IMG/VR virus record: IMGVR_UViG_3300045988_062793
Strand: one strand, 5' to 3'
DNA length: 64,000 nt
Source of the DNA: a virus
Shown here in pieces: positions 1 to 64,000 of the stretch. The position numbers were made by a program, and so were the translations under genes. The notes beneath the pieces were generated by a model. The model saw nothing but the letters and a program-made list of their open reading frames with translations, was not told where the DNA came from and ran no database searches. How positions within the stretch are numbered: position 1 is the stretch's first letter; each line of letters opens with the position of its first letter.

Positions 1-8403: not shown

Positions 8404-8832
8404 ATGGACAGAAAATTAAGAAGAGAGCTTTCTAAAAGAAAGTGGATTTCTAGAGCTAAAAAAGTTTATAACTCTTGCGGGAAGTTCTATATCCCGGTAA
8501 ACGGAATTAAAGCCAGTGTTCAGTATAATGTTCCTATTTTCAGAAATAGAGCACTGAGAATTTGTGAATCAATTACGGATTTTCTTAATGATTCCAAGTA
8601 TGCCAAAATGCTTAAGAATTGCACTTCTCCCTACAGAAGTAAGATGATGCAGTACGAATATAAGAAAGAGAATAGAAAAGATAGATATAAGGCTAAGAAA
8701 GATATCCAGGAAGGTATTCAGGAATATGAGTCCAGGGACAATCTTTCATGCTCATCATGTATATTCTATGATGGAGGTCTATGCGAGAAAGGATTATTAA
8801 CGACAGATGATTGTCCAGAATATTGGGATTAA
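8404..8832 (+). CDS. Hypothetical Cys-containing protein (142 aa)
   Basis: ORF track 8173..8832 trimmed to the first ATG downstream of the tRNA. Confidence 0.45.
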   Translation: MDRKLRRELSKRKWISRAKKVYNSCGKFYIPVNGIKASVQYNVPIFRNRALRICESITDFLNDSKYAKMLKNCTSPYRSKMMQYEYKKENRKDRYKAKKDIQEGIQEYESRDNLSCSSCIFYDGGLCEKGLLTTDDCPEYWD

Positions 8833-8834
8833 TT

Positions 8835-9194
8835 ATGGATAAATATATTAATGGAAATCTAATAAAGAGGATACTAGTTTTTAAAACTAGAAAACATCCA
8901 GAATGGAAGCATAGAATAGCAGATACTAAATTCTTATTCTGGAAAAAACATATTGACTATTGGTATCTTCTAGACCCATGCTTTGGGACTTACTCTGAGA
9001 AAGGGATGCTCGAATCAATTAGTAAGAGAACGTCCTTCTACAAGGATGGAATAGTATACCAGAAGCCGCATATTATTCTAGAGTTCTCTGAGAGACATGA
9101 TGAGTCTATCTATTTTGATAGTGATGAGGAAATGGAAGGCTGGCTTGAGTCTTTCAGGCAAGAATTTGGAAAACCATTTATGTATATAGAATAA
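8835..9194 (+). CDS. Hypothetical protein (about 119 aa)
   Basis: ORF track 8811..9194, first ATG at 8835. Confidence 0.45.
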   Translation: MDKYINGNLIKRILVFKTRKHPEWKHRIADTKFLFWKKHIDYWYLLDPCFGTYSEKGMLESISKRTSFYKDGIVYQKPHIILEFSERHDESIYFDSDEEMEGWLESFRQEFGKPFMYIE

Positions 9195-9315
9195 TACCTT
9201 TATCCCAGTTTAGAGCTTAGCTCAAGTAGTGAAGAACAGTAGCTATTGGTTAAAACGAGGTGGAGTGCCAGACGAAAGACTGGAATTAACATAGTTTAAC
9301 TTTGAATCTCCGACT

Positions 9316-9657
9316 ATGCGGAGTATCATTATGGCAGAATTGATTTTCTTACCTAATGGAAAATGCGATTTGAAATTTCATGCTAACATCAAAAACTTTA
9401 AAAGAGTTGAGATTGTGAAGCATAAGAAGAACTTCTTCAGGGTCTATGTAGACCGCAACGATAGCGTTTATGACGTGAAACGGTGCGAAGTCATCACTTG
9501 GAAGACCATAGAGAGAGGGAAAAGAAAGGTGAATGTTCCTGACAAGGTTGACGAGGTACGTGATGTACATCTGTTTGACAAGACTAAGGGAAATCCGTTC
9601 AAGATTGCGGTTACTAAAATAATCGGCGAGATTGAGGCACAGGAATTACTATCTTAA
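9316..9657 (+). CDS. Hypothetical protein (113 aa)
   Basis: ORF track. Confidence 0.45.
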   Translation: MRSIIMAELIFLPNGKCDLKFHANIKNFKRVEIVKHKKNFFRVYVDRNDSVYDVKRCEVITWKTIERGKRKVNVPDKVDEVRDVHLFDKTKGNPFKIAVTKIIGEIEAQELLS

Positions 9658-9667
9658 GATAGCGTTT

Positions 9668-9690
9668 AGGAGAGTATCGTATAACTCTCC
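9668..9690 (+). terminator. Hairpin ggagagt (atcgtata) actctcc followed by ttat; terminator-like
   Basis: 7-bp perfect inverted repeat 10 nt after the stop codon. Confidence 0.4.
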
Positions 9691-9694
9691 TTAT

Positions 9695-9769
9695 GCAGAT
9701 GTGGTGTTAATGGTTTGAGCACGTCAGACTTCCAATCTGAAGGGGAGAGTTCGAGTCTCTCTATCTGCA
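9695..9769 (+). tRNA. tRNA-Gly (anticodon TCC)
   Basis: Acceptor gcagatg/atctgc, anticodon stem tcaga/tctga with loop cttccaa, T-arm gagag ttcgagt ctctc. Confidence 0.75.
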
Positions 9770-9774
9770 CATTT

Positions 9775-9846
9775 GTAGGTATAGCACAACGGTTAGTGCA
9801 TCGGCTTGCCATGCCGAGGATGTGAGTTCGATTCTCATTACCTACT
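9775..9846 (+). tRNA. tRNA-Gly (anticodon GCC)
   Basis: Acceptor gtaggta/tacctac, anticodon stem tcggc/gccga with loop ttgccat, T-arm gtgag ttcgatt ctcat. Confidence 0.75.
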
Positions 9847-9861
9847 CAAAATTTAAGTTTT

Positions 9862-10164
9862 ATGAAAATAAAGTGTACAGTATGTAATAAAGAATTTTAT
9901 TATGGAGACCATAACTCTCCAATGTTTATTGATGAGGTTTGGAACAAGATAATAAATTACTTTAAGCTAACCAATTTTGAAAAAGAAGCTGCAAAGAAAT
10001 TCTCCTCTTATTACAAAGGGGGAGGTAAAGATTATTATCCAGACCACCATGTGTTTATCTGTAGCGAATGTGCGGAGAAGGCTCTAGGTAGGGAAATAAC
10101 TGATAAGGATATTAATGATTCATTATTTAATATCCCATTTAGAGAGAAGTACTTTAAATCTTAA
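9862..10164 (+). CDS. Small Cys-containing (zinc-finger-like) hypothetical protein
   Basis: CTVCNKEF...CSEC motifs. Confidence 0.45.
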   Translation: MKIKCTVCNKEFYYGDHNSPMFIDEVWNKIINYFKLTNFEKEAAKKFSSYYKGGGKDYYPDHHVFICSECAEKALGREITDKDINDSLFNIPFREKYFKS

Positions 10165-10165
10165 T

Positions 10166-10250
10166 ATCCGTGTGGGTGAATGGTTTAGCCATCAGTCTGC
10201 AAAACTGAAAAGAGAAATCTTTAATGAGGGTTCGAATCCCTCCACGGATT
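10166..10250 (+). tRNA. Class II tRNA (long variable arm, 3-bp D-stem, Ser-like architecture) carrying a Cys-type anticodon GCA
   Basis: Acceptor atccgtg/cacggat, anticodon stem tcagt/actga with loop ctgcaaa, roughly 18-nt variable arm, T-arm gaggg ttcgaat ccctc; 85 nt in total. Confidence 0.5.
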
Positions 10251-10270
10251 CTAATTTTAAATTTAAAAAT

Positions 10271-10906
10271 ATGGCATATATTTATTGCATTACAAATTTA
10301 ATTAATAGCAAGCGATACGTAGGAAAAACTACTACTTCTATAGAAGAGCGCTGGAAGGAACATTGTTATGACTTTTAGAAAGAAAGATGCAACAAAAGAC
10401 CTTTATATGATGCCATGAATAAGTATGGTGTTGAGAACTTTATGATAGAGGAATTGGAATATGTAGATAGTAACTCTGAATTATCTGAAAGAGAAATCTA
10501 TTGGATAAAAGAGCTAGGAACTTATGGTTCTAATGGGTACAATGCCTCTAAAGGAGGAGATGGCACTATTCTATACAATCATAGTGAAATTGTAGAATTA
10601 GCTAGATTGGGATATACTAGTTCTTAGATACAAGAAAAAATAGGGTGCTGTAAAGACACTATTTACAAAGTTTTGAAGGCAAATAATATAAAAATTAGAA
10701 AAAGTAACGCAAAGTTAATTGCTTAGTATGACTTAGCAGGTAATTTTATACAGGTATTCTTTGGTTCCAGAGAAGCTTAGGAATGGTTAATTAATAACGG
10801 AATTACTGACAATAAATCTGCATAGAGTCATATTATAGGATGCTGTAAGAATAAAACCAAATCATAGTATGGCTATATTTGGAAATATCTTCCAGAGCCT
10901 ATTTAA
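10271..10906 (+). CDS. GIY-YIG homing endonuclease gene (N-terminal GIY-YIG domain, C-terminal HTH / GxIWKY-type DNA-binding region); single frame interrupted by 6 in-frame TAG codons and ending in TAA
   Basis: MAYIYCITNLINSKRYVGKT...RWKEH and ...RPLYDAMNKYGVENF...YWIKELGT...GYN...GG are GIY-YIG signatures; C-terminal ELARLGYTSS[TAG]IQEKIGCCKDTIYKVLK is a classic HTH. TAGs sit at 10376, 10625, 10724, 10778, 10823 and 10865; no TAA or TGA in frame until 10904. The ORF track splits it into 10115..10378 and 10415..10627. Confidence 0.7.
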
Positions 10907-11052
10907 TCTTTAAATCACTGTTTCGACATTTTCAGTCTAAATGCCGTGTCTGGAGACGTTACCAACCAGTCGTGCTATACGGTTAGAATAGTCCGTGCCT
11001 CACTGGTGATAGAGGCATCCCTGGGTAGCGGATGTAAAGTAGCTGCCAATAT

Positions 11053-11130
11053 CGTGGAGTAGAGAAGTGGTCATCTCGCTAGGCTCATAACCTAGAAATC
11101 GTCATAAACGGTTCGAATCCTACCTCCGCA
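11053..11130 (+). tRNA. tRNA-like element with CAT anticodon arm (Met/Ile-type) but non-canonical T-arm and acceptor; possible pseudo-tRNA
   Basis: Good 5' acceptor strand cgtggag, TA, D-arm gaga agtggtca tctc, anticodon arm ctagg ctcataa cctag; the downstream ttcgaat T-loop is out of register and the 3' strand ctccgca does not pair with the 5' strand. Confidence 0.3.
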
Positions 11131-11375
11131 ACGAAACTCCTTTTGTGGCTCTGAATTAGATTAATTATTAACAATTTTAAACTTTGATGTTATGAAGAAA
11201 GTAATTAATGTTGTGAAGAAAGCTGCTAAGTGGTATTTTGAACAGAGTTCTAAGAGCTATACATGGTTAGTTTCTGGAACTATTCCGCCTCCTTATAGAG
11301 GTCTAGAGTAAAGATACTACTAAAAGGTAAGTACCAAAGGGGTACTTATCTACACCCGTGGAGAAAATTAACTAT

Positions 11376-11447
11376 TGGGGTATAGTTCAAAGGTCAGAAC
11401 TTTTGACTGTTAATCAAAGAATCATGGTTCGAGTCCATGTGCCCCAG
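11376..11447 (+). tRNA. tRNA-Asn (anticodon GTT)
   Basis: Acceptor tggggta/tgcccca, D-arm gttc aaaggtca gaac, anticodon stem tttga/tcaaa with loop ctgttaa, T-arm catgg ttcgagt ccatg. Confidence 0.8.
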
Positions 11448-11977
11448 CTATTGACCTTATATTAGATTATGCATCAGTGTGATTATTGTTGTTGGTACTA
11501 CAGTGGAAATTGTGATTGTCCATATGTAATGAAGAAACAAGCGTGTGAAAATGCTTTGAAAACTAAAGAGAGAAATGAAAGACCTATTAGAAAAGTACAA
11601 AATGTTTCAAACTCCAAAACTAGCTAATGAGATTTCATGGAAAGACATGAAGGAATTTAACTCTTATATGAAAGAAGTAGTTCGTGATTATAAGATTAAA
11701 CAGGCTAAATCAATTTAGAGTGCTAGAAACGTAATAATATCCTGACCTGGCAAGGTAAAAATCCATTCGGGGTTTAAGTTGAAGCCAGTCCCTGCGGAAT
11801 CATAAAGACCTTTTCTGATACGATAGTCGATGAACTGAGAGAGTAGTATGGTTGCGGACTTATGCTACTAGAACATGATTCAAACAAAAAAAAACTTATC
11901 TGGTGTTGTTAAGTTGTGGAATCTTAACAGTGGAAATTTATGGGTATGTCACCAATTAAAAAGAAAATCCCAAAAAT

Positions 11978-12050
11978 GGGCCGTTAGCTCAAATGGCTAG
12001 AGCGCTGGTTTTGCACACCGGAAGATAGGGTTCGAGTCCCTGCGTGTCCA
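11978..12050 (+). tRNA. tRNA-Ala (anticodon TGC) candidate with poorly paired acceptor stem (possibly nonfunctional)
   Basis: Canonical D-arm gctc aaatggcta gagc, anticodon stem ctggt/accgg with loop tttgcac, T-arm taggg ttcgagt ccctg; acceptor strands gggccgt and cgtgtcc pair at only 4 of 7 positions. Confidence 0.45.
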
Positions 12051-12258
12051 CAAACTTTATTTAAAAAATTATGAAAGTATATGTAGTTGTAGTAAATTAT
12101 CACCAGCTAATGCTCCTCAAAATTATGAAACTGATTGCCAAATCTTCTTAGACAAGAAACAGGCAGAGAAGTATAAAGAGGCTAAGGAAAAAGAGTTTCC
12201 TATTAGATGGGGAGGAGAGTATAATCATTGTAAACTAATTAAAAAGCATTTGTAATAT

Positions 12259-12331
12259 CGCGGGATGATAGCAGAGGTAGCTAGTCAGGCTCATAACCTG
12301 AAGGTCGTCGGTTCGAATCCGACTCCCGCTA
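12259..12331 (+). tRNA. tRNA-Met (anticodon CAT); position 1-72 mismatch and an extra nucleotide before the D-stem
   Basis: Anticodon stem tcagg/cctga with loop ctcataa, D-arm tagc agaggta gcta, T-arm gtcgg ttcgaat ccgac, acceptor cgcggga/tcccgct. Confidence 0.6.
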
Positions 12332-12362
12332 CTAAGTTATTTTTAACAATTAAAATTAGATT

Positions 12363-12788
12363 ATGGATTTCAAGAATCTTACAAAGGAATCTCTTCCGAA
12401 AGAATTTCAGGAGAGAATTGAGCGTTTCAATCGTTTATTCATTGAAGCTGGTGATGGTACATTTGAAGAAAATGACCTATTTGGTTATGAAATGGGTTGT
12501 ATAAAGCAAGCCTTATCGTTTACCGAGTTTTTCAAAGAAATGAGTCTAGAGGAATGTAAAGCCTTCTATGAGAAATATCCTAGCTTATTTGAGCTGATTG
12601 AGGCTATCAAAGACAAACTTCCGTACTTTGATAATGGTCATAGTGGAAACTCTATGAGCATGAGTTGGATGCTATACAGGTGTTATAAGGAGAAACCCGA
12701 ACTTGTTCCTTATATGCACGGTTGTTTAGCCCAACTTGTTGGGGACGAGGGCTATCATGATAACCGTTCTGATGTTCCAAAACTATGA
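12363..12788 (+). CDS. Hypothetical protein (141 aa)
   Basis: ORF track; ATG preceded by aaaattagattatg motif. Confidence 0.5.
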   Translation: MDFKNLTKESLPKEFQERIERFNRLFIEAGDGTFEENDLFGYEMGCIKQALSFTEFFKEMSLEECKAFYEKYPSLFELIEAIKDKLPYFDNGHSGNSMSMSWMLYRCYKEKPELVPYMHGCLAQLVGDEGYHDNRSDVPKL

Positions 12789-13078
12789 GTGTAATACAAC
12801 AAGTTTATTTAGCTGAAGCTGGTTATTCTATTTACATAAAGGGAATTAAACCAGATAAGGATAATGAATGTTCTGGTGAGATTACTATAAATGGTAATCC
12901 CACTAGATTAGAGAGAAAAGAACGCTATCATATTGATGGCAGTATGCTTGTAACTGACAATTACCACATTCCTATGGACTTTATAATTAATTTTCTACAG
13001 GCCAATGGTTGTATAGAACAGAAGGATGGTAAGATGTATGTTGTATTAAAGGAAGTAGAATTTAAGCTTAATAAATAA
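12785..13078 (+). CDS. Hypothetical protein (97 aa)
   Basis: ORF track; start overlaps the upstream stop (ATGA). Confidence 0.45.
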   Translation: MSVIQQVYLAEAGYSIYIKGIKPDKDNECSGEITINGNPTRLERKERYHIDGSMLVTDNYHIPMDFIINFLQANGCIEQKDGKMYVVLKEVEFKLNK

Positions 13079-13656
13079 TGTTGTCAATTCTATACAACGA
13101 ATACAAAGAATGGGGATGCCCAAACTGTGGCTGTGATTCGGCTATTAGTGGTTGTTTCTCTGGTGGAGGAGTTACTACTGGGACTTGCAGGCATTGTAAG
13201 TTAACCTTTGAAATAAGGAGCGACAATGGAATAGGCACAGTGCGATATGGCTCTCATCCAGAAAATCCATCAGACCCTAAATCTGAATACGTAATGGAAT
13301 ATGCTCGCCGGATTCCTCATCCAAGGTCTGGTATTCCAGCCTGGCATTGGGAACCAAAGGATGTTCGTCCAGATGAAGGAGAGTATTGGAGTTCGAGAGG
13401 AGTTGGATATGATTTATCTGGATTCGTAAAAACTAAAGCTGCTGGTGAACGTATATTAGCTATGGTGCATGAGGTTTTGGGAACTGATAAGTGTGAGACT
13501 TATTTAGACTATAGACCTAGTGAACCAACTTGGATTCAATTTAAGTTCCAGTCTAGCGAGTTTGACTTAGAAAAGTTGGATAAGCTATCTAGAGAAGCTG
13601 ATAGAGTAGTTACTAAGGAAATATTAAAACAGTGTTTACATGGCAAAAGTAATTAA
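13078..13656 (+). CDS. Hypothetical protein with N-terminal Cys-rich zinc-ribbon-like motif (192 aa)
   Basis: CPNCGCDS...CRHC motifs. Confidence 0.5.
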   Translation: MLSILYNEYKEWGCPNCGCDSAISGCFSGGGVTTGTCRHCKLTFEIRSDNGIGTVRYGSHPENPSDPKSEYVMEYARRIPHPRSGIPAWHWEPKDVRPDEGEYWSSRGVGYDLSGFVKTKAAGERILAMVHEVLGTDKCETYLDYRPSEPTWIQFKFQSSEFDLEKLDKLSREADRVVTKEILKQCLHGKSN

Positions 13657-13897
13657 TAAGACAATCACAACACATCTTACAAATATGAAAGATGGAGATG
13701 TAGCTGAGATTGTAAATTGGTTCTGTGACGAGGAAATGGAGCCTGGAACTATAGTTCAGAGGTACGGAGATGCTTTAATTATCATTGGTGGGCGTAGCGG
13801 TCTATGCTATCCTAAGCTGTTTACTGTTGAGGATACGCGTCGTTTGCTTACTTGTAAGGTCACAATTTTGCCTCCTGGCTCAACTATAATGCTATAA
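13640..13897 (+). CDS. Hypothetical protein (85 aa)
   Basis: ORF track. Confidence 0.45.
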   Translation: MAKVINKTITTHLTNMKDGDVAEIVNWFCDEEMEPGTIVQRYGDALIIIGGRSGLCYPKLFTVEDTRRLLTCKVTILPPGSTIML

Positions 13898-14331
13898 TTT
13901 CTTTTCTCCAGTTTTCTAATCAGAGATAAACTGGAACATGGGCCTACTTGGATTTGACAGGCGATTACGAATTATAAGGACGTGTAGAGCGCAATCTCTT
14001 TAAACGAAGAAAACAAATAACTGCAGAAATTGCACCTGTAAGAATGGCAGCCTAAGCTGCTGACTTATTAATAGACAATATTAATCAAGTCGGGTTAATG
14101 GGGAGACCTAGAAACAGAAGAGGTTTGTATCTAAGTGTTATAACGAGACCTTCGGGGAAGAATCATAGTACCTACAGGTTACAGTGAAGCTTAGATGCAT
14201 TAACTTGAAAGCCAAAGGTTAGTAGAGCTGAAATCTCCACTGCCTATCTATGGGCTACAAATAGACGTTCTCCAACGTAAATGGGGTGGTGGAAGAATGA
14301 CTTCTAGTCAGCCCCCAGTCTCGGCATTTAT
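13898..14331 (+). ncRNA. About 430-nt noncoding, relatively GC-rich, probably structured RNA region of unknown class, directly upstream of tRNA-Thr
   Basis: No ORF over 30 codons in any + frame even allowing TAG read-through; local GC content above its surroundings; several stable hairpins including a cc(ttcg)gg UUCG-type tetraloop. Confidence 0.3.
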
Positions 14332-14404
14332 TCCCCTGTAGTTTAGTTGGTTAGAACACGTGATTTGTAATCTCGAGACCTCGGTTCGAATCCGAGTGGG
14401 GGAT
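14332..14404 (+). tRNA. tRNA-Thr (anticodon TGT)
   Basis: Acceptor tcccctg/tggggga with G-U pairs, D-arm gttt agttggtta gaac, anticodon loop tttgtaa (stem has one T-T mismatch), T-arm ctcgg ttcgaat ccgag. Confidence 0.6.
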
Positions 14405-14431
14405 CTTAACCATTAAATTAGATTAATTTTT

Positions 14432-15106
14432 ATGACTAGATTGGAAAAGTATTTAGTAGCAACTGCTACTGAGATTATCGAAGCGGAAACAACTGTTTCT
14501 CGCTACTTTGTCATTGGAAACGTCAAAGTTAGAGTATCAGACCATTTAAGTAAAATGAGTGATGCAGACTTACAAGTGATTATTCCATTGAACGGAGGGA
14601 CTAAGTATATAGTTACTGTTAAAGATAGTCCTGGAAAATTTCTTGTGTGGAATGCAACTCAAATAAAAGACTTTATTCCTTCATTGCAGATTATTAAGGG
14701 CTTGAAGGAAGGAGTGCAACTTAAGCCAAAACCTAAAGACTCTGCAGTTCAGAAGATTCAGCTAGCATTAAATAATAGTAATACCGATGGAGGTTCGTTA
14801 ACGTTTGATGGTACTATTATTGAGTCTAGATTGAAAGAAAAGCAACTTACTTCCAAACAGCGGGAAGTTTTCAGGAGAACTAAATCTACTTGGGACATTT
14901 CTCAGATTGGAACATTACCCAGTATGATTAAAGTAGATTTGGGATTGTCAAATGGTTCTGTAAACGAAGATGTGCAGATATTTCTAACTTGTACATCTTT
15001 AACCTACAAAGAAATTCTGAACATTTATAAAATAATAGTTGTTGATAACCGTATGGTTCCAACTATTAAACTGTTGCAAGAAGCTTATAGCTTGATTGTG
15101 CAGTAG
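14432..15106 (+). CDS. Hypothetical protein (224 aa); the only well-supported gene in the window ending in TAG
   Basis: ORF track; stop TAG at 15104-15106, 3 nt before tRNA-Glu. Confidence 0.5.
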   Translation: MTRLEKYLVATATEIIEAETTVSRYFVIGNVKVRVSDHLSKMSDADLQVIIPLNGGTKYIVTVKDSPGKFLVWNATQIKDFIPSLQIIKGLKEGVQLKPKPKDSAVQKIQLALNNSNTDGGSLTFDGTIIESRLKEKQLTSKQREVFRRTKSTWDISQIGTLPSMIKVDLGLSNGSVNEDVQIFLTCTSLTYKEILNIYKIIVVDNRMVPTIKLLQEAYSLIVQ

Positions 15107-15109
15107 GAT

Positions 15110-15181
15110 AGCGCCATCATCTAAGGGTTAGGATTCAGGCTTTTCACGCCTGCCATACGGGTTCGAATCCCGTTGGCGTTA
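15110..15181 (+). tRNA. tRNA-Glu (anticodon TTC)
   Basis: Acceptor agcgcca/tggcgtt, anticodon stem caggc/gcctg with loop ttttcac, T-arm acggg ttcgaat cccgt. Confidence 0.7.
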
Positions 15182-15186
15182 CTATG

Positions 15187-15220
15187 TACCCCAGCAGCGG
15201 AAGTTGTTGGGGTATTTTTT
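15187..15220 (+). terminator. Rho-independent terminator (10-bp stem taccccagca/tgttggggta plus T6)
   Basis: Strong hairpin followed by tttttt, right after the tRNA-Glu gene. Confidence 0.65.
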
Positions 15221-15238
15221 GTTTAATATAATTAATAA

Positions 15239-15559
15239 TTGATGAGAAAAACATTTGAGTTTGTAAAGGTTGGAGGAGTCTGGTTCTATTGGTGGCCAGA
15301 TTACGACGGAACACCAGAGGAACTAGCAATGGTTGGTGGTGCAGATGAACTTCTTGATTCTCTAGATAATAAGTTTGTTAGATTGCAGATGGTTGACCCA
15401 GCTGCAGCTAAGATAACGTTGTCTAAAATTGAGGAGGATGAATGTGGAGCAACTTACTTATGCAAAAGTAAGAATTACAATGACAGGGTATGGATTTGTG
15501 CTGTAACTCTATCAGTATTCGGGGAATATCCTCAAAATATTTACCTAAAAGATATGTAA
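15239..15559 (+). CDS. Hypothetical protein (106 aa)
   Basis: ORF track. Confidence 0.45.
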   Translation: MMRKTFEFVKVGGVWFYWWPDYDGTPEELAMVGGADELLDSLDNKFVRLQMVDPAAAKITLSKIEEDECGATYLCKSKNYNDRVWICAVTLSVFGEYPQNIYLKDM

Positions 15560-15562
15560 AAA

Positions 15563-16015
15563 ATGAAAACGTTAAATGAGATTTTAGACAATTACAAAGA
15601 CTATGCCGTAGTTCTCGATGACCGTTTCGGTTCTAGATTAGCAAAGTTTTTAACAGAAGAGCAGTTAGAAAAAATAGGCTTCAAGTACGATGGTGATGAA
15701 CCTTATCCCGAACCCAAAGAATGGACTAGAGAGAATATTCTTGTCCAACTTAAAGAAGATGTAGAGTTCGGATTTGAAAAAGCCCTTGACAAGAGAGGTA
15801 TTTCTGCAAGTTTGATGTTCGCTGTGGTTCTTGGATGGAATAGAGTTCTTGAGGAAGGCTTAGAGGATTATCCAGAGGATAACTATGCTATGTATGGATT
15901 GCCATTATTTAAGGCTACTGCGGAAAAGTATGGCTGGGAGAATCCTATCGGAGACGATAGTGGAAGCGAGGACTATTATAACGAAGAGTATGATGAAGGA
16001 TTGTACTGCGATTAA
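15563..16015 (+). CDS. Hypothetical acidic protein (150 aa)
   Basis: ORF track. Confidence 0.45.
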   Translation: MKTLNEILDNYKDYAVVLDDRFGSRLAKFLTEEQLEKIGFKYDGDEPYPEPKEWTRENILVQLKEDVEFGFEKALDKRGISASLMFAVVLGWNRVLEEGLEDYPEDNYAMYGLPLFKATAEKYGWENPIGDDSGSEDYYNEEYDEGLYCD

Positions 16016-16181
16016 AGTCATTGCCGAAGCTCTGGAAGAATATGAAAATAATTTCAACCATAAGATAAGTATCTTAGAAAGCAAGATTATTCTCTATGAA
16101 AAGGAGAGAAAAGCTATTATAAGACATCTTAAGGAAGGGAATATAGAATTATTAAAGAGTTATTTTGGAATTGAAAAATGA
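15996..16181 (+). CDS. Small hypothetical protein (track ORF 15885..16181 trimmed to an internal Met to avoid a 130-nt overlap)
   Basis: Alternate frame overlapping the upstream gene; start is uncertain. Confidence 0.25.
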   Translation, partial: KDCTAIKVIAEALEEYENNFNHKISILESKIILYEKERKAIIRHLKEGNIELLKSYFGIEK

Positions 16182-16338
16182 AGGAATACTACCTGATTAA
16201 GTGCAGAAATAATATCCCATTCATTATAGGTCAGTATGATACCGAAGAAGATGCTAGGAAGGCGAAGAATCGTGAGAATCCTAATTCCGAGCTTATGATA
16301 GTAGTTAATATAGAAAAGGATAAGCCTGAGAAAACATC

Positions 16339-16635
16339 ATGATTACTGAGATTTCATACGATAAGGACTTATTAGGAAAGGAAGTTAGGGGTACAAATAC
16401 TTCCTACTGGGGTATATCAGCTTTACAGGCAGGCCACGATGACATCCGCCAAGATACTTCAAAATATTTATTTAGAGACTGTGTGGTAGATAGTGGACAT
16501 AAAGGGATAATTATAGGGTTCGAAGATAATAACCAATTCTTTGATTACTATTATATAGTCTATGTCCCAGAACTTGATAAAGTTGTTTATCAACTATGTA
16601 ATGATGCAAGATTTATTAATTCTATTGAGATATGA
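16339..16635 (+). CDS. Hypothetical protein (98 aa)
   Basis: ORF track. Confidence 0.4.
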   Translation: MITEISYDKDLLGKEVRGTNTSYWGISALQAGHDDIRQDTSKYLFRDCVVDSGHKGIIIGFEDNNQFFDYYYIVYVPELDKVVYQLCNDARFINSIEI

Positions 16636-17129
16636 AAAAGAGAGTTTTAATTATTTTAATGATTAGTATTGTATTCGGATTTGCAACTGGTTATTCCTTG
16701 CACCACTGGATACATTCTGCGAGGTTTCCAGAGGAGAAAATTATGCTGATGCCGGAACATCCATTCTATTTGATGGAGGAGGTGAATGAGGAAGTATTGT
16801 ATAATACTCTTAAACACTATGATTTCCCAAGTCCTGCTATCATAACAGCTCAGGCTATTCTAGAATCTGGTAACTTCAAGTCTAAACTTTGTAAGGACAA
16901 CAATAATTTGTTCGGACTGTATAATTCAAGAACGATGTCCTATTTCAAGTTTGATAGTTGGATAAGCTGTGTATTTGCTTATAAGCAATTTATTCTAAGT
17001 AGGTACGATCCAGAAGAGGACTATTATAGATTCCTAGATAGGATTGGATATGCCGAAGATTCTCTATATGAGAGTAAGGTTAAAGAATTAGAGTTAGATA
17101 TTATCAACAAGTATGGAAGCCCAGATTGA
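16632..17129 (+). CDS. Peptidoglycan hydrolase, glucosaminidase (GH73/FlgJ-like) domain with N-terminal TM or signal-anchor; candidate endolysin-like enzyme
   Basis: AIITAQAILESGNFKSKLCKDNNNLFGLYN matches the glucosaminidase (mannosyl-glycoprotein endo-beta-N-acetylglucosaminidase) signature; N-terminal hydrophobic helix LIILMISIVFGFATGY. Confidence 0.55.
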   Translation: MKKRVLIILMISIVFGFATGYSLHHWIHSARFPEEKIMLMPEHPFYLMEEVNEEVLYNTLKHYDFPSPAIITAQAILESGNFKSKLCKDNNNLFGLYNSRTMSYFKFDSWISCVFAYKQFILSRYDPEEDYYRFLDRIGYAEDSLYESKVKELELDIINKYGSPD

Positions 17130-17334
17130 AAAGGCTATTGAGCTTAGAAAACAAGCTAACTTTAAGATTTTAACTAGACTAGCTCAAATCATAGAATGTA
17201 GTCCACATTTGCGATTCCAGCAAATATTATCTAATTACAAAGTCTGTGAATTAGGTAAGGATAAGTTCTATGAGGAGAGTATAGAAACTCTTAGGAATTT
17301 AGAAGGAGAAATGAACAAAAAGTTGAACACTTAA
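17113..17334 (+). CDS. Hypothetical protein (73 aa)
   Basis: ORF track. Confidence 0.4.
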   Translation: MEAQIEKAIELRKQANFKILTRLAQIIECSPHLRFQQILSNYKVCELGKDKFYEESIETLRNLEGEMNKKLNT

Positions 17335-17344
17335 TAGATTTAAA

Positions 17345-19360
17345 ATGGAATTTAAGAATTTTAAGAAAGATGTAGAAGCTGCTTTCAATAATATGATTGC
17401 AGAAAACCTGTTTGTTGCTAATGTTGATAAAGACCTCCTTTGGATGGGCTATCTTCTGTCGTTTGAAGATGAAACCGTTAGACAAGACCATAACTGCAAT
17501 GCCTGTAAATCTTTTATCCGGCATTATGGTAAAGTTGTAGCGATTGACCCTCAAACATATAAGACTAAAACATTCTGGGATGATGTGCACACTCCTGGAT
17601 ACGAGAAAACAGCACAGGCTCTAGCTAAATTAGTTAAGGAAGCTGGAATAGGAGATGTCTTCATTCAAGATGTGAACGAATTTCATGGTTGTGACCATAA
17701 TGTTCAACTACTCCCTGATGGAACAACTAGAACTTGGACACATCTGTACGTAACTATTCCGAATAACTTCAAGTTCAACAGGCGAGTTCATGGTTTTGAC
17801 TCTGCTGCCGGTTACAGGGGAGATGTCAGAGCAAGAGCTGGGGTATTTGAACGCTCTATCAGCGAGCTTAAGCTGGAGGCAGTTGAAACTGTTATTGAGC
17901 TTATAGAAGGAAATAATCTCTATAGAGGTGCAGAGTTCTTGAAGAGTTTGGAGGAATTTAGAAGAACACTAGTTACTGCTCAAACTCTGAGTCCAGAAGT
18001 AAGAACTAACTATTGCTGGTTAAACTTTAAGTCTCCTATAGCTAAGATTAGAAATACGGCTATGGGAACTTTACTTATTGATCTAAGCAATGGTGTAGAT
18101 CTGGAGAAAGCCGTAAGAGCGTATGAAAACATCATGGCTCCTGCTAACTATAAGAGACCTACTGCTCTTATTACTAAGAAACAAATTGAAGCCGCTCAGA
18201 AGAAGGTAGAAGAGCTAGGTCTTACTGATGCACTTCCTCGTCGTCATGCTCATGTGGAAGATATTTCTGTGAATGATGTTCTATTCGTAAATAGAGATAC
18301 TAGAGCAAAGATGAAGGGAGGAATGTTTGATATGCTCTCTGAGACTTCTACAGTAAATCCAAAAGAGTTTACCAAAGCCCAAGAAGTTTCTGCTGATGCC
18401 TTTGTCAAGAATGTACTTCCAGGAGCTAAGGAGGTTTCTATCTTGGTAGAGAACAGACATATTCCCAACTTTGTTACTCTGACTGCTCCTGAAAATCCGG
18501 ATGCTGGACAGTTGTTTAAGTGGAATAACAACTTTGCTTGGGTTTATAATGGTTCTGTAGCCGATTCCTTCAAGGAGAAGGTAAAGGCTGCTGGTGGAAA
18601 TGTAGACGGTTTCATGAGATGCTCTCTTCACTGGTTTAACTATGATGACCTTGACCTTCATGTAACCGAACCTGGTGGAAGAGAAATCTATTATGGAAGC
18701 AAAACTGGTTATACTGGAGGAACTCTTGATGTTGACATGAATGCAGGTTCCGGAAAAACTAGAGATGCTGTTGAGAACATCATATGGACAGACCCTAGCA
18801 GACTAAGACCGGGAGATTATGTGGTAAGAGTGCATAACTTCTATAAGAGGGAAAGTATTGATTTTGGTTTCGAAATGGAAATCGAGATTAATGGAGAACT
18901 TCACAAATTCCAGTATGGAAAAGTAGTTCTGAGCAAGGAATACATTGAAGTTGCTCGTATCCATGTTGATGGACAAAGAAACATTTCCATGACTCCTACT
19001 ATTAAAGAGGGTTCTACATCGTTCAAATCTACTAACGAGTGGGGAATTGATACAATGAAATTCCAGAAGGTTTCTTGTATTATGTTCTCTCCTAATCATT
19101 GGGAAGGCAACGCTATAGGAAACAAGCATCTGTTCTTTATGATAGATGGATGCAAGAATCCAGACCCTGTTAGAGGTTTCTTTAATGAATATCTGAGAGC
19201 TGACCTTGAAAAGGAGCATAGAAGAGTGTTTGAAGCTCTTGGTTCTAGAGCAAAAGCTGAGTACAGTGATGACCAGTTGAGTGGATTGGGATTTTCTAGC
19301 ACATCACACAATGATGTTGTTGTAAAAGTTGATAATAAATCATTTAAAATCATTTTCTAA
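17345..19360 (+). CDS. Large hypothetical protein (671 aa), function unknown
   Basis: ORF track; no motif recognised by eye. Confidence 0.5.
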   Translation: MEFKNFKKDVEAAFNNMIAENLFVANVDKDLLWMGYLLSFEDETVRQDHNCNACKSFIRHYGKVVAIDPQTYKTKTFWDDVHTPGYEKTAQALAKLVKEAGIGDVFIQDVNEFHGCDHNVQLLPDGTTRTWTHLYVTIPNNFKFNRRVHGFDSAAGYRGDVRARAGVFERSISELKLEAVETVIELIEGNNLYRGAEFLKSLEEFRRTLVTAQTLSPEVRTNYCWLNFKSPIAKIRNTAMGTLLIDLSNGVDLEKAVRAYENIMAPANYKRPTALITKKQIEAAQKKVEELGLTDALPRRHAHVEDISVNDVLFVNRDTRAKMKGGMFDMLSETSTVNPKEFTKAQEVSADAFVKNVLPGAKEVSILVENRHIPNFVTLTAPENPDAGQLFKWNNNFAWVYNGSVADSFKEKVKAAGGNVDGFMRCSLHWFNYDDLDLHVTEPGGREIYYGSKTGYTGGTLDVDMNAGSGKTRDAVENIIWTDPSRLRPGDYVVRVHNFYKRESIDFGFEMEIEINGELHKFQYGKVVLSKEYIEVARIHVDGQRNISMTPTIKEGSTSFKSTNEWGIDTMKFQKVSCIMFSPNHWEGNAIGNKHLFFMIDGCKNPDPVRGFFNEYLRADLEKEHRRVFEALGSRAKAEYSDDQLSGLGFSSTSHNDVVVKVDNKSFKIIF

Positions 19361-19362
19361 TT

Positions 19363-19737
19363 ATGTTTAAACAAGCGTCAAAAATGAAGTTGCGTTTCGC
19401 AACTAGTAAAGGTAATCTGAGTGTAGAAGATTTGTGGGACTTGAGCCTGCCAGTATTGGATAAATTAGCCGTTTCTTACGATGAGGAACTAGCTAAAAGT
19501 CCAAGAAAGTCTTTCATAACTAATGATACTCCCAGCAATACCGAACTTGAATTGAAGTTCAATATTGTGAAGGAGATTATAACGGATAAGCTAAAAGAGA
19601 AGGCTGATAGAGAGACAGCTAAGAATAAGGCTGCTGAAAAGGCTCGCCTGACGGAACTGTTAGCTAAGAAACAATCTGAGAAGTTAGAAAGCTTGTCCGA
19701 AGATGAAATCAAACGGAGACTCGCCGAACTCGGGTGA
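19363..19737 (+). CDS. Hypothetical protein (124 aa, charged coiled-coil-like C-terminus)
   Basis: ORF track. Confidence 0.45.
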   Translation: MFKQASKMKLRFATSKGNLSVEDLWDLSLPVLDKLAVSYDEELAKSPRKSFITNDTPSNTELELKFNIVKEIITDKLKEKADRETAKNKAAEKARLTELLAKKQSEKLESLSEDEIKRRLAELG

Positions 19738-20014
19738 GTGTGTAGTATTAAAGACTGTCAGTCCACAAATCTTAGACAGACTAAGAGAAAGTGGGTTGAC
19801 AGTTTGTATTTGTTGCGAATTTGAAGGAGTAGCCTGGTTGACATTCAGTCCTGGACTACCCTTTGATATTCATGGAGAGGGTTACGATTTTGAAGAGCTT
19901 GGGTTAATAGGCACAGAAGCTAATCTAAGATACTTTGAAAAAGTTACCCCTAACTATATTGATTGTGGAACTGATGTTGATAAGTTTATTAACACCTGTC
20001 TACAGTTTAAGTAA
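19703..20014 (+). CDS. Hypothetical protein (103 aa)
   Basis: ORF track. Confidence 0.4.
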   Translation: MKSNGDSPNSGECVVLKTVSPQILDRLRESGLTVCICCEFEGVAWLTFSPGLPFDIHGEGYDFEELGLIGTEANLRYFEKVTPNYIDCGTDVDKFINTCLQFK

Positions 20015-20130
20015 GTTAACAGTTTTTAACTTTGAATTTAACAATTCGGAGACTAATCTAGTAAGAAGATTAGAAAAATGATACTTTAGGATTATCTCTC
20101 GGTAGCGGTTCGTGAGAATAGCTACCATAT

Positions 20131-20215
20131 GCCCGGATGGTGGAATTGGTAGACACGTCAGATTTAAGCTCTGATGCCCATTGAGGGCGTGTGGGTTCGA
20201 GTCCCACTTCGGGTA
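20131..20215 (+). tRNA. tRNA-Leu (anticodon TAA), class II
   Basis: Acceptor gcccgga/ttcgggt, anticodon stem tcaga/tctga with loop tttaagc, long variable arm, T-arm gtggg ttcgagt cccac. Confidence 0.75.
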
Positions 20216-20232
20216 CTATAAAATGTTTTGAT

Positions 20233-20397
20233 ATGGAAAGATACATAAAAGAACTAGTAGAGATTTATACTAGCAATACTCTTAAGTCAAAAGAGGAGCT
20301 AGAAAGTTTGAAGAAACTTATTATGAATGCTCATAGAGCTGGTTTCATAGCTGGAGAAGAATCTATAGTAAATGTAATTGATAAGTTAACAAAATGA
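20233..20397 (+). CDS. Small hypothetical protein (track ORF 20191 trimmed to the first ATG after the tRNA)
   Basis: ORF track. Confidence 0.35.
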   Translation: MERYIKELVEIYTSNTLKSKEELESLKKLIMNAHRAGFIAGEESIVNVIDKLTK

Positions 20398-21308
20398 AAG
20401 AAAGTGTATTTTTTGGAAACGAAGGATTGACTTCTACATCTGCTAACTATTATGCTAATGTTGCGCAGGAAATGATTCAGGCTGCTACTGAGCGTCTGAA
20501 TAGTGTGAGGTTCTATCAAGTGTTTGTAGCCTCTATAGGAGGTGGGGAGAAGCAATTAATGACAGTAGGTCAAACTTCCCTAGACTTTATTAAGGACGAC
20601 TTAGAAAAGTCAGCGGAAATGAATAGCTTCTGTGCTTGGGTGCGGGAGGCTATTAAGAAAAAGGAGGAATTGATTTCCTATACTACTGCTTGCTCTATCG
20701 AAAAATGGGCTAGAGAAAACAATGTTGAGATTCCAGAACAACCTCAATATCCAGATTCACCTATTAAGGCGGATGAAAAAGAGGTAATGGATTCATGGGA
20801 TGCCAATAAGAGAAACAAGTACCTAAGACTTGAAGCGTTTGCTTCTACTTATGGGAAATATATTCACCCAAAAGGAGCTTTTAGTAAAGCTAGAAAAGAT
20901 GTTCATGCTGCTGAAAACTGCCCAATCTACAAGGAAGGAACTGGTAGAGACTTAATTCTCTATTACCAAGACCCAACTATTAAGATAGAGGACGTCGATG
21001 CGATGTTTATGTCTCTTCAAGATACGTATCGTTCTTATGAAAAAGAACTAAACGCTATGAAGGCAGAACTTAAAGAGACTGTAAATAAACTTGATATGAC
21101 TAGAGAAAGGGAATATCAAGATAGAGTAGCAGAATTTAAGGCTGACTATGAGAGATATAATTCTAAAATGCAAGAATTTAGAAGTCAGTTTAATAACTGG
21201 AGAACGTCTGAACAGGAGAGAATCTCTCAACTAAAGATTACCTTGCCAACGAATCTTCTAGGAATTTTCGAAGAAATTAGGAAACAAGGCGATCCCTCCT
21301 CTAAGTAA
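20394..21308 (+). CDS. Hypothetical protein (304 aa)
   Basis: ORF track. Confidence 0.5.
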   Translation: MKESVFFGNEGLTSTSANYYANVAQEMIQAATERLNSVRFYQVFVASIGGGEKQLMTVGQTSLDFIKDDLEKSAEMNSFCAWVREAIKKKEELISYTTACSIEKWARENNVEIPEQPQYPDSPIKADEKEVMDSWDANKRNKYLRLEAFASTYGKYIHPKGAFSKARKDVHAAENCPIYKEGTGRDLILYYQDPTIKIEDVDAMFMSLQDTYRSYEKELNAMKAELKETVNKLDMTREREYQDRVAEFKADYERYNSKMQEFRSQFNNWRTSEQERISQLKITLPTNLLGIFEEIRKQGDPSSK

Positions 21309-21698
21309 TTAGAGGAATTTTCTGTAGGAAGCTAACAATTTATATATACGTTAGGAATAATATATGAATCTTTATTTGGAAATCTAAGGATTTCTGACTT
21401 ACACATTCGCTGGTCTCACAAAAATCTTGAAATTACTCTCTTATTGAGAGTCTTTGTCTTAGTCTTCGCTAGTGTGACCAGGTCTTCGACTTTGATTTCA
21501 TCTTTGCCTGCGTGTTAGCTTCCTACTATAGCTCACCAACCAAGTTGTTGGAGGAGTTACGAAGCCCTGTTAAGGGTTTCAGCATTTGCTTCAGTTACAA
21601 GTAATCTTTAAACTTGGTGACTATTATCCCAAATTCTCAACAAGATGAAGAGGGAGGTTGGCCGACCTAATAACGGTACAAGCTCTTCGGAGTGATAG

Positions 21699-21749
21699 GA
21701 GTGGGGAAAGTATCTGAGAAGCACAGATACTGGAACCACTCTTTTTTTT
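21699..21749 (+). terminator. Compound rho-independent terminator: outer stem gagtgg/ccactc enclosing hairpin agtatct/agatact, followed by T8
   Basis: Read directly; lies at the end of the 21309-21786 noncoding stretch. Confidence 0.55.
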
Positions 21750-21786
21750 GATAGATAAAATGTTTAACTAATTAAAATTATTGAAA

Positions 21787-21951
21787 ATGAAGAAGTTACT
21801 ATTGCTTTTTGTGTTAGTTGCTGCTATGTCAGCTTGCACACACAAGACTCAACCGGCAACTGTAGTTGCAGAAGACTCTGTTGTAGTCGTTGAGAATGTT
21901 GCAGACACAACTGCTGTCGATTCTATAGTATCTAACGATAGTATTCAGTAA
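21787..21951 (+). CDS. Small lipoprotein (54 aa)
   Basis: MKKLLLLFVLVAAMSACTHK... is a signal peptide with a lipobox Cys; below the ORF-track size cutoff. Confidence 0.4.
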   Translation: MKKLLLLFVLVAAMSACTHKTQPATVVAEDSVVVVENVADTTAVDSIVSNDSIQ

Positions 21952-21953
21952 GT

Positions 21954-22271
21954 ATGGATTTCATCGCAACTAGAGTTAGTGAACTCCTAGAAAAGGTTTC
22001 ACCCATTAGACGATGGCTTATTTCCGATGTTGCGAATGAATACTACCGTGAAGGTTATCAAGATGGTCAGAAGCTAGTCTATAGAAATGTATTGAAAGGT
22101 AACGCATTGAAAGAATTTATTGAAATTCTTAATCATTGCGGAATCAAATTGAGTTACAATCTGCGGAAAGGAGGTTTAATTGTCAGTGTGAGATCTGACA
22201 AACTTCCCAATCTGCAACGTCTCGTTGAATGTTATAAAAATGAAAGTAAAGAAGACAAGAAATTTCAGTGA
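21954..22271 (+). CDS. Hypothetical protein (105 aa)
   Basis: ORF track. Confidence 0.45.
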   Translation: MDFIATRVSELLEKVSPIRRWLISDVANEYYREGYQDGQKLVYRNVLKGNALKEFIEILNHCGIKLSYNLRKGGLIVSVRSDKLPNLQRLVECYKNESKEDKKFQ

Positions 22272-22614
22272 TGCCCCACCTCTTGATGTTCAGTATAACT
22301 ACATCATGGAGAACTTTGACTTTGACAAGGTTCTAGAATATATGAGTTGGGACAAGAGTCATAGAACATATGACGATGATGGGAAATGTGTAGGAAAGTC
22401 TCCTTGGAGGATGTATATAAGTCCTGGAGAGTATAGAGTTCCATCTATTTCTGACCTAAGAGCACTAGCTAGAGACTTACTTACGCAAGTAATAAGAAAT
22501 TATAGAAACAGTAAATCAACATTTGTTTCTATATCTACTGGGCCATTTAAGGCTATGTGTAGATATGGTGTGCTAGAGTTGGTTGGTGTTATAGAATCTT
22601 GGAGCGATGATTGA
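22225..22614 (+). CDS. Hypothetical protein (129 aa)
   Basis: ORF track. Confidence 0.45.
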   Translation: MNVIKMKVKKTRNFSDAPPLDVQYNYIMENFDFDKVLEYMSWDKSHRTYDDDGKCVGKSPWRMYISPGEYRVPSISDLRALARDLLTQVIRNYRNSKSTFVSISTGPFKAMCRYGVLELVGVIESWSDD

Positions 22615-23002
22615 GTTCAATGAAGTGTTCTGTTTAGATTTAAAAGATGATTTTGAGGAATTAGGAAGGCATGAGAGAAATTTCGAGCTAGATGAATTCA
22701 TTCAGAAGGATTTGAGTAGAGCTTTTGCTTTTGGTTATTGTCACTTAGATTGGATAAAAGAAAAAATGTGGTTTCCAGTCTCTATTAGAAAAGCCTTGAG
22801 GCATCTTGGAGATAATTTGGAAGACTTTATTCCACAAATTAAGTGGCTTAATGGGAAGTATGGAGCTGTAGGAAAGAGAGTTAGAATAAGTGATTACGCA
22901 AACTATATTTTAGATAATATATTTTGTGATAACCAAGACGACCTGCTAAAGATAGCAATACTACTAGGAACTAATCTCAGGACTAATACTCAGAATGAGT
23001 AA
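22607..23002 (+). CDS. Hypothetical protein (131 aa)
   Basis: ORF track. Confidence 0.45.
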   Translation: MIEFNEVFCLDLKDDFEELGRHERNFELDEFIQKDLSRAFAFGYCHLDWIKEKMWFPVSIRKALRHLGDNLEDFIPQIKWLNGKYGAVGKRVRISDYANYILDNIFCDNQDDLLKIAILLGTNLRTNTQNE

Positions 23003-23456
23003 TTTAGAGGTCTTTACTGACGGAGCTTTTAGTTCATCTAGAAATACAGGAGGAGTAGGAGTTGTATTCGTAATTGATGGGAAAAAATCCTATGAATTTA
23101 GCAAGATGATTCCAAATACTACTAACAACAAATGTGAGTTGTTAGCTGTAATATATGCTCTCAATGCAGTAAGCCGTAAGATAGAATCTCTTACTATCTA
23201 TTCAGATTCTCAGTATGTCATAGGATGTGCTACAAAAGGATGGAAAAGAAAAAAGAATGTAGAGTTGTGGAACTTATATGACAAGGTTTTTGCTAAGGCA
23301 AGCCAGTTTTGCCCTGACATAAAATTTTGTTGGGTTAAGGGACATACTTCAAATTCTGATTTCTCTTCTGAGATGAATAATTTAGCAGATAAATTAGCAG
23401 TTGAAGCAAGTCAAGAATATGAAACTAAGAAAGAACAAAAACAAGAGACTCATTAA
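22995..23456 (+). CDS. rnhA: Ribonuclease HI
   Basis: Motifs consistent with the RNase H catalytic residues D (VFTDGA), E (CELLAV) and D (YSDSQY), plus WVKGH and NLADKLA. Confidence 0.75.
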   Translation: MSNLEVFTDGAFSSSRNTGGVGVVFVIDGKKSYEFSKMIPNTTNNKCELLAVIYALNAVSRKIESLTIYSDSQYVIGCATKGWKRKKNVELWNLYDKVFAKASQFCPDIKFCWVKGHTSNSDFSSEMNNLADKLAVEASQEYETKKEQKQETH

Positions 23457-23835
23457 AGAGGCTATGAAGTTCTATCCGTTTGATTATGGTTTTGTTCTCT
23501 CCCTAGAGAAACAAGCTTTAATTAGAATGTATGAATACTTCAAAGTATCTAGAATTGCTGAAGGTAACGAAGTTGTTGAAAAGAATCTAAAACTCGCACT
23601 AGGACTTTTAGATATTGTTCTAGAGATAGATTCTGCCTATCATTGTGATTTCAGACCTGGGTCTGAAGGATTCGTAGATAGGCACATAAACATTAAGAAC
23701 TGGAAACGATTCTGGCCTAAAGCTGCTGATCTTGATTTGAGTAAACCTATTCTTCAAGACCATTTGAGAAGAGAAAAAGCCTGGTACTTGTACAATAAAC
23801 TTAGGTTTGAACGTATGAGAACTTGGTGGGATTAA
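23401..23835 (+). CDS. Hypothetical protein (144 aa)
   Basis: ORF track. Confidence 0.4.
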   Translation: MKQVKNMKLRKNKNKRLIKEAMKFYPFDYGFVLSLEKQALIRMYEYFKVSRIAEGNEVVEKNLKLALGLLDIVLEIDSAYHCDFRPGSEGFVDRHINIKNWKRFWPKAADLDLSKPILQDHLRREKAWYLYNKLRFERMRTWWD

Positions 23836-23851
23836 TTTAACTAATTTAATT

Positions 23852-24868
23852 ATGAAGAGAATTTTTAGTATTATTTGTTTGTGTTTGATGTGTGCATTTG
23901 CTAGCGCACAAGTTGTTGAGACTGGAAGTATGAAGGATAACTGGTATATTTCTGGTAATGTTGGAACTACTATTTGGGATAACCATAGAAGTTGGGCAGA
24001 ACCAAATGATGTACTAGTAAACATTGCTATTGGTAAGGAGATTACTCCTATCTTTGGCTTGGAGTTAGACATGATGGCTGGAATGAACCAAGGAAATAAA
24101 ACATTCTTTGATTCACATAATTTGACAGCTAACGTTACTACCAATCTTACTAACCTGATATGTGGATATAACGGAGATAGACGTCTGTTTGAGCCTATAT
24201 TAATCATTGGTGCTGGTTGGTATCATACTTATGGAGGTGTCTATAATAATGTATCCGCCCGTGGAGCCGTTAGATGTAACTTTAATATCTCTAATAGATG
24301 GGCATTAAATGTTACTCCTGAGTATATGTTACTTCCCAAGACTTCCCCTCTGAATCATGAGTTTAACATCTATATTGGTGCTACCTATCGCTTTAAGTCT
24401 AGCAAAGGGGACTTTCCAATTATGAAGTTGTATAGTGATGCCGAGGTTGAAAGCCTAAACGCTTCTATTAATGAGTTGAGAGCCAAGAATGAGGAACTTA
24501 TGGCTCGTAAACCAATAGAAATTGTTAAGACGGACACAATCGAAATTACTAAAGTAGAGCTTTTGACTCCAAAAATTCAATTCCTTCAAAATTCTTCAGA
24601 GATTTCTAAAACTTCCAATGTGGCTGTCTCAGAACTAGCTTCCTATATTTCTAATAGTGGAAAAGCTTATGTGATTGAGGGATATGCTTCGGAAGAGGGT
24701 CCAGAAGAGTTTAATAATAACCTCGCTGTAGCTAGAGCAGAATCTATGAAGAAAGCTCTGATTAGCTATGGTGCTCCAGAGGATAAGTTGGTTGTTAAGG
24801 GATGTGGAATTACCACTGAATTTGGAGATAATGAATTTAATCGTATCGTAATAATTTCTGAACAATGA
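23852..24868 (+). CDS. OmpA-family outer-membrane protein (signal peptide, beta-barrel-like N-terminal part, coiled-coil linker, C-terminal OmpA peptidoglycan-binding domain)
   Basis: Signal peptide MKRIFSIICLCLMCAFASAQ; alternating amphipathic strands; C-terminal ...AYVIEGYASEEGPEEFNNNLAVARAESMKKALISYG... resembles an OmpA_C domain. Confidence 0.65.
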   Translation: MKRIFSIICLCLMCAFASAQVVETGSMKDNWYISGNVGTTIWDNHRSWAEPNDVLVNIAIGKEITPIFGLELDMMAGMNQGNKTFFDSHNLTANVTTNLTNLICGYNGDRRLFEPILIIGAGWYHTYGGVYNNVSARGAVRCNFNISNRWALNVTPEYMLLPKTSPLNHEFNIYIGATYRFKSSKGDFPIMKLYSDAEVESLNASINELRAKNEELMARKPIEIVKTDTIEITKVELLTPKIQFLQNSSEISKTSNVAVSELASYISNSGKAYVIEGYASEEGPEEFNNNLAVARAESMKKALISYGAPEDKLVVKGCGITTEFGDNEFNRIVIISEQ

Positions 24869-25109
24869 AGTATAAGAAAAAAGTAGCTTGGTTAAAGGCA
24901 AAGCAAGCATGGTGGGATAAACAAGGAAAAGATTTTCAGGCTGCAACTACCAGACCTGGGTCTGTTAAAACTCGATAAATCATGGTTGCATTTATAATTG
25001 TGTGCATAATGTTTGCCGCGTATATTTATTATGACCCGTATGTAGACATTACAGAGGATAATGTACTACTATGGTATAATAAAAGTGGCAATAGAGAATA
25101 TATTATTCT

Positions 25110-25322
25110 ATGGTCGAGAAAAACTTAATTAAGGCATTTGTTGCCGTTCTGTTAATCGTTGTGATTTACAACGTCAGCTTATGGTTATTATCCGAATCAT
25201 TGTATGCTGCAAATATCTTGGGGTTGTTACTATTACTAGTGGCAATCCCAAGTTTAGTTTATAGGATATTCAAATACATTAAGAAACATTATTTAAATAA
25301 GGAAAATGAAGACAATTATTAA
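25110..25322 (+). CDS. Small membrane protein (70 aa, two TM helices)
   Basis: ORF track; hydrophobic. Confidence 0.4.
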   Translation: MVEKNLIKAFVAVLLIVVIYNVSLWLLSESLYAANILGLLLLLVAIPSLVYRIFKYIKKHYLNKENEDNY

Positions 25323-26133
25323 GCTTTTGTGTGTATTAACTTTGGTGTTTGGCTTGTCTAGTTGTGGCTACGAGAGAATTGATGCTGGTTACGAAGGCAT
25401 TAAGGTGAATCTATACGGAGACGGTAAGGGAGTAGACGATGTGTCTCTTGTTACTGGCGCGGTGTGGTATAATCCTGTTACTACGGCTGTATATGAATAT
25501 CCTACATTCGTACAGACTGTGGACTATCCTCCTTTCAGTATTAATGCTAAAGATGGATCATCATTTACTGTAGACCCTACAATTTCTTTGAAGATTGTTG
25601 ACGGGAAATCACCAGAAGTATTTAAGAAGTATAGAAAGGAAGATATTGTAGAGGTAATTAACACTACTTTGTATAATTACGTAAAGAATGCTTTTCGCAT
25701 TCAGCTGAATAACTATACTACTGATGAACTAGTAAGTAAACGTGAGGAGTTTGAGAAGTCTATAGAAGATAGACTGTCAAAGGAACTCTTGGCTGAGAAT
25801 TTTCAGCTTGAACAAATGACTTCTGGTCTTCAATATCCACAGACGCTAGTCAATTCTATTGATGCTAAGAATGCTGCAATTCAACAGGCTTTGAAGGCAG
25901 AGAATGAAGTTAAGACTATTGAGGCAGAAGCTAAAAAGAAAGTAGCAGCTGCACAAGGAGAGGCAGAAGCTCTTAAGATTAAGGGTGATGCAGAAGCTGA
26001 ATATAATAGAAAGATTTCAGCATCTTTATCAGTTCTCATAGTTCAGCAGGATATGATTAAGAAGTGGGATGGAAAACTTCCTACTTATGGTCAGGTTCCC
26101 ACCTTATTTAAAGACGTAGCTAATAACAAATGA
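25306..26133 (+). CDS. SPFH/band-7 (prohibitin/HflC-like) lipoprotein
   Basis: Lipoprotein signal MKTIIKLLCVLTLVFGLSSCGY; SPFH-like core followed by an A/E/K-rich helix (EAEAKKKVAAAQGEAEALKIKGDAEAEYNRKI). Confidence 0.55.
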   Translation: MKTIIKLLCVLTLVFGLSSCGYERIDAGYEGIKVNLYGDGKGVDDVSLVTGAVWYNPVTTAVYEYPTFVQTVDYPPFSINAKDGSSFTVDPTISLKIVDGKSPEVFKKYRKEDIVEVINTTLYNYVKNAFRIQLNNYTTDELVSKREEFEKSIEDRLSKELLAENFQLEQMTSGLQYPQTLVNSIDAKNAAIQQALKAENEVKTIEAEAKKKVAAAQGEAEALKIKGDAEAEYNRKISASLSVLIVQQDMIKKWDGKLPTYGQVPTLFKDVANNK

Positions 26134-26477
26134 TGTATCTAGTAATATGCACTGTGATGGTAATCATCACGGTGCTTATCTTGAAAGATACCCATGTAAC
26201 CGTTTATTACAATGGGTATAGCAGAAGTGTGGCACTTATAGAAGAAGACTATGACCTTAAAGTTCCAGTGTGGCTAGTTTTAGTAATACTAATCCTAGGA
26301 TTTATCCCAGTACTGAACATTATGCTATACACAGTAGGATATTTATTCTATATAGTTCATGCTGTGTGGAATCCAGACAAGTTGTCTGGATATACGCATA
26401 AGTTCAATCTAAGAGGAAATAATTTTCTAACTAGAATAGTGAAGAAGATATGGAAATTCTTAAATGTATGTGTATAA
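26130..26477 (+). CDS. Membrane protein (115 aa, 2-3 TM helices), hypothetical
   Basis: ORF track. Confidence 0.45.
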   Translation: MMYLVICTVMVIITVLILKDTHVTVYYNGYSRSVALIEEDYDLKVPVWLVLVILILGFIPVLNIMLYTVGYLFYIVHAVWNPDKLSGYTHKFNLRGNNFLTRIVKKIWKFLNVCV

Positions 26478-26974
26478 CACTGAAACATCTTAGGCGAATA
26501 CTTAGACATAAGTTTTGGGTAGCTTATTACTGTTTTCAGTTAGGTTTATACAAACAGGGCATCTTGCACGACTTATCTAAATTCGGATGGTATGAGTTCT
26601 CTCGTTCTGTAAAATTTTACGATGATAACACATCTCCCTTAAACAAGGAAAAAGAAATTCTAGGATATTCTAGGTCTTATTTACATCACAGAGGAAGAAA
26701 TCCACACCATTATGAATACTGGGTAACTAAGCTAGACATTGGCGGTGTTCCAGTGAAGATGCCTAAAGAGTATGCTCTAGAATTGGTATGCGATTATCTG
26801 GCTGCTGGTAAAGTATACAACGGTAATAGTTTTCAAGGAGAATATAACTGGTGGATTAAGTATATAAATTCTCCTAGGGCTATCCATCCAGAAACGAAGG
26901 AATTTATCACTCAGTGTTTTAAGAATTTAGCTAGTGGTAAAGGCATGAAAAGTTTATTAACAATTAGTTATTAA
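26450..26974 (+). CDS. Hypothetical His-rich protein (possible metal-dependent hydrolase), immediately upstream of NAMPT
   Basis: LHDLSKF and HHRGRNPHHYEYW motifs; function not established. Confidence 0.35.
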   Translation: MEILKCMCITLKHLRRILRHKFWVAYYCFQLGLYKQGILHDLSKFGWYEFSRSVKFYDDNTSPLNKEKEILGYSRSYLHHRGRNPHHYEYWVTKLDIGGVPVKMPKEYALELVCDYLAAGKVYNGNSFQGEYNWWIKYINSPRAIHPETKEFITQCFKNLASGKGMKSLLTISY

Positions 26975-26987
26975 AATAATTTTTAGA

Positions 26988-28538
26988 ATGGAAATAATTA
27001 ATGCAACAGATGGCTATAAATTGGGCCACCATAGAATGTATCCAGAAGGTACTGAACAAGTTTACAGTAATTGGACTCCTAGAAGTAACAAATACTTTCC
27101 AGAAGCCACTGAAGGTTCTGTAGTATTCGGAATCCAATATTTAATTAAGAAGTATCTGATTGATGAATTTAATCAGAATTTCTTTGGATTGCCCAAAGAG
27201 AAAGCTGTAGAAATGTTTTATCGAAGAGTTCATAACTTCGTGGGAATTGAGTCCGTAGGATATAAACATATTGAAGCCTTGTATGATTTAGGTTATCTTC
27301 CCATTCGCATTAAAGCGTTGCCAGAAGGTTCTGTATGTCCTATCAGAGTTCCCATGATGACTATTACTAATACAAAGTCAGAGTTCTTCTGGTTAACTAA
27401 TTATCTAGAGACTTTGATTAGTTGTACTCTGTGGATGCCTTGCACTTCTGCTACTAGAGCAAGACTCTATAAGAAGGAACTTAAAAGACACGCAGTACAT
27501 ACTGGATTTCCAGAAGATGTAAATCTGGATTTCTTGTGTCATGACTTCTCTATGAGAGGAATGGCTGGTTTAGAGGCTGCTATCATTTCTGGTATGGCAC
27601 ATATGACTTCGTTTGTTGGAAGTGAGACCATTCCAGCTATTGCTGCTCTAGAAGAATATTATGGTGCAAATTCTGACAATGAATTAATTGCTGCTACTGT
27701 TCCAGCTACAGAACATTCTGTAATGTGTGCTGGTGGAGAAGAGGACGAACTTCAAACCTTTAAGCGATTAATTAATGAATTGTATCCATCTGGGTTCGTT
27801 TCTATAGTTTCTGATACTTGGGACTTCTGGAATGTTATTGAAAACTTCCTTCCCAAATTAAAGAAGGATATTATGGCTCGTGATGGGCGTGTAGTTATTC
27901 GTCCAGATAGCGGAGACCCCGTTGATATTATTTGTGGACTGAGAACTAATCCTCACTTCCATACTAGGATGAAAGAGGGTAAGTATTATTGTTGCTATGC
28001 TCCATTTAACGATGATGCTGAGTATGTAGAAGTGTCAGAGGGTCAATATTACGGAGCATATTATATGCTTGGTAAGATATTCGGCTGGAATACTACTTCT
28101 AAGGATTATCGCTATCCTAGTACGAAAATAGGTTTGTTGTATGGTGATTCTATCACTCTTGAACGTCAGAAGCAAATCTATATGCGACTTGAGAACGCTC
28201 ATATGGCAGCTTGCAATCTTGTTCTAGGAGTAGGCTCATTTTCATATCAGTATGCAAGTAGAGATAGCTTAGGATTTGCAATTAAGGCTACTGCTTGTGT
28301 AATTAATGGAGAATTGAAAGAAATCTTCAAACATCCTAAAACTGATGATGGTACTAAGAACTCTTTGAAAGGTTTGATTGCTGTCTATAAAGGTCTGGAT
28401 GGGAAGTATACTGCTACCGACCAGGTCTCAATCGAGGAGGAAAAAGAGGGATGCTTAGAGACTGTCTTTGAAGATGGTATCTTGAAGAAAGAATATTCTC
28501 TTGAAGAAATCAGACAAAGAATTGACCATGGACTTTAA
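26988..28538 (+). CDS. nadV: Nicotinamide phosphoribosyltransferase (NAMPT/NadV-like; alternatively a NAMPT-like Namat of NAD reconstitution pathway 1)
   Basis: N-terminal INATDGYKLGHHRMYP matches the NAMPT ATDSYK(V/L)xH motif; length 516 aa. Confidence 0.75.
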   Translation: MEIINATDGYKLGHHRMYPEGTEQVYSNWTPRSNKYFPEATEGSVVFGIQYLIKKYLIDEFNQNFFGLPKEKAVEMFYRRVHNFVGIESVGYKHIEALYDLGYLPIRIKALPEGSVCPIRVPMMTITNTKSEFFWLTNYLETLISCTLWMPCTSATRARLYKKELKRHAVHTGFPEDVNLDFLCHDFSMRGMAGLEAAIISGMAHMTSFVGSETIPAIAALEEYYGANSDNELIAATVPATEHSVMCAGGEEDELQTFKRLINELYPSGFVSIVSDTWDFWNVIENFLPKLKKDIMARDGRVVIRPDSGDPVDIICGLRTNPHFHTRMKEGKYYCCYAPFNDDAEYVEVSEGQYYGAYYMLGKIFGWNTTSKDYRYPSTKIGLLYGDSITLERQKQIYMRLENAHMAACNLVLGVGSFSYQYASRDSLGFAIKATACVINGELKEIFKHPKTDDGTKNSLKGLIAVYKGLDGKYTATDQVSIEEEKEGCLETVFEDGILKKEYSLEEIRQRIDHGL

Positions 28539-28965
28539 TCATCCTTTTGGGAAAGAAGCTTGCAAGAAACGACTATTAGAAGAGTATCATAAATACAGAA
28601 AGCTAATAGTCGCTTTCGATTTTGATAATACTATTTTCGATTACCATAATACTGGCGGAGATTATAGTTGCGTTATAGAACTACTTAAAGAATGCTCACT
28701 TCTAGGTTTTGAAATGATTTTATTCACCACTGATGAAGATGATTATAAAATTATGGCAAAGCAGACAATTTGTATGCGATTAGGAATAGCAAATATTACT
28801 TCTAATACTTTATCTGCTCCAAACATTAGTAGTTCTATATTCTCTAAATCTAAGAAACCTTATTACAATATCCTCCTAGATGATAGGGCAGGTCTAGAAG
28901 AAAGTTATGAAATCTTAAAATATGTAGTAGATGAAATTAAACTTAATCAACAAGGAAATCAGTGA
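28501..28965 (+). CDS. HAD-superfamily phosphatase-like protein
   Basis: Motif I VAFDFDNTIFD (DxDxT). Confidence 0.45.
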   Translation: MKKSDKELTMDFNHPFGKEACKKRLLEEYHKYRKLIVAFDFDNTIFDYHNTGGDYSCVIELLKECSLLGFEMILFTTDEDDYKIMAKQTICMRLGIANITSNTLSAPNISSSIFSKSKKPYYNILLDDRAGLEESYEILKYVVDEIKLNQQGNQ

Positions 28966-29740
28966 AATTAAGTACGATGTTACTAGATTTCCTGATGGAG
29001 AGCCTCAGTTTTTCCTTACTGAGGAATTAAACAGAAAGGAATCTATTGATGTCATTTGTAGAATATCTAATACTGAGGATTTATTCCTCTTAATGCAAGT
29101 AGGAGATATTTTAGATAGACAAGAAGTAGAATGGGATTTACATATTACTTATTTAATGTCTATGCGTATGGATAGAGTAATGAGTTTTAATCGTCCATTC
29201 TCCTTGAAAGTAGTATGTAATATGTTAAATAGCTTAGGCTATAGAAACATATATGTTCTTGAGGCACATTCTAGTAGAACTTTTCATCTTCTTGGTGACA
29301 GATGTTTACCTTGGGAATTTGGACACTACTCTTGGATTCCAGCCCAAAGTAATATCGTGTTCCCAGACCATGGGGCGAAGGACAGATATGGAAGTAACTA
29401 TTCTCACTATGGTTATTTAGTCTTCAAAAAGGAAAGAAATCTAGAGACTGGAAGAATTGAGTCCTTTGAAATAGAGGAGTCTAAGAATTGCTACTATTCT
29501 ACATTTGTGTTCATTGATGACTTGTGTGATGCTGGAGGAACTTTCCTAGGAGAGCTTAAGGTTCTCAAAGAGAGATATCCAAATAGCAAGTTTATCATAA
29601 TCGTATGTCATGTAGTTAATGATAAAGGCCTGGTTAATATGTGTAATAATTTTGACCAGGTTATTGTATCTAATTCTCATAGGGATATTAATTATCGTCC
29701 CAGCAACGAGAACTTAACTGTAATAGACGTTTGTAAATAA
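28931..29740 (+). CDS. Ribose-phosphate pyrophosphokinase family protein (PRPP synthetase-like; alternatively ADPR-PP synthetase Adps)
   Basis: FPDHGAKDRYG (PDxGxxxRA-like) and PRPP-binding loop VFIDDLCDAGGT. Confidence 0.6.
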   Translation: MKLNLINKEISEIKYDVTRFPDGEPQFFLTEELNRKESIDVICRISNTEDLFLLMQVGDILDRQEVEWDLHITYLMSMRMDRVMSFNRPFSLKVVCNMLNSLGYRNIYVLEAHSSRTFHLLGDRCLPWEFGHYSWIPAQSNIVFPDHGAKDRYGSNYSHYGYLVFKKERNLETGRIESFEIEESKNCYYSTFVFIDDLCDAGGTFLGELKVLKERYPNSKFIIIVCHVVNDKGLVNMCNNFDQVIVSNSHRDINYRPSNENLTVIDVCK

Positions 29741-29749
29741 CAAAATAAA

Positions 29750-30052
29750 ATGGTAATTGAAGGTCCTTTTTACAGACTTACTCCCATTAGTGAATCTTCT
29801 CCGAGGTTTGACTTGGAATTGTTGTATGATATTGGTGGGAAAAATCCGAGAAAAGAATTTAAAGTGGAGGGCTACGGCTATCCCCTAGAAGCTGCTATAG
29901 AGCGATGTCGCCATTATGCAGTAAGAAAAAAGTTCGGAAAAGATGAAGTTATAACTTTAGGTAGGTACTTAGATGAGTTTAAAAAGGCAAAGGAGGAAAT
30001 TAAACTCGAAGTCTCAGGAGATTCAGGAGATTCTAGCGGAGAGGCTGAATAA
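29750..30052 (+). CDS. Hypothetical protein (100 aa)
   Basis: ORF track. Confidence 0.4.
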   Translation: MVIEGPFYRLTPISESSPRFDLELLYDIGGKNPRKEFKVEGYGYPLEAAIERCRHYAVRKKFGKDEVITLGRYLDEFKKAKEEIKLEVSGDSGDSSGEAE

Positions 30053-30446
30053 GCTTTGTAGATTCTTAGATGAGGAATATGACGTTAATTGTGGAGGGTG
30101 TTGCTATATAGCATACTGTCTAGCCAGGCTACTAAGTAGAGATAAATTCAAGTTTAGAGTAATAATATACGAAGATTATGAGTTAGAAGATAGATTTAGT
30201 GAAATTTCTGGAAGCCATTATCATTACGCTATTGGCATCGGAAATTATACAATAAATTCTGCTGAATGTGATGAGGACGAAAGCTTTTGCAGAAATATAT
30301 ATTATAATGTAAGAGCTTCCGAGATTCTAGACCACTACAAAAATCGTAGCTGGAACGAATGTTATAATTCAGCAAAGAATAAGTTTATCTTTAGAACTAT
30401 TCAAGTATTTTATGACGACCTTACGGAAGACTTACGAGAAGGATAA
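29973..30446 (+). CDS. Hypothetical Cys-containing protein (157 aa)
   Basis: ORF track; overlaps the upstream ORF by about 80 nt, so the true start may be internal. Confidence 0.35.
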   Translation: MSLKRQRRKLNSKSQEIQEILAERLNKLCRFLDEEYDVNCGGCCYIAYCLARLLSRDKFKFRVIIYEDYELEDRFSEISGSHYHYAIGIGNYTINSAECDEDESFCRNIYYNVRASEILDHYKNRSWNECYNSAKNKFIFRTIQVFYDDLTEDLREG

Positions 30447-30699
30447 ACAGATTGTATATACACATGATAAGTTTATCTACTGTAGTTCGGTTTATCAAAT
30501 GTGGGGATGGGGAGCAGCCCTCATGGAAGAGAAGTATTATTCTTCTGATAAACCTATCACACTTAAAAAGAAAAATTTAATTTCTGTAAAGAGAAAGAAC
30601 TATTCACTGCATAGGTTTTTCGAATTACAGTTTGCTCCAGAAGAATATTTAATTAATAACGGTTTTAAAATTGTAGAAAATGAAACAGGATGTAGCTGA
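30412..30699 (+). CDS. Hypothetical protein (95 aa)
   Basis: ORF track. Confidence 0.4.
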   Translation: MTTLRKTYEKDKQIVYTHDKFIYCSSVYQMWGWGAALMEEKYYSSDKPITLKKKNLISVKRKNYSLHRFFELQFAPEEYLINNGFKIVENETGCS

Positions 30700-31270
30700 G
30701 TATTTGATTGACTCGTTTGTAGACTTTAAGGGTGAGGAACACAAGATTGTAGCGTGTGCTTTAAGCCAATCTCCAGAAGAGAGTGAGGATGGTTGCAAAC
30801 TTGCGGTAGGTTGGGTAAACGAAATGGACGAATTTGTCTGTGTGGACGATCCAGATTACGCAGAGGTTTGCAGAGTCGTATCTGTTGGTATCAGTGTATG
30901 TCACCCGACTGATACGTTTGACAAGGAGAGAGGTAAAGCCAATGCCTACAATAAAGCTTTGCACGACCCTAAATGTCCTACTATCTATACTAGAGATAGA
31001 GGAGTAGCTAGTAAGACCTTGGTAAAGGCTTTCTTGAAGCAGGAGGTTAATTTCCTTAAAGAGAATCCAGAGAGAATTATCAAGGGTTACAATCAGATGA
31101 AAGCTCGTTTTGACAAAAAGCAAGCTCTAAAAGCTAAAGTGGAAGGTCTCTCTGACAATGAGAAACTTGTTGTGAAACTGGCAATGAAGGAAGGTGTAGA
31201 TGTAGTCGGATGCGTTAAGCTCGTAGAGGAGGCTAAGGCTGCAGGTATTGAGATAAATGAACAAGACTAA
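30680..31270 (+). CDS. Hypothetical protein (196 aa)
   Basis: ORF track. Confidence 0.45.
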   Translation: MKQDVAEYLIDSFVDFKGEEHKIVACALSQSPEESEDGCKLAVGWVNEMDEFVCVDDPDYAEVCRVVSVGISVCHPTDTFDKERGKANAYNKALHDPKCPTIYTRDRGVASKTLVKAFLKQEVNFLKENPERIIKGYNQMKARFDKKQALKAKVEGLSDNEKLVVKLAMKEGVDVVGCVKLVEEAKAAGIEINEQD

Positions 31271-31562
31271 GTTTTGCTATATTTTAATTGTCATAATGGG
31301 ATTAATAATTATATATTTGTCTGTCCCTAAGAGAGATAGTAATCCTAGCACTCCTAATGTGCAAGAGATTGTGAGGGATTCTATCATTAGAGATAGCATT
31401 TATATAGTTAATGATTCCATTGTTGAGAAAATTAAATATATAGACAAGGAGTATGATGAGAAAGTGTCTACTATTATGTCTAGTTCTGATAGCATCAATT
31501 TGTGCTTTTTCTCAGAATACATCGACCGTTACAATAACCAGCGAACAGTTAAAGACAACTAA
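31257..31562 (+). CDS. Hypothetical membrane-anchored protein (101 aa)
   Basis: ORF track; N-terminal TM helix. Confidence 0.4.
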   Translation: MNKTKFCYILIVIMGLIIIYLSVPKRDSNPSTPNVQEIVRDSIIRDSIYIVNDSIVEKIKYIDKEYDEKVSTIMSSSDSINLCFFSEYIDRYNNQRTVKDN

Positions 31563-31827
31563 TTTGATATTTGCTGAACATCAGAAGTTGTCCGAAACTG
31601 TTCCTTTATTGAAGAGCCAAATAACTAATTTAGAACTTATAAACAAAAGTTGGGAGAAAACGGATTCTGTTCGCAGAGTCCAGTTACTGTATTATGGAAA
31701 CATAATTGAAGATAAAAATAGATCAATTGAAGGTCTTAATAAGTCTTTAAAGAAGAAGCAGAACGTAATCAAATATGGAGCTGCTGGCTCATGTGTATTA
31801 ATATTATTATGCCTATTACTGAAGTAA
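31453..31827 (+). CDS. Secreted or membrane protein with signal peptide and C-terminal TM helix (124 aa)
   Basis: MMRKCLLLCLVLIASICAFSQ is signal-peptide-like. Confidence 0.4.
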   Translation: MMRKCLLLCLVLIASICAFSQNTSTVTITSEQLKTTNLIFAEHQKLSETVPLLKSQITNLELINKSWEKTDSVRRVQLLYYGNIIEDKNRSIEGLNKSLKKKQNVIKYGAAGSCVLILLCLLLK

Positions 31828-32000
31828 TGTTTAAGGACAAAGATGGTTTTCACTATAAACATCCTGAACGTAGCTGTACTAGGTGTAAGAACTATCCCTG
31901 TTTGCCAAATATGGACAAACTACAAGGGGACTTTGCCTCTTATGGTTGCAGGAAGTTCGAGGATATTAATACCTTTGAGGTGTGGAAACCAAAGAAGTAA
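31791..32000 (+). CDS. Small Cys-containing protein (69 aa)
   Basis: ORF track. Confidence 0.35.
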   Translation: MCINIIMPITEVMFKDKDGFHYKHPERSCTRCKNYPCLPNMDKLQGDFASYGCRKFEDINTFEVWKPKK

Positions 32001-32305
32001 CTTACCATGTTAAGTTTGTAGCTGAATGTGAGGACGGAATGGGTTATGCAAATTATGTCTTTGAACGTCTAGAATATGATAATCTAGATTACAAAGACAT
32101 AATGTGTGTTCGATTTCCGAATTGGAACCAGTGTTCTATGAAATTAGGTGATGTTGGATATGTATCTCTGAGATATGTAGAAGAAGGCATCGATAAATGG
32201 TACGATGGTACAGATTTCGTTCCATATAAGGAGACAAACATAATTTTCCTGAAATTTATTCATGAAAAACCGTCTCTAGAATGTGGACAAATATTATTAG
32301 ATTAA
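31982..32305 (+). CDS. Hypothetical protein (107 aa)
   Basis: ORF track. Confidence 0.4.
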   Translation: METKEVTYHVKFVAECEDGMGYANYVFERLEYDNLDYKDIMCVRFPNWNQCSMKLGDVGYVSLRYVEEGIDKWYDGTDFVPYKETNIIFLKFIHEKPSLECGQILLD

Positions 32306-32349
32306 CATTAAAATTAGATGAACTATGAAGTATTTTTAAAGAATAATTT

Positions 32350-33213
32350 ATGACTGTATTAGGGGATAAGCTGAGAGAGGCTTTGAATGATAAAGCAAAC
32401 GATGTTAATAGCTATGTATGGAAAGGACCTAAAGTAAATGGAGTCCAGGAGGAAATAAAGTTAGTGGATGCTGATTATGACCAGCTGAAACGCTTCTATA
32501 ACCACTGTGAACAAATGTTGTACAACTCGGATACCAAGAATCCGGGTCGTTTAACATTACTAGATATAGTGTCCGATCAAATACAGAGATGTCGAGCAGA
32601 GCTTCTTATTAGATGGCTTAGAGCTGAGAAACAATACACAAACACTCGCTGTTTGGAAGACCTGAGAATTACCATCAAGAATAATAAAGAGATTTTGACC
32701 AATGAGGCTATTAAAGTTTATCCTATTGGAAATATTCTTAATGGTATCCCTGTAGAGTTTAGAGAAGTACCTGTAAGTTTAGTTATGGACGCTTGTCTGG
32801 ATTCTTTGGGATTGTTTGATAACTCTCATTTGACGTTGAATTTCATTGTCAAGATGGGACTTTGGTTTACACAGCAAGAAATGCAAAAGGACTTGTATCG
32901 TAAAGACCCTGTAACAGGTAAAGCTGTCAATAGACTTTTGGTGGTAAGTAAGGAACTTCGTTTGAATCCTTCTATTGCTCTTAAAATCTGTGATACTGGA
33001 TTAAGTTATGCTGAGTTTAGATCGATGTGTAGACTGAAACGAGATAAATATGCAAACTTAACTAGTGATCAGTTGAGACTGTTGTCGAGCAAGGTTCTTT
33101 ATCGCTTCCAGAATCAATGTGAAAGTCAAGCCAAACAGTGGAAGGACAAAATGGAAGAAATTAAGAAAGTTGCCGAACTTAAAGGTTGGGACATCACTAG
33201 AAATATAGACTAA
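32350..33213 (+). CDS. Hypothetical protein (287 aa)
   Basis: ORF track; ATG preceded by attagatta ... aaattagatg motifs. Confidence 0.5.
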   Translation: MTVLGDKLREALNDKANDVNSYVWKGPKVNGVQEEIKLVDADYDQLKRFYNHCEQMLYNSDTKNPGRLTLLDIVSDQIQRCRAELLIRWLRAEKQYTNTRCLEDLRITIKNNKEILTNEAIKVYPIGNILNGIPVEFREVPVSLVMDACLDSLGLFDNSHLTLNFIVKMGLWFTQQEMQKDLYRKDPVTGKAVNRLLVVSKELRLNPSIALKICDTGLSYAEFRSMCRLKRDKYANLTSDQLRLLSSKVLYRFQNQCESQAKQWKDKMEEIKKVAELKGWDITRNID

Positions 33214-34490
33214 TGAAGGACCTTTTTACTCCTGTCACTCGTGATGAGCGGCAGGAGGAGTCCGTCAAAAAGTGGATTAAGTCCAAAGGAAGAGGTACAA
33301 TAGTTGCTTGTACTGGGTATGGAAAGACTAGGGTTGCTACTATTATTATAGGAAAACTTATTTCTAAGTATCCTTCTATCAAGGTATTAGTAGTCGTTCC
33401 AAATTCTACTTTGCAAGAACAATGGTCTGGAATCCTAGACAGTTTGGGATATGGATTGAATGTCGAAGTTGGAATTATTAATTCCATGGCAAAGAACGGG
33501 TATGATTGTGACCTTCTAATTCTGGATGAAATTCACAGATGTCCTGCTGATACTTTCTCTTCTGTATTTACTAAGGTAAAATATAAACTTATTCTTGGCT
33601 TAACTGCTACTATAGAGAGACTCGATGGAAAGCACAGTATCATAGAAAAATACTGTCCAGAGATTGATAATATTTCTATAGAAGTAGCCAAAGCCAATGG
33701 TTGGGTATCAAACTTTTCAGAATATCAAGTTATAATAACGGTGGACGACATAGACTTGTATAGAAAATATAACAAGGAGTTTGTTCAACATTTTGAATAT
33801 TTTAACTTTGATTTTGACTTAGTTATGAGTATGTTAGGTCAAAACGGATTTGTCAATAGGGCTAAGTATAGGGACGAACTATGTAACCGAAACAGCAAGC
33901 TGGATAGGAAAGAAGTCTTCAAAGAAATTACTTTTCATGCTACGGCATTTATGAGAGCTTTGCAGAGTAGGAAAAAGTTCATATACAATCATGCTAAGAA
34001 GCTAGAAATAGCCAAGGAGATAATCAAGTATAGGTCCGATAAGAAAATCATTACCTTTTCAGCTAATGTGAAAATGGCTGAAAGCATAGGTATAGGATAC
34101 GTTTATACTGGAAGAGAGAGTAAAAAGAAAAACAGAATAACTATAGAGGAATTTTCCACACTTAGCTCTGGAGTGCTTAATAGCGTCCAGCTAGCTAATG
34201 AGGGTTTGGACTGTAAGGGTTTATCTGTTGGTATTGTTCTTGGTCTAGATTCCAGTCCTATAAAGAGTAAGCAGAGAACTGGTAGGGTAATACGTAAGGA
34301 AGAACCTACTAAGTATGCTGAAATGTTCACAATTGTTATTGAAAACACTGTAGAGTGTGAATGGTACAAGAAGTCACATGAAGGAGTGAATTATATAACT
34401 ATTGATGAAGAGAATCTTATGAAAGTTCTAAGGGGAGAACCCTATGAGCCTTATAAGAAAAAAATACAAAATTTTACTTATCGTTTTTAA
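33213..34490 (+). CDS. Superfamily 2 DEAH-box helicase (UvsW or type III res-like)
   Basis: Walker A CTGYGKTRVA, motif II LLILDEIHRC, motif VI-like KQRTGRVIR. Confidence 0.7.
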   Translation: MKDLFTPVTRDERQEESVKKWIKSKGRGTIVACTGYGKTRVATIIIGKLISKYPSIKVLVVVPNSTLQEQWSGILDSLGYGLNVEVGIINSMAKNGYDCDLLILDEIHRCPADTFSSVFTKVKYKLILGLTATIERLDGKHSIIEKYCPEIDNISIEVAKANGWVSNFSEYQVIITVDDIDLYRKYNKEFVQHFEYFNFDFDLVMSMLGQNGFVNRAKYRDELCNRNSKLDRKEVFKEITFHATAFMRALQSRKKFIYNHAKKLEIAKEIIKYRSDKKIITFSANVKMAESIGIGYVYTGRESKKKNRITIEEFSTLSSGVLNSVQLANEGLDCKGLSVGIVLGLDSSPIKSKQRTGRVIRKEEPTKYAEMFTIVIENTVECEWYKKSHEGVNYITIDEENLMKVLRGEPYEPYKKKIQNFTYRF

Positions 34491-34747
34491 TTATGGAAAC
34501 TTATTACACTAAGAAAGAGTATAATGAGATGAAATCTGCACTTACTAAGAAATGTAAGTCGCTAGAAGCTAAAGTTAGTAAACTGACATCTGAGTTGAAG
34601 GAATTAAAGAAGGATTATGCAGTACTTCTTGAAACCGCCAACGAGAAAGTTGAGGACTAAAGTTTATCACGTAACTAAGTTTTAACACCTTAACAGGTAA
34701 ACTAGACTTAGTGTATAGATTAGTAGAAAATCTATTAATTTGTACAC

Positions 34748-35353
34748 GTGAGAAATCTTGAATTGAAACAACAGCTTCTGTTTTGTGAGAAATATAGTAT
34801 AAATCCGAGCGAGTTGTTGTTGTTAGAAATTATTCTTATTGCCCAAGAAGGCGACGAACCAGAAATTGTCCATGAGTATTTCTCCTCTAGAGTATGTGCT
34901 CGTGGTTTTACAATAGAACTATTAACTGGGCTTCGCAATGCTGGAATTATTCATAAATCCTATAAAATTCCTGAAAAAGGAAGTGTATTTAATCCCTTAG
35001 ATATTCCACTAAACAAAAATGTGGTTAAAGATTTCTACAAATGCTCATTTGAGCTAGGTAAGGAATTATGGGATACCTATCCTCAATTCGGGATAGTTAA
35101 TAATTCACAAGTGGGTCTTAGAAGCGTGTCTAAGAAATTTGATACCATCGAAGACTTCTATAGGTTTTATGGTAGGACCATCAGATGGAAGCCAGAAATT
35201 CATAATCAAATTATAGAGCTAGTAAAGTGGGCTAGAGAGCATAATATTCTATGTACCACTATCGCTAACTTTGTAATAGACCATAAGTGGGAAGAACTTG
35301 AAGCACTAAAAGATGAAGGCGGAGTTAATTATGATTCCATGAGATTACTATGA
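34748..35353 (+). CDS. Hypothetical protein (201 aa), replication module
   Basis: ORF track. Confidence 0.45.
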   Translation: MRNLELKQQLLFCEKYSINPSELLLLEIILIAQEGDEPEIVHEYFSSRVCARGFTIELLTGLRNAGIIHKSYKIPEKGSVFNPLDIPLNKNVVKDFYKCSFELGKELWDTYPQFGIVNNSQVGLRSVSKKFDTIEDFYRFYGRTIRWKPEIHNQIIELVKWAREHNILCTTIANFVIDHKWEELEALKDEGGVNYDSMRLL

Positions 35354-36444
35354 TTTCTGAGAAACTTCTTTATGAAATTGATAGAGGTAGATTGGGGTTA
35401 AATCATGGTATATCTATGAAGCTTCCTAAACTAGAGAGTATTATTGATGGAGTTACTAGGGAAACCTACACACTGATTCTATCTAACTCTGGTGCAGGTA
35501 AAACTTCATTTGCCCTTTATGCTTATGTTTATAGACCACTAATGGAACATCTTGATGATGATGATTTTAAGGTATTATATTTTAGTCTAGAGATGGGAGA
35601 AGTAGCCTTATATATTAAGCTATTATCCATATACATCTTCGAAACGTATGGAATACAATTATCTTTTAAGAAGATTCTTTCAAGAGAAAAGGAATATATT
35701 TTGTCAGAGGAACATTATGACCTAGTTAAGCAATGTATGCCCTGGGTAGATAAGATTAGTAAAAAGCTGGAAATCTATGACAAGAAAGTATCTCCAAAAA
35801 AGGTGTATGCTATCTTGAAAACTAGGTTAGAAGAAATGGGAACTTTTTCTGAAAGTGAGACGAGACTCCTATATAAGCCTAATAATCCTAATCTTATCTA
35901 TAATATCGTAGTAGACCATATTGGTCTAGTTGGTACTAAACCTGACATAGACTTACTTTCTAGCTATCTTCTCTTCTTTAGAGATAAGTGTGGTGTTAGT
36001 CCTGTAGTAATACAGCAAGCTAATAGAGAGCAAGGAAATATTGAAAGGTTTAAGCAGGGAAAGAGTGCGTTTACTATTCATGATGCTAAAGACTCTGGTA
36101 ATACTGTGCAGGATTGTAATATCATGATTGCATTGTATAATCCGCACAGGGATGGATTGAAAACTTATAAACATTATAATATTGAGTATCTAAATTCTTA
36201 TTTTAGAAGTATAATGGTACTTAAGAACCGATATGGTGATTGTGATGTTGAGGTTGGAGTAAACTTCTTTGGTTGGATTAATATGTTCCACGAGCTTCCA
36301 AAGCCCGATGAAATTTATGATTATGAAAGGTATACAAACCCAAATTATATACTAGAAGATAATAGTTCTATAGTAGAACAGGAGCTAGATGATATTACAG
36401 AATTAGATGATTCAAATGAAAACTTTAATTTTGCATTAGAATAA
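35350..36444 (+). CDS. DnaB-like replicative helicase (RecA-fold ATPase domain)
   Basis: Walker A LILSNSGAGKTSFAL, Walker B-like VVDHIGLV; size and context (adjacent to primase and SF2 helicase). Confidence 0.55.
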   Translation: MISEKLLYEIDRGRLGLNHGISMKLPKLESIIDGVTRETYTLILSNSGAGKTSFALYAYVYRPLMEHLDDDDFKVLYFSLEMGEVALYIKLLSIYIFETYGIQLSFKKILSREKEYILSEEHYDLVKQCMPWVDKISKKLEIYDKKVSPKKVYAILKTRLEEMGTFSESETRLLYKPNNPNLIYNIVVDHIGLVGTKPDIDLLSSYLLFFRDKCGVSPVVIQQANREQGNIERFKQGKSAFTIHDAKDSGNTVQDCNIMIALYNPHRDGLKTYKHYNIEYLNSYFRSIMVLKNRYGDCDVEVGVNFFGWINMFHELPKPDEIYDYERYTNPNYILEDNSSIVEQELDDITELDDSNENFNFALE

Positions 36445-37139
36445 TGGCTGCTGAAACAATTGCTATCGTAGGTGAATCAGGTACTGGAAAGAGTACAAGT
36501 TTAAGAAATCTTAATCCCGAAGAGACTTTTATTATAAGTACTACGGGTAAACCGCTCCCCTTTAGAGCATGGAAAAAGAAGTATATCCCTATTAAAATAG
36601 AGGGAAAGAACGTAAGTGGTAACTATTACGTTAGTTCCAAATGGGATCAAATTCTGAAAATTCTTCAAATTATTGACAAGATGATGCCTCAAATTAAACA
36701 GGTAATTATCGATGACTTCCAATATGTTCTCTCTTATGAGTTCGTTGATAGAGCAACAGAAGTTGGTTATACCAAATTTAGTGAGCTAGCTCAACACGCT
36801 ATGGAAATTCTGAGATATTCAGAAAAGATGAGAGAGGATTGTAAGATGATCTTCTTGACACACTCGGAGAATGTTGGAGACAATGTAAATCCTAAGTTTG
36901 TCATTAAAACTGTTGGAAAGTTGTTGTCTGAAAAGGTAACACTGGAAGGTCTGTTTACTTATATTTTCTTCACTAAGGTAAGTGAGGGAGATTCTGGTAG
37001 AATGGAGTACAAGTTAATCACTAATAATGATGGTACTTGTGTGGCTAAGACATCCTTTGGTATGTTTGAAGACCTAGAGATTGACAATGATTTGAATGAG
37101 ATTATCCATGTTATTGACGCTTATAATGAAGGAGAGTAA
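36444..37139 (+). CDS. Phage P-loop ATPase (AAA_24/Sak4-like), possible recombination or replication accessory
   Basis: N-terminal Walker A IAIVGESGTGKST; about 230 aa. Confidence 0.4.
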   Translation: MAAETIAIVGESGTGKSTSLRNLNPEETFIISTTGKPLPFRAWKKKYIPIKIEGKNVSGNYYVSSKWDQILKILQIIDKMMPQIKQVIIDDFQYVLSYEFVDRATEVGYTKFSELAQHAMEILRYSEKMREDCKMIFLTHSENVGDNVNPKFVIKTVGKLLSEKVTLEGLFTYIFFTKVSEGDSGRMEYKLITNNDGTCVAKTSFGMFEDLEIDNDLNEIIHVIDAYNEGE

Positions 37140-37720
37140 TGAAGTTAGACATACTGTTTCACTACGAGGTGAATGAACAAACTGGTGAAATCACCTATAT
37201 TGGGAAAGAAGAAATTTCTGTTGACACTAAGGCAACGAAAAGTGCTACCAAGACATCTACTAAGGCTTCTGCAGCCAAGGTAGATGCTAATCCAGATCCT
37301 ATTATTACGCTTGATTCCAACAAGTTAATATTAACTCAGGGAGCTGTAGACCTATTACAGGTTTGTGCAGATTGTCGAGTAGACATCAAGTATAAGAAGA
37401 AGGATAAGAAAGCAGTTCCTATTATTGGAACTGATGCCGCTTTTGGAACTAAAAGTGGAAACAAGTTAACAAAGAGTAATACTGTAAGTTATAGAGGTGC
37501 AGCTAATGAAAAGCTCTCAGCTTATGGTACTACCTTTAAACTAGAGCCTACAGAGGATAAAGGAATTTATTATCTAGTAGGAGATAAGATACAGGAAGAA
37601 AACTCTGTACCTGATGAGATAATTGATATTGAGAATGAACTCGATATAGAATCATTAGATAATATAAACATAGACGAAGATGACAAAGACTTAGAAAAAT
37701 TTGATTTTAATTTGAATTAA
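37139..37720 (+). CDS. Hypothetical acidic protein (193 aa)
   Basis: ORF track. Confidence 0.4.
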   Translation: MKLDILFHYEVNEQTGEITYIGKEEISVDTKATKSATKTSTKASAAKVDANPDPIITLDSNKLILTQGAVDLLQVCADCRVDIKYKKKDKKAVPIIGTDAAFGTKSGNKLTKSNTVSYRGAANEKLSAYGTTFKLEPTEDKGIYYLVGDKIQEENSVPDEIIDIENELDIESLDNINIDEDDKDLEKFDFNLN

Positions 37721-37722
37721 TT

Positions 37723-38418
37723 ATGGCATTTAATTTTGGTATATCAGCAGACTCAGCAGTAAGAAACACACGTCGTCCTTTAACTCCTTGGAACATCCAT
37801 GATGTAAAATTCATGGGATGTGAAATCAAAGAATTTGATGGTAAAAAGGATCCAACGGCTCATTATAAAGTTCTAGCAATCAACTTTGAGAACGAAGAGG
37901 GTTACTTCTCTGTAACCCAATTCTTCCCTAAAGCTGGCGATGATGAGAGACGTGAGTTTGATAGTAAGAATGGTGGAAAGGTTATCATGCCTTCCAACTT
38001 CGAGACTTTGATGGCTGTAGTTAAGCAGACTGCACAGGTTCTCAATCCTGCAGGATTTGAAAAGATGCAAGCAGCTAGCTCTAAATTTAAGAGCTTCGAT
38101 GATGTAGCTAAGGCTCTGATTACTATAACTGAAAAAGTTAAAGGTACAGAGACTAAGTTGAAGTTGATTGGTAGAAACCGTGATGGTAAAGTAGTTGCTG
38201 ATATACCTCGTATCGTAGGTATTAACAAACAAGGTGAGTCGTTCATCTCTGATAACTATATTGGTGACAAGCTGTTCTTCTCTGACTATGAGGAGGGAGA
38301 ACGTCAGAAGTATCTGAAAGCTAAGCCTACCGAAATGAAGTCAGAAGACCCGATTGCAGATGTTGCCGGTGTAGATGCTGCACCAGGAAATGACTTCGAT
38401 CTTGACAACTTGCTATAA
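37723..38418 (+). CDS. Hypothetical protein (231 aa), replication module (possible ssDNA-binding protein, not verified)
   Basis: ORF track. Confidence 0.4.
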   Translation: MAFNFGISADSAVRNTRRPLTPWNIHDVKFMGCEIKEFDGKKDPTAHYKVLAINFENEEGYFSVTQFFPKAGDDERREFDSKNGGKVIMPSNFETLMAVVKQTAQVLNPAGFEKMQAASSKFKSFDDVAKALITITEKVKGTETKLKLIGRNRDGKVVADIPRIVGINKQGESFISDNYIGDKLFFSDYEEGERQKYLKAKPTEMKSEDPIADVAGVDAAPGNDFDLDNLL

Positions 38419-38452
38419 TGATTTGTTAGTAGAGTAATTCATAAATTCCTTA

Positions 38453-39472
38453 GTGACTATGTTTGATTATACTTTTGAACCCAAAATTACTAAGGAATTT
38501 CTTCTATCTAAGAACAATGAGGAGACTTACATGACTTATTATCTGGGTATTCCAGTTAAGAAAGGACTGTTCAAGTCTCCTTTGCGTAGTGACAGTCATG
38601 TCACCTGCAGCTTTTTTAGAGGAAAATCTGGAAACTTATATTTTAAGGACTTTGCTTCCGGAAAATGTTTGACATTCGAAGGGGTAGTTATGGAAAAGTA
38701 TAATTGTAACTATCACACTGCTTTAAAGATTATAGCTAAGGACTTTGGATATACTAAGGATTCTCCTGTAAAGAAGATTGCAGTAAAAATCCAGCCGAAA
38801 TTTGAGGAAGAAAAACAAACCTTCATCCAAATAGAAGCTAAGGAGTTCTCAGAACCTGAGTTGAAGTGGTGGGGAAGCTTTGGTATTACTAAAGATATTC
38901 TACATAGGTTTAAGGTATACAGTTGTAGTACTGTATTCTTAAATGGAAATATATATGCACAGTCTGCCCAACATAGTCCTATCTATGGATATTATTTTGG
39001 GAAGAAAGAGAACATCGAGCAATGGCGTATTTATATGCCAAAACGAAAGGAGTTTAGATTCATAGGTAATGTTTCTACTAAGACTATTCAAGGCTATAAA
39101 CAATTAGCTAAGACTGGAAAACTGGTAGTAATAACTAAGTCTATGAAAGATGTAATGTGTTTATATTCTTTAGGAATACCAGCTATAGCTCCCAACTCTG
39201 AGACTCAGTTTGTTTCTGACAAAGTTTTAGAAGAATTAAAGCAGAGATTCAAATACATTGTGTTGCTATATGATAATGACCTAACTGGAGTTCGTTTTAC
39301 TAATAAGATTAGGAAACAACATCCAGAATTAATCGTATCAATGATTCCCAGAAACACAGGAGCTAAGGATATAAGTGATTACTATAGGGACTATGGAAGA
39401 AAAGCTACTCAGGAGTTGATTAAGTTAACTATTGACAAATTTAAAAGAAATGGTATTTTACGTAGTAATTAA
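38453..39472 (+). CDS. DNA primase (Toprim domain)
   Basis: Toprim-like VVITKSMKDVMCLYSLGIPAIAPNSE ... VLLYDNDLTG (E ... DxD); N-terminal Cys/His cluster. Confidence 0.55.
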   Translation: MTMFDYTFEPKITKEFLLSKNNEETYMTYYLGIPVKKGLFKSPLRSDSHVTCSFFRGKSGNLYFKDFASGKCLTFEGVVMEKYNCNYHTALKIIAKDFGYTKDSPVKKIAVKIQPKFEEEKQTFIQIEAKEFSEPELKWWGSFGITKDILHRFKVYSCSTVFLNGNIYAQSAQHSPIYGYYFGKKENIEQWRIYMPKRKEFRFIGNVSTKTIQGYKQLAKTGKLVVITKSMKDVMCLYSLGIPAIAPNSETQFVSDKVLEELKQRFKYIVLLYDNDLTGVRFTNKIRKQHPELIVSMIPRNTGAKDISDYYRDYGRKATQELIKLTIDKFKRNGILRSN

Positions 39473-39626
39473 TGATACTGGAGAAAACTTTATTTCTGGA
39501 GACGAAGAAGCACTAATATCCAAATTTCCTAGACAGACAGTATATAGGTGTGAGCTTCCAGCCGGAGCGTGTGTAAATACACAAGACTTATTGGACTTTA
39601 TAAATGAGCAACTCGTTATTGACTAG
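39432..39626 (+). CDS. Small hypothetical protein (64 aa)
   Basis: ORF track. Confidence 0.35.
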   Translation: MTNLKEMVFYVVINDTGENFISGDEEALISKFPRQTVYRCELPAGACVNTQDLLDFINEQLVID

Positions 39627-39676
39627 AGAAACCCTAGAGATGTAAAGTTAATGAAAAAATAAATAGAATAAACGGA

Positions 39677-40222
39677 ATGAAAAAGTAGACTAATACAAGT
39701 GTTACAGCTACATTTAAAAATGGAGAAAAGAAAACCTTCGAAACTATAGAAGAAGCCTCAGAAGTAACTGGCTTAGAGATAAACTCTATTAAAGCTAGGG
39801 CTAATAAACCTGGCTCTGGAGCTAAATCGAAAGATGGAATTACCTTTGAATGGGCAGATCCTGCAGTTAGAAGAAGTAAGCAAGCGAAGAAAAGTAAACA
39901 AAAAGGTTCTCAATATGAGTTAGAAATAATTCATAAATTGAGAGATGTTGGATATGAAGGATGTGTATCTAGTAGAAGCCAGAACAAACTGGCTGATGCT
40001 GACAAAATAGATATTGTTGATATGAACAATGAACTTCCAGTTAATATCCAAGCCAAGTTTACCCAAAATATGCCAAACTATTTTGACATTAGGGACGCTT
40101 GTAGTGATAAATCTAAACCGTTCTGTATATGTTGGAAGAAGGCAGGAAAGAACGGGGCACCTAGCGTGGGTCAAGTAGCTGTAATACCTATAGAATATTT
40201 TTATGAATTGCTTAAGAAATGA
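39677..40222 (+). CDS. HTH (homing-endonuclease-type DNA-binding motif) plus PD-(D/E)xK nuclease gene whose 4th codon is an in-frame TAG
   Basis: Frame reads MKK[TAG]TNTSVTATFKNGEKKTFETIEEASEVTGLEINSIKARANKPGSGAKSKDGITFEWAD (NUMOD/IENR1-like HTH), then ...DADKIDIVDMNNELPVNIQAKF (D...D...QxK). The ORF track has only the C-terminal part, 39938..40222. Confidence 0.5.
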
Positions 40223-40467
40223 AAAAGTTAATAGTTAAAGGTCCAATTCCTACGATTAAGAACTGTGTAGTTAATGACTTTGATGACGAGTATGCCCTCT
40301 ATTTGAGGACAGCTAAGAAGAATTGGAGAACTGAGGAAGCATTTTCTCTAGAATTTGACTCTACATTATCTGATTTGAAAAAGAGTCACTTTGTCTACGT
40401 GGATAGAGAAGACCTTGAACTTTTAATTAAGAAGCGATTAAATGTTATTGAAGTAATCGAGTTATGA
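40219..40467 (+). CDS. Hypothetical protein (82 aa)
   Basis: ORF track. Confidence 0.4.
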   Translation: MKKLIVKGPIPTIKNCVVNDFDDEYALYLRTAKKNWRTEEAFSLEFDSTLSDLKKSHFVYVDREDLELLIKKRLNVIEVIEL

Positions 40468-40685
40468 ACACATATTTATTTCCATGGCATACAGATGAAG
40501 TCTGTAGAATTGGTAAAGTGGTAGCTAGAAGCTACGAGGATTGTGAAGAAAAAATAAAGAGTATGTATATAAATAAGTACGACGATTTAGATGATCTTCT
40601 GGATTATGATGATTTCTGCGAAGAACTTGCCGATAAACATAGGATATATTTAGGAGAAGTATCTGAGATAAATGAATTTATGTAA
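40464..40685 (+). CDS. Hypothetical acidic protein (73 aa)
   Basis: ORF track. Confidence 0.4.
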   Translation: MNTYLFPWHTDEVCRIGKVVARSYEDCEEKIKSMYINKYDDLDDLLDYDDFCEELADKHRIYLGEVSEINEFM

Positions 40686-41190
40686 TCCATTGAGAATAGC
40701 ACTAGACTTGGATGATACTATCTTTGACTTTTGGGGAGCTTACAAGGCTCTATTTCCAAGGGAATCTGATTTAGTTGAACACGTAATTACACGGAACGTA
40801 GTAAGTCTTCGCTATAATAAGGAGTTTTGGGAAAATTTACCCTTGCTAGAGAAACCAAATTTTGAACCATATATTTATGCCACAAAGAGAATAAACAGTA
40901 AGGTTTATACTAGGAATTGTCTAGCTAAATACAATTTACCCATAAGACCTATTTATCAAATGTATTATCAGCATGGAAATAAGGCTGACTTGATAAAAGG
41001 CAAATGCGATGTATTAATTGATGATAGTATTAGTAATGTACAAATGGCTATCAATTCTGGTCTTCCAGCCCTGTTAATTGACAGACCCCATAATCAGAAT
41101 GGAGACCCATTATTTCGCATTTATAGTTTAGATATTAACGAAATTAGATTTGCATATGAATTAGAATTAGAGACTTTAGGATGGAATTAA
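40672..41190 (+). CDS. HAD-superfamily hydrolase, possible 5'(3')-deoxyribonucleotidase
   Basis: Motif I RIALDLDDTIFDF (DxDxT). Confidence 0.4.
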   Translation: MNLCNPLRIALDLDDTIFDFWGAYKALFPRESDLVEHVITRNVVSLRYNKEFWENLPLLEKPNFEPYIYATKRINSKVYTRNCLAKYNLPIRPIYQMYYQHGNKADLIKGKCDVLIDDSISNVQMAINSGLPALLIDRPHNQNGDPLFRIYSLDINEIRFAYELELETLGWN

Positions 41191-42230
41191 AAGACATCAA
41201 GCTTAGACCTCTGCTAGACACGCTAAGGTTAGAGAAGATAAGTGATAAGGTGTATTTTTCCGAGCAATATAGTGGATATGTAAGTAATTCTCGTTTGGGA
41301 TTAATTAATCCTAGGCAAGATGGAAATCCAGATAAATTTTTCACTGGATTTAAAAATACCTTCTCTTCTGCACTTGAGCTTGGTAGTGCCGTACACGAAC
41401 TCGTGTTACAGCCAGATAGTTTTGAGCTTTCAGAAGACATTGGTAAACCGACTGCTAAGTTGGGAGCGATGGCTAATGAGCTTTATCCAGTTTTCCTTAA
41501 GGGAGATGTAAAATTTGATGATGTGAAGGCTGCTTCAGATAAAGTTGAATATTACAAAGGAAAACTTACCAAAGACCTAGCTAAGTCTGTTATTGAAGCA
41601 TCTACCAATTATTGGAAGAATAGACAGCTTAAAGAATTTGATTTGGCTCAGGATAAGGAAATTATATACCTTGATAATAAGTCACTAGAAATCGTAAAAT
41701 CTTGTGTGGCTGCATTAAATAGCAATAAGCAAGTACAGAAACTTTTACATCCTGAAGGGATAACTAAAACACCTATTTCTGAAAATGAGCAAGCTATTTT
41801 ATTGGACGTGGAAGCTACTTGTCCCAACGGCAAGAAGTTCATTTTGCACTTAAAGTCCAAATTAGATAATTATACCATAGATATGGAGACTAACACTATT
41901 GTAGTGAATGATATAAAAACTATTGGTAAGATTGTCAGTGAAATTGACAATAATATCAAGAAGTTTCATTACAGTAGAGAGTTTGCAATGTATTTATATC
42001 TTCTGAAGCTATGTGCTGAGAAGTTCTATCACCTAAAGAATCCTAAAATCCAAGCTAATTACTTGGTAGTTTCTACTATTCCAAACTTTTATAGTAAGGT
42101 TAGACCGGTTACTTATGGAGAATTACGTGAGGGATTTCATGAGTTTAAAACTCTATTGAAGTATGTAGCATATCAGATAGGTTATAGAGACTATTCTCTG
42201 GATGAACGACCTTCAAAATATCAGCTTTGA
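41181..42230 (+). CDS. Putative PD-(D/E)xK family nuclease (phage exonuclease-like)
   Basis: D...E...VVNDIKT-type motif and a YSREFAMYLY segment; weak assignment. Confidence 0.3.
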   Translation: MELKDIKLRPLLDTLRLEKISDKVYFSEQYSGYVSNSRLGLINPRQDGNPDKFFTGFKNTFSSALELGSAVHELVLQPDSFELSEDIGKPTAKLGAMANELYPVFLKGDVKFDDVKAASDKVEYYKGKLTKDLAKSVIEASTNYWKNRQLKEFDLAQDKEIIYLDNKSLEIVKSCVAALNSNKQVQKLLHPEGITKTPISENEQAILLDVEATCPNGKKFILHLKSKLDNYTIDMETNTIVVNDIKTIGKIVSEIDNNIKKFHYSREFAMYLYLLKLCAEKFYHLKNPKIQANYLVVSTIPNFYSKVRPVTYGELREGFHEFKTLLKYVAYQIGYRDYSLDERPSKYQL

Positions 42231-42552
42231 AAAATTGTCAGCAATTTATAGCAAATACTTTACCTTAAATTACCTAAATAGCAATATGGGAGATAAACTA
42301 GCTTGTATTGCTCTCACTTGTTATATAACTAATGAGTTAAGGAAAAAAGGTCAAAAAGTAACTTGTTATGATGTTCTCCTAAAAGTAGGTAACGACTTTG
42401 GGGAGGTGGAAAAAAATACCTTCCTGAAGTCCCTAGGGGCCATTTGCGAGGATTTAATGTATGGGTGTAATACTTTCCTTGACTTTGGAATAAAGCCCAA
42501 GGATATGCCCAAACAACTCAAAATTTTGCTAGACAATTATGTACCATTTTAA
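42202..42552 (+). CDS. Hypothetical protein (116 aa)
   Basis: ORF track. Confidence 0.4.
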   Translation: MNDLQNISFEKLSAIYSKYFTLNYLNSNMGDKLACIALTCYITNELRKKGQKVTCYDVLLKVGNDFGEVEKNTFLKSLGAICEDLMYGCNTFLDFGIKPKDMPKQLKILLDNYVPF

Positions 42553-42566
42553 TGTTAAAAATTTTT

Positions 42567-43028
42567 ATGATATATCTATTAAGAAACAACAACTTTTTGA
42601 AGATAGGCTTCGCTAAAGATGTCTAGAGGAGAATGAAGTGCTATAATACCTGCGCCTTTGGATATCAATTGTTAGATGTAAGGGATGGAGATAAACAGGT
42701 AGAAAAGCTACTCCATAAGATGTTTAGAAAATACTAGGTAGCTAAGGAATGGTTTGAAGATAACAACTATATTATCTTACACTTTCATGATAGTGTAGAG
42801 AGACTAGTAGAATAGTCTCAAAATATTGCCAAGTAGAGAAAATACATCAGAGTCTGGACCTCAAGGGGCATATTCTATAAGGATTACGATTCCATATAGG
42901 AATGTTCATAGAGTTTAGGTTTTCCGATATAGGATATAAAGAATGCTTTAACTAATAAAAAGACAAAAGTCGGAAATTTTATTATTTAGCATAAGGTGTG
43001 TGACTAGGGTCAATTTAACACCCTTTAA
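42567..43028 (+). CDS. T5orf172/GIY-YIG-superfamily endonuclease-like gene interrupted by 9 in-frame TAG codons (the only stops in the frame before the terminal TAA)
   Basis: Translation MIYLLRNNNFLKIGFAKDV[*]RRMKCYNT...YQLLDVRDGDKQVEKLLHKMFRKY[*]VAKEWFEDNNYIILHFHDSVERLVE[*]SQNIAK[*]RKYIRVWTSRGIFYKDYDSI[*]ECS[*]SLGFPI[*]DIKNALTNKKTKVGNFII[*]HKVCD[*]GQFNTL; N-terminus fits the GIY/KIG...R motif. The region otherwise appears as a 620-nt noncoding gap. Confidence 0.55.
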
Positions 43029-43174
43029 CATAAAATTAACATTTAAAGATTAGGGTTTCCCTAAATTACGAAGTATAATTGATTACATCAGTAAGGGAAA
43101 CGATACTGATTAGATACAGAAAAATAGTTCTAGATTATATGTTAATGATTTATGTTTAAAATTTTTTATTTATT

Positions 43175-43732
43175 ATGAGTACAACGATTTTGAATTTTAA
43201 GAAAGTAGAAGTAGTAGCAGAAAGCAAAGAAGCAGCAATCGCACAAGTAGAAAGCACATTGTTCCACGTAAACGGAGATGCAACACAGGCTTACAAAAAT
43301 TGGAAAGCTAAACAGACTAAGGGTATCACAGAGCGTGATGTAAAAGAGTTCATGCTTGAATATCTTGCAAAGAAAGGTAAGAACTGCCCTGGTGCTGGTT
43401 ATTTGATTACTGTTGAATCGTCTGTTGCTGACACTCGTGAGCGTCCGTATAAGATTGACGATGTTAAGGGTGATGGAAAACGTAAGTTTAAAACATTCTA
43501 CAAGTGGATTGACAAGGAAACTCAGACAGTAGTTTGTCAGGTTGATACTAACAAGGCTGACGCTAAGAATGCAATTAAGGAGCTGTATAAGAGCGGTAAG
43601 TACAAAGGAAATGCTGAGTTAGTAAAGACTAAGGATGTTGTTGAGGGACAAGCTGTAGTAGCAACTGCACAATATACTCCTTCTAAGAACACTAAGAACG
43701 GTACTTGGATTGCTTTCGGTATCGAAGCCTAA
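43175..43732 (+). CDS. Hypothetical protein (185 aa, Lys-rich) followed by a strong terminator; possibly highly expressed
   Basis: ORF track; strong terminator downstream. Confidence 0.5.
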   Translation: MSTTILNFKKVEVVAESKEAAIAQVESTLFHVNGDATQAYKNWKAKQTKGITERDVKEFMLEYLAKKGKNCPGAGYLITVESSVADTRERPYKIDDVKGDGKRKFKTFYKWIDKETQTVVCQVDTNKADAKNAIKELYKSGKYKGNAELVKTKDVVEGQAVVATAQYTPSKNTKNGTWIAFGIEA

Positions 43733-43756
43733 TTTCTTAAAGATATAAGTTTTAAA

Positions 43757-43789
43757 AGGAAGATTACCTTAGGGTGGTCTTCCTTTTTT
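43757..43789 (+). terminator. Rho-independent terminator (stem aggaagat/gtcttcct plus T6)
   Basis: 7-8 bp stem with a 12-nt loop followed by tttttt. Confidence 0.65.
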
Positions 43790-43866
43790 ATTTTGAGATA
43801 AATTTAAGTTTGATAGATATAAAACGTAATTTAATTATGAAAGTGTAACAACTAATTAACGATTAA

Positions 43867-44553
43867 ATGGATAAATGGAAACGGTACACAGGTGAAGAAA
43901 TCCTGTATAATGCTTTGGACGAGAATGGGGTAGTCAGTAATGAACCTATGTTAGAAGATGCAGTAAAACTAGGTATAAGCACATCCTCTAATGGGGAATG
44001 TATACTACTAAAGTTTTATTGGACAGATGGATTTGGATGGTACTTCAAAGATGGAAAAATAACCTTTATATTGCACGAATGCAAAGTAGGGGATTCTGTT
44101 GTGGGTAGGACTATGAGAGGATACAAAACTTGCCTAAAGAAAGCACTTCTTCAAGATATAGGTTATTACTTCAAAATAAAGAACTACCAATATACCAAGT
44201 TTAGTAAAAAATTAAAAGATTTGGCGGAGGAGTTTGGTTATACAGATATCAATAAATTCATTATTGACCACTTTGGGATGTTTTTGATAACAACTCCGAA
44301 GTTTGTATGTCATGCAACTATGACTGAAGATATTAAAAGATTAATTAATACCTTAGAAGATTCAATATCTAAAGCTACAAGTTCCCCAAGTGAGTATTGG
44401 GGAGATAAGACATCTAATATGAAGCAAATTATGCTGGATTTTGATGCAGATGACCTACCGTTTGAGATGATGCCAGACAGAGTAGATTTGGCAGACACTG
44501 GAGAGATACTTAATAGTATATTAAAAGAAGAAATAAATGGAATTGACGATTGA
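43867..44553 (+). CDS. Hypothetical protein (228 aa)
   Basis: ORF track. Confidence 0.45.
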   Translation: MDKWKRYTGEEILYNALDENGVVSNEPMLEDAVKLGISTSSNGECILLKFYWTDGFGWYFKDGKITFILHECKVGDSVVGRTMRGYKTCLKKALLQDIGYYFKIKNYQYTKFSKKLKDLAEEFGYTDINKFIIDHFGMFLITTPKFVCHATMTEDIKRLINTLEDSISKATSSPSEYWGDKTSNMKQIMLDFDADDLPFEMMPDRVDLADTGEILNSILKEEINGIDD

Positions 44554-45304
44554 ACAATTGATGCAGGGAAAGGCAACTAGAATTAAGGATAAGGAGTATT
44601 TTACTACAGAAGCTTATGTGACTCCGTTTATAGACAGAGTATCTAAGATGACTGATAACTTTATCATTAATGCTAAGCCTGCCGACCAAATATCACTTAC
44701 TAAAGACGGGGAGATTAATTTTGACGATGTAATATACAATAGAGTTTGGATTCAAGGAGTTTTACCTGACGAATATGCTTGGGACAATCATAAGAGAGTA
44801 ATCAGTATGATTTATGCTCTAGATACTCGTAAACCATTAGTTAAGTTCTATGTAGGAGCTTTGAATATGGCTTGTCTAAATCTTTGTGTATTTAATCCAG
44901 AAATGTTAAATGTTTCTGAGCTAGAGCCTGAATCTGCTATTAACTATAGCTTTTTGAGAAATGCTATGTCAATGACAGACGAAACTAACTTGATGCTTAA
45001 GAAGCTTTCAGAGATGGAATATAAGAAAGATGATATATACGCTGACCTAGGCCACTGGGTTGATAATTGCATCAATTCTAAAATCAATATGGGATTTGGT
45101 TCTGTAAAATTAGCTGAATCTGCTCCGATTGACGTTTATAAAGATTTATTTTATGATGAAAAATCTAAGTATTATACGACGGACAATGTTGTAGACGGAT
45201 TTACTGTGTATAACGCATTTACTGACCTGATTACCCAAGATAAGAGAGATTTGGTTAATAAATTTGAGAAGACATTGTTAATTAAGGACGTAATGGGTAT
45301 TTAA
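44537..45304 (+). CDS. Hypothetical protein (255 aa)
   Basis: ORF track. Confidence 0.45.
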   Translation: MELTIEQLMQGKATRIKDKEYFTTEAYVTPFIDRVSKMTDNFIINAKPADQISLTKDGEINFDDVIYNRVWIQGVLPDEYAWDNHKRVISMIYALDTRKPLVKFYVGALNMACLNLCVFNPEMLNVSELEPESAINYSFLRNAMSMTDETNLMLKKLSEMEYKKDDIYADLGHWVDNCINSKINMGFGSVKLAESAPIDVYKDLFYDEKSKYYTTDNVVDGFTVYNAFTDLITQDKRDLVNKFEKTLLIKDVMGI

Positions 45305-45305
45305 T

Positions 45306-47474
45306 ATGCAGGTAGTAAAAAGAGACGGAAGTTTACAGGAGTTTGATAGTAATAAAATAGTAGAAGCAATATCTAAGGCATTTAACGCCTGCTGCCCAGA
45401 TGAGAACAGAGACGTTATTAATGCTATGGTATCAGATATGCATTTATGGGATGGAATTACTATTGAAGAAATTCAAGATGTTGTAATTGAGACCTTGAGA
45501 GACTATGGTTATGATGATGTAGCCTCGGCTTATTCTCAATATAGAAGTGAGCAATCTAGGCTTAGAGAAATCATAGCTAAGATTAGTTATCAAGACAACT
45601 ATATAAATAGTTCTGAAAATGCAGCCACTTCATCTGAAACAGATGGAAATGCTAATGTTGTATCTAAGAATGTTGCTACATTAGAAAGTGAAGACAGAAA
45701 GCGCGAAAACAGAGAAATTCAACGCTATCGTATGAAGAAGAAATTAAAACTTCTTTATCCTGAATTATCTTCCCAATATGCTAGAGACTTAGATAGTCAT
45801 ATTATCTATACTCATGATGAAGCTTCTACCTCAGTACTTAAACAGTATTGTATGGCAGTTTCATTATATCCCTTAATGCTTGAAGGAGTAGGCAATATCG
45901 ACGGAGTTACTCCAGGTCCTCCTAATGATTTGCAGTCATTCAGTGGACAGGTTACTAATCTAGTATTTCTACTGTCTTCTCAATGTAAAGGAGCAGTAGC
46001 TGTGGGAAGCTACTTCATTGCTCTTAATTATTACATCATAGCTGAATATGGAGAAAAATGGTATGAAAAGCTTGGCTGTATATGTACCTCCGAGCATTCA
46101 CTCATTAAGCGTACTATTAAAGACAGTATTCTCAAAGCATTCAAACAATTTGTTTGGGGAATTAATCAGCCTGCTGGAAATAGAAGCTATCAGTCGCCCT
46201 TTACTAATGTATCATATTATGATAAGACATACTTCGAGTCCTTGTTTGGAGAGTTTTATTATCCAGATGGAACGAAACCGGAGTGGAGTGCGATTGATAC
46301 ATTGCAAAGACTATTTATGTCTTGGTTCAACAAGCTGCGTTTGAAACAGGTACTAACCTTCCCAGTTGAAACTTTCGCTATGGTGCATGACGGAAAAGAT
46401 ATTATAGATAAGGAATACAAAGATTTGTGTGCAGAAATGTATGCACAAGGTCATAGTTTCTTTACTTATATTTCTGATAGTGCAGATAGTCTAGCTTCGT
46501 GTTGTAGACTTCGTAATGAATTGGCGGAGAATACATTTAGTCCTACCTCTGGTATGACTGGAGTGAAAACTGGTTCTTGTAATGTAATTACTTTAAACAT
46601 TAACAGAATTGTTCAGGATTGGGCTAAGGAAGAAACCACCTGGTGGAGTGAAGAGGGAGATAAGAATCTTCTTCATTGCAAAGACAATATTCCACTGCTC
46701 AAGAAATACTTAGTGAATATTCTAGAAAGAGTTTATAAGTATCACATTACTTATAAGACTATGCTCTATGAATGGGAAGAAAAGAAGATGTTTGCTTCTT
46801 CTAATGGTGGATATATCAATATTAAAGACCTATACAGTACTATTGGTTTAAATGGTTTGAATGAAGCTGCTGAGTTCCTGGGACTGAAAGTATCTAATAA
46901 TCCAGAGTATTTCGAGTTCTTGCAGCTAATCCTCGGAACTATTAAGGAGCAGAATAAGATTCATTCCATCCACGATAAGAAAAGACCTTTCCTATTTAAT
47001 TCTGAAGTTGTTCCAGCAGAGGGACTTGGTGGTAAAAATTATAGATGGGATAAAGAAGATGGATATTGGGTTCCAGAAGATAGGAATTTGTACAATAGCT
47101 ATTTTTATAATGCCCATGATGATACCTCTGTATTAGATAAGTTTATACTTCATGGGAGACAGACTTATCAATATACTGATGGGGGTAGCGCAGCTCACAT
47201 AAACCTAGAGGAACATTTATCTAAGAAGCAGTATTTGAAGCTCATAGATTTTGCTATTGAACAAGGAACTAACTACTTTACGTTTAATATTCCGAACAGT
47301 AAGTGTGAGGATTGTAAACATATTGTAAAAGCCCCAATCAAAGTATGTCCAAAGTGTGGAAGTGAGCATATTACCCAGTATACTAGAATTATTGGCTATC
47401 TAAGACCTATTACTGCATTTGGTAAGGATAGAAGAATAGAAGCTGAAAAGAGAACTTATTCAAAAAGTGTATAA
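45306..47474 (+). CDS. nrdD: Anaerobic ribonucleoside-triphosphate reductase (class III) with N-terminal ATP-cone
   Basis: ATP-cone VVKRDGSLQEFDSNKIVEAI; C-terminal Zn-ribbon CEDCKH...CPKCGSEH and glycyl-radical motif RIIGYLRPI. Confidence 0.8.
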   Translation: MQVVKRDGSLQEFDSNKIVEAISKAFNACCPDENRDVINAMVSDMHLWDGITIEEIQDVVIETLRDYGYDDVASAYSQYRSEQSRLREIIAKISYQDNYINSSENAATSSETDGNANVVSKNVATLESEDRKRENREIQRYRMKKKLKLLYPELSSQYARDLDSHIIYTHDEASTSVLKQYCMAVSLYPLMLEGVGNIDGVTPGPPNDLQSFSGQVTNLVFLLSSQCKGAVAVGSYFIALNYYIIAEYGEKWYEKLGCICTSEHSLIKRTIKDSILKAFKQFVWGINQPAGNRSYQSPFTNVSYYDKTYFESLFGEFYYPDGTKPEWSAIDTLQRLFMSWFNKLRLKQVLTFPVETFAMVHDGKDIIDKEYKDLCAEMYAQGHSFFTYISDSADSLASCCRLRNELAENTFSPTSGMTGVKTGSCNVITLNINRIVQDWAKEETTWWSEEGDKNLLHCKDNIPLLKKYLVNILERVYKYHITYKTMLYEWEEKKMFASSNGGYINIKDLYSTIGLNGLNEAAEFLGLKVSNNPEYFEFLQLILGTIKEQNKIHSIHDKKRPFLFNSEVVPAEGLGGKNYRWDKEDGYWVPEDRNLYNSYFYNAHDDTSVLDKFILHGRQTYQYTDGGSAAHINLEEHLSKKQYLKLIDFAIEQGTNYFTFNIPNSKCEDCKHIVKAPIKVCPKCGSEHITQYTRIIGYLRPITAFGKDRRIEAEKRTYSKSV

Positions 47475-48146
47475 ATGAGTAAAATTTTAATTGTCCCAGA
47501 TGTTCATGGGAGAAAGTTTTGGCATAAAGCCAAAGAAATGATAAACAGTGTGGATAAGGTAGTCTTCTTAGGAGACTACCTAGATCCGTACCCTTGGGAA
47601 TGTATCTCTAGACTTAATGCCATTAAAGAGTTTGAGGAAATAATTAAGTTCAAAAACGATAATCCTGACAAGGTTGTACTATTGTTGGGAAATCACGATT
47701 GTGCTTACTGTTTCGATTTTGGAAGTGCATCCAGATATGATTATGAAAACGAGTTTGAAATCAAAAACTTATTTAGTACAAATATAGGGCTATTTAGACT
47801 CTATTTTAGAGAAGGAAATTATTTATTCACTCATGCTGGCATTACCAGAGATTGGTTGAGAACATATCTTCCAGAATATGATATTGAAAGATTTACTACC
47901 TTAACTACTAGAGAGTTAGTTCCATTCTTATGGAAGGTATCATTTCTGAGAGGCGGAGACCAAGATACTGGAAGCATGGTATGGAGTGATGTCTCTGAGG
48001 GAGATAGAGAAGATACCTGCTATCAAATCTTTGGACATACTCAATTAGAGTCAGAGCCTATTATCACTGATAAATGGGCTTGTCTGGACGTAAGAAGGTG
48101 TTTCTTATTAGACACTGATAATAGAAAAATAGAAGAGATATGTTAA
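47475..48146 (+). CDS. Calcineurin-like metallophosphoesterase (Ser/Thr phosphatase-like)
   Basis: DVHG, GDYLD, GNHD, THAG and GH motifs in the canonical order. Confidence 0.6.
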   Translation: MSKILIVPDVHGRKFWHKAKEMINSVDKVVFLGDYLDPYPWECISRLNAIKEFEEIIKFKNDNPDKVVLLLGNHDCAYCFDFGSASRYDYENEFEIKNLFSTNIGLFRLYFREGNYLFTHAGITRDWLRTYLPEYDIERFTTLTTRELVPFLWKVSFLRGGDQDTGSMVWSDVSEGDREDTCYQIFGHTQLESEPIITDKWACLDVRRCFLLDTDNRKIEEIC

Positions 48147-48640
48147 AGTATGTAGACACCAAGGTAGTTTTTCAGGAGATTCCAGACGAGATTACCTTAG
48201 CAATAAATATATCTAATTGTCCATGTCATTGTCCGGGGTGTCATTCTTCATATTTGGCAGAGGATATTGGCAATCCCCTAATAGAATATCCAAAAGGATA
48301 CTCAGACGACTTTGTAATTCACATTGACGAACTAATAGAAAAGTCCCCTGGTATTTCATGTGTTTCTATGATGGGAGGAGATTCAGACCCAACACTAGTT
48401 AATGTATTAGCTAGTTACCTTAAGGATTTCTATCCAGATTTAAAGGTTGCTTGGTATAGTGGTAGAGAAAGTCTACCTAAGAGTATTAATCTAAATAATT
48501 TTGATTATATAAAACTTGGACCATATATTGAAGAAAAAGGACCCCTCAGCAGTAGAACTACTAACCAAGTAATGCTTCAAATAGATAATAGTTATGGAAA
48601 ACCCATAACTAAAGACATCACATCACGTTTTTGGAAATGA
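48140..48640 (+). CDS. nrdG: Anaerobic ribonucleotide reductase activating protein (radical SAM)
   Basis: Cys cluster NCPCHCPGCHS (CxxxCxxC) near the N-terminus, 166 aa, 670 nt downstream of nrdD. Confidence 0.7.
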   Translation: MLKYVDTKVVFQEIPDEITLAINISNCPCHCPGCHSSYLAEDIGNPLIEYPKGYSDDFVIHIDELIEKSPGISCVSMMGGDSDPTLVNVLASYLKDFYPDLKVAWYSGRESLPKSINLNNFDYIKLGPYIEEKGPLSSRTTNQVMLQIDNSYGKPITKDITSRFWK

Positions 48641-48933
48641 TTCTTAAAGTAGTGTATGACGACGACAGTCAAATATTGGTTGACAAGCTGAAAAGTATTC
48701 TTCCTAACTATCCATTAATTGAATTAGAGTCTTATCATGAAGGTTTATTTAAGGAGAGAAAGAAGGCTTTTAAAATTAAAGGAGGCTTTAGTGCTAGACA
48801 TACTCCTTTTGCAGTGCTCATCAATAATGATTCAGAACCAGTAATGGCTTTTTATAGTGAGGCTAATACTTGTACTATAGATGAGATACTTAAAACATTA
48901 AATAATTATACTGTATATGGTAGAAAAGAGTGA
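48631..48933 (+). CDS. Hypothetical protein (100 aa)
   Basis: ORF track. Confidence 0.4.
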   Translation: MEMILKVVYDDDSQILVDKLKSILPNYPLIELESYHEGLFKERKKAFKIKGGFSARHTPFAVLINNDSEPVMAFYSEANTCTIDEILKTLNNYTVYGRKE

Positions 48934-49267
48934 TGTATCTGATATTCTTAGTAAAAAGTGTCTTCTGATAAAGGGTTTGGAGGAGAACATCTTCAAAGAT
49001 TTCACTAGTGAGGAGGAAGATCTTCTCCACTCTAAACATGGTAGAATAAAGGTTTGGCACAAATCTGGTGCCGGAAAGGTCTATGATGGTATCACTGGAG
49101 CATTTAAGGTAGGACTTCCTGTAATCATTAATTGTAATCCTGTGAAAACAGTCCCAAAGATTACAACAATAGATTGGGATTCTCATATGTTTCAGACCAT
49201 AGACGGAGATTGGTTTAACTTTGAATTTACTCCTATTAAATTAAGAGAATTAACTAGCTTAATATGA
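48917..49267 (+). CDS. Hypothetical protein (116 aa)
   Basis: ORF track. Confidence 0.4.
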   Translation: MVEKSDVSDILSKKCLLIKGLEENIFKDFTSEEEDLLHSKHGRIKVWHKSGAGKVYDGITGAFKVGLPVIINCNPVKTVPKITTIDWDSHMFQTIDGDWFNFEFTPIKLRELTSLI

Positions 49268-49569
49268 TTAGAAAATTTACAAATATTGTTTGCGTTTATT
49301 ATAACGACAAAAACTATATTCCAGCTAAATACAACTGTCCAGATTTAGAAATTGATGATGTAATTCTCAACTTGACTACAAATAAGGAGCAGAACTACGA
49401 AAAGATTTCTGAAATTATAGTTGATTATGCTTTTGCTTTGTTTTGTAACAAATCTGATTTAAAGGATTTCGCACAAGACCATAAGAAGTATAAGAGGCAG
49501 AACTGGAAATTGCTCGACTTTAGGGAAATAATTAAAACAACAGAGATAAAACCAAAAGATCAGAAATGA
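49264..49569 (+). CDS. Hypothetical protein (101 aa)
   Basis: ORF track. Confidence 0.4.
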   Translation: MIRKFTNIVCVYYNDKNYIPAKYNCPDLEIDDVILNLTTNKEQNYEKISEIIVDYAFALFCNKSDLKDFAQDHKKYKRQNWKLLDFREIIKTTEIKPKDQK

Positions 49570-50120
49570 AATATGGAGTTATTTTAGCTAGGTTTCAGCC
49601 CATTCACAATGGGCACCTAGCTTTAATTAAAAAAGCTTGTTCAGAGAACGATAAGGTTCTTTTGTTAGTTGGTAGTGCTGATAAAGTAAACAAGCGTAAT
49701 CCTATTCCTATAAAGGTTAGGATAAAATTACTAGAAACTGCCTTAGAGGACGAAGGTTTACTTAGTAGATGTATCATTCAGCCTCTTAATGATTTGACTG
49801 ATGAGTCTGATAACTCTCAGGATTGGGGATTCTATTTATATGCTAACATAGTTAGTATTATAAAAGAGTCCCATTTTAATATCTACTATAGCGATGGATA
49901 CGAAATTATTACAACATGGTTTCCAAAGTTTATGCTGAAGGGTTATATATCAATGACTCTCATGGCAAGAGAACAGGTAGAAGAAGGTATATCGGCTACT
50001 GTTGTAAGAGATGCCCTAAGATCTAATTTAAGCCTAGAAGGACTAGTTCCTAAGTGTGTTATAGATGCAAGATTTTATTTAACTGAATTTATTTTATTAC
50101 ATGAAAGTACTCATAATTAA
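49566..50120 (+). CDS. nadM: Nicotinamide-nucleotide adenylyltransferase, NadM type
   Basis: N-terminal [21 protein letters not shown] carries the nucleotidyltransferase (H/T)xGH motif in the NadM-specific RFQPxHxGH context; about 180 aa. Confidence 0.65.
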
Positions 50121-50682
50121 TAAATCAAGACATCAACTTCCTCAGTATGAAACTCCCTTATCAGCAGGTATGGATATTAGAGGAGACTTTAGTAGAATTA
50201 AGTTAGTAGACAATAAGCCTGAGAAATTCTTTTTCGATGCTGATGTTGTAGCTATTAGTAAAATTGAAGATCCAAATGGTCCATTTGTGGTAGACAAGGA
50301 AGGAAATCTTACTGATAGAAGAGTTCCTAGTATTCCCGTTGCTTCTACTATTGAAATAAAGCCCGGAGGTAGATGTTTGATTCCGACTGGATTGTTTATA
50401 GCTTTACCTAAGGGTTACGAGGCGCAAGTTCGACCACGAAGCGGTCTTGCATTAAAATTGGGACTTACTGTCCTTAATTCACCTGGAACCATTGACGCCG
50501 ACTACAGAGGAGAGATTGGAGTTGTATTAGTGAACACTTCTAATGTCCCAGTTAGAATTACTGATGGAGAAAGAATTGCCCAAATAGTTATTGCTAAGCA
50601 TGAAACTATAGAATGGGAAGTTGTTGAAGAATTACCTTCCACTGAACGAGGAGAAGGGGGATTTGGACATACCGGAGTATGA
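50101..50682 (+). CDS. dut: dUTPase-family enzyme (dUTP diphosphatase or dCTP deaminase-like)
   Basis: PRSGLALK (motif 3-like) and [17 protein letters not shown] (motif 4/5-like); 193 aa. Confidence 0.65.
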
Positions 50683-50924
50683 TATGGATATTAATGGTAT
50701 TGGGGTTATGTAATTTAGCCCTAATACTTTGTCTCATGCGGAGAGTTGAGGACATTAGTAATCAAATCAAAACTAATTATCACTTTATTGATGATACAAG
50801 AGACAAAGTCAAGTATCTAACTTCTCTAATGGATATACGAGTGAATATTCCAGAAGAAATCGAGAAGCAATTTGGTAAGATGAAAAAGGAAATTGTTGTT
50901 AAAAATGTATTAAAAGTACCATGA
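50679..50924 (+). CDS. Small membrane protein (81 aa)
   Basis: ORF track; N-terminal TM helix. Confidence 0.4.
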
Positions 50925-51241
50925 CTAAAGAGGAATTGAGGTCTAAAATATTAGAACTCGAAGAAGCTATGAGAGAAGAAGACAGCAAGTCTACCACAGC
51001 TAAACTAAGTGATGAATGGGATGAATTAATGAGTAAGTTGGAAGATGTTATCTATGACGAACTCGAAGGTGTTGCAGTTAAGATAGTCACTGAAAGAATT
51101 GTTGATAAATACGATGTAGACACTGATATATTAATTGCAGAGTATATGGAAAGTGGAGACCTAGAGGAATCATTTAAGATAGCAGCCGAGGAGTGCGATT
51201 GCGGTTGGAAGACAGATATTACAAAAAGAATATTAAAATAA
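50921..51241 (+). CDS. Hypothetical acidic protein (106 aa)
   Basis: ORF track. Confidence 0.4.
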   Translation: MTKEELRSKILELEEAMREEDSKSTTAKLSDEWDELMSKLEDVIYDELEGVAVKIVTERIVDKYDVDTDILIAEYMESGDLEESFKIAAEECDCGWKTDITKRILK

Positions 51242-51561
51242 TTACTACTATGACTAAAGAAGGATTTGTAAAGCTTATTGAAAATGCCCAGAACTATTCT
51301 AAGGAATTGGATAGATGGTCTGATTTTGGAATTGATTTGTTTGAACTTCCTATATCCGAACTCGGTTGGGGATTCTTAAATACAGTACTTCCGGAATTGT
51401 TCTCTGATGAAGGAGTGGACTGGGTTAATTGGTGGTTGTTTGAGAAGCCTGGACTATTCAAAAATAGTCTTCCTAATGAAGCTTATGATGAAGACGGAAA
51501 TATAATTCCTACTGATACTATAGATGATTTGTGGAACTTAGTTAAGGACTATCAGAAATGA
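51193..51561 (+). CDS. Hypothetical protein (122 aa)
   Basis: ORF track. Confidence 0.4.
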   Translation: MRLRLEDRYYKKNIKIITTMTKEGFVKLIENAQNYSKELDRWSDFGIDLFELPISELGWGFLNTVLPELFSDEGVDWVNWWLFEKPGLFKNSLPNEAYDEDGNIIPTDTIDDLWNLVKDYQK

Positions 51562-51779
51562 CACTAGAAGAACTTAAAAAGAAAGTAGTCACTATTACAG
51601 TACACAAAAATATTGTATTAGGAGAAGATTTACAGGAAGAATGGCTAAAGAAATATATAGAGGAAGAGTTCGTTAGCGATGAAGAGCTTTTGAAAACCTT
51701 AATCGAGAATGAATATGACTACAGTGGACTAGATGATGTATTAGACTATGATGATTATAAGGTAACTATTCATGATTAA
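51558..51779 (+). CDS. Hypothetical acidic protein (73 aa)
   Basis: ORF track. Confidence 0.4.
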   Translation: MTLEELKKKVVTITVHKNIVLGEDLQEEWLKKYIEEEFVSDEELLKTLIENEYDYSGLDDVLDYDDYKVTIHD

Positions 51780-52971
51780 ATATTTGTTAAGCAAAGCCTC
51801 TACTGGTAAATTTAGAGTTGTATACCTATCTACTACTGAAGAGTGGGATGAAGAAAAAGCTGGATTTGTAATAAATAGAGTTACTGGACAGCTACATGGA
51901 AAGATGACAGAACAGCCAGAAATCGTTATTACTAAGGGTAAGGCTGGTAGAACGCATAGAGAGCAGCTTGAGTTACAGTTTAAGTCTGAGCTTAAGAAAT
52001 ATTTAGATAAAGGTTACAAGGAAATGGAAAATGATCCGGAAACCTACAGTGAAACGCAATTGGAGGAGTTTTATGGAGACATCAAGACGGACCAGAATGG
52101 ATTTGCAAAGCATATGCTTGCAAAATCTGCAGATAAGGTTAAAGAATCCTCAATCAATAAGGTCAAGTATTGGTATGCTAGCCGAAAAATTGATGGAGTT
52201 AGGTGTTCCTTCTACTACAAGGATGGTGAGATTTTATCTGCTTCTAGGGGAGGGGGAAATTATGACTATTCAACAGGTCATATCAGAAGAAATGAGAAAT
52301 TGCTTAAGTTCTTCGAATCTCATCCCGCTTACATACTTGATGGAGAGTTGTATAAACATGGTAAAAGCCTCCAACAAATCAGTGGAGCAGCTCGTCTTGA
52401 GAAGAACGCAGTTGACTGCGACTGGCTTGAATATTATGTTTACGACATCATGATTCCTGGAATGAAGTTCTCAGATAGATTAGAGATTCTTAAGCAGTTG
52501 CAAAAGGAACTTAATCTTGGATTTGACCCAAATAGAGAATGGGAAGAAGGAGAACTTCAAATGCAATTAGTTCCACAGGAGAAGGTTTCTGGATATGAGA
52601 ATATAATGAAACTCCACGACCAGTATGTATCAGAAGGTTGGGAAGGAGTAGTATGTAGAAATCCTGATAAAGAGTATGGCTTCGGAAAACGTACTAATGA
52701 TATGCTTAAATTTAAATTCTACAAGGATGCAGAGTTTGAAATTACTGGCTTATCAGAAGGTCTTCGAGAAGAGGATATGTGTTTTACGTTAATAACTGAA
52801 GATGGTATAGAATTTAAGGCTAAGCCGATGGGTTCCAGAGAGCTTAAGCAGCAGTATAGAGAAAGACTTAAAGAGCTTATTGGAAAGATGGCTACTGTTA
52901 AGTATTTCTATCTATCTGATGAAGGAACACCATTACAGCCTGTTCTAAAGTGTATTCGTGACTATGAGTAA
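51772..52971 (+). CDS. ATP-dependent DNA ligase
   Basis: Motif I SRKIDGVRC (KxDGxR), motif IV WEGVVCR, motif V-like MLKFKFYK. Confidence 0.75.
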   Translation: MIKYLLSKASTGKFRVVYLSTTEEWDEEKAGFVINRVTGQLHGKMTEQPEIVITKGKAGRTHREQLELQFKSELKKYLDKGYKEMENDPETYSETQLEEFYGDIKTDQNGFAKHMLAKSADKVKESSINKVKYWYASRKIDGVRCSFYYKDGEILSASRGGGNYDYSTGHIRRNEKLLKFFESHPAYILDGELYKHGKSLQQISGAARLEKNAVDCDWLEYYVYDIMIPGMKFSDRLEILKQLQKELNLGFDPNREWEEGELQMQLVPQEKVSGYENIMKLHDQYVSEGWEGVVCRNPDKEYGFGKRTNDMLKFKFYKDAEFEITGLSEGLREEDMCFTLITEDGIEFKAKPMGSRELKQQYRERLKELIGKMATVKYFYLSDEGTPLQPVLKCIRDYE

Positions 52972-52973
52972 AA

Positions 52974-53627
52974 ATGAAAAAGATTAACTACAGACAGTAT
53001 TACTATGGAGGTAACTATGCCGATATGGAATTACAAGTTCCAGATGAGTGTAGTTTATACGAAATAGGAATGATTAATACGTCTCACAAGGTTCAGGATA
53101 TAGAAGAGGAAACCTGGACAAAGGCATATGCAATGTTATGCCCAACTGAGTTTGAAGATTCTACCCTTCTAGGAAATGTCTATTTTAATTACATAGACGA
53201 TGTATTTATTACTGATTCTGAAATAGCTGTTCTAGACATAGAATCTGCCCCACGATTTAGTGGGGTATACTCTGTTATGTATTACAAAGACAAAGAGTCA
53301 GAATCCAAATTTTCAGCCTATTTAAGTAAGATTGGAGATATAGGAGAGGCTAGTCCGGATGAATTAACGGAATTAGTAGAGATAGGAAAAGAGTGTAAGA
53401 AAATATGCTCTATATGTATGCTCAGGAAACTTACATATACCGGAATAGAAGCTAGTAATGTATGTTTCAAGGATTGGGTTTATGGAGAAGCTATGGCTTC
53501 TATGAGTATTATCAATATAAAATTCGGAAGAATCTTTATGGAGGAACTTACTACTGATGAAAACATATCAGAGTTGTTCTTAAAGGAGTCTGAGAAAATC
53601 TATAAATCTATTATTAACAATGAATGA
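52974..53627 (+). CDS. Hypothetical protein (217 aa)
   Basis: ORF track. Confidence 0.45.
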   Translation: MKKINYRQYYYGGNYADMELQVPDECSLYEIGMINTSHKVQDIEEETWTKAYAMLCPTEFEDSTLLGNVYFNYIDDVFITDSEIAVLDIESAPRFSGVYSVMYYKDKESESKFSAYLSKIGDIGEASPDELTELVEIGKECKKICSICMLRKLTYTGIEASNVCFKDWVYGEAMASMSIINIKFGRIFMEELTTDENISELFLKESEKIYKSIINNE

Positions 53628-53838
53628 TGTAGAGAAACGCTATATCTGGCTAGTAAAGCATCTGATATGGAATGGTTCTAAACAGAAAAATGGTGTCTAT
53701 TGGGTAAAGATTACTAAAGAAGACGCCTCTCTCCTAGAAGAAAAGTATGAAGTGTGTGATACACGAGCTTTAAAGGGAGGAATAAGAGCGAATGTTATAA
53801 AAATGTGTGATAATTTTATTGTACTTGATACGCGATGA
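53620..53838 (+). CDS. Hypothetical protein (72 aa)
   Basis: ORF track. Confidence 0.4.
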   Translation: MNDVEKRYIWLVKHLIWNGSKQKNGVYWVKITKEDASLLEEKYEVCDTRALKGGIRANVIKMCDNFIVLDTR

Positions 53839-54326
53839 AATACGAAAAGTTTGATATTTTGAAGAAAGCTAAATACTCTATTATTCCGAATAATAGGGAA
53901 TTGTATATAGTATATGTGGAGTGCGATGCGAACGATGGGGATTATATGAGAGATACTCTAGAATTTGACAAGAGTTCTTTTGAAGAGGATGAACTCCTTT
54001 TGTTAGTGTTGTCTTATGTTAGCAAATATTCTGGCAAGTTCTCAGAGGGAAAAAGTTGGAATGACGGACATTACGGACATCATGTAGACGAAAACGAAGA
54101 TTTTCCCTGGTTGAGGGATTATTTATCAGAGAATGATATTCTAATCTTTGCTGGAATGTGTGATACGCTGTGTCATAGTGTAAGTGGTATAGATATTGTA
54201 TACTATGATGATAATGGAATAGCTAACAAGGTGAAGCTTCCAGACGTAGACGACTTATTTGAGAGAAAAGAAGAGTTTGTAGATTACCTAAATAAACTGT
54301 ACAAAGAAAATAGAGAATGGAACTGA
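53835..54326 (+). CDS. Hypothetical protein (163 aa)
   Basis: ORF track. Confidence 0.45.
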   Translation: MKYEKFDILKKAKYSIIPNNRELYIVYVECDANDGDYMRDTLEFDKSSFEEDELLLLVLSYVSKYSGKFSEGKSWNDGHYGHHVDENEDFPWLRDYLSENDILIFAGMCDTLCHSVSGIDIVYYDDNGIANKVKLPDVDDLFERKEEFVDYLNKLYKENREWN

Positions 54327-54556
54327 TTTTTAAAGAGACTTGTGAGGTTAAAAGAGAGTACACAATTGATATTGATGCTCAAGATTTTATAGAATGGCTA
54401 GATGGAGAAGATCCCAGCGAAAGCCTATTAGAGGAATACATAGTTTCTGAAGTCTTGCCTTATGAGGGACCAACTGATGAAATTGAAGGTACCTTAGCAT
54501 CTGAGATAATACATGCTGATGACTTTCTAGACTTATTAGAGGATGAAAATGAATAA
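54317..54556 (+). CDS. Hypothetical acidic protein (79 aa)
   Basis: ORF track. Confidence 0.4.
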   Translation: MELIFKETCEVKREYTIDIDAQDFIEWLDGEDPSESLLEEYIVSEVLPYEGPTDEIEGTLASEIIHADDFLDLLEDENE

Positions 54557-54866
54557 TGGAGGAAATCTTCCCGACAAGTTCAAAATAGCTAATCAAGAAA
54601 TAACCGTAGTTATAGAGGAAATTCTTCCTAATAATAACTACGGTTATTTTTGTGATGCTACTAATATGATTAAGTTAGCAAGAACTCTAAAGACAGAACA
54701 TGATGGAGTTGTTACAGTAAGTGACGAGCAAATGAGGAATACGTTTTACCACGAGCTGTTTCACGCATTTCAGTTTTACTTTAACAATGAGTTCAATGAA
54801 GCACAGGCTCAAGTGTATGCTAACTTTATGTGTGAGTTTATAGAAACTACAGAAGAACCATTTTAA
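54543..54866 (+). CDS. Small putative zinc metallopeptidase-like protein (HExxH)
   Basis: Single HELFH motif in a 107-aa protein; weak. Confidence 0.3.
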   Translation: MKMNNGGNLPDKFKIANQEITVVIEEILPNNNYGYFCDATNMIKLARTLKTEHDGVVTVSDEQMRNTFYHELFHAFQFYFNNEFNEAQAQVYANFMCEFIETTEEPF

Positions 54867-54877
54867 ATAGAGAATAA

Positions 54878-56245
54878 ATGAAGTTATCTAAGAGTAAAAG
54901 AGCCAATGTAAATTATTTGGCGAAGATTGTAGACATTAAAAATTTCAGAGCGCATAGTAATCCAGAAGTTACTAGACTTAAGTGTTGTACCATTGATGGT
55001 TTCAATATCATTACTGGGATTGATTCTCAGCCAGGACTATATGTATATTTTCCAACGGCTTGTTGTATAAATCCAGATTTTCTGAGATATTGTAATCTTT
55101 ATCGTCATAAAGAATTAAACAATGACCCAGAACAAACTGGTATGTTTGAGGATAATGGTAGAGTAAAAGCTATCAGATTAAAGAATGAGCTGTCTGAAGG
55201 TTTTATTCTTCCAGTAGTCCAGTTTCAGAACTATATAATGTCTGTGACTAATAAGGAGATTGAAGTTGAAGAAGGTATTGAATTTGATATTGTAGAACAT
55301 GAAGGCAAAGAATTTTGGATTAACAAAAAGTACATTCCCAAGAGACAACAGGGACAAGGGGGAACTCCACGTAACAACCAAACGAAGAAAGTCAAAGGAA
55401 TCAGCAAGGTTATTGATGAACAGTTTAGATTCCACTACGACACAACTCTTATTAAGAAATGTCCTAATGTAATTCATCCTAATGACTTAATTAGTATTAC
55501 TGAGAAAATACATGGTACTTCTGGTATTTCAGCATATGTTTTGTGTAAGCAAGACCTAGATTGGAAACAGAAGATTGCTAAATGGTTGACAGGAGAAGAG
55601 TTTAATAAGTATGACTATCTCTATGCCTCTAGAACTGTAATTAAGAATCAGTTCTATAACAAAAATGTTACTCCAGGATTCTACGGATGTGATGTTTGGG
55701 CAGAGGCTGATAAAATAGTAAAGCCTTGTTTGTCTAAAGGCATGACAGCATATTATGAGATAGTAGGATTCTTACCGAATGGTGGTTATATCCAAAAGAA
55801 CTATGATTATGGATGTATGCCTCCTAAAGAAGGAGAAGCATATACTCCAGAGAAACACTTTAAGGTTCGTATCTATCGAGTAACTATAACTAATGTTGAT
55901 GGAGTTGTTCACGAGTTTTCTGCTCGTGAAGTTCAACAATGGTGTGCCAAGGTTGGGCTTACCCCAGTGGAAGAATGGTATTATGGAACTGCAAAAGCTC
56001 TATATCCAGAACTTAATGAGTCTGAACATTGGAACGAAAACTTTATGGAGAAGTTAGCAAATGATACTCAGTTCTATATGGAACGTACTTCTCCGTCTTG
56101 CGATAATAAAGTACCTCATGAGGGTATTGTTATCAAAATAGAGAATATGAAATCAGAGGCTTTCAAATTGAAATGCTTTAAATTCCTGGATAAAGAAGGA
56201 AAGGAGTTAGATAAGGGAGAGTCTAATATTGAGGATGAAAATTAA
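54878..56245 (+). CDS. ATP-dependent RNA ligase, Rnl2-like nucleotidyltransferase
   Basis: Motif I TEKIHGTSG (KxHG), motif IV HEGIVIKIE (EGxVxK), motif V-like FKLKCFKF; 455 aa. Confidence 0.6.
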   Translation: MKLSKSKRANVNYLAKIVDIKNFRAHSNPEVTRLKCCTIDGFNIITGIDSQPGLYVYFPTACCINPDFLRYCNLYRHKELNNDPEQTGMFEDNGRVKAIRLKNELSEGFILPVVQFQNYIMSVTNKEIEVEEGIEFDIVEHEGKEFWINKKYIPKRQQGQGGTPRNNQTKKVKGISKVIDEQFRFHYDTTLIKKCPNVIHPNDLISITEKIHGTSGISAYVLCKQDLDWKQKIAKWLTGEEFNKYDYLYASRTVIKNQFYNKNVTPGFYGCDVWAEADKIVKPCLSKGMTAYYEIVGFLPNGGYIQKNYDYGCMPPKEGEAYTPEKHFKVRIYRVTITNVDGVVHEFSAREVQQWCAKVGLTPVEEWYYGTAKALYPELNESEHWNENFMEKLANDTQFYMERTSPSCDNKVPHEGIVIKIENMKSEAFKLKCFKFLDKEGKELDKGESNIEDEN

Positions 56246-56248
56246 ATT

Positions 56249-56536
56249 ATGCATAATATAACAGTAACTTATGAAACAGTAGTAACAAAGAAGTTATCTC
56301 TTGATATTGATCAGGTTATTGATTTAGTGGTCGAAGATACTAAGAAGGATGCTGATGGAGAGGAAATGAGCTTATTCGATCTGCAATGTGTCTTTGGAGA
56401 TAACATGAATTATTATCTTGAGAAGTTAGGTTTGATAAAAGACTCAGAGGAGCTGTCAGACTATGCAGAAGATGAGATATTTGAAGAATTTACTAGTAGA
56501 ATAATAGAAAGATATCCAGGATTAGATGTACTTTAA
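56249..56536 (+). CDS. Hypothetical acidic protein (95 aa)
   Basis: ORF track. Confidence 0.4.
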   Translation: MHNITVTYETVVTKKLSLDIDQVIDLVVEDTKKDADGEEMSLFDLQCVFGDNMNYYLEKLGLIKDSEELSDYAEDEIFEEFTSRIIERYPGLDVL

Positions 56537-57119
56537 GGAATATTTATTTGGCAGAAAATATGGAAGTCTGAGATATCGGGTTTCCTATTTCTTTCATAGT
56601 AAAATTCCATTTATCTCTCCAGGGTGGAATGAGTATAAGAATCCCTGGTATCACTGGTGGGAAGTTCGAGAATATTTCAAACGTCCAAAGGCTCACTTTC
56701 TCTTTAGAAAGAAGTTTTGGACGTTTGGGCTTCCAGCTCGAAGAGACTACTACAATCCAGTAATTGATATAGGATTTCACGCACTTGGATGGAAAGATAA
56801 GTGGGATAGTCCTAGGCACGAGTGGGACCCTATGATTTGTATAACATTTTTCAGAACTTGGCATTTGTTATGGATATTTAACTGGGCAGTTAAAGAAGAA
56901 AAGAATAGTATTACAAAGAGCATGGCTACTTGGGAAGCTATCTTAGATTATTCCTATTATAACAAGACTATAGACCAAGCTATCGACAACCATGTTTGGA
57001 GTTATGAAGAGGATGGTGAAAAGAAATATATAACTATTATTTCTAATATGACTAAAAAAGGATTAAAAGAATATGAACCCAAACACGCTGAAGAAAATAC
57101 AGAGGTTGAAGAATGGTGA
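56526..57119 (+). CDS. Hypothetical Trp/His-rich protein (197 aa)
   Basis: ORF track. Confidence 0.45.
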   Translation: MYFKEYLFGRKYGSLRYRVSYFFHSKIPFISPGWNEYKNPWYHWWEVREYFKRPKAHFLFRKKFWTFGLPARRDYYNPVIDIGFHALGWKDKWDSPRHEWDPMICITFFRTWHLLWIFNWAVKEEKNSITKSMATWEAILDYSYYNKTIDQAIDNHVWSYEEDGEKKYITIISNMTKKGLKEYEPKHAEENTEVEEW

Positions 57120-57369
57120 GTCTTTTGTTACAAGCGAACCAGGAAATTCAATGCTACCTATGTATAAGAGTAATGAGAAACATCTTGTCACGCCTATAAC
57201 TTGGCAAGAATGTAATATTGGAGATGTTGTATTCTGTAAGGTTAGAGGTTCATGTTTTACTCACAAGGTATACTCAGTAGACCCTAACAGAGGATGTCTG
57301 ATTGGAAACAATAAAGGACATATGAATGGATGGACTAAGAATGTTTATGGTTTAGCGCACAAATTATGA
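57073..57369 (+). CDS. Hypothetical protein (98 aa)
   Basis: ORF track. Confidence 0.4.
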   Translation: MNPNTLKKIQRLKNGESFVTSEPGNSMLPMYKSNEKHLVTPITWQECNIGDVVFCKVRGSCFTHKVYSVDPNRGCLIGNNKGHMNGWTKNVYGLAHKL

Positions 57370-58061
57370 AAATATGTATTTTAAGTGACTTGCATGGATT
57401 TCTAATTGATGATATTCAACCATGCGAGCTAGTATTAATCTGTGGAGATATTGTTCCATTAAGGATGCAAAGGAATAAACCACAGTGTGAGAAGTGGTTA
57501 AAGACAGAATTTGCTGATTGGATAAAATCTCTTCCATGTGAAAAAGTCGTATTTGTAGCTGGAAATCACGACTTTGTGTTTGAGAATAGAGAATTTATGT
57601 GGGTAAATTCTATAATTACATTTCCTACTGAAGGGAAAGCAGTATACCTAGATAATTCTCACTTTGATTATCTAAGTAATGATGGAAAGGTATACAGAAT
57701 ATATGGAACTCCAGCCTGCCATATATTTGGTAACTGGGCATTTATGTATTCTGACGAAAAGCTAAAAGAGTTGTACCAAAATATTCCAGGAAATTGTGAC
57801 ATACTGATTAGTCATGATGCTCCTAAATTGAATAATTGTGGTTTAGTACCTCCTAATATGTGGCACTCAACTCCTGTTGATGCTGGAAATGAAGTTTTGG
57901 CTTCTGCTATTCTAGATAAGAAACCAAAATATGCTTTTTGTGGTCATATTCATGAAGGAAATCATCAGTTAACAGACATTGGAGCGACTAAAATTGCTAA
58001 TGTGTCTATTCTTGATGATGCTTATGACATTTCTTATGAACCATTATATCTGGATATTTAA
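57366..58061 (+). CDS. Calcineurin-like metallophosphoesterase (second copy)
   Basis: SDLHG, CGDIVP, GNHD and GHIHEG motifs. Confidence 0.6.
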   Translation: MKICILSDLHGFLIDDIQPCELVLICGDIVPLRMQRNKPQCEKWLKTEFADWIKSLPCEKVVFVAGNHDFVFENREFMWVNSIITFPTEGKAVYLDNSHFDYLSNDGKVYRIYGTPACHIFGNWAFMYSDEKLKELYQNIPGNCDILISHDAPKLNNCGLVPPNMWHSTPVDAGNEVLASAILDKKPKYAFCGHIHEGNHQLTDIGATKIANVSILDDAYDISYEPLYLDI

Positions 58062-58198
58062 TAGCATCCTCCTATATATTCTTGGAGGGTCAATATTATC
58101 ATTAATAATAATTGAAATTTATGAGATAGTAAAGGAAGAAACTAATTTCCTTAAAACCTACGGGTCTAGATTCATTTGTAATATCAAAAATTAATCAA

Positions 58199-58441
58199 AT
58201 GGAACAAGCTGTATTTCAGAGAATGTTGGGAGAATTTAATGAAGTCAATGAACGTGCTAACAAACTTAGAGAATTTATTTTGAGCGATAAGAGCAAAGAA
58301 GTAGATAATCTGAATCGTGATTTGTTAATTGCCCAACTAAAAGCAATGGAAGCATATGTATCTGTACTATCAATTCGTATAGGACTTAATGCTCCGAAAG
58401 ATGAAATTTCAGAGGCCAAGGTTGTGAAAGAAGGTGAGTAA
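58199..58441 (+). CDS. Hypothetical protein (80 aa)
   Basis: ORF track. Confidence 0.4.
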   Translation: MEQAVFQRMLGEFNEVNERANKLREFILSDKSKEVDNLNRDLLIAQLKAMEAYVSVLSIRIGLNAPKDEISEAKVVKEGE

Positions 58442-59279
58442 GAAAATCATTTTCACCGACCGCTCGGATTCATTATTGACTAGTTACCTCAAAGATATAT
58501 CCAAATATAAAATATTGGATAGTGATGAGGTAACTCGTCTTATTTGTGAAGCCCAAAAGGGAGATGATGTTGCTAGAGAGCAGGTTATAAAATCTAATTT
58601 AAGATTCGTTGTAACTATTGCTAAGCAATTTCAAAACAGAGGTATTCCTTTGATGGATTTAATCTCTAGTGGAAATGAAGGTTTAATGAAAGCTATTGAT
58701 AAGTTTGACCCAGAAAGAGGTGTCACATTCTTGTCATATGCTGTATGGTGGATTAGACAAAGTATCTATAATTCTATATATTGGCAAGCACGAGAAATTC
58801 GTCTTCCAATGTCTCAGCAATTATTGGTAATAAGTATACTCGATGCAACTAATAAATTCTTGCAATCGCATGATAGAAATCCAAGTTCCGAAGAAATATC
58901 AGAAATGACTGATATTCCTAGGGAGCAAATTGACTATCTAGCACAGTTTTCTAATAAGTTAGTTTCTGTGGACGATTTCATAGGAGGAGATGAAGAAAAC
59001 AGTCAAGTCTGTGATATTATTCCAGATGGTGAAGACCCCCTTGATGAACAAGTAAATAAAAGCTATGTAACTAAAGAGCTAGAGAATCTACTTTCTAAAT
59101 TAACAATTAGAGAGCACGATTTAATCTGTATGTTATTTGGTATAGGAATGGCTCCTGTCAATCCTAAAATTATAGCTGATATGTACGGTGTTGGAGGAGA
59201 AAGAATAAGACAGATGAAAGAGGGAGCTTTAGCTAAATTAAGACGTAGATTTTCTAATCAACTTAAAAATTTAATGTAA
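58434..59279 (+). CDS. RNA polymerase sigma-70 family factor
   Basis: Region 2 DLISSGNEGLMKAIDKFDPERGVTFLSYAVWWIRQSI and region 4 HTH ADMYGVGGERIRQMKEGALAKLRR. Confidence 0.85.
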   Translation: MSKKIIFTDRSDSLLTSYLKDISKYKILDSDEVTRLICEAQKGDDVAREQVIKSNLRFVVTIAKQFQNRGIPLMDLISSGNEGLMKAIDKFDPERGVTFLSYAVWWIRQSIYNSIYWQAREIRLPMSQQLLVISILDATNKFLQSHDRNPSSEEISEMTDIPREQIDYLAQFSNKLVSVDDFIGGDEENSQVCDIIPDGEDPLDEQVNKSYVTKELENLLSKLTIREHDLICMLFGIGMAPVNPKIIADMYGVGGERIRQMKEGALAKLRRRFSNQLKNLM

Positions 59280-59602
59280 TGAAATTCGGAGAAATATTGT
59301 CTAAGTTACAAGAGGGAAAAGTAGTAAGAAGGAAAGTATTTCAGAGCAATCTGGTAATATTTATGCAGATACCTGCAATGATTTCTGGAGATGGAATACC
59401 TGCTATGCGTTCTATCCCTGATGATATGAAAGCTCTTATGTGTAGTTACGGTGTAGGTATTACATACCATGACCAGTTTATCATGTATGACTTTTCTGAT
59501 AGGACTTGTACTTACTATCCTTTTGATGGTGAAGATATAAACGCAGATGATTGGGAAGTAGTTGATCCTTTAACTTATGACCCATATGACGACTTTAGAT
59601 AA
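59279..59602 (+). CDS. Hypothetical protein (107 aa)
   Basis: ORF track. Confidence 0.4.
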   Translation: MKFGEILSKLQEGKVVRRKVFQSNLVIFMQIPAMISGDGIPAMRSIPDDMKALMCSYGVGITYHDQFIMYDFSDRTCTYYPFDGEDINADDWEVVDPLTYDPYDDFR

Positions 59603-59837
59603 CTATCCAATGGGTGCAGCTAATGACCCTAGAGCACCTTACAATGAACCACTACCTACTAAGGTTAAGGTAGAAGTAGGAGTTGAATTAGGGTTATTCG
59701 TAGATGTAGAAGTAATAGATGAAGATGATATTAAAGGTGCAGTTGAAGAAGCTATTTATAATAGGTTCAAATCCAAAGATGTTGAAATAAATAACATCGA
59801 AATCTATCAACATGATTTATTTAGTAAGTCGGAATAA
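59577..59837 (+). CDS. Hypothetical acidic protein (86 aa)
   Basis: ORF track. Confidence 0.4.
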   Translation: MTHMTTLDNYPMGAANDPRAPYNEPLPTKVKVEVGVELGLFVDVEVIDEDDIKGAVEEAIYNRFKSKDVEINNIEIYQHDLFSKSE

Positions 59838-62001
59838 AACTTTATTTGTGTCTACAAAATACAAAGAAGTAAGTTTCGAGGAGGCAATGAAAATATTGTT
59901 GCCTCTTTCTTTAGTTCAATTTGATACTGAAACTAAGGGATTAGATGCGCATACTAAGGAGTTACTAACTGTGCAACTAGGTTGCAAAGAAAATCAAGTT
60001 GTCTTTGACTGGACAACTATGTCAGCAGAAGAGAAAGCTGAGATAAAGAATTATTTTGAGTCTGATAGAGTATTTCTTGGATGGAATTTAATGTTTGACT
60101 TAGGGTTTTTATATGTGCAGGATATTTGGCCAAATTATATCTGGGATGGTATGATTGCCGAGAAATTACTTTGGTTAGGCTATCCAGCTAATATAAGAGA
60201 AATGAGTTTGAAAGCAGCTGCATGGAATTATCTAAACTATGACTTAGATAAATCTGTTCGAGGTAAGATTATAAATGATGGTCTTACTGAAGATGTAGTA
60301 GTCTATGCTGCAGGAGACGTAATGTGGCTAGAAGACATTAAAGAAAAACAAGAAATAGAGCTTGCTAAGCAAGAATTAAATCTTGCTATGAAACTTGAGT
60401 GTGAGTTTATCAAGAGTCTTGCTTATTTCAAGCATTGCGGTGTTCATCTAGATGTCGTAAAATGGAGAAATAAGATGGCTAAAGACCTTGTTAAGCTGAA
60501 GGATGCTGAGCAAGAACTAAACGATTGGGTAGTTCAATGGGATTCTGAAAAGAGACATGAGCATGATGGATGGGATATTAAATACCCAGAACTGGAATTT
60601 TATAATCTTATGGAAATAGAGGATGAAGTAGCTAGACTGCTAAAAGAGAAATATGTCCGATGCCCTCAGGAAGACCTTGAAACACCAGACGGAAAGGTTA
60701 AAGCTTATAGAAAAAGAGTAATAAGTCAATTTACTAAGGTAGATAATCAAGGTGATTTATTTAATGGCTTTGATACCAAGCCTAAGTGCACAATTAACTG
60801 GAGTAGCTCTCAACAAGTTATCAAGTTATTTGAATTATTAGGAATTAAAGTCAAGACATTTGATAAGCAAACTAAGAAGGAAAAGAAATCTGTTGAAGCT
60901 AAGCTTCTAGCTCCACAGGCTAAAGATTTCCCGATTATTCCTATCTATCTAAAATATCAGGAAGCTGCAAAAGTGGTTTCTACTTATGGGGAAAACTGGT
61001 TGAAGGCAATTAACCCTAAGACTGGAAGAATCCATGTAGATTTTCACTCACTAGGAGCTGATACAGCTAGAGTAAGTTCTGGAGGAGGAGTATATAAACT
61101 TAATCTACAGAATTTACCTCATGACAAGGAAACTAGAGCATGTTTTACTGCAGAGAAAGGTAATAAGTGGATTTCTGCGGATTATCAGTCTCAAGAAAGT
61201 AGAATCATTGCTTCTGTATCTAAGGACGAGGCTATGATTGAACTATTTGAACATGGCTGTGGGGATGTTCATAGTCTAGTAGCTAAAATGTCTTATCCGA
61301 ATATTATCCCTAGAGACTGCCCTATAGAGGATATAGCTAAATTATATCATGCCCAAAGACAGGATGCTAAAGGTATTGAATTTGCCATCAATTATGGAGG
61401 CGATGCAAATACTATAGCTAATAACAAGGGTCTACCGTTGTCAGAAGCTCAAGAAATCTATGATAACTTTATGAAGGGTTTCCCTGGAGTAAAACAGTAT
61501 CAAGATTATTGTAGAATGGCGGTAATGAGGGATGGTTATATTTTGTTAAATCCTATAACTAAGCATAGAGCACATATATATGATATTGATGACCTCTGGC
61601 GGATTTCTAAGAAGTTCAATGACCCAGAGTTCTGGGATTATTACAGAGAAATGAAGAGAGATTCTCCTGGCTGTGATACCGTCCAAGACGTTAAGAGATA
61701 TTTTCAGAGAAAAGCAGCATCTGAAAAGCAGTCTATCAATTATCGTATTCAGAACAGGGGAGCAATGTGTTTTAAACTTTCCTCTATTAAACTATTTAAT
61801 TGGATTAAGGAGCATAAGCTTCTTAACATTGTTAAGATGTGTGTTCCAGTCCATGACGAGTTTAATCTAGAATGCCCAGAATCTATTGCCGATGAAGTAT
61901 CTAAGGTATTAGTTAAATGTATGATAGATGGAGGGAAACCATTCTGTCCTAATGTATTTTTAGGTGCAGATGTTACTGTATCAGATCATTGGATTCATTA
62001 A
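59812..62001 (+). CDS. polA: DNA polymerase I (family A) with 3'-5' exonuclease domain
   Basis: Exo I LVQFDTETKGLD; Pol motif A ISADYQSQESRI, motif B RQDAKGIEFAINYG, motif C PVHDEF. Confidence 0.85.
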   Translation: MIYLVSRNKTLFVSTKYKEVSFEEAMKILLPLSLVQFDTETKGLDAHTKELLTVQLGCKENQVVFDWTTMSAEEKAEIKNYFESDRVFLGWNLMFDLGFLYVQDIWPNYIWDGMIAEKLLWLGYPANIREMSLKAAAWNYLNYDLDKSVRGKIINDGLTEDVVVYAAGDVMWLEDIKEKQEIELAKQELNLAMKLECEFIKSLAYFKHCGVHLDVVKWRNKMAKDLVKLKDAEQELNDWVVQWDSEKRHEHDGWDIKYPELEFYNLMEIEDEVARLLKEKYVRCPQEDLETPDGKVKAYRKRVISQFTKVDNQGDLFNGFDTKPKCTINWSSSQQVIKLFELLGIKVKTFDKQTKKEKKSVEAKLLAPQAKDFPIIPIYLKYQEAAKVVSTYGENWLKAINPKTGRIHVDFHSLGADTARVSSGGGVYKLNLQNLPHDKETRACFTAEKGNKWISADYQSQESRIIASVSKDEAMIELFEHGCGDVHSLVAKMSYPNIIPRDCPIEDIAKLYHAQRQDAKGIEFAINYGGDANTIANNKGLPLSEAQEIYDNFMKGFPGVKQYQDYCRMAVMRDGYILLNPITKHRAHIYDIDDLWRISKKFNDPEFWDYYREMKRDSPGCDTVQDVKRYFQRKAASEKQSINYRIQNRGAMCFKLSSIKLFNWIKEHKLLNIVKMCVPVHDEFNLECPESIADEVSKVLVKCMIDGGKPFCPNVFLGADVTVSDHWIH

Positions 62002-62126
62002 CGAATAAGGGGCTATAGTAGTGATGCCAAACCTGAGCCCCCTTGGCCTACTAACAGTGCCTACAGTCCAAGGCGTAATGCTGAGAGCGCAGTTAGGGCA
62101 TCATTTTTAATTAAATATAGTAGTGT

Positions 62127-62408
62127 ATGAAAAAATTATTTGGTTTATTGTTAATAGCAATTATTGCTTTAAGTTCTTGTGCAGACAGCAAGACTTTTGA
62201 GAGAGCTGATGGAACTAAGTTTGTAGCTGAACCTTATGGTTGGGCTAACTACCAATCTAATAAGATTGAAGGAGTAACATATGAAGCATGTTTTGAGAAC
62301 ATTGTTTGGGATATTGTTGCTATAGAAACCGTAATTGTTCCAGTATGGTTAACTGGCTGGGAACTGTACGAACCAGTTTCTTATACTGAACCAAGTGTTA
62401 CTAAGTAA
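62127..62408 (+). CDS. Small lipoprotein (93 aa)
   Basis: MKKLFGLLLIAIIALSSCADS is a lipoprotein signal with a lipobox. Confidence 0.5.
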   Translation: MKKLFGLLLIAIIALSSCADSKTFERADGTKFVAEPYGWANYQSNKIEGVTYEACFENIVWDIVAIETVIVPVWLTGWELYEPVSYTEPSVTK

Positions 62409-62555
62409 TTATGGATACTTATACACCAATGAGAGCTATGATTGTCTGTGCTAATGGCACAGGCGATTATATAAAGAAAGAGGATGCTATTAAGGCTTTG
62501 CAAAATATCTTTAAGGAAGATTCCTCTAAGATAATAGAAGCCTTTTTAAAAGAAT

Positions 62556-63038
62556 TTGATTAACATTATGAAGGTAATCTTTTTAGATATTGATGGAGTA
62601 TTGAATAGTAATGATTGGTATGTTAAGACTCGTGGTATCGGAGGATACAATGGAGGAGACGTTGACCCAAAATGTATCGAGCTTATAAATGACTTAATAG
62701 ATGCCACTGGTGCTAAAATAATTATGTCCTCATCATGGAGGTCTGACTATGAAAACTCTTGCGAGTATTTGTATGACAATGGCTTATACTGTGATGCAAT
62801 TATAGGAAAGACTCCTCACTTCTGTTATACTTGCCAGAATGATGACATCAGAAGTACACTTTGTAGAGGGAACGAAATACAATACGTATTAGAGTCAAAA
62901 GATATAACTAGCTACGTTATCTTCGATGACGATCAGGATATGCTATACTCCCAAAAGGATAATTTTATCCATATAGATTATATGCATGGTATTACGAAAG
63001 AACATATTGAGCAAGCAATTAAAATATTAAATAAATGA
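62556..63038 (+). CDS. HAD-superfamily hydrolase (phosphatase-like)
   Basis: Motif I VIFLDIDGVLN (DxDGV). Confidence 0.45.
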   Translation: MINIMKVIFLDIDGVLNSNDWYVKTRGIGGYNGGDVDPKCIELINDLIDATGAKIIMSSSWRSDYENSCEYLYDNGLYCDAIIGKTPHFCYTCQNDDIRSTLCRGNEIQYVLESKDITSYVIFDDDQDMLYSQKDNFIHIDYMHGITKEHIEQAIKILNK

Positions 63039-63259
63039 CTGTAGATTTTATAACAACAGAAGCATTAACTGATGACCAAATTCTTAAATGTTTTGGTGAG
63101 ACGTTACTATATGGGGAAGGTAAATTTATTGAAAATGACTTCTTTGAATCCATTGAAGGTTCTCTAGATGTCTATGGGTCATGCATGACAGAATCCTCAA
63201 AAGGAGAAGTTATTAAACAATTAAAGGTACTACTAACTAAACTAATAGAAGAATTATGA
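63035..63259 (+). CDS. Hypothetical protein (74 aa)
   Basis: ORF track. Confidence 0.4.
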   Translation: MTVDFITTEALTDDQILKCFGETLLYGEGKFIENDFFESIEGSLDVYGSCMTESSKGEVIKQLKVLLTKLIEEL

Positions 63260-63657
63260 GTAGTTATTTAAATATTTATGGTATTCCTAAAGAAGGAGAT
63301 AAGCCAATAGAAATTGTAAGTTTCAGTAGGTCTCATTGTGTATACAGAGCGATATGTGATGAAATAAATATTGCTTGGGCTGGAAACAGTGATGTCTATA
63401 CTAATCTCACCACTGAAATGATAGACCAGGTAGTCAGAAGCATAGAGGAAGACTTAAAGAGTTGCACGAGTAGGCTTCAAATCTATGAGAAGTACGCTTC
63501 GCAAAACTCTGAATATATCCATGAAATTATAAGCCTACAAGAGTATATTGAAGAGCTTAATACTACAAAGTCCTATTGTGAAATGATAGGCACAATAGTA
63601 ACGCAATGCTCTCTTTCTCTTTCTGGTTTTAGTAAAATTTGCTGTAATGTATCATGA
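63256..63657 (+). CDS. Hypothetical Cys-containing protein (133 aa)
   Basis: ORF track. Confidence 0.4.
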   Translation: MSSYLNIYGIPKEGDKPIEIVSFSRSHCVYRAICDEINIAWAGNSDVYTNLTTEMIDQVVRSIEEDLKSCTSRLQIYEKYASQNSEYIHEIISLQEYIEELNTTKSYCEMIGTIVTQCSLSLSGFSKICCNVS

Positions 63658-63848
63658 AATTTAAGTTAGAATTTACATTTGATATTTCTGACAGCTCACT
63701 GCTGATAGATGCTAACGATGGTAGAGATGAGGAATATACTAGCCTAGAAGATGTACCGGAGGATACTCTAATGGATGTAGTATATCATTATTTAGATGGG
63801 GTTGTAGAAGGTATGACTTATGATGAAGTAACAATTAAGAAATTATGA
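63654..63848 (+). CDS. Hypothetical acidic protein (64 aa)
   Basis: ORF track. Confidence 0.4.
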   Translation: MKFKLEFTFDISDSSLLIDANDGRDEEYTSLEDVPEDTLMDVVYHYLDGVVEGMTYDEVTIKKL

Positions 63849-64000
63849 AAAGGTTTTTAATTCACGTTAGTACTAGCTGGTGCGGAATGGATGATACATT
63901 CCGTGCTATGGCAGAAAATGATTATGAGTTGGACGAAATAGCTAACCAGTTAGCTTATGAAAACTTCCAATTCTATGATTGCGAGAATGATATTGCTGAG
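63845..64000 (+). CDS. N-terminal fragment of a hypothetical protein continuing past the window end
   Basis: ATG at 63845 with an open frame to the window edge. Confidence 0.35.
   Translation, partial: MKRFLIHVSTSWCGMDDTFRAMAENDYELDEIANQLAYENFQFYDCENDIAE

Follow-up and report, generated by a model that had tools for sequence, protein, structure and literature searches.

A phage-encoded class II tRNA with a cysteine anticodon and U73, and a wider group of long-arm tRNAs with class I anticodons in phages

In bacteria and their viruses, textbooks limit the long variable arm to tRNA-Leu, tRNA-Ser, tRNA-Tyr and tRNA-Sec, and annotation pipelines name tRNAs by anticodon alone. The nearest described counterparts of a long-arm tRNA with a cysteine anticodon are selC* tRNA-Cys and the allo-tRNAs, whose acceptor and T stems measure 8/4 or 9/3 (PMC5389517). 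The selC* tRNA-Cys (Mukai et al. 2017, PMC5389517) combine U73 and a GCA or UCA anticodon with a long arm, some of them with A1:U72, and they set a precedent for the charging of a long-arm tRNA by CysRS-type enzymes. They are bacterial, from anaerobes, and linked to selB* and cysS*; CysRS reads the first base pair through its CP1 domain, and a selC* tRNA-Cys with A1:U72 required a dedicated CysRS (PMC5389517). Allo-tRNAs (PMC5389517) and the nev-tRNAs of nematodes (PMC3333845) likewise join a long arm to an anticodon that is not that of Ser, Leu or Tyr, with the body setting the identity as Ser or Leu, so that these tRNAs mistranslate or suppress. Work on the Septu and retron-Eco7 systems has established that defence nucleases cut the variable loops of tRNAs and that a phage tRNA with a different loop escapes (PMC13096335).

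Here we describe a tRNA gene in a 64,000-nucleotide stretch of viral DNA (IMG/VR record IMGVR_UViG_3300045988_062793; the window in what follows) that resembles each of these systems in part. With canonical tRNA-Cys it shares the anticodon GCA in a CUGCAAA loop, U73, a D stem of 3 bp, a purine13.A22 mismatch and the 7/5 arrangement of acceptor and T stems. It departs from it in its variable arm, which is 17 nt long and carries a GAAA loop on a stem of 4-5 bp, and in having A1-U72 rather than the usual G1-C72. Like selC* tRNA-Cys, it has U73, GCA, a long arm and the A1-U72 pair found in some of them. Unlike them, it is encoded by a phage, is of the 7/5 type and has an ordinary D arm, and linked genes of the selB* or cysS* type are absent from the window. 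It also differs from the allo-tRNAs and nev-tRNAs, since its discriminator matches the amino acid of its anticodon, and this difference points to cognate decoding. Bacterial tRNA-Tyr resembles it in arm geometry, with about one unpaired nucleotide on the 5' side, a stem of 3-5 bp and 3-4 unpaired nucleotides on the 3' side, and in an anticodon loop, CUGUAAA, that is one base away; the window tRNA nevertheless has neither A73 nor U35 and scores only 11.6 bits against a Tyr profile, the lowest of the three class II isotypes. A further parallel is the tRNA-Tyr of phage T5 facing retron-Eco7 and Septu (PMC13096335), which has a variable region unlike that of the host and lies in a tRNA cluster with GIY-YIG genes. 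Escape has been demonstrated by experiment for that tRNA, which is class II in any case; for the long-arm Cys tRNAs, a structurally marked, nuclease-resistant tRNA is a reasonable hypothesis.

The gene, its fold and its surroundings

ARAGORN calls a tRNA with the anticodon GCA on the plus strand of the window at 10166-10251, one of 16 tRNAs that it finds in the first 20 kb. In an Rfam search of 22 kb, the 85 nt at positions 10166-10250 match RF00005 over the full model with 56.3 bits (gathering score 29, E = 6e-10); this general tRNA model is the best within its clan, and the score lies mid-range among the tRNAs of this window. At minimum free energy (-26.7 kcal/mol, z = -2.78) the sequence folds into these same anticodon, variable and T arms, and none of the tools used proposed an alternative fold with another anticodon. 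All 7 bp of the acceptor stem and all 5 bp of the T stem are Watson-Crick, and U8 cannot pair with C65. U8 and G9 lie between the acceptor and D stems, A26 follows the D stem, and U48, the end of the AAU tail of the variable arm, can pair with A15 (Table 1). The initial annotation, which had been made from the sequence by eye and described an 85-nt class II tRNA with a 3-bp D stem, a long variable arm and a GCA anticodon, is thus borne out by ARAGORN, Rfam and the fold. The features of tRNA-Sec are absent: the tRNA is 7/5 and not 8/5, its D stem has 3 bp and is not long, and its anticodon is GCA and not UCA.

Table 1. Parts of the long-arm tRNA gene and neighbouring features, in window coordinates
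Feature	Coordinates	Strand	Basis
Whole tRNA; class II body, 7/5, GCA, U73, no encoded CCA	10166..10250	+	ARAGORN, Rfam, fold
Acceptor stem, 5' strand AUCCGUG; pairs with 10243-10249; A1-U72, U2-A71, C3-G70	10166..10172	+	sequence, Rfam alignment
D arm; G10-C25, G11-C24, U12.G23, G13.A22 mismatch, A15	10175..10190	+	Rfam alignment
Anticodon arm UCAGU-CUGCAAA-ACUGA; GCA at 10199-10201	10192..10208	+	ARAGORN, Rfam alignment
Variable arm, 17 nt; stem AAAGA/UCUUU, loop GAAA, 3' tail AAU	10209..10225	+	fold, geometry, consensus of 40 members
T arm GAGGG-UUCGAAU-CCCUC	10226..10242	+	Rfam alignment
Acceptor stem, 3' strand CACGGAU; 7 bp with 5' strand	10243..10249	+	Rfam alignment
Discriminator U73, cysteine-type base (T in DNA)	10250	+	sequence
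Conventional class I tRNA-Cys(GCA), 74 nt, U73, G1.U72	8310..8383	+	ARAGORN, Rfam
GIY-YIG gene with six in-frame TAG codons	10271-10906		Pfam GIY-YIG domain, 49.3 bits, spanning the first TAG

The gene starts 2 nt past the stop codon of the ORF upstream of it and ends 20 nt before the start codon of a GIY-YIG gene, which does contain in-frame TAG codons and does lie directly downstream, as had been described. The TAG recoding in this neighbouring gene is real and has no evident link to the GCA anticodon. Two tRNA-like elements nearby look degenerate. The conventional tRNA-Cys(GCA) that had also been reported in the vicinity is present, and beside it the long-arm copy is redundant for decoding. 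Cysteine accounts for 1.94% of the codons in the ORFs of the window, with UGU used 232 times and UGC 83 times. ARAGORN called no tRNA-Tyr in the window.

Conservation and occurrence in other phages

An exact-pattern scan of IMG/VR in which the anticodon was left free recovered the tRNA in at least 16 contigs of 45-192 kb, most of them over 90 kb, with GCA in all those listed. The tRNA is 100% identical in these contigs, where the 600 nt upstream are 94-100% identical, and stays so even in those with an upstream identity of 94-96%. Three of the contigs carry, in place of the endonuclease gene downstream, another that is 80-83% identical. The region also matches an unannotated human-gut phage scaffold at 95.6%. 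A seventeenth contig (L014) varies at four sites, namely N1 (giving G1.U72), the D loop (one base inserted), the outermost possible pair of the variable arm and the T loop (one base changed), and it keeps GCA and U73. Two further relatives emerged when the D-arm sequence was used as the scan pattern. The more distant one, from a 412-kb phage (L254), has an identical D arm and retains GCA, U73 and A15:U48; relative to the window tRNA it shows compensatory changes at seven base pairs, which lie in the acceptor, anticodon and T stems. In the other, a member of the same family (L255), the copy is broken by a 22-nt insertion and by an 8-nt deletion that removes C35 and A36 of the anticodon, what follows of the anticodon loop and the greater part of the 3' strand of the stem below it; the long-arm tRNA is therefore dispensable. 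Taken together, these comparisons indicate that it is under structural constraint yet dispensable, which fits the presence of a second tRNA-Cys. The identity in at least 16 contigs and the compensatory changes also contradict the earlier suggestion that this is a decaying Ser tRNA.

The window tRNA belongs with a larger set. We searched IMG/VR with the pattern CTGCAAA-N(19-30)-GGTTCGAATCC; the counts that follow are among the matches listed. A tRNA(GCA) of at least 80 nt lies at the match in 102 of the 126 viral loci examined, giving at least 68 distinct long-arm GCA tRNAs, of which at least 66 fall outside the family of the window tRNA and occur in unrelated phage contigs. U73 is found in 65 of the 68 distinct tRNAs listed, and in the same loci the discriminator is A73 in 69 of 70 Leu, G73 in 56 of 66 Ser and A73 in 35 of 37 Tyr tRNAs. 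For 40 diverse members, including the window tRNA, RNAalifold returned a cloverleaf together with a 3-bp arm stem flanked by one unpaired nucleotide on the 5' side and three on the 3' side, with compensatory changes at 21 of 23 pairs. Paired cells make up 96% of this alignment, compared with 61% in shuffles and 33-47% with slid partners, and its covariation score is 0.924 against 0.218. The members have a uniform core, made up of U8 and G9, a D stem of 3 bp, R13.A22 and A14, and their Levitt pair covaries, being G15:C48 in 57 of 68 members and A15:U48 in six, the window tRNA among them.

The group also hangs together by primary sequence: against the group HMM its members score a median of 51 bits. 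The window tRNA has the structure of the group (7/5, GCA, U73, a short arm stem and R15:Y48), and it scores 30.7 bits on the group HMM with its own family left out, the same as its 30.7 bits on the Ser HMM and ahead of Leu at 21.7. We accordingly assign it to the group on account of its structure and identity marks and not on account of descent; it could be either a divergent member or of independent origin. These isotype HMMs are home-made DNA profiles with the anticodon and position 73 masked, and Ser ranks first for 61 of the 68 members despite their non-Ser discriminator and arm geometry, a clash that leaves the profiles unable to settle identity.

Several observations bear on where such tRNAs reside. 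In a scan of prokaryotes with one genome per species, 10 of the 120 matches listed are long-arm GCA tRNAs; seven of these ten lie in dense arrays of 10-29 tRNAs per 8 kb, and one of the ten belongs to this phage itself, whose sequence had been binned into a MAG named 'Clostridium sp.'. Because few cellular matches are listed and most sit in dense tRNA arrays, we treat the group as phage-borne. A tRNA with a Tyr body, GCA and A73 occurs in one bacterial genome (L246). Long and short Cys tRNAs are found together in at least 22 loci, and in four unrelated phages (L026, L041, L070 and L124) the long and short forms of one locus share the top of the acceptor stem. A full-text search of the literature turned up no description of 7/5 long-arm tRNAs for Cys or Asn in phages; the long-arm tRNA-Cys group is annotated in public records, and discussion of it was not found in the literature.

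Cultured phages carry the design as well. BLAST of a phage collection with a single representative (L034) found no long-arm Cys tRNA, and a concatenated query of 12 members was needed to find the forms in Xanthomonas jumbo phage XacN1 (89 nt, U73-CCA), Rhizobium phage B1VFA (84 nt, U73-CCA) and Pseudomonas phage D6 (84 nt, from annotation alone). All three are annotated plainly as 'tRNA-Cys'. The XacN1 form is the sole Cys tRNA in the 50-kb tRNA region of that phage. In B1VFA, which also encodes an RtcB-type RNA ligase, only four tRNAs are annotated in the first 50 kb, the long-arm form among them.

The long arm extends to other amino acids. XacN1 has long-arm Lys(CUU), Gly(UCC), Thr(UGU) and Asn(GUU) tRNAs with the discriminators A, U, A and G, respectively, and its Lys, Thr, Asn and Cys forms share one style of arm (one nucleotide, a 3-bp stem, the loop, then CAUC). 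Another locus (L256) encodes a long-arm tRNA-Ile(GAU) with A73 and a D arm identical to that of the window tRNA, in an array that holds long and short pairs for Ile, Asn and Asp. A scan for long-arm Asn tRNAs found them in 107 of 115 loci, with at least 102 distinct forms and G73 in 91 of the 102 listed. The Cys tRNAs in these loci comprise 8 long and 22 short distinct forms, all with U73, a ratio that serves as a rough prevalence figure only, since the loci were selected for a long-arm Asn tRNA. When tRNAs with a class I anticodon and a length of at least 80 nt were collected for 14 isotypes across the viral loci examined, the discriminator was the modal one of the normal-length isotype in 111 of 119 cases, and in 46 of 52 once Cys was set aside. 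Since long-arm class I tRNAs keep the discriminator of their own isotype, identity appears to follow the anticodon and not the arm. Judging from these sequences, phages place Cys and Asn identities most often on long-arm bodies, and also Ile, Thr, Lys, Gly, Met, Asp and others, in many cases next to a copy of normal length that has the same anticodon.

Identity marks and arm geometry

In bacteria and yeast, CysRS relies chiefly on U73 and the GCA anticodon (PMC9976931), and the window tRNA has both. It shares more than this with the phage's class I tRNA-Cys at 8310: in addition to U73, the two have in common the top of the acceptor stem ([A/G]1.U72, U2-A71 and C3-G70) and the inner D stem (U12.G23 and G13.A22). 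A 3-bp D stem consequently does not discriminate in favor of Ser, since the class I tRNA-Cys of this phage has one too. The cysteine features that the window tRNA lacks are the class I body, with its variable loop of 4-5 nt, and G1-C72. The latter pair is present in 61 of the 68 distinct long-arm GCA tRNAs listed and A1-U72 in 2, and G1-C72 is missing also from the class I tRNA-Cys at 8310 and from the L014 variant, both of which have G1.U72.

The initial annotation had assigned the tRNA a Ser architecture. A class II body with a Cys anticodon is indeed what we find, and the long variable arm and 3-bp D stem would suit a Ser tRNA; the rest is not Ser-like. The anticodon is neither NGA nor GCU. 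The discriminator is not G73, which both Ser tRNAs of the same phage have (at 702 and 3695), and A73 is found in its two Leu tRNAs (6785 and 20131). Most bacterial Ser tRNAs keep G1-C72 and G2-C71 (PMC9976931), and the phage's own Ser tRNAs start GGA; the window tRNA has A1-U72 and U2-A71 instead. Its resemblance to the phage's tRNA-Ser(GCU) is confined to the D arm. The anticodon loop is, as had been pointed out, one base from the CUGCUAA loop of that tRNA at 3695, a true observation that carries no weight as evidence. The discriminator has a limit of its own, for U73 occurs in 10 of the 66 phage Ser tRNAs from the 126 viral loci, the other 56 having G73, and SerRS is therefore not excluded in every host by U73 alone.

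How many bases of the variable arm are left unpaired helps to separate the class II identities (PMC9976931), and we parsed this arm in all class II tRNAs called by ARAGORN in the 126 viral loci. Counting unpaired nucleotides as (5',3'), Ser tRNAs are (1,1) with stems of 5-7 bp, Leu tRNAs (0,1) or (1,2) with stems of 3-6 bp, mostly 4-5, and Tyr tRNAs (1,3) with stems of 3-4 bp. The long-arm GCA tRNAs are (1,3) or (1,4) with stems of 3-4 bp. The window tRNA reads as (0,3), or as (1,4) if its outermost A-U pair is open, with a stem of 4-5 bp, and in the L014 variant that pair must be open. With 3-4 unpaired nucleotides on the 3' side as opposed to the single one of Ser, the arm is not of the Ser type.

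Leu and Tyr were also considered, as origins or identities. A15-U48 and the D loop GAAUGG are Leu-like, and a Leu assignment is rejected on account of U73, in place of the A73 that is crucial for LeuRS, together with the low Leu HMM score. An origin from tRNA-Tyr by a GUA to GCA change would account for the Tyr-like arm and is unsupported: the Tyr HMM score is lower still, both TyrRS determinants are absent, with U73 for A73 and C35 for U35, and the group is coherent in itself.

Charging, decoding and competing explanations

We favor a model in which the tRNA is a functional elongator cysteine tRNA on a class II body, probably charged by host CysRS and reading UGU and UGC. It would be transcribed with its neighbours and excised by host RNase P and 3' processing enzymes, and CCA would be added after transcription, since the gene encodes none. 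Host CysRS would then charge it with cysteine by reading U73 and G34-C35-A36, the long arm being tolerated and not used for identity, and the charged tRNA would decode UGU and UGC beside the phage's ordinary tRNA-Cys. As to a benefit of the arm, our preferred guess is that it sets the phage copy apart in structure from the tRNA of the host, which would spare it from tRNA-cleaving defence nucleases; as a second possibility, it might protect the gene from tRNA-targeting homing endonucleases. Some other unconventional role, which the initial annotation had named as a fallback, may also apply. That phages maintain a parallel set of long-arm class I tRNAs as an adaptation, correctly charged yet unlike those of the host and hence escaping nucleases, or with genes immune to homing endonucleases, is a more speculative proposal, and we advance it tentatively.

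The importance of these observations lies less in a single tRNA than in a general and testable habit of phages, that of placing class I tRNAs on long-arm bodies. The design recurs in unrelated phages, including cultured ones in which it can be tested, and asparagine and other amino acids are served by it too. Cognate charging of these tRNAs would mean that a large extra arm is tolerated by CysRS, AsnRS and other synthetases, that phages keep a structurally marked tRNA set of relevance to tRNA-targeting antiphage defences, and that natural long-arm scaffolds are available for synthetic biology. If they are serylated instead, many large phages would be engaged in recoding on a large scale.

Of the competing explanations, the one that fares best overlaps with our own model: the tRNA might serve mainly outside translation, as a decoy, as a nuclease-resistant substitute or as a gene immune to homing endonucleases, with the decoding of Cys codons secondary. 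An ordinary tRNA-Cys is already present, the long-arm copy has been lost in one relative (L255), and pairs of long and short tRNAs with the same anticodon recur, for Ile, Asn and Asp in L256 and for Cys in at least 22 loci. The tRNA-Tyr of T5 resists cleavage through its distinctive variable loop, and SegB-type GIY-YIG endonucleases are found in phage tRNA clusters (PMC13096335). The GIY-YIG gene 20 nt downstream of the window tRNA and the RtcB-type RNA ligase of B1VFA, itself a carrier of a long-arm Cys tRNA, would fit such a role. Against it, the window offers no link between the tRNA and a gene for defence or counter-defence, and no defence nuclease directed at tRNA-Cys is known to us from the likely hosts. 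A working translator, moreover, needs what this tRNA has, the complete cysteine marks and a conserved cloverleaf. We consider a mainly extra-translational role unlikely.

The initial annotation had proposed that Ser could be inserted at UGC and UGU codons, with SerRS reading the long arm of a missense tRNA. There is some basis for this: the long variable arm is the main SerRS determinant, the masked HMMs place Ser first for most members of the group and first-equal for the window tRNA, and the D arm is like that of the phage's own tRNA-Ser(GCU). Allo-tRNAs with G73 or U73 and odd anticodons have also been proposed as Ser acceptors (PMC5389517), and a minority of phage Ser tRNAs have U73, as noted above. 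The discriminator, the replaced Ser pairs and the unpaired 3' nucleotides of the arm all argue the other way. The strongest argument, however, comes from the comparison with other long-arm class I tRNAs. If SerRS read the arm, the phage long-arm Asn, Ile, Thr, Lys, Met and other such tRNAs would all mistranslate, yet they keep the discriminators of their isotypes (those 111 of 119 matches with Cys included), which would be pointless if the arm set identity. In XacN1, furthermore, the long-arm form is the sole tRNA-Cys in the 50-kb tRNA region examined. Serylation is in our judgement improbable, and we return to cysteine charging as the preferred reading.

Slightly less probable still is a non-functional relic, a duplicated Ser, Leu or Tyr tRNA with a drifted anticodon that is neither charged nor used: the disrupted copy in one relative, the two degenerate-looking elements nearby, scores of about 30 bits or less on every class II isotype HMM and the Tyr-bodied GCA/A73 tRNA of L246, which shows that simple anticodon drift happens, could be taken in its favor, but the stems of the window tRNA are perfect, its Rfam score is ordinary for this phage, it stays identical while its flanks diverge and differs from the L254 copy by compensatory changes, and U73 together with GCA, seen in nearly all members of the group, is more than one change away from Ser (G73), Leu (A73) or Tyr (A73).

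The tRNA and its endonuclease neighbor

The GIY-YIG homing-endonuclease gene that follows the long-arm tRNA-Cys (10166-10250) carries several in-frame TAG codons (see table). The first of these falls inside the match to the Pfam GIY-YIG domain, and since the domain runs across it, TAG must encode an amino acid in this gene. Among the 78 open reading frames of at least 100 amino acids in the window only four use TAG as terminator, and apart from the GIY-YIG gene almost no long reading frame contains the codon internally. No suppressor tRNA (CUA) was found within the window.

Comparison with related phages suggests that the tRNA and the endonuclease could have spread together. In most relatives the block that they form is 100% identical, beside an upstream flank at 94-96%. 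In three others (L004, L007 and L015) the endonuclease gene 3' of the tRNA has been swapped for a version 80-83% identical to window positions 10251-10850, and despite this exchange the tRNA is unchanged. Taken together, these sequence patterns suggest spread through endonuclease-driven gene conversion. One member of the family, L255, has a broken copy of the tRNA gene. A deletion of 8 nt (CAAAACTG) takes out the second and third anticodon bases, the loop bases that follow them and most of the anticodon stem's 3' strand, and 22 nt are inserted ahead of the T arm.

Features of the window and the broken tRNA gene of a related phage
Feature	Position	Strand	Remarks
Band 7/SPFH protein	1659-3632
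tRNA-like element	5166-5242	+	Rfam only, 30.4 bits (gathering score 29); no ARAGORN call
GIY-YIG homing-endonuclease gene	10271-10906	+	six in-frame TAG, TAA stop; Pfam GIY-YIG domain 49.3 bits
tRNA-Met(CAU), 80 nt	11053-11132	+	Rfam 39.2 bits
tRNA-Ala(UGC)-like element	11978-12050	+	Rfam only, 39.5 bits
Nicotinamide/nicotinate phosphoribosyltransferase	26988-28538
Anaerobic ribonucleotide reductase NrdD	45306-47474
ATP-dependent DNA ligase	51772-52971
RNA-ligase-like ORF, weak match	54878-56245		22 bits, under cut-off
Family A DNA polymerase	59812-62001
Broken long-arm tRNA-Cys gene	L255:1290-1420		IMGVR_UViG_3300045988_058617; member of the window phage's family

Long arms and discriminators in other tRNAs

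Long variable arms on class I tRNAs are common in phage tRNA arrays, where we found them on Asn, Ile, Asp, Thr, Lys, Gly, Met, Val, Gln, Pro, Arg, Glu, Trp and Phe types; examples come from L256:5195-5989(-), from the Xanthomonas jumbo phage XacN1 (L252, AP018399 20000-69999) and from loci L257 onward. A normal-length copy with the identical anticodon often adjoins, and the discriminators agree with each tRNA's own isotype. Among the matches listed, long-arm Asn(GUU) is present in 107 of the 115 scanned loci and has G73 in 91 of 102 distinct sequences.

U73 also replaces G73 in phage tRNA-Ser, in 10 of 66 distinct sequences among the matches listed (L041, L046, L058, L061, L080, L081, L096 and others). 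In several of these the D arm is unusual, and they may correspond to the phage tRNA-Ser with an 8/4 arrangement described by Mukai et al. 2017. A bacterial genome (L246:3344-3428) encodes a typical tRNA-Tyr body with A73 and CCA, yet with anticodon GCA; judged by its sequence, this tRNA is a case of one-base anticodon drift, clearly distinct from the U73 phage group to which the window tRNA is assigned.

Other tRNA-like elements, gene content and a possible host

Three further elements of the window depart from a regular tRNA. The one at 5166-5242 has about 4 nt in place of the D arm, an anticodon loop CUUAUAC (UAU, of the Ile-AUA type) and a variable region enlarged by 18 inserted nt. The Ala(UGC)-like element, with three consecutive non-canonical acceptor-stem pairs and G3.U70 retained, may be a decaying tRNA. 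The tRNA-Met is irregular between its anticodon stem and T loop, and our structure parser recovered only 7-8 of its 12 acceptor and T pairs; it is kept in related contigs.

The window covers the part of a large phage genome that serves replication and auxiliary metabolism. An identical tRNA with identical flanks lies on a 153-kb contig (L146, CALEBD010000406.1) that binning placed in an 'uncultured Clostridium sp.' MAG, a placement that is either a weak hint of the host or a binning artefact. The cultured Rhizobium phage B1VFA has a comparable auxiliary set, consisting of prohibitin, Nampt, NadM and an RtcB-type RNA ligase, and shares with the window phage a long-arm tRNA-Cys.

Follow-up and report, generated by a model that had tools for sequence, protein, structure and literature searches.

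The Endonuclease Gene and Its Neighbors

The window, by which we mean the whole 64-kb stretch of viral DNA that was analyzed, holds a GIY-YIG endonuclease gene between two tRNA genes. The features at this site are:

10166..10251, + strand: 86-nt tRNA with a long variable arm, a GCA anticodon and U73 (ARAGORN; 56.3 bits to the Rfam tRNA model)
10271..10906, + strand: GIY-YIG endonuclease coding sequence, 211 aa, terminal TAA at 10904-10906; catalytic domain at aa 1-91, weak HTH at aa ~105-138, and a NUMOD1-like tail with the motif YGYIWKY
11053..11132, + strand: tRNA-Met(CAT), downstream of the endonuclease gene (ARAGORN)

The endonuclease frame has 212 codons, made up of 211 sense positions, the first being ATG, and the terminal TAA. 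A preliminary description of this DNA had stated that the frame is broken solely by six TAG codons, and translation of the window confirms this. The TAGs start at 10376, 10625, 10724, 10778, 10823, and 10865 (codons 36, 119, 152, 170, 185, and 199), and there is no in-frame TAA, TGA or frameshift across 10271-10906 before the terminal TAA. The identical six TAGs are present in near-identical copies of the gene from independent samples (L001, L002, L027, and L028; handles of this type denote the related metagenome or IMG/VR contigs and loci used for comparison).

Residues 1-91 match PF01541 (GIY-YIG) with 49.3 bits and an E of 6.2e-13, against a Pfam cutoff of 22.6 bits, and YGYIWKY is indeed a conserved C-terminal motif. 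The HTH and NUMOD1 matches of the C-terminal half are weak: they have Pfam E values of 0.004-0.016 and lie under the curated cutoffs. The catalytic domain of I-TevI (1mk0) aligns with residues 4-93 (E 1.4e-9), pairing the equivalents of R27 and E75. The catalytic residues of I-TevI are Tyr6, Tyr17, Arg27, His31, Glu75, and Asn90, and their equivalents in the endonuclease (Y5, Y16, R27, H31, E75, and N91) are invariant in an alignment of 25 homologs. These comparisons show an intact frame, whose predicted product belongs to the GIY-YIG superfamily and has catalytic residues of the I-TevI type.

The long-arm tRNA(GCA) ends 19 nt before the endonuclease ATG, which bears out the earlier statement that the gene lies directly downstream of a class II tRNA with this anticodon. 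It folds into a canonical 7/5 cloverleaf with a 17-nt variable arm (class II shape). It was considered as a suppressor and rejected, and it has no evident link to TAG decoding. None of the Ser, Leu, Tyr or Cys tRNAs of the phage shares more than 65% identity with it. An ordinary 75-nt tRNA-Cys(GCA) is located at 8310-8384. The long-arm tRNA is kept in the endonuclease-bearing L001, L007, L008, L027, and L036 and is absent from L010.

A group I intron was considered as a home for the endonuclease and was rejected. Rfam detected no intron family over 4900-12400, whether with the gathering threshold or with the limit relaxed to E<=1. Both tRNAs that flank the gene are complete, and the 146-nt spacer downstream of it (10907-11052) has no unusual structure (folding z-score 0.12) and no Rfam match. 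Two further tRNA-like elements of the window were found by Rfam and missed by ARAGORN. One resembles tRNA-Ala(TGC) but has a mismatched acceptor stem (11978-12050, + strand, 39.5 bits). The other is an odd element of tRNA/tmRNA type without a clear D arm (5166-5242, + strand, 30.4 bits).

The Phage and the Mobility of the Gene

The window carries about 98-99 tightly packed genes on the + strand for replication and nucleotide metabolism, including those for DNA polymerase A, helicases, a ligase, NrdD, NAMPT and an RNA ligase, together with 16-18 tRNAs. The DNA polymerase A is 45-52% identical to the polymerases of crAss-like phages. Proteins from both ends of the window recur without change on hundreds of contigs from metagenomes, and the largest of these contigs measure 184-186 kb. 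By gene content, the window is the early or replication block of a ~185 kb crAss-like gut phage. Zeta-group crAss-like phages have genomes of 145-192 kb with an extensive replication machinery and numerous mobile elements, and their late genes are recoded at TAG or TGA (PMC7886860, PMC12386605). The replication and nucleotide-metabolism set seen here (NrdD, Thy1, UDG) agrees with the published description of that group (PMC7886860). Zeta is the most likely assignment on these gene comparisons. In the annotated phage collection, the matches were limited to two short fragments (MT837398, MT836281) and to crAss-like phages that are distant relatives.

Some other properties of the phage deserve mention. 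Pfam matches by position mark two candidate anti-defence proteins, Sequestin (58199-58441, 80 aa) and a Tad2-like protein (59279-59602, 107 aa). There is also an apparent tRNA-repair set, with the RNA ligase in the window (54878-56245) and a CCA-adding/poly(A) polymerase-like protein, PNKP and Thg1 encoded just downstream (L003 10904-15466).

The presence of the endonuclease gene varies between otherwise near-identical strains. L010 has no segment matching window ~10165-14330, and there a 100-aa ORF directly precedes tRNA-Thr. This hypervariable segment contains the long-arm tRNA, the endonuclease gene, tRNA-Met, tRNA-Asn, the tRNA-Ala-like sequence, another tRNA-Met and four small ORFs. L036 has a divergent endonuclease allele at the same site. 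In addition, a paralogous second GIY-YIG gene with 4 in-frame TAGs has been inserted at the 3' end of tRNA-Met in L001 (2864-3581), flanked by a duplicated 16 bp sequence, AATCCTACCTCCGCAA (window 11116-11131). This second paralog is found after tRNA-Met in L001 and L028 and is absent from the window.

A position just downstream of a co-oriented tRNA gene is usual for this endonuclease family. Among 60 homologous IMG/VR loci, 37 have a same-strand tRNA ending at most 250 bp upstream of the endonuclease gene, and the identities of these tRNAs vary. The gene of the window is a predicted free-standing, SegB-like homing endonuclease gene in a phage tRNA array, written in code 15.

Comparison of window 8000-14500 with L001, L002, L009, and L027 revealed that the strains are mosaics, in which near-identical stretches are mixed with patches that are 15-25% divergent (e.g., 8200-9200 and 13000-13400). 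This points to frequent recombination among co-circulating relatives. The endonuclease region is 99.9% identical between the window and L001, and a co-conversion tract was considered as the explanation. However, the near-identical patch spans ~9200-12400, and such patches are everywhere. Because the genomes are mosaics of this kind, the 99.9% identity with L001 is not specific evidence of homing.

Stop Codon Usage Across the Window

Random decay would be expected to leave more than one type of lesion, and the preliminary description had argued that a frame interrupted only by TAG is unlike it. The argument is borne out by the stop triplets that occur off-frame in the genes of the window. Because TAG accounts for only 894 of the 3568 (25%), the probability that six of six interruptions are TAG by chance is ~2.5e-4. 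From the same off-frame triplet counts, a 212-codon non-coding frame would lack both TAA and TGA with a probability of ~6e-6.

TAG is also avoided as a terminator. With the standard code, the stop codons of the window are 62 TAA, 32 TGA and 4 TAG. Two of the four TAG stops belong to fragments of the endonuclease gene itself, so TAG terminates at most 2 of the ~98 genes. In one of these two, a TAA comes six codons after the TAG:

14432..15124, + strand: core-block gene with TAG at 15104 and TAA six codons after; called in relatives as 230 aa, not 224 aa

The protein would be 224 aa before a code switch and 230 aa after it. The extension past the TAG overlaps tRNA-Glu (15110-15182).

The core genes of the window contain 501 CAA or CAG codons and no in-frame TAG. 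Real in-frame TAGs are confined to just two genes of the window. One is the GIY-YIG gene, with 6 TAG against 2 CAA/CAG codons, and the other is:

42552..43028, + strand: T5orf172 (GIY-YIG-superfamily) gene, 158 aa, with nine in-frame TAGs against 4 CAA/CAG codons

The T5orf172 protein matches PF10544 in Pfam with 40.4 bits and an E of 4.5e-10 (cutoff 20 bits). Its gene occupies what seems to be a non-coding gap in the standard-code ORF map.

Other TAG-rich frames were examined and are not recoded. These are 8866-9657, 5058-5864 and several 5' extensions, each of which either overlaps a real gene or is upstream non-coding sequence. The idea that TAG in the early block is restricted to nuclease genes was also considered, and it is not strictly true. 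The HNH gene (window 5313-5864) and the LAGLIDADG gene (L005) have no TAG, and a few small non-nuclease genes downstream of the window have 1-3 TAGs each. Recoding is not general to the selfish nuclease genes of this phage.

Amber Suppressors and Recoded Late Genes

If TAG is read as sense in this phage, a tRNA with a CTA anticodon might be expected. The 64-kb window itself has no suppressor tRNA, whether sought with ARAGORN, Rfam, BLAST with the two suppressors described below (sup1 and sup2) or an anticodon-loop pattern search. However, contigs that share 96-98% identity with the window carry two tRNAs with a CUA anticodon, located 6-8 kb ahead of the point at which the window starts. This level of identity was found for L006, L008, and L010 over 10 kb. 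Pairs of tRNA(CTA) genes are present in L007, L008, L010, L018, and L019, and L007 and L008 carry both suppressor tRNAs along with the start of the endonuclease gene.

The closest relative of sup1 in the window is:

4182..4254, + strand: phage tRNA-Gln(UUG)

The two are 71% identical. Their D and T arms are nearly the same, and they have the U1-A72 pair and the discriminator base in common. This similarity shows sup1(CUA) to be, as judged by its sequence, a close derivative of the phage tRNA-Gln. In contrast, sup2 is at most 64% identical to any window tRNA. The sup2 anticodon is CTA in some strains and TTA (ochre-type) in others, the loci compared being L014 5952-6022 and L022 5850-5920 (-) against L018 6767-6837 and L007 4222-4292. 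A UUA anticodon on sup2 would also read TAA, the main terminator of the phage.

A scan for frames that stay open across TAG alone had also been suggested, and such frames are found in the same lineage. No heavily recoded late gene lies within the 64-kb window, and the connection is made through near-identical contigs that come from other samples. In these a recoded gene block is located ~17 kb upstream of the window start. The large terminase gene (phrog_6681, E 8e-63) has 16 in-frame TAGs in L014 and 19 in L019, with no TAA or TGA, and in L014 16 of its 25 Gln codons are TAG. Two other genes of L014, of 404 and 188 aa, have 15 and 5 in-frame TAGs. One record, IMGVR_UViG_3300045988_059870, unites a six-TAG endonuclease gene (L028, 99.5% identical to the window), sup1 and the 19-TAG terminase (L019).

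What Homologs Carry at the TAG Positions

A protein search returned 982 homologs of the endonuclease. Most of them originate from gut metagenomes, on contigs of up to 218 kb, are ~211 aa long and start with MGYIYCITN. The nearest public gene call, P0001, renders all six TAGs as Q, and its cluster has 267 member sequences. Amino acid columns were taken from a 25-protein alignment and codons were tabulated in 83 homologous loci, with the following outcome for each TAG:

10376..10378, + strand: TAG no. 1, codon 36; Gln in 12/25, otherwise K/R/C/N/Y; close homologs have TAG, CAG or CAA
10625..10627, + strand: TAG no. 2, codon 119, in the HTH region; Gln in 20/25; CAG in L029, L034 and L011
10724..10726, + strand: TAG no. 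3, codon 152; invariant Gln among the 25; CAA/CAG in 39/83 loci, TAG in 6/83
10778..10780, + strand: TAG no. 4, codon 170; Gln in 7/25, variable (Q/M/A/S...); CAA in L011, TAG in L030
10823..10825, + strand: TAG no. 5, codon 185; variable column (K/S/R...)
10865..10867, + strand: TAG no. 6, codon 199; column mostly Ala or Cys

The columns at codons 152 and 119 answer the question of whether the TAGs fall at conserved residues, and both point to glutamine. Codons 36, 119, 152, and 170 swap between TAG and CAA/CAG in the close homologs L011, L029, L030, and L031. The column at codon 185 is variable and that at codon 199 is mostly Ala or Cys, so neither identifies the inserted amino acid.

Across the 83 loci, 31 have in-frame TAG only, 3 have TGA only, and 1 has TAGs plus one TGA. 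An in-frame TAA was found in none of them. The TGA-type homologs (L055, L075, and L086) are IMG/VR loci from other phages, with the gene running from 1501 to ~2140. Nine of their 11 in-frame TGAs fall on conserved Trp columns (4/4 in L055, 2/2 in L075 and 3/5 in L086). In L075 a tRNA(TCA) adjoins the endonuclease homolog. L034 has, besides TAGs, a TGA at the nearly invariant Arg43, and this resembles a true lesion. The use of either TAG or TGA, with TGA placed on Trp, suggests that each member of the family is translated via the stop codon that its resident phage has recoded.

The CUA tRNAs, the recoded terminase and the Gln columns all support the proposal in the preliminary description that TAG is read through by a suppressor tRNA or a reassigned code. 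They show that the six TAGs are sense codons. The amino acid is most likely glutamine, which a phage tRNA(CUA) would insert.

Weighing the Alternatives

Could the gene nevertheless be a pseudogene in decay, with TAG-only lesions by chance? Homing endonuclease genes often decay, and the TGA of L034 is the sort of lesion that decay would leave. However, six TAGs out of six are improbable by chance (p ~2.5e-4), frameshifts are absent and the catalytic residues are intact. The same TAGs have been kept in independent samples, not one of 83 loci has an in-frame TAA, and TAG exchanges with CAA or CAG at an invariant Gln column. The lineage moreover has CUA tRNAs and a terminase gene with 16-19 TAGs. 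Decay is a very improbable explanation, and these comparisons exclude it for practical purposes. What if, instead, the gene is a recent import from another TAG-recoded phage, carried as silent cargo, so that its TAGs mirror only the code of the donor? Mobility is high in this family, and each member has the code "dialect" of its resident phage (TAG, TGA or none). The gene also sits in a hypervariable segment that L010 lacks, and the neighboring early genes are without TAG. Nevertheless, its intact catalytic residues are conserved across many samples, as the 267 sequences of the P0001 cluster illustrate. The resident phage is itself TAG-recoded with its own suppressor tRNAs, so the endonuclease gene would be translatable in place. 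We regard silent carriage as extremely improbable.

A different doubt concerns the amino acid. TAG might be read as something other than Gln, or as a mixture if the second suppressor has a different identity. sup2 does not resemble any window tRNA closely (<=64%), codons 185 and 199 align with K/S/R and A/C, and ARAGORN calls the CUA tRNAs "Pyl". However, the Pyl call is based on the anticodon only and no Pyl machinery was seen. sup1 matches the phage tRNA-Gln in both the D and T arms and in having U1-A72, and the invariant Gln152 and the largely conserved Gln119 are TAG here and CAA or CAG in homologs. Gln at TAG has also been proven by proteomics in other crAss-like phages (Peters et al., 2022, PMC9523058). 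A non-Gln or mixed reading is very improbable. We are highly confident in the reading that this is a crAss-like phage of ~185 kb, for which Zeta is the most likely group, and that in it TAG encodes Gln (code 15) and the endonuclease is intact.

A Possible Lock on Selfish Nucleases

The TAGs would be read as glutamine because the phage lineage encodes amber-suppressor tRNAs, and the timing of their appearance may matter. Before the suppressor is present, ribosomes would be expected to halt at codon 36, giving a 35-aa product that has neither the catalytic Glu75 nor the DNA-binding tail. When a Gln-charged tRNA(CUA) becomes available, the full 211-aa nuclease could be made. Because translation without the suppressor would end before Glu75, active nuclease is predicted only after suppression is established.

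When might that be? TAG makes up 6/8 of the Gln codons in the endonuclease gene, 16/25 in the terminase gene and 0/~500 in the early neighbors. The endonuclease thus resembles the late genes in this respect and not its own early neighbors, which suggests that its translation has to await the code switch. Late translation is what we infer from codon usage alone.

The gene itself appears to be a selfish, free-standing element of the T4 SegB type, placed directly behind a tRNA gene. When strains infect a cell together, its nuclease probably cuts the alleles that lack the endonuclease gene, and the gene would then be copied in by repair. Perhaps the recoded stops act as a translational lock on selfish nucleases in the early tRNA array, with the dialect of the family matched to the code of the phage it invades, so that the gene carries a portable expression timer. 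This is a tentative idea, and one that we would sooner doubt than assert.

Relation to Known Systems and Significance

The endonuclease has a GIY-YIG catalytic domain homologous to that of I-TevI and a C-terminal tail of the HTH/NUMOD type, like the T4 Seg proteins. It has tblastn matches annotated as "SegB homing endonuclease", although it is only ~30-34% identical to the annotated SegB-like proteins. The T4 SegB gene lies in the T4 tRNA region. The location in a phage tRNA cluster and the presence/absence polymorphism between strains are shared with SegB. A difference is that translation of the endonuclease here would depend on amber suppression.

The reading of TAG as Gln in late genes has been described for Beta, Delta, and Zeta crAss-like phages (Yutin et al., 2021, PMC7886860), and their suppressor tRNAs and dense mobile endonucleases are also published (PMC7886860, PMC12386605). 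The phage of the window conforms to code-15 crAss-like phages in its size of 184-186 kb, the large tRNA array that opens its replication block, its tRNA(CUA), its TAG-rich late genes such as that for the terminase, its standard-code-compatible early block and its strain-variable mobile endonuclease genes. Nothing essential differs, although the TAG-bearing gene is here inside an otherwise TAG-free early block.

The closest precedent for that arrangement is a group I intron endonuclease within an early gene of the TGA-recoded Agate phages, which is preferentially recoded (Borges et al., bioRxiv 10.1101/2021.08.26.457843). The same authors proposed that recoded stops hold nuclease production until late infection. 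Both cases concern a homing endonuclease in early DNA that prefers the recoded stop. However, the Agate gene lies in an intron and uses TGA as Trp, whereas the gene described here is free-standing behind a tRNA in a crAss-like phage and uses TAG as Gln. Since recoding in crAss-like phages and the delayed-endonuclease idea have both been published, the finding is a known phenomenon, read correctly. What novelty remains is minor. It consists of a GIY-YIG family of tRNA arrays in which stop codon usage tracks the code of the resident phage.

The result opens no new question and is mainly of value for annotation. Annotation with the standard code would shatter the late genes, and it would present the endonuclease gene and the T5orf172 gene (42552-43028) as pseudogenes or fragments. 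The phage also provides a worked example of mixed coding in one genome, with a TAG-free early block and late genes in which about two thirds of the Gln codons are TAG. Mobile nuclease genes within the early block use the coding of the late genes, and this fits the published proposal that recoding sets when proteins are made.

Follow-up and report, generated by a model that had tools for sequence, protein, structure and literature searches.

A region starting at position 23852 of a 64,000-nucleotide viral sequence (IMG/VR record IMGVR_UViG_3300045988_062793; this whole stretch of DNA is called the window below) harbors two separate modules for envelope-directed proteins: the gene of an OmpA-family outer-membrane protein with minimal surface loops, and a cassette in which the gene of an SPFH/Band_7 lipoprotein lies between those of two small membrane proteins, s70 and t115 (Table 1). 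We found the two main open reading frames (ORFs) exactly where a preliminary description of the window had placed them (23852-24868 and 25306-26133), and both genes belong to already known families. That description took them as one set of "cargo", but they vary independently across 48 related loci. The identity and domain architecture of the genes, their conservation and the selection on them, the independence of the two modules and the association of the SPFH gene with its partners are matters of observation. We give about even chances to the explanation that these are two independent phage modules that preserve the integrity of the infected cell's envelope and keep it under the control of the phage.

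Genomic context of the two modules

The phage of the window belongs to a crAss-like clade of 185-192 kb, probably in the Zeta group. The related contigs are 185-192 kb long, matching the size range of Zeta crAss-like phages (PMC7886860), and the PolA of the window is closest to that of Steigviridae, with 52% identity. Every gene of the window is on one strand, and 16 tRNAs are present. About 13 ORFs of the window have a signal peptide, a lipobox or transmembrane (TM) helices, which bears out the earlier view of the window as rich in envelope-directed proteins; likewise, a further SPFH protein does exist, so that the lipoprotein was rightly called the second one in the window (Table 1). A scan of positions 21-29 kb for sigma-70 promoters and terminators returned fewer promoter-like sites than in shuffles and "terminators" that fall within coding sequence, and gave nothing interpretable.

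The OmpA and SPFH genes sit within a densely packed replication-module operon. The locus context is the same across 47 viral contigs and the composition of the region is that of the remaining window, which argues against the two genes being passengers, i.e., recently captured host genes without phage function, or host DNA joined to a phage contig by misassembly. Although OmpA and SPFH are both host-type protein families and frameshift-truncated OmpA variants are present in metagenomes (P0005 and P0008), we regard such an origin as highly improbable, given also the low identity of the phage OmpA to any cellular homolog found, the strong purifying selection on it and the phage-wide family of the SPFH protein (next sections).

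The two genes might also be host-benefit or virulence-type conversion factors expressed for the carrier cell, like Lom and Bor of lambda or PM0222 of Pasteurella. PM0222, an HflK/C-like prophage protein present in outer-membrane vesicles, has a part in virulence (PMC9872710), and SPFH lipoproteins adjoin int/xis in Stx and phiP27 prophages. On the other hand, the window ORFs scanned include no lysogeny genes, crAss-like phages are said to be incapable of lysogeny (PMC8375218), and both genes lie inside the replication-module operon, which makes conversion quite improbable.

Table 1. Features of the two modules and of related genes in the window
Feature	Position	Strand	Basis
OmpA-family outer-membrane protein, 338 aa, minimal surface loops	23852..24868	+	Pfam OMP_b-brl and OmpA, AF2, Foldseek
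Sec signal peptide, aa 1-19, predicted cleavage ASA|Q	23852..23908	+	hydrophobic N-terminus, conserved A19/Q20
8-stranded beta-barrel, aa 31-180, aromatic beta-signal ...ATYRF at end	23942..24391	+	DSSP of model, Foldseek
Coiled-coil helix, aa 196-218, joins barrel to C-domain	24437..24505	+	AF2 model, residue conservation
OmpA_C peptidoglycan-binding-type domain, aa 237-337	24560..24862	+	Pfam, PDB profile, 3td5 fit
s48, 48-aa single-TM protein, TM residues 1-19	24982..25128	+	TM prediction; conserved
s70, 70-aa 2-TM SPFH partner	25110..25322	+	overlaps SPFH start; homologs upstream of SPFH
SPFH/Band_7 lipoprotein, 275 aa	25306..26133	+	Pfam Band_7, PHROG 200
Lipobox Cys20 of SPFH lipoprotein	25363-25365	+	L-S-S-C20
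t115, 115-aa membrane protein, 2-3 TM, basic C-terminal tail	26130..26477	+	ATGA overlap; homologs downstream
Second SPFH protein, FloT-like	1659-3632		Band_7 E 1.3e-19; FloT-like E 1e-38
Sole wall hydrolase of the window	16632-17129		8 kb upstream of the region

A phage OmpA with minimal surface loops

The 338-aa protein matches the Pfam families OmpA (E-value 7.7e-11, 42.7 bits against a cut-off of 27.2, residues 244-324) and OMP_b-brl (E-value 5.2e-10, 40.2 bits against a cut-off of 28.7, residues 8-181), and these matches together with the predicted signal peptide agree with its earlier reading as a secreted OmpA-like protein with an OmpA_C domain. The signal peptide call is based on the hydrophobic N-terminus and residue conservation, not on a dedicated predictor, A19 and Q20 being nearly invariant among 56 OmpA homologs. 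A Gln at position +1 of the cleavage site is the Bacteroidota "Q-rule", which the phage protein fits. Its AlphaFold2 model (pLDDT 82, with most barrel blocks above 85) has eight strands, a helix at residues 196-218 and a beta-alpha-beta-alpha-beta C-domain. In structure, the whole chain, the barrel and the C-domain are matched best by E. coli OmpA (full-length model 9a2m, ranked first by Foldseek for the whole model, and barrel 1qjp) and the OmpA-like domain of A. baumannii (3td5); the barrel also matches Ail and NspA in Foldseek, and the C-domain superposes on 3td5 with an rmsd of 1.6 A and a TM-score of 0.75 and, in a profile search against the PDB, matches 9uu2 (E-value 1.5e-25), 5u1h and 3td3. 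The phage protein differs from those of E. coli and A. baumannii in its overall sequence (about 16% identity), in a coiled-coil linker that takes the place of the Pro-rich hinge, and in a Ser in place of the DAP-binding Asp. The last barrel strand of the phage OmpA ends in ...YRF, as that of E. coli OmpA does.

The closest cellular homologs found are Bacteroidales OmpA proteins of 400-450 aa with 21-30% identity, two of which are confirmed to be chromosomal. They share with the phage protein a signal with Gln at +1, the 8-stranded barrel, a linker of about 56 residues with a conserved coiled coil, and the OmpA_C domain. Four residues of the coiled coil (L202, N207, L209 and R210) are nearly invariant in phage and cellular homologs, and this conserved register suggests that the phage OmpA may co-assemble with host OmpA. 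In the C-domain, Arg295 and Asn288 never vary, but Ser280, followed by Glu-Glu, stands where the DAP-binding Asp/Arg pair canonically has its Asp, and wall binding by the phage OmpA is therefore not assured; a Ser at this position also occurs in 10 of the 56 homologs, including the chromosomal P0011.

The phage copy differs from its Bacteroidales counterparts in being encoded in a replication module and in its size, 338 aa versus a median of 424 aa. Each of its four predicted surface loops is shorter, with 10, 9, 4 and 6 aa versus cellular medians of 22, 18, 12 and 15 aa, whereas the periplasmic turns, the linker and the C-domain have the lengths seen in cellular homologs. Such a combination of loops cut to 4-10 residues with unchanged periplasmic lengths points to a tether with almost no surface exposure, although the trimmed loops could reflect simple genome streamlining. 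The gene is intact in 46 of the 48 related loci, with a dN/dS of about 0.035-0.06 indicating strong purifying selection. A loop-less OmpA is conserved in an abundant clade of 185-192 kb phages, and Lak megaphages and a third type of phage have compact OmpA genes too. Phase variation was considered as the source of the truncated metagenomic variants and dropped, since the gene has no homopolymer of at least 6 bases.

An SPFH lipoprotein of a phage-wide family

The 275-aa protein, earlier read as a lipid-anchored band-7/SPFH protein, does match Pfam Band_7 (E-value 3.4e-22, 79.8 bits against a cut-off of 23.6), and Ser19 and Cys20 of its LSSC lipobox are invariant in 27 homologs with differing signal peptides. 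The Band_7 domain (aa 24-209) is followed by a long C-terminal helix and the motif KWDGKLP. Residues 1-265 align with positions 81-349 of the 379 positions of the PHROG 200 "lipoprotein" profile (E-value 5.6e-60), and a tblastn search returned 565 phage records of this family type, with W254, G256 and P259 as signature residues within the motif KW[DN]GxLP. The notion of a host-type passenger does not hold for this gene, which belongs to a phage family and is nearly always accompanied by its own 2-TM partner gene. Members of PHROG 200, such as cr126_1 gp042, IAS virus gp018, phiP27 L05, the N4 and rV5-like proteins and Kayvirus MbpS, share with it full-length homology, a lipobox or TM anchor, the SPFH domain, an Ala/Glu-rich helix, the motif, and a small membrane-protein gene immediately upstream; the window copy differs in having also a downstream partner of the t115 type, restricted to phages of Bacteroidales. 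In a Bacillus phage homolog, a TM anchor with an N-in orientation takes the place of the lipobox. We know of no member of PHROG 200 with an experimentally defined function in infection. The SPFH protein is unusually constrained, with 82% identity between phages whose partner, helicase and DnaB share only 23-35%, pointing to a conserved target.

The best PDB sequence match of the SPFH lipoprotein is prohibitin-2 (8rrh, E-value 1.4e-6, residues 25-231), in an alignment that takes in the coiled-coil region of prohibitin-2. The phage protein resembles HflK/HflC and mitochondrial prohibitin in having an SPFH domain plus a putative coiled coil, prohibitin also in size, and HflK/C in its predicted topology, with the domain outside the cytoplasmic membrane. 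It differs from HflK/HflC in being lipid-anchored instead of TM-anchored, in being the product of a single gene instead of one of a K/C heterodimer pair, and in having no evident link to FtsH. It also falls below the equivalog level: TIGR01932 (hflC) matched it with an E-value of 0.004 and 16.1 bits against a cut-off of 134.4 bits, and an NCBIfam scan gave an equivalog for neither this protein nor the OmpA homolog. Its structure model shows a long helix (residues 179-253), but with a pLDDT of only 53 from a shallow alignment of 27 sequences at least 82% identical, so that we discarded it as a basis for fold search, and the formation of a cage is proposed by family analogy alone.

Small membrane proteins encoded with the SPFH gene

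Small TM proteins do surround the two main genes, as noted earlier (s48, s70 and t115, Table 1), and all three keep their length and are under purifying selection in related phages. s48 is found in all related loci, including those without the SPFH cassette (dN/dS 0.12-0.16). s70 has a predicted N-in/C-in topology according to the positive-inside rule and a basic C-tail; its reading frame overlaps the SPFH start by 17 nt, and the start of t115 overlaps the SPFH stop (ATGA). Homologs of s70 are encoded immediately 5' of SPFH in crAss-like phages, Pylas, N4, rV5-like phages, Cyrano, phiP27 and Pokken. Among 47 distinct IMG/VR SPFH loci, a 2-TM partner is present at 37 and a t115-type gene at 18. 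Homologs of t115 lie 3' of SPFH in cr126_1, IAS virus and the loci L062 (35% identity, E-value 5e-16) and L053, where the order s70-SPFH-t115 is the same. When 2-TM partners were compared by reciprocal HMM searches, the neighboring ORF came top in both directions; the cross-phylum match was weak one way (E-value 0.36), yet ranked first of 837 ORFs, and the case for partner homology accordingly draws on position, topology and the reciprocal first ranks and not just on E-values. This arrangement is similar to that of SPFH-NfeD operons (QmcA-YbbJ and YqiK-YqiJ), where translation likewise couples an SPFH gene to that of a small partner with several TM helices. However, the phage partners (70 and 115 aa) are mostly TM helices without an NfeD/OB-fold, and neither s70 nor t115 has a Pfam match at E<=0.1 or an NCBIfam NfeD match; moreover, the partner comes first in the phage order, and the phage SPFH domain is predicted to face the periplasm, not the cytoplasm.

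Given their holin-like architecture (two TM helices and a basic C-tail in s70, TM helices and a +6 cytoplasmic tail in t115), the partners might act in lysis timing as holins or antiholins that are arranged or held back by an SPFH scaffold in the inner membrane until lysis sets in. Directly after the cassette, cr126_1 has a peptidoglycan hydrolase gene, and in Kayvirus the gene of the SPFH protein MbpS is flanked by lysK/holA and tgl and adjoins that of the holin-like MbpV (PMC7150955). We nevertheless consider this unlikely, as the holin likeness is resemblance only, the only wall hydrolase of the window is encoded 8 kb off, the pair lies among early/replication genes and not in late lysis cassettes in N4-like, rV5-like and crAss-like phages, and many viable relatives are missing the cassette. 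Our locus has no adjacent endolysin, late-gene location or spanin-type lipoprotein with an i-spanin; the 275-aa SPFH lipoprotein is unlike a spanin-type lipoprotein of about 50-70 aa.

Independence of the two modules

About 18 related loci that retain OmpA lack the s70-SPFH-t115 genes en bloc at this position, and in another locus (L052) OmpA is deleted and the cassette retained. The OmpA gene and the SPFH cassette are thus two separate modules. A scan of viral contigs for exact peptide patterns of the cassette elsewhere in the relatives found none, and also missed known 86%-identical copies. Many natural relatives can dispense with the cassette, which speaks against its having a core role in maintenance.

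This presence/absence polymorphism is typical of conflict genes, and would fit superinfection exclusion or receptor masking, in which the loop-less OmpA dilutes or replaces host OmpA as a phage receptor on infected cells and debris, and/or the SPFH scaffold prevents DNA from entering at the inner membrane. Superinfection exclusion had been proposed in the preliminary description, along with modulation of vesicles or of the outer membrane. The trimming of all four surface loops and the coiled-coil register, which would permit mixed OmpA oligomers, are in line with it, and the N4 SPFH pair adjoins a gene annotated "superinfection exclusion protein", though this is adjacency only. Moreover, phase-variable loci of B. 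thetaiotaomicron that code for an S-layer lipoprotein and an OmpA beta-barrel rise in phage survivors, and one S-layer lipoprotein of these loci confers resistance (bioRxiv 10.1101/521070). On the other hand, neither module has homology to any characterised exclusion protein, a PADLOC scan of nine proteins gave no meaningful match (only JetC matched, on the coiled coil, with an E-value of 0.004), we know of no receptor for the phages of this clade, and our literature search found no paper tying phage SPFH proteins to exclusion. We therefore hold exclusion to be possible, but doubtful.

Probable placement of the SPFH lipoprotein in the envelope

Judging from topology, the inner membrane most likely carries the SPFH domain on its periplasmic side, as it does that of HflK/C. 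Its alpha-helical 2-TM partner must be an inner-membrane protein, and the Bacillus phage homolog has its N-in TM anchor where a lipobox would be, both of which point to this membrane. An Asp at position +2 after the lipid Cys is the Lol-avoidance rule, and the homologs of Pylas, Cyrano and phiP27 have such an Asp, which again favors the inner membrane; we know of no established lipoprotein sorting rules for Bacteroidota. The occurrence of PM0222 in outer-membrane vesicles would instead favor an outer-membrane location. Adhesion, which had been suggested as a role, is unlikely for the SPFH protein, as these topology arguments put it on the periplasmic side of that membrane and not at the outer membrane or cell surface.

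A possible role in the envelope of the infected cell

The localisation, oligomerisation and purpose that we infer for the two modules would be as follows. Both would direct their products to the envelope of a Bacteroidales cell during infection. The OmpA protein would be exported by Sec, and the host BAM would insert its 8-stranded barrel in the outer membrane; reaching the cell wall via the coiled coil and OmpA_C, it may tether the outer membrane to the wall, with almost nothing exposed on the surface. The other module is the translationally coupled cassette of s70, SPFH lipoprotein and t115, in which the lipoprotein may oligomerise over its 2-TM partner and form a scaffold marking off a patch of inner membrane. 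Their purpose might be to maintain or remodel the envelope of the infected cell through the presumably long infection cycle of large phages.

A more speculative and rather unlikely joint reading goes further. The 2-TM partner and the extracytoplasmic SPFH protein might be a pan-phage inner-membrane device, shared by crAss-like, N4-like, rV5-like and Stx/phiP27 phages and Gram-positive myophages, which forms an HflK/C-like cage on the outer face of the cytoplasmic membrane and controls a conserved host target, e.g., DNA entry, the integrity of the membrane or quality control of the FtsH type. Independently of this, a loop-less OmpA might have evolved in large gut phages of Bacteroidales, among them the Zeta crAss-like and Lak phages; co-assembling with host OmpA via the coiled coil, it would re-surface the infected cell and hide receptors, with the outer membrane still tied to the wall.

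Our search of the literature on phage SPFH proteins (lipoprotein, holin, exclusion, crAss-like) and on OmpA in huge/jumbo phages found no functional study, and the main text of the papers on Zeta/Epsilon crAss-like phages makes no mention of OmpA, SPFH or flotillin. If either module were to control superinfection, lysis timing or vesicle release, it would bear on the long-term coexistence with their hosts that is typical of crAss-like phages. The SPFH and 2-TM pair is also present in E. coli phage N4 and rV5-like phages, where genetics is feasible now.

Two adjacent gene modules at 23852-26477

The region 23852-26477 contains five tightly packed plus-strand genes (see table). Overlaps of 4-19 nt link the 48-, 70-, 275- and 115-aa ORFs and the series continues into a DUF5662 gene, so that these last four genes appear to be translationally coupled as one unit. 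The preliminary description had claimed an OmpA-family protein with a peptidoglycan-binding-type C-domain, a lipid-anchored band-7/SPFH protein and a second SPFH protein in the window. Domain searches recovered the first two, and the second SPFH protein is flotillin-like, so that the description was right in every factual detail. Its interpretation held in part: the gene set is indeed rich in envelope proteins, with about 13 envelope-directed ORFs counted in the window, but OmpA and SPFH do not behave as one set, since they vary independently.

Features of the window, with positions and best matches
Feature	Position	Strand	Match or property
Other secreted or TM proteins	127-606, 31257-31562, 31453-31827		
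Two-TM protein, 172 aa	1122-1640		directly before the flotillin-like gene
Flotillin-like SPFH protein, 657 aa	1659-3632		Band_7, E 1.3e-19; FloT model, E 1e-38 (first ~280 residues); N-terminal TM helix
Glucosaminidase, 165 aa	16632-17129		Pfam, E 1.2e-15; N-terminal TM or signal-anchor segment
Predicted small lipoprotein, 56 aa	21781-21951		...AAMSAC
OmpA homologue, 338 aa	23852-24868	+	OMP_b-brl (residues 8-181) and OmpA (244-324), both above Pfam thresholds
s48, 48 aa	24982-25128	+	ORF
s70, 70 aa	25110-25322	+	ORF
SPFH lipoprotein, 275 aa	25306-26133	+	Band_7, E 3.4e-22 (above Pfam threshold); PHROG 200 'lipoprotein', E 5.6e-60
t115, 115 aa	26130-26477	+	ORF
DUF5662 protein	26450-26974		directly after t115; E 5e-29; HDLSK and HH motifs
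Nicotinamide phosphoribosyltransferase (NAMPT)	26988-28538		PHROG 448, E 3e-183
Ribose-phosphate pyrophosphokinase-like (RPPK)	28931-29740		PHROG 619, E 1e-51
Predicted small lipoprotein, 93 aa	62127-62408		...IALSSC
Segments compared with L062	25110-26477, 33213-34490, 35350-36444		

We compared 47 IMG/VR loci and one ENA contig, all with the OmpA gene in the same context. In about 18 loci the OmpA and 48-aa genes are kept while the 70-aa, SPFH and 115-aa genes (the SPFH cassette) are missing as a block at this position; homology breaks off at 25133, beyond which the next gene is present as a divergent allele. DUF5662 is swapped in these cassette-less relatives for a 57-66%-identical allele, and the mosaic break thus includes it. 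L052 shows the converse: the cassette is kept, and OmpA codons 3-297 (23859-24740) have been cleanly lost from within the gene. Two further loci show smaller losses, namely, of most of the SPFH gene alone (25351-26040 in L008), and of the 115-aa gene, with t115 and DUF5662 replaced (L016). OmpA and the SPFH cassette are two modules, not one, and this independence is new here. Both proteins are new members of known families.

The 338-codon OmpA frame is intact in 46 of the 48 loci, the other two being L052 and one that ends at a contig edge. Measured against relatives at ~87% identity, where synonymous sites are saturated, dN/dS is 0.035-0.06 for OmpA, ~0.04 for SPFH, 0.12-0.16 for the 48-aa ORF and ~0.2 for the 115-aa ORF, and the lengths of all small ORFs are kept; therefore, all five are real, selected genes. 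Readings of the region as passenger genes or as a misassembly are contradicted by these selection and context data. Two OmpA clusters (P0005 and P0008, 90 and 51 members) are frameshift-truncated and lack the C-domain, compared with 1132, 433 and 153 members in the full-length clusters; the frameshifts are not accounted for by any long homopolymer.

A phage OmpA homologue with minimised surface loops

An AlphaFold2 model built on a 56-sequence alignment (mean pLDDT 82) consists of a signal helix, eight strands (31-180), a helix (196-218), a disordered stretch (224-235) and a beta-alpha-beta-alpha-beta domain (237-337). Foldseek ranked full-length E. coli OmpA first; for the barrel it returned 1qjp, Ail and NspA, and for the C-domain an A. 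baumannii OmpA-like domain (1.6 A rmsd). Signal peptide cleavage is predicted at ASA|Q, where A19 and Q20 hardly vary; Q20 fits the Bacteroidota 'Q-rule' of Gln at +1. The last barrel strand closes with ATYRF, a typical BAM beta-signal.

Among cellular proteins, the full-length relatives belong to the OmpA family of Bacteroidales; they measure 400-450 aa and share only 21-30% identity, and a chromosomal location was confirmed for two of them. With the mature N-terminus and the C-domain both in the periplasm, four of the barrel connections must face outward; in the alignment these loops have 10, 9, 4 and 6 residues, against medians of 22, 18, 12 and 15 in the cellular proteins. The periplasmic elements (three turns, linker and C-domain) are as long as in the cellular homologues. 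Lak megaphages have a compact OmpA gene too (349 aa), as does a third phage type (337 aa) that carries Thy1, a sigma factor and RF-1. This loop-minimised phage form is new here. As for the peptidoglycan-binding Asp/Arg pair, Arg295 is invariant, as is Asn288, but the Asp is Ser280, a variant shared by 10 of the 56 homologues, one of them chromosomal; judging from these residues, binding of the cell wall by the C-domain would be likely, though not certain.

The SPFH lipoprotein and its two-TM partner

Relatives of the SPFH protein were found in 565 of 50,697 phage records, and metagenomic relatives number in the thousands. Identity to the window copy is 58-68% in crAss-like and 47% in Lak phages, and the other carriers include Stx/phiP27, N4-like, rV5-like, Bruynoghevirus, phiCbK-like, SPO1-like and Kayvirus phages. 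Across these groups the shared signature ends in KW[DN]GxLP; phages of Gram-negative hosts almost always retain the Cys for lipid attachment, and a Bacillus phage has an N-in TM helix in its place. In sequence, the closest PDB entry is prohibitin-2, matched over the SPFH domain and coiled coil; since the structure model is poor, the protein may be supposed to form a cage by analogy only.

Between the window and L062, a ~100-kb crAss-like phage, SPFH is 82% identical, versus 30% for the two-TM partner, 35% for the 115-aa protein, 23% for the SNF2 helicase and 24% for DnaB. Either the SPFH gene is under very strong constraint or it has been exchanged on its own; the saturated synonymous sites favour constraint. 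An 83%-identical SPFH (P0075, longest carrying contig 352 kb) occurs in a different phage background (L053-L055, with Macro, R2K, RNA ligase, NADAR and methylase genes), where a 67-aa two-TM ORF lies upstream, a 139-aa soluble ORF is inserted between, and two TM proteins with a K[FY]LNK tail like that of t115 follow.

In several phage groups, the gene directly upstream of SPFH, which usually overlaps its start, encodes a basic-tailed membrane protein of 60-70 aa that has two TM helices. This widespread partner, likewise new here, is carried by crAss-like phages, Klebsiella phage Pylas (annotated '2 TMDs N in C in'), N4, rV5-like phages, Cyrano, phiP27 and Pokken, as unannotated ORFs in the published genomes of the last two (L004 3816-4004 and L058 3308-3508). 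An HMM of the Bacteroidales-phage partners ranked Pylas gp28 first among 886 ORFs (E 0.001) and the phiP27 ORF second (E 0.008), with Pokken at E 0.05; the remaining weak matches are mostly SPFH neighbours, mixed with chance matches. The reverse HMM placed the window's 70-aa ORF first among 837, but with E 0.36. The partner is present in 37 of 47 distinct IMG/VR SPFH loci (E 1e-5 to 1e-27); seven apparent misses are ORF-picking artefacts, as seen directly in L062 and, we infer, in the others. A 115-aa-type gene follows SPFH in 18 of the 47, mainly crAss-like phages.

SPFH most likely sits at the periplasmic face of the inner membrane with a topology as in HflK/C, a placement also new here. The co-conserved partner is alpha-helical, hence an inner-membrane protein, and its conserved loop faces outward; Asp, a Lol-avoidance signal, stands at +2 after the Cys in three of six enterobacterial homologues; and Gram-positive homologues have only one membrane available. 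Counting against it, there are no settled rules for lipoprotein sorting in Bacteroidota, and a Pasteurella prophage protein likened by description to HflK/C was detected in outer-membrane vesicles (PMC9872710).

Possible roles

We favour maintenance or remodelling of the infected cell's envelope, in which the OmpA homologue would be a surface-silent tether from outer membrane to wall and the SPFH/two-TM pair an inner-membrane scaffold. Among the rival readings, superinfection exclusion draws support from the trimmed OmpA loops, from the S-layer/OmpA resistance loci of B. thetaiotaomicron (bioRxiv 10.1101/521070) and from the gene annotated as exclusion that adjoins the N4 SPFH pair. Another rival, a role in lysis timing, has in its favour the holin-like architecture of the SPFH partners, the peptidoglycan hydrolase gene after the cassette in cr126_1 and the Kayvirus arrangement (PMC7150955); however, the sole wall hydrolase of the window is 8 kb distant, and most phages have the SPFH pair in the company of early or replication genes. 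That hydrolase, the glucosaminidase, is a candidate signal-anchored endolysin.

Phage identity and genomic context

All sizeable ORFs of the window lie on one strand. The first 20 kb contain 16 plus-strand tRNA genes (702-20216) scattered between small ORFs, including two each for Met, Cys, Ser, Gly and Leu. The identifiable genes form a replication/nucleotide-metabolism module (RNase H, SNF2 and DnaB helicases, NrdD, ligase, PolA, NAMPT, RPPK). The nearest PolA relatives are Steigviridae crAss-like phages (52% identity), and the gene order around SPFH is that of the crAss-like cr126_1 and IAS virus. Near-identical public contigs are 185-192 kb, which fits the published size range of Zeta group crAss-like phages (PMC7886860); size and PolA affinity suggest that the phage belongs there.

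The 172-aa two-TM protein and the flotillin-like protein form the other SPFH pair, the former having no NfeD match. NAMPT and RPPK make up an NAD+ salvage pair syntenic with that of cr126_1, and NAMPT is ~72% identical at the DNA level to B. thetaiotaomicron phages DAC15 and DAC17.

Follow-up and report, generated by a model that had tools for sequence, protein, structure and literature searches.

NAD+ depletion is among the commonest antiviral strategies of bacteria, and the main phage answer to it is NARP1, described in Bacillus phage SPbetaL1, Vibrio phage ICP1 and Escherichia phage Bas63 (Osterman et al., 2024). It consists of the ADP-ribose diphosphokinase Adps, the first enzyme, which has the PRPS fold, and the nicotinamide ADP-ribose transferase Namat, a ligase of the NAMPT fold. 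A bacterial way around NARP1 is to leave ADP-ribose (ADPR) phosphorylated, as with aRES, and some phages counter this with a Macro phosphatase. In the NARP1-AP system (Adps-Adpp-Namat) of Vibrio phage Gary, the Macro protein Adpp dephosphorylates ADPR-1''-phosphate (bioRxiv 10.64898/2026.01.28.702374). NARP2 pairs the KVP40 NadV Nampt with NatV, which has an NMN adenylyltransferase (NMNAT) half and a Nudix half, and the nadM-nadV-prs salvage operon regulated by NrtR (Rodionov et al., 2008; PMC2330246) follows the PRPP route with a canonical Prs, a GGALLQ-type NadV and a NadM-Nudix protein. The locus described here has the core of NARP1 and, embedded in it, a phosphatase gene of another fold.

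Gene organization

The window analyzed here (the whole 64,000-nucleotide stretch of viral DNA) carries four tightly packed genes on the plus strand at 26,468-29,740; the window as a whole forms a module of replication and nucleotide metabolism with genes for NrdD/G, dUTPase, ligases and a polymerase. The first gene, at 26,468-26,974 (an ATG at 26,450 can also be read as its start), encodes a DUF5662 protein of 168 residues, and its stop codon is separated by 13 nt from the ATG of the Namat gene (26,988-28,538; 516 residues). Solely a 438-nt gene for a capless phosphatase of the HAD superfamily (28,528-28,965; 145 residues) parts the Namat gene from that of Adps (28,931-29,740; 269 residues), and its ends overlap the two by 11 and 35 nt, respectively. 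Because the gene ends overlap or nearly touch, 26,468-29,740 appears to be a single operon. A promoter and terminator scan of 24,500-31,500, using a model that holds no Bacteroidota promoters, gave promoter matches at the level expected from shuffled sequence. A fifth gene on the same strand (49,566-50,120) encodes a stand-alone protein of 184 residues that resembles NMNATs of the NadM/archaeal type; it adjoins the dUTPase gene, 20 kb from the operon and with no physical link to it.

These five open reading frames are all present where the preliminary description had put them, and so are the motifs that it quoted: TDGYKLGHH (residues 7-15 of Namat), DDLCDAGGTF (residues 196-205 of Adps) and RFQPIHNGH (residues 9-17 of the NMNAT-like protein). 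It had counted the HAD and DUF5662 genes as members of the cluster, in keeping with their position inside the tightly packed operon. The HAD gene itself is also confirmed, although its start is not: the reading frame had been listed from a TTG at 28,501, and ATG 28,528, 27 nt downstream, is the likely start because homologues are ~145 residues long.

The NARP1 core

The NAMPT-like protein matches phrog_448 (E 3e-183) and passes NCBIfam NF006629, a nicotinate phosphoribosyltransferase equivalog, at 529 bits; among solved structures it scores 500 bits against SPbetaL1 Namat (9w5x/9w5w) versus 225 against human NAMPT and 201 against Xcc Nampt. The helix motif of the selectivity clamp, defined as a Namat signature in PMC12774641, is present as GSFSYQYASRD (residues 416-426, nt 28,233-28,265), with the aromatic residues F418 and Y422 and with Ser, not Thr, at position 9. 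Across 193 homologues the motif sorts cleanly by genomic partner: the same type is common to all 181 Adps-linked homologues with a readable motif, and GG[GA]LLQ (GG[GA]LLQxxxRD) takes its place in eight NadV proteins that are of NARP2 type or come from NrtR operons. The clamp loop, PRSNKYFPEATEG (residues 31-43), has the length of NARP1 Namats and is longer than in NARP2 Nampts. In Namats this loop provides a stacking residue, its third position being Arg, Lys or Tyr and the following residue stacking in the case of Lys or Tyr; here K35 corresponds by alignment to R40 of SPbetaL1 and is followed by Y36. The catalytic core aligned to SPbetaL1 is retained (D8, Y10, F187, S188, R190, H243, R305, D307, G386, and D387), with E213 in place of the nicotinamide-binding D215, a conservative replacement common to the gut clade. 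Identity amounts to 42-52% with NARP1 Namats (~50% with the characterized proteins) versus 29-33% with NARP2-type Nampts, for which XZ1, RB43, and phiRSL1 served as the comparison; the nt-1 region around NatV holds no NadV. PDB 9ke8 was dropped as a classification reference; its best match in the phage collection is SPbetaL1 at 55%, and a literature search on this entry returned nothing relevant. By these sequence features the protein is a Namat, grouping with those of NARP1.

The Prs-like protein matches phrog_619 (E 1e-51), which also takes in the biochemically characterized Adps of ICP1 (285 bits) and that of Felixounavirus (334 bits). Its score against the canonical Prs model TIGR01251 is 60.5 bits, with the cutoff at 113, the best solved Prs in the PDB gives only 34 bits, and tblastn with a canonical Prs from an NrtR operon did not detect the gene at E 0.01. 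Residues R87, H121, D161, K185, D212, D213, C215, D216, and F221 of ICP1 Adps correspond to R79, H113, D146, K167, D196, D197, C199, D200, and F205, so that the catalytic lysine (K167) and the acceptor-site residues are in place, and a methionine stands where ICP1 has the adenine-contacting F92. The protein is 26-28% identical to characterized Adps enzymes and is short like that of ICP1 (280 residues), in which the regulatory helices found at the C terminus of PRPS are missing (PMC13586617). A "DDxCD" PP-loop was considered as a discriminator for Adps and dropped because Cys-Asp is not universal in the family, the loop being DDLSSFGGTF in SPbetaL1 and DDLISKGGTF in BPS10C. We place the protein, on family and residue matches, in the phage Adps family and not with canonical Prs.

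A Namat-type clamp and clade together with a Prs-like protein of the Adps family identify the set as NARP1 and not as NadV plus Prs, and we regard this assignment of the core, as read from the two proteins, as highly probable. The same features bear out the earlier view of an NAD+ reconstitution set of the anti-defense type. They also overturn the accompanying claim that sequence is no guide to whether PRPP or ADPR-PP is made, a distinction that can be drawn because the determinants were published in 2026 (PMC12774641, PMC13586617). As in described NARP1 systems, both genes share one operon; the present operon differs in that Namat precedes Adps, with the phosphatase gene in between. The core assignment alone is ordinary, and the accessory genes are the new part.

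The HAD phosphatase and its Macro counterpart

The HAD protein has a confident HAD fold and all four catalytic motifs (DxDxT, T/S, K, and DD) intact. Its nearest solved relative is the BT0820-family phosphatase (PDB 2obb), for which annotations and structure entries gave no function; the family model, NCBIfam NF046079, scores 20 bits, far under its cutoff of 165. Beyond the core, R15, D38, H40, Y112, Y113, N114, and R120 are conserved alike whether a member is linked to NARP1 or stands alone, which suggests a single substrate class for the family. PADLOC returned no match for the HAD, DUF5662, Namat or NMNAT-like proteins, and our literature search found no paper tying a HAD enzyme to NARP1.

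Of 77 viral loci with a homologue of the HAD gene, 69 have it adjoining both Namat and Adps, and these viral loci together with four reference phages show four gene orders that include both partners. Because a single metagenome contributed many contigs that are nearly identical, the locus counts given here are inflated. The grouping turns up again in Crassvirales, Herelleviridae, Lak megaphages, the code-15 phage Phass-1, and the present lineage, and also in genomes of Flavobacteriia, Saprospiraceae, and Paenibacillaceae; in Lak phages the HAD gene is kept with Adps and Namat lies elsewhere. The homologue adjoins Namat and/or Adps at 43 of 68 bacterial loci and is alone among unrelated genes at the other 25; around the stand-alone members of Clostridia, Bacilli, and Planctomycetes, neighboring genes gave no functional clue. 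A clade-based rule for recognizing NARP1-linked members was rejected, as they are not monophyletic in a rough neighbor-joining tree. Homologues with 41-44% identity also end classical NrtR-NadM/Nudix-NadV-Prs salvage operons of Mucilaginibacter, and their function may thus be general nicotinamide or ADPR recycling and not specific to ADPR-1''-phosphate. These operons differ from the present one in their PRPP-route enzymes, none of which occurs in the window.

The gene order DUF5662-Namat-HAD-Adps was found in 47 viral contigs and DUF5662-Namat-Macro-Adps in 13, and none of these 60 contigs carries both phosphatases, which do occur together at one bacterial MAG locus (L342). The present window contains no Macro homologue. 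Macro- and HAD-variant phages have only the cassette genes and two unrelated ORFs in common, which indicates that the cassette moves as a unit. The Macro protein of the sister operons is homologous to Macro genes adjoining Adps in Vibrio harveyi phages; V. harveyi is the host common to those phages and phage Gary. The preliminary description had not noticed that the HAD gene sits where Adpp, the known Macro phosphatase, is otherwise found. The likeness to NARP1-AP thus lies in a phosphatase gene embedded between the two core genes and in the Macro/Poa1p-like gene that the sister operons hold in that slot, whereas the present operon has a capless HAD protein there, unrelated in fold to Macro and with a predicted substrate, and a DUF5662 gene is additionally present.

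The DUF5662 protein

The first gene of the operon had been called a "His-rich protein"; the reading frame is real, and the name gives way to membership in DUF5662 (Pfam PF18907, E 5e-29). Its H..HD..HH..HH..D pattern, compared with the H...HD...D metal-binding residues of the all-helical HD fold, suggests that it is probably a metal-dependent phosphohydrolase of the HD superfamily. Foldseek gave nothing significant against the PDB, and a sequence-profile search of the same database returned only noise. DUF5662 genes accompany both the HAD and the Macro variant and, in locus L179, lie inside the operon; 16 of the 80 contigs with such a gene have no NARP1. The chance that this protein is a hydrolase linked to the pathway seems to us just short of even.

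The NMNAT-like protein and NARP2

The protein encoded at 49,566-50,120 contains HxGH (H14-N-G-H17) and ISATVVR (residues 142-148, ISxTxxR). Its best PDB matches are all NMNATs of the archaeal/NadM type (1f9a with E 1e-9, 1m8j, and 2qjt), and the best NCBIfam match is the NMNAT model NF002243, below its cutoff (57 versus 127 bits); it is likely an NMNAT. Its homology to NatV from Vibrio phage nt-1 (29% identity) covers the N-terminal half of that protein, and the Nudix half is absent. A close homologue is found in 52 viral contigs, 44 of which also have the NARP1-HAD cassette; the closest homologue in an isolated phage, Bacteroides phage BS-TP1 (53%), showed none of the NARP1 genes over the 40 kb examined. 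Both NARP1 and NARP2 had been offered for this genome, and only the former is upheld. Like NARP2, the window has a likely NMNAT alongside an enzyme of the Nampt fold in which PRPP activity may persist, but the sole Nampt homologue in the window is of the Namat clade and not of the KVP40 clade, the NMNAT is without the Nudix half of NatV, and the genes are not in one operon.

Proposed pathway and alternatives

We propose that 26,468-29,740 forms one operon for an extended NARP1 pathway of NAD+ reconstitution, comprising the core and accessory genes, and we consider this reading reasonably probable. By homology, Adps would take the beta,gamma-pyrophosphate from ATP and attach it to ADPR at position 1'' to give ADPR-PP, from which Namat would form NAD+ with nicotinamide, the two enzymes together reversing the NAD+ cleavage carried out by TIR, SIR2, and SEFIR immune effectors. 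The gene context suggests that the HAD protein would be a non-homologous stand-in for the Adpp of NARP1-AP, most likely taking a phosphate off a derivative of ADPR. As substrate, ADPR-1''-phosphate produced by RES-type NAD+ phosphorylases would be the best candidate, or more generally a 5-substituted ribose-1-phosphate, and the product, ADPR, would pass to Adps. While the HAD protein is very likely tied to the NAD+ pathway, ADPR-1''-phosphate is a tentative choice of substrate, which we infer from the equivalence of the slot and the intact catalytic motifs. The DUF5662 protein may, with less to guide us, act as an HD-type metal-dependent hydrolase on another nucleotide-derived substrate, upstream of the pathway or parallel to it. 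The separate NMNAT would convert NMN to NAD+, the NMN coming from residual PRPP activity of Namat or from NADases that release NMN, as Metis does (aRES preprint); the route through Namat is possible, and the phage would thereby cover several modes of NAD+ depletion.

A plain PRPP salvage route resembling NARP2, in which the Prs-like protein makes PRPP, the NAMPT-like protein NMN, and the NMNAT NAD+, could draw on the presence of all three enzyme classes, on the equivalog that the NAMPT-like protein passes, on the conservation of the NMNAT alongside the cassette in this lineage, and on the finding that a characterized Namat retains about half of the PRPP activity of human Nampt, yielding NMN (PMC12774641). 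Against it stand the Namat clamp motif and clade, a Prs-like protein below all canonical Prs models and missed by the tblastn search, and the distant, Nudix-free NMNAT in a window with no KVP40-type Nampt, which together make this route very improbable. At the other extreme, the HAD and DUF5662 genes could be neighbors by synteny only, generic early-region genes of nucleotide metabolism or anti-defense with no role in NAD+ chemistry. The surrounding module, the contigs and bacterial loci where either family occurs without NARP1, and the PHROGs label of the HAD family, "phosphoheptose isomerase," would fit such a view. Nevertheless, the HAD association is shared by three groups of bacteria and no fewer than five unrelated lineages of phages, the gene order takes four forms, reading frames overlap, and the cassette moves as a unit between Macro- and HAD-variant phages; for DUF5662 the counterargument is weaker, namely its presence with both variants and within the operon in L179. 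We consider synteny alone an improbable explanation.

More difficult to weigh is a HAD enzyme that belongs to the pathway and acts on another substrate, by removing PPi and so pulling the Namat, Nampt or NMNAT reactions, by dephosphorylating 2'-phospho-ADPR or NADP(H), or by converting ribose-1,5-bisphosphate to ribose-5-phosphate. Its occurrence in Mucilaginibacter salvage operons that have no Adps, the coexistence with Macro in L342, which argues for distinct roles, and extra conserved residues that do not differ between linked and stand-alone members all speak for this. Nevertheless, one and the same slot is taken by either HAD or Macro in operons that are otherwise collinear, the HAD gene stays with Adps where Namat lies elsewhere, and capless HAD enzymes usually take large substrates and not PPi. 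We regard a different substrate as unlikely, though a good deal less so than the two preceding explanations. A more far-reaching reading of the accessory genes takes the capless HAD family as a non-homologous, isofunctional replacement of Adpp and DUF5662 as a further accessory enzyme of HD type, giving a second, widespread form of phosphatase-extended NARP1; we advance this tentatively.

If the HAD protein does the work of Adpp, the counter-countermeasure arose at least twice from unrelated folds. The HAD form would then be frequent among the abundant phages of the human gut, such as crAss-like phages and Lak megaphages, as well as in the present lineage, and this second phosphatase-extended NARP1 would span Bacteroidota and Bacillota phages as well as bacterial genomes. 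The HAD and DUF5662 proteins would point to products of NAD+ cleavage, and hence to defenses of gut bacteria, beyond those addressed by plain NARP1, and a dephosphorylation step missing from classical ADPR recycling operons would be indicated. Two families that have had no function, the BT0820-like HAD proteins and DUF5662, would gain a testable one. Osterman et al. (2024) found no phage with both NARP1 and NARP2; the present lineage would be flagged as one that combines NARP1 with a stand-alone NMNAT.

Gene content and layout of the operon

The window represents the region of a large, AT-rich gut phage (35.8% GC) that serves replication and nucleotide metabolism, with all large ORFs on the + strand and with NrdD/NrdG, dUTPase, DNA ligases, RNA ligases, helicases, and DNA polymerase also encoded. 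Many IMG/VR contigs (~95-190 kb) and a GenBank record from human faeces (MT836666.1) contain near-identical sequence. The NAD+ gene set recognized in the preliminary description is real: four tightly packed genes and a separate NMNAT-like gene (49566-50120) were located, all on the + strand, and every motif quoted for their proteins was found. The operon comprises a DUF5662 gene (26468-26974, with an alternative upstream ATG at 26450), a NAMPT-like gene, here termed Namat (26988-28538), a HAD-like gene (28528-28965), and a Prs-like gene, here termed Adps (28931-29740), and the family matches of its proteins are far above chance. The HAD gene stands as described, but not its start, which had been placed at TTG 28501, as homologues of ~145 aa favor ATG 28528. 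A gap of 13 nt separates DUF5662 from Namat, and the Namat/HAD and HAD/Adps junctions overlap by 11 and 35 nt, respectively. Just upstream lie genes for a phage-encoded OmpA-family outer-membrane beta-barrel protein (23852-24868) and an SPFH/Band-7 protein (25306-26133), the latter also adjoining the cassette in the crAss-like phage cr126_1. The window additionally carries 16 tRNA genes on the + strand upstream of the operon (702-20216), including two each of tRNA-Met, tRNA-Cys, tRNA-Gly, tRNA-Ser, and tRNA-Leu.

The Namat-Adps core

In NARP1, Adps converts ADPR to ADPR-PP, which Namat combines with nicotinamide to form NAD+, and in NARP2 a Nampt (NadV) acts with the NMNAT/Nudix protein NatV. 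It had been held that sequence alone cannot tell a PRPP from an ADPR-PP route, a view overtaken by two 2026 papers that give sequence-level determinants. The adenine "selectivity clamp" of Namat has been defined (PMC12774641, 2026), and the window protein has the motif GSFSYQYASRD at aa 416-426 and the loop PRSNKYFPEATEG, in which K35 aligns to R40 of the characterized phage SPbetaL1 enzyme, with Y36 as the next residue. Its scores against solved structures are 500 bits for SPbetaL1 Namat (9w5x/9w5w), 225 bits for human NAMPT, and 201 bits for Xanthomonas Nampt. It is 42-52% identical to NARP1 Namats (SPbetaL1, ICP1, and a Felixounavirus) and 29-33% identical to the NARP2-type Nampts of phages XZ1 (KVP40-like), RB43, and phiRSL1, which carry GG[GA]LLQxxxRD instead. 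When the clamp motif was extracted from 193 Nampt homologues within the fetched loci, the aromatic Namat motif was present in all 181 Adps-linked homologues with a readable motif, seven truncated Adps-linked ones giving none. Three further Namat-type motifs came from loci where the Adps gene was undetected (L140, L343) or unread, Lak-type loci aside, and the GGxLLQ form was carried by the three NARP2-type phage proteins and four Mucilaginibacter NadV of NrtR-type operons. The catalytic core of the window Namat is intact, with a single change (D215 to E213) common to the whole gut clade. This Glu (within window 27618-27629, Namat aa 211-214) replaces the nicotinamide-binding Asp, SPbetaL1 D215 being equivalent to human NAMPT D219, and the same change occurs in cr126_1 and in the pig-gut variant of the operon with a Macro gene.

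The Prs-like protein falls below every canonical Prs model (60.5 bits for TIGR01251, cut-off 113); the top match among solved structures, a Prs, reaches just 34 bits. It belongs to phrog_619 (E 1e-51), which also matches the biochemically and structurally characterized ICP1 Adps (285 bits) and the Felixounavirus Adps (334 bits). Among the ADPR-recognition and catalytic residues identified for Adps (PMC13586617), R87, H121, D161, K185, D212, D213, and D216 (ICP1 numbering) are kept, and Met replaces F92, as it does in the Felixounavirus Adps. With 269 aa the window protein is short, as is ICP1 Adps with 280 aa, and a search at E 0.01 with the canonical Prs of a Mucilaginibacter NrtR operon did not detect its gene. 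The PP-loop "DDxCD" is unsafe as an Adps discriminator because it is missing from SPbetaL1 Adps. Taken together, the features of Adps, those of Namat, and the layout of the operon identify the predicted core as NARP1, and we regard it as a new member of this known pathway, with all enzymatic steps in the window phage being predictions.

A putative phosphatase slot within NARP1

Across 26 aligned homologues of the HAD protein, motifs I (D31, D33, T35), III (K110), and IV (D118, D119) are invariant, motif II (T67) is always Thr or Ser, R15, D38, and R120 are likewise invariant, and H40, Y112, Y113, and N114 are nearly so. In a search with the family alignment, HAD directly adjoined both Namat and Adps in 69 of 77 distinct viral loci, but because one metagenome supplies many contigs, such counts are phylogenetically non-independent, and the argument for association rests on recurrence across unrelated lineages and gene orders. 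When four reference phages are included with the 77 loci, HAD and its two partners are arranged as Namat-HAD-Adps in 67 cases, as Adps-HAD-Namat in two, as Adps-Namat-HAD in two, and as HAD-Adps-Namat in one. A HAD homologue is found in 82 isolated-phage records, with Namat-HAD-Adps in the crAss-like phages cr126_1, cr111_1, DAC15, and DAC17 and Adps-Namat-HAD in Bacillus Bastillevirinae such as BPS10C. In the Prevotella megaphage Lak-C1 (L277, 4001-5245) HAD directly precedes Adps and the nearest 4 kb contain no Namat. In the Lak-B phages, whose records have a second place as well, the one Namat place listed is ~225 kb from the HAD gene. With one genome taken per species, 43 of 68 bacterial homologues adjoin Namat and/or Adps (in Flavobacteriia, Saprospiraceae, Paenibacillus, and Cohnella), and the other 25 have only unrelated genes around them. 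A homologue also occurs in the code-15 gut phage Phass-1, in the order nicotinamidase (isochorismatase family)-Adps-Namat-like-HAD-NAD synthase (NadE) (OQ749652.1, 881-5319). With GAYTYQYVTRD as its Namat-like motif, this cluster looks like a possible deamidated NARP1 variant (nicotinate to deamido-NAD to NAD+).

A DUF5662 homologue (55% identity) led to pig-gut contigs in which a Macro-domain gene takes the place of HAD, with the same overlapping gene ends as in the window operon. Among 80 viral contigs seeded by DUF5662, 47 have DUF5662-Namat-HAD-Adps, 13 have DUF5662-Namat-Macro-Adps, two have an empty slot, and none has HAD and Macro together; 16 have no NARP1 genes within 5 kb of DUF5662. 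Outside the cassette the phages with the two variants have only two other small ORFs in common, and therefore the cassette moves as a whole, and the gene in its middle can be exchanged. DUF5662, with invariant H14, H34-D35, H73-H74, H80-H81, E83, and D109, precedes Namat in both variants, and at one locus (L179) it lies between HAD and Adps. Comparison of loci L006-L196 with window 26468-29740 showed the cassette to be a mosaic, and alleles have apparently been exchanged often within the operon: among contigs with a Namat 93-97% identical to that of the window, identity is 100% or 68-73% for HAD, 99%, 66%, or 41% for Adps, and 99%, 91%, or 66% for DUF5662. At L007 (3673-4497) and its sister contigs, whose DUF5662 allele is 66% identical, an additional gene for an AAA+ ATPase (Pfam AAA, E 6e-13) separates DUF5662 from Namat. 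The sole locus seen with both phosphatase types, L342 from a bacterial MAG (DAORGW010000032.1, 3139-5192), has Macro and HAD flanking Adps, and its contig ends inside the HAD gene.

Proposed role of the HAD protein

The pig-gut Macro protein is ~36% identical to Macro proteins whose genes adjoin Adps in phages of Vibrio harveyi, the host also of phage Gary. The Macro protein of Gary, Adpp, dephosphorylates ADPR-1''-phosphate, the product left by RES-type NAD+ phosphorylases, and NARP1 thereby overcomes this defense ("NARP1-AP", aRES preprint). We propose that the HAD enzyme would be a non-homologous counterpart of Adpp, with ADPR-1''-phosphate as its most likely substrate. Three observations call for caution here: the co-occurrence of Macro and HAD at L342, the 25 stand-alone bacterial homologues, and the HAD homologues that close classical NrtR-NadM/Nudix-NadV-Prs operons of Mucilaginibacter (L312/L320, L313/L318), which are without Adps. 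At L313, the gene between Prs and HAD encodes a SIR2_2+TPR protein. A unifying, speculative view is that HAD removes the 1-phosphate from a ribose substituted at position 5, so that dephosphorylation of ADPR-1''P or ribose-1,5-bisphosphate would supply Adps or Prs with substrate; HAD might also be a pyrophosphatase or a 2'-phospho-ADPR phosphatase.

HAD enzymes are mentioned neither in the aRES preprint nor in the NAD+-synthesis section of the survey of viral NAD systems by Iyer et al., and a literature search combining NARP1 with HAD terms found no paper. The embedded HAD phosphatase with the DUF5662 gene thus appears to be an unreported form of phosphatase-extended NARP1.

The putative stand-alone NMNAT

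The NMNAT-like protein has HxGH and ISxTxxR motifs and scores below the NCBIfam cut-offs, and every top match among solved structures is an NMNAT (M. jannaschii, 1e-9; M. thermautotrophicum; NadM). It aligns to the adenylyltransferase half of NatV from Vibrio phage nt-1, and the Nudix domain of NatV is missing. Of the two routes that had been entertained, the NARP1 core holds and NARP2 as defined does not, there being no NARP2-clade Nampt. Osterman et al. stated that no phage has both, and since the window phage appears to have no such Nampt, it is strictly compatible with that statement. Among the 52 viral contigs that encode a close NMNAT homologue, 44 have the NARP1-HAD cassette, and three more have NARP1 genes without HAD (065177 and 070130 with Namat and Adps, 066445 with Namat only). 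The same search detected no NMNAT homologue in more distant NARP1-HAD phages, and therefore NMNAT is a trait of the window phage lineage and not of NARP1. As characterized Namat can still make NMN from PRPP in vitro (PMC12774641), Namat and NMNAT could provide an NMN route to NAD+, and NMNAT could rebuild NAD+ after the action of NMN-releasing NADases such as Metis (aRES preprint). The dUTPase encoded directly downstream (50101-50682) has a ~75-aa N-terminal extension before the dUTPase domain.

What the first reader, a model, noticed from the sequence alone, without database searches (positions are those of the whole stretch)
39677..40222. HTH plus PD-(D/E)xK nuclease gene starting MKK-TAG: third TAG-containing endonuclease
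The homing-endonuclease-type HTH (TATFKNGEKKTFETIEEASEVTGLEINSIKARA...GITFEW) begins immediately after an in-frame TAG at codon 4. There is no alternative ATG, GTG or TTG start between that TAG and the domain. The PD-(D/E)xK part (DKIDIVD...IQAKF) follows in the same frame. Expression of the full protein therefore requires TAG read-through.
Basis: partly seen in the sequence, partly recalled or inferred. Interest (0 to 1): 0.6.

Follow-up and report, generated by a model that had tools for sequence, protein, structure and literature searches.

The report
Conserved early amber codon gating a nuclease
A gut phage that reads the TAG stop codon as an amino acid, using its own suppressor tRNAs, keeps a single TAG within the first few codons of a core DNA-junction-cutting nuclease gene, most likely so that the nuclease is made only once those tRNAs are active.

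Summary
The sequence ATG AAA AAG TAG lies at 39677-39688. An open frame follows to the TGA at 40220-40222, and the first canonical start after the TAG is TTG at 39938.

The window is the standard-coded replication module of an uncultured human-gut phage of about 186 kb. Same-species contigs carry two tRNA(CUA) genes 7-10 kb upstream of the window. Their late genes are full of in-frame TAGs; the large terminase has 15. TAG read-through is therefore supported.

The protein has a NUMOD/I-HmuI-like DNA-binding domain and an Hjc-type PD-(D/E)xK nuclease domain. It is not a mobile homing endonuclease, because all 75 primase loci that could be evaluated have it directly after the primase gene.

The unusual part is the codon itself. 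Of 59 distinct gene sequences, 57 have one TAG at codon 3-6 or 10, and further relatives down to 43% identity have it too. CAA or CAG never replaces it there, although synonymous sites are saturated and other Gln codons switch freely.

The best reading is a selected "amber gate" that ties nuclease synthesis to the phage suppressor tRNAs. The general idea is already published (Borges et al.). This positionally conserved single-codon case is a new variant of it.

The parts
39677..40222 (+). Complete gene: 181 codons plus the TGA stop, with TAG as codon 4. It encodes an HTH plus Hjc-like nuclease.
   Evidence: Homologues of 181-183 aa were called with Q at the TAG position.
39677..39685 (+). Start codon and the Lys-Lys leader (M-K-K) that precedes the amber codon.
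   Evidence: The leader is M-K-K, M-A-K-K, M-V-K-K, M-R-K-K, M-S-K-K or M-K in relatives. TAG-less homologues (L086, L089) run uninterrupted from the equivalent ATG. This shows that the ATG is the start.
39686..39688 (+). In-frame TAG (codon 4), the proposed 'amber gate'.
   Evidence: At this alignment column there are 53 TAG, 0 CAA and 0 CAG among 59 distinct sequences. Four more sequences have the TAG shifted by one to six codons. dS between lineages is above 1.5. Residues 1-5 are disordered in the model.
39698..39856 (+). N-terminal DNA-binding domain (residues about 8-60), NUMOD/I-HmuI-like.
39857..39907 (+). Basic helical linker (residues about 61-77, PAVRRSKQAKKSKQKG).
   Evidence: Helix 62-76 in the AlphaFold model, with lower pLDDT of about 70.
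39908..40219 (+). PD-(D/E)xK nuclease domain of the Hjc/Hje type (residues about 78-181). Candidate catalytic residues are E81 (39917-39919), D112 (40010-40012), Q125 (40049-40051) and K127 (40055-40057).
38453..39472 (+). Primase (Toprim) gene, the conserved upstream neighbour. In most relatives its 3' end overlaps the nuclease start by 17-40 nt.
39432..39626 (+). Small ORF (64 aa, ending in TAG) inserted between the primase and nuclease genes in the window-type genomes only.
   Evidence: It is absent from the L002-type and L004-type arrangement. The primase-to-nuclease distance is +204 in 16 loci and -17 in 30 loci.
10271..10906 (+). GIY-YIG homing-endonuclease gene with 6 in-frame TAGs. It is given for context as another TAG-bearing gene of the module.
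   Evidence: PHROG_314 homing endonuclease, E 4e-31.
42552..43028 (+). T5orf172/GIY-like endonuclease gene with 9 in-frame TAGs. It is a mobile insertion, given for context.
   Evidence: Window 42566-43013 is missing from the 99.3% identical genome L019.

Best explanation
The gene encodes a two-domain nuclease: a NUMOD-like DNA-binding domain joined to an Hjc-type PD-(D/E)xK domain. It is most likely a resolvase for branched or Holliday-junction DNA. It is a core gene of the replication module of a TAG-recoded gut phage of about 186 kb. Translation starts at the ATG at 39677. After Met-Lys-Lys the ribosome meets TAG. With host machinery alone, release factor terminates there and only a tripeptide is made. 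Once the phage's own tRNA(CUA) suppressors are present, TAG is decoded, most likely as Gln, and the 181-aa protein is made.

The TAG is kept by selection as a TAG, not as a Gln codon. It acts as a gene-specific translational gate that delays and/or limits nuclease synthesis. This matters because the gene is embedded in, and in most relatives translationally overlapped with, the standard-coded early primase operon. Placing the gate in the disordered first few codons avoids making a truncated DNA-binding fragment.

Shown: the anatomy, the conservation, the suppressor tRNA genes, the genome-wide recoding pattern and the fold. Inferred: decoding as Gln, the timing or attenuation role, and the junction-resolving activity.
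For: (1) Anatomy is established.

(2) A suppression mechanism exists. Contig L081 is 99.55% identical to window 1-5147 and has tRNA(CUA) genes on both strands, 6.8 and 9.6 kb upstream of the window. The same two genes are in IMG/VR UViG_3300007184_000001, which is 99.3% identical to window 35689-44671.

(3) The genome is recoded in its late half. In L092 the large terminase has 15 TAG against 16 CAA/CAG, and TAG read-through doubles the total length of ORFs of 80 aa or more. In the distant relative MT835492.1, coverage by ORFs of 100 aa or more in the minus-strand half rises from 4-28% to 83-100% when TAG is read through. The half that holds the nuclease is unchanged.

(4) TAG appears to mean Gln. 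In three variants TAG replaces CAA/CAG at the otherwise Gln columns 69 and 102 of this very gene. The minus-strand suppressor is closest to the phage tRNA-Gln(UUG), at 71% identity.

(5) There is selection on the TAG itself. Of 59 distinct sequences, 57 have exactly one early TAG, at codon 3, 4, 5, 6 or 10. CAA and CAG are never found at that column. At seven other Gln columns CAA and CAG interchange (for example 24/16 and 25/30), and 28% of between-cluster Gln pairs differ. dN/dS is 0.007-0.2 and dS is above 1.5. More distant lineages keep the TAG too: MKKT*E, MSKK*V, MK*KE and MSKSN*N.

(6) The position shifts but stays 5'-proximal. L087 has it at codon 10 in place of a variable Ser/Lys/Ala residue. 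This fits selection for an early stop rather than for a particular residue.

(7) The ATG is the real start. The TAG-less homologues L086 and L089 are continuous from it.

(8) Overlap with the primase frame does not explain the conservation. The primase-to-ATG distance ranges from -40 to +816 nt (three calls near -180 are probably alignment-extension artefacts).

(9) In two lineages that are 47% identical, the only genes of the standard-coded half that clearly have internal TAGs are homing endonucleases and this nuclease.

(10) The published hypothesis is that recoded stops block premature translation, and it includes a homing endonuclease sitting in an early gene (bioRxiv 10.1101/2021.08.26.457843).
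Against: There are no expression, tRNA-charging or peptide data, so both the timing and the inserted amino acid are inferred. One of the two suppressor tRNA genes lies on the plus strand at the head of the early tRNA array. Suppression may therefore begin early, in which case the TAG would attenuate expression rather than delay it. Two lineages (L086, L089/L090) lack the TAG even though their contigs also appear to be called with TAG as a sense codon, so the gate is dispensable. A few lineages have TTG or ATG one or two codons after the TAG (L177, L179, L185, and the database proteins starting MNTS...), which could bypass the gate. Not every nuclease of the module has a TAG: the HNH gene near 5330-5864 and the Exo VIII-like gene at 41181-42230 have none. 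The 59 sequences are phylogenetically related, so the counts are not independent. There are about 11 clusters at 85% identity, plus about 5 more distant lineages. The 121-kb partial scaffold MT835492.1 has no tRNA(CUA) in the part that is available.
Confidence: 0.62

Rival explanations
1. This is ordinary code-15 usage. TAG is simply one of three Gln codons in a recoded phage. It happens to sit at codon 4 and has no regulatory role. Its persistence reflects shared ancestry or mutational bias.
For: The phage is clearly TAG-recoded and carries suppressor tRNAs. TAG does occasionally substitute for CAA/CAG at two other Gln columns of this gene. Two lineages have lost the TAG without obvious consequence.
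Against: TAG is replaced by CAA or CAG in none of the 57 TAG-bearing sequences, across about 14 lineages with saturated dS. Two-fold codons differ in 17-42% of between-cluster comparisons. The TAG moves between codons 3 and 10 but is always single and always 5'-proximal. Where the column is not TAG it holds E, D or N rather than Q, so Gln is not what is conserved. About 300 other Gln codons in the family include only 3 TAGs.
Confidence: 0.17
2. MKK-TAG is a three-codon upstream mini-ORF that really terminates. The nuclease would then be made by re-initiation or initiation at a non-canonical start just downstream, without suppression.
For: In a minority of lineages a TTG or ATG lies one or two codons after the TAG (L177, L179, L185; database proteins P0008, P0010, P0052 and P0097 were called as MNTS...). 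The gene start overlaps the primase stop in most relatives, which is a layout typical of termination-reinitiation coupling.
Against: In the window and most relatives the codon after the TAG is ACT, GCT, GTA, ACA, CTT, GCG, GCA or TTA, with no conserved start of any kind. The invariant N6 is only two codons after the TAG. The TAG-less homologues translate straight through the leader. In L087 the TAG lies at codon 10, inside the conserved N-T-x-V segment, where a downstream start would truncate the domain.
Confidence: 0.07
3. It is a free-standing homing endonuclease gene, a selfish mobile element like the GIY-YIG and T5orf172 genes. Its TAG would reflect origin in, or spread among, recoded phages.
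Against: The gene is present at the same place, right after the primase gene, in 75 of 75 evaluable loci. Its divergence tracks that of the primase: 100/100, 93/92, 72/74, 57/54 and 56/43%. dN/dS is 0.007-0.2. It has a single TAG, against 6-9 in the real mobile endonuclease genes.
Confidence: 0.05
4. It is a pseudogene or an assembly error: a nuclease gene inactivated by a nonsense mutation.
For: Under the standard code the ORF is interrupted at codon 4 and has no usable start.
Against: The same interruption appears in dozens of independent assemblies and lineages. The ORFs are otherwise intact, purifying selection is strong, and the catalytic residues are invariant.
Confidence: 0.01

Closest known systems
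TAG-to-Gln (genetic code 15) recoding in human and animal gut phages with phage-encoded suppressor tRNAs (crAss-like, Lak and the 'gemstone' clades). Sources: Borges et al., bioRxiv 10.1101/2021.08.26.457843; Peters et al., PMC9523058.
   Same: The phage encodes tRNA(CUA). Its structural and packaging genes are full of in-frame TAGs, while its replication module is in standard code. TAG is rarely used as a terminator. The published proposal is that recoded stops block translation until the code switch.
   Different: Published evidence for regulation is statistical enrichment of recoded codons in lysis and structural gene families. Here a single TAG is fixed within the first 3-10 codons of one core gene inside the standard-coded module. 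It is never exchanged for CAA or CAG over deep divergence. The phage lineage has no annotated representative in the GenBank phage set.
[quoted passage not shown]
   Same: It is a nuclease gene located in early, standard-coded DNA. Its in-frame recoded stops are expected to prevent production until late.
   Different: That case uses TGA-to-Trp, involves a mobile intron endonuclease, and has preferential multiple recoding. The present case uses TAG, involves a non-mobile core nuclease, and has one positionally conserved codon next to the start.
Archaeal and viral Holliday junction resolvases Hjc/Hje (PDB 1gef, 1hh1, 1ob8, 2wcw; Thermus phage 15-6 resolvase 7bgs).
   Different: The third catalytic acid is Gln (Q125), invariant in the family. 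An extra N-terminal NUMOD-like DNA-binding domain and a basic linker are fused. Sequence similarity is below the Pfam threshold. Activity is untested.
NUMOD/IENR-type DNA-binding modules of the homing endonucleases I-HmuI and I-TevI.
   Different: The module is attached to a different nuclease fold, and the gene is not mobile.
Post-transcriptional delay of phage T4 endonuclease VII (gene 49). From my own recollection, not checked here, translation from the early transcript is blocked by an RNA hairpin and the enzyme is made from the late transcript.
   Same: It is a functional analogy. A junction-resolving nuclease needed before packaging is kept from being translated early although its gene is transcribed.
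   Different: The mechanism is entirely different: RNA structure in T4, dependence on a suppressor tRNA here. There is no sequence relationship.

Membership tests
TAG-recoded (code 15-type) phage genome | In-frame TAGs in conserved, clearly functional genes, with ORFs fragmented under the standard code | tested here: met
   The large terminase has 15 in-frame TAGs, and total ORF length doubles with TAG read-through in L092. The late half of MT835492.1 goes from 4-28% to 83-100% ORF coverage.
TAG-recoded (code 15-type) phage genome | Phage-encoded suppressor tRNA with a CUA anticodon | tested here: met
   There are two tRNA(CTA) genes in L080-L082 and L092, which are same-species contigs. None lies inside the 64-kb window itself.
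TAG-recoded (code 15-type) phage genome | TAG aligns with Gln in homologues | tested here: met
   TAG replaces CAA/CAG at Gln columns 69 (two sequences) and 102 (one sequence) of this gene family. The sample is small.
TAG-recoded (code 15-type) phage genome | Peptide-level evidence of an amino acid at TAG | not testable with these tools
   This needs metaproteomics. The predicted tryptic peptide is QTNTSVTATFK.
Hjc-type Holliday junction resolvase (Pfam PF01870; PD-(D/E)xK) | PD-(D/E)xK core fold similar to Hjc/Hje | tested here: met
Hjc-type Holliday junction resolvase (Pfam PF01870; PD-(D/E)xK) | Catalytic E ... D ... E-x-K tetrad | tested here: inconclusive
   E81, D112 and K127 align and are invariant, but the third acid is an invariant Gln (Q125).
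Hjc-type Holliday junction resolvase (Pfam PF01870; PD-(D/E)xK) | Sequence match above the family's curated threshold | tested here: not met
   PF01870 is matched by only 2 of 23 members, with best E 0.083. The PDB profile hit to 1hh1 has E 0.084.
Hjc-type Holliday junction resolvase (Pfam PF01870; PD-(D/E)xK) | Dimeric, structure-specific cleavage of four-way junctions | not testable with these tools
   This needs a biochemical assay.
RusA-type resolvase (the label of PHROG_244) | RusA fold or Pfam RusA match | tested here: not met
Free-standing homing endonuclease gene | Sporadic presence or absence among close relatives (mobility) | tested here: not met
   The gene is present after the primase gene in 75 of 75 evaluable loci. 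The other 5 contigs end before the site.
Free-standing homing endonuclease gene | NUMOD/IENR-type DNA-binding module | tested here: inconclusive

The most novel reading that the evidence does not exclude
The lone amber codon at the 5' end is an evolved, gene-specific translational switch. Selection maintains it as a stop-in-the-host-code so that a junction-cutting nuclease, co-transcribed and translationally coupled with the early primase, is produced only when, and in proportion as, the phage's own suppressor tRNAs reprogram the cell. It would be the first single-codon, positionally conserved example that shows directly, by evolutionary evidence, that phage code switching is used as a regulatory device outside the late gene block.
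Probability: 0.55. Interest if true: 0.65.

Novelty: new variant of a known kind. Interest (0 to 1): 0.52.

Why it matters
Stop-codon recoding in gut phages is well documented. The idea that it works as a timer for gene expression, however, rests mainly on which gene classes are enriched in recoded codons. This gene offers a clean and minimal test case. It has one TAG in a disordered leader, and that TAG has been kept for the whole history of a widespread gut phage lineage while every comparable synonymous site has turned over. A TAG-to-CAG swap, or a reporter fused to the first 15 codons with and without the two phage tRNA(CUA) genes, would directly measure what the code switch does to one protein.

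There is also a practical consequence for annotation. Standard-code gene callers will miss or truncate this core nuclease, as well as the homing endonucleases of the replication module. The gene could also serve as a marker for recoded genomes even in fragments that look standard-coded.

Tried and rejected
(1) I looked for a suppressor tRNA inside the window and found none. ARAGORN finds 16 tRNAs, none with CTA. Rfam adds a tRNA-Ala(UGC)-like gene at 11978-12050 and a weak tRNA-like element at 5166-5245, neither of which is a suppressor. The suppressors were found only by walking upstream in same-species contigs.

(2) I considered a primase-nuclease fusion made by programmed frameshifting at the A-rich start (GAA AAA G). 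I rejected it. A shift before the TAG still runs into the TAG. The sequence after the TAG is variable. The two genes are 191-816 nt apart in many genomes.

(3) I considered that the overlapping primase reading frame conserves the TAG. I rejected it for the same reason.

(4) I considered the 11-nt repeat AATGAAAAAGT at the starts of this gene and of the next gene (39676 and 40218) as an insertion scar. I rejected it as chance similarity between two M-K-K starts, because the gene occupies this site in all relatives, including those with different flanks.

(5) The sigma-70 promoter and terminator scan around the gene gave fewer hits than shuffled sequence and is not informative.

(6) Pfam alone gave only sub-threshold hits. 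Fold comparison was needed to classify the domains.

(7) The GenBank phage set has no annotated relative, only two unannotated fragments from a Mexican faecal study.

(8) An apparent TAG at codon 7 of the Exo VIII-like gene in L089 turned out to be an over-extended start call.

(9) Whether the TAG-less lineages (L086, L089) belong to standard-code phages could not be settled from the 10 kb available.

(10) The MT835492.1 scaffold (121 kb, partial) shows the recoded late half but has no tRNA(CUA) in the part that is available.

Full report
**1. The observation**

Window 39677-39688 reads ATG AAA AAG TAG. The frame then stays open for 177 codons to the TGA at 40220-40222. The first ATG/GTG/TTG after the TAG is TTG at 39938, at codon offset 83. 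That is far inside the protein, and invariant residues already begin at N6.

**2. What the window is**

- All long ORFs are on the plus strand, and GC content is about 35%.
- The window encodes DnaB-like and SF2 helicases, a Toprim primase (38453-39472), NrdD, DNA and RNA ligases, NAMPT, DNA polymerase A and 16-18 tRNAs. It is the replication and nucleotide-metabolism module of a phage.
- Contigs that carry identical proteins are about 184-192 kb long and come from very many human-gut samples.
- The GenBank phage set holds only unannotated fragments of this phage.

**3. Is there a way to read TAG?**

The window has no tRNA(CUA). Walking upstream from the first window gene gave contigs that are 98-99.6% identical to the window. 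These carry two tRNA(CUA) genes, one on each strand, 6.8 and 9.6 kb before the window start.

The same pair is in IMG/VR UViG_3300007184_000001 (187,677 bp). That genome is 99.3% identical to window 35689-44671. Beyond the tRNAs, on the opposite strand, its genes are full of in-frame TAGs. The large terminase has 15 TAG against 16 CAA/CAG.

A distant relative, MT835492.1, has a nuclease that is 47% identical. Its genome is sharply bipartite. The half with the replication genes reads equally well in both codes. The other half goes from 4-28% to 83-100% coverage by long ORFs when TAG is read through.

In the window, long plus-strand ORFs end in TAA 62 times, TGA 33 times and TAG 4 times. Two of the four TAG cases are internal TAGs of the GIY-YIG gene.

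This is therefore a TAG-recoded phage of the known kind (Borges et al.; Peters et al.).

**4. What the protein is**

- Sequence profiles give only weak hits: NUMOD-like (E 0.06), PHROG_244 'RusA-like resolvase' (E 4e-10) and Hjc (E 0.08).
- An AlphaFold model built on 23 homologues has a mean pLDDT of 85, with residues 1-5 disordered.
- The profile alignment to Hjc places the invariant E81, D112, Q125 and K127 on the Hjc E-D-E-K positions.

The third acidic residue is, however, a conserved Gln.

**5. Not a homing endonuclease**

Searching with the primase returned 80 loci. The nuclease gene follows the primase gene in 75 of them. The other five contigs end before the site. Nuclease divergence tracks primase divergence down to 43% identity.

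dN/dS is 0.007-0.2. The neighbourhood, running from DnaB through the primase and nuclease to Exo VIII-like and NrdD, is conserved.

By contrast, the T5orf172-like gene with 9 TAGs (42552-43028) is simply absent from a 99.3% identical genome. GIY-YIG copies also vary between close contigs.

**6. The TAG itself**

Across 59 distinct gene sequences, 57 have exactly one early TAG: 53 at the window's column, 3 one column earlier, and 1 at codon 10. CAA and CAG are never found at that column.

At seven other Gln columns the same sequences switch freely between CAA and CAG. TAG appears at those columns only three times, each time at a Gln column, which supports TAG = Gln.

dS between clusters exceeds 1.5. 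Two-fold codons differ in 17-42% of between-cluster comparisons.

More distant lineages keep the feature with small shifts:

| Lineage | N-terminal reading |
|---|---|
| L177 | M-K-K-T-TAG |
| L179 | M-S-K-K-TAG |
| L185 | M-K-K-TAG |
| L186 | M-K-TAG |
| MT835492.1 | M-S-K-S-N-TAG |

Two lineages lack the TAG and run straight on from the ATG: L086 (MKRKKELNES) and L089 (MAKKKLELNES). This shows that the ATG is the true start and that the leader is translated.

The codon after the TAG varies (ACT, GCT, GTA, ACA, CTT, GCG, GCA, TTA), so there is no hidden start. The primase stop lies anywhere from 40 nt inside the gene to 816 nt upstream of it, so an overlapping frame does not explain the conservation.

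**7. Interpretation**

The data fit a TAG that is selected as a TAG. It would be a translational gate that makes synthesis of the nuclease depend on the phage suppressor tRNAs.

The biological logic is inferred. A junction-cutting enzyme is useful late, to debranch DNA before packaging, and is potentially harmful during replication. Yet the gene sits in the early primase operon, and in most relatives it overlaps the end of the primase gene.

Putting the gate in the first few disordered codons means that only a tripeptide is made in the 'off' state.

In two lineages that are 47% identical, the only genes of the standard-coded half that clearly have internal TAGs are homing endonucleases and this nuclease.

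One suppressor gene lies at the head of the plus-strand tRNA array. The effect may therefore be attenuation as much as delay.

**8. Relation to what is known**

TAG recoding, phage suppressor tRNAs and the 'code switch as timer' hypothesis are published. So is the remark that a recoded homing endonuclease in an early gene of Agate phages should be held back until late.

Within the searches I ran, I did not find a single, positionally conserved, 5'-proximal recoded stop in a non-mobile core gene of the standard-coded module, nor codon-level evidence of selection for the stop itself. I therefore rate this a new variant of a known kind, of moderate interest.

**9. Limits**

All functional statements are inferences from sequence. 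This covers the amino acid inserted, the timing and the substrate. The sequence counts are not phylogenetically independent. Two lineages do without the TAG, and a few could bypass it through a nearby TTG or ATG.

Noticed in passing
window 42552-43028 (+): A T5orf172/GIY-like endonuclease gene with a C-terminal HTH and 9 in-frame TAGs fills an apparent gene gap. Window 42566-43013 is missing from a 99.3% identical genome (L019), so it is a recent mobile insertion.
   Followed up: partly
window 10271-10906 (+), next to tRNA-Cys at 10166-10251: A GIY-YIG homing-endonuclease gene with 6 in-frame TAGs (PHROG_314, E 4e-31). Public gene calls extend it upstream over the tRNA. Close contigs differ in the number of GIY-YIG copies (L081 has an extra one at 16112-16516).
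   Followed up: partly
L081 341-413 (-) and 3165-3235 (+); also L092 10540-10612 and 7104-7174: Two different tRNA(CUA) suppressor genes lie on opposite strands at the boundary between the plus-strand (replication) block and the minus-strand (late, TAG-rich) block. The minus-strand one resembles the phage tRNA-Gln(UUG). The plus-strand one (71 nt) resembles no particular phage tRNA, so its amino-acid identity is open.
   Followed up: partly
L081 6787-7248 (+): A PDDEXK_5 (PF11645) nuclease gene with 3 in-frame TAGs lies in the plus-strand tRNA region upstream of the window. It is another TAG-bearing nuclease in otherwise standard-coded DNA.
   Followed up: no
window 39432-39626 (+): A 64-aa ORF of unknown function, ending in TAG, is inserted between the primase and nuclease genes in window-type genomes only. 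Other relatives have the two genes overlapping, or have different inserts of 191-816 nt at the same junction. This suggests a hotspot for insertions.
   Followed up: partly
window 11978-12050 (+) and 5166-5245 (+): Rfam finds a tRNA-Ala(UGC)-like gene with a mispaired acceptor stem (39.5 bits) and a weak tRNA/tmRNA-like element (30 bits) just upstream of an HNH endonuclease gene. ARAGORN misses both.
   Followed up: no
window 21308-21942: A stretch of about 630 nt has no convincing ORF in either code on the plus strand. It could be regulatory or hold an RNA gene. No Rfam family passed the threshold there.
   Followed up: no
window 14417-15106 and 39432-39626; MT835492.1 (L189) 23111-24088, 28871-29653 and 44859-45575: Several replication-module genes appear to end in TAG, with the next TAA or TGA only 2-11 codons further on. 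After the code switch these proteins would gain short C-terminal extensions.
   Followed up: no
window 54878-56245 and downstream loci L083-L085 (10904-15467): There is a dense tRNA/RNA-repair set: an RNA ligase, a tRNA_lig_CPD-like protein, a PNKP-like kinase/phosphatase, a Thg1-like enzyme and a CCA-adding/poly(A) polymerase-family protein. A phage sigma factor, Tad2-like and sequestin-like genes are also present. This suggests counter-defence against tRNA-targeting host systems.
   Followed up: no
window 39676-39686 and 40218-40228: The same 11-mer, AATGAAAAAGT, covers the start codons of this gene and of the next gene (MKKLIV...). I judged it a coincidence of two M-K-K starts rather than a duplication scar.
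   Followed up: partly
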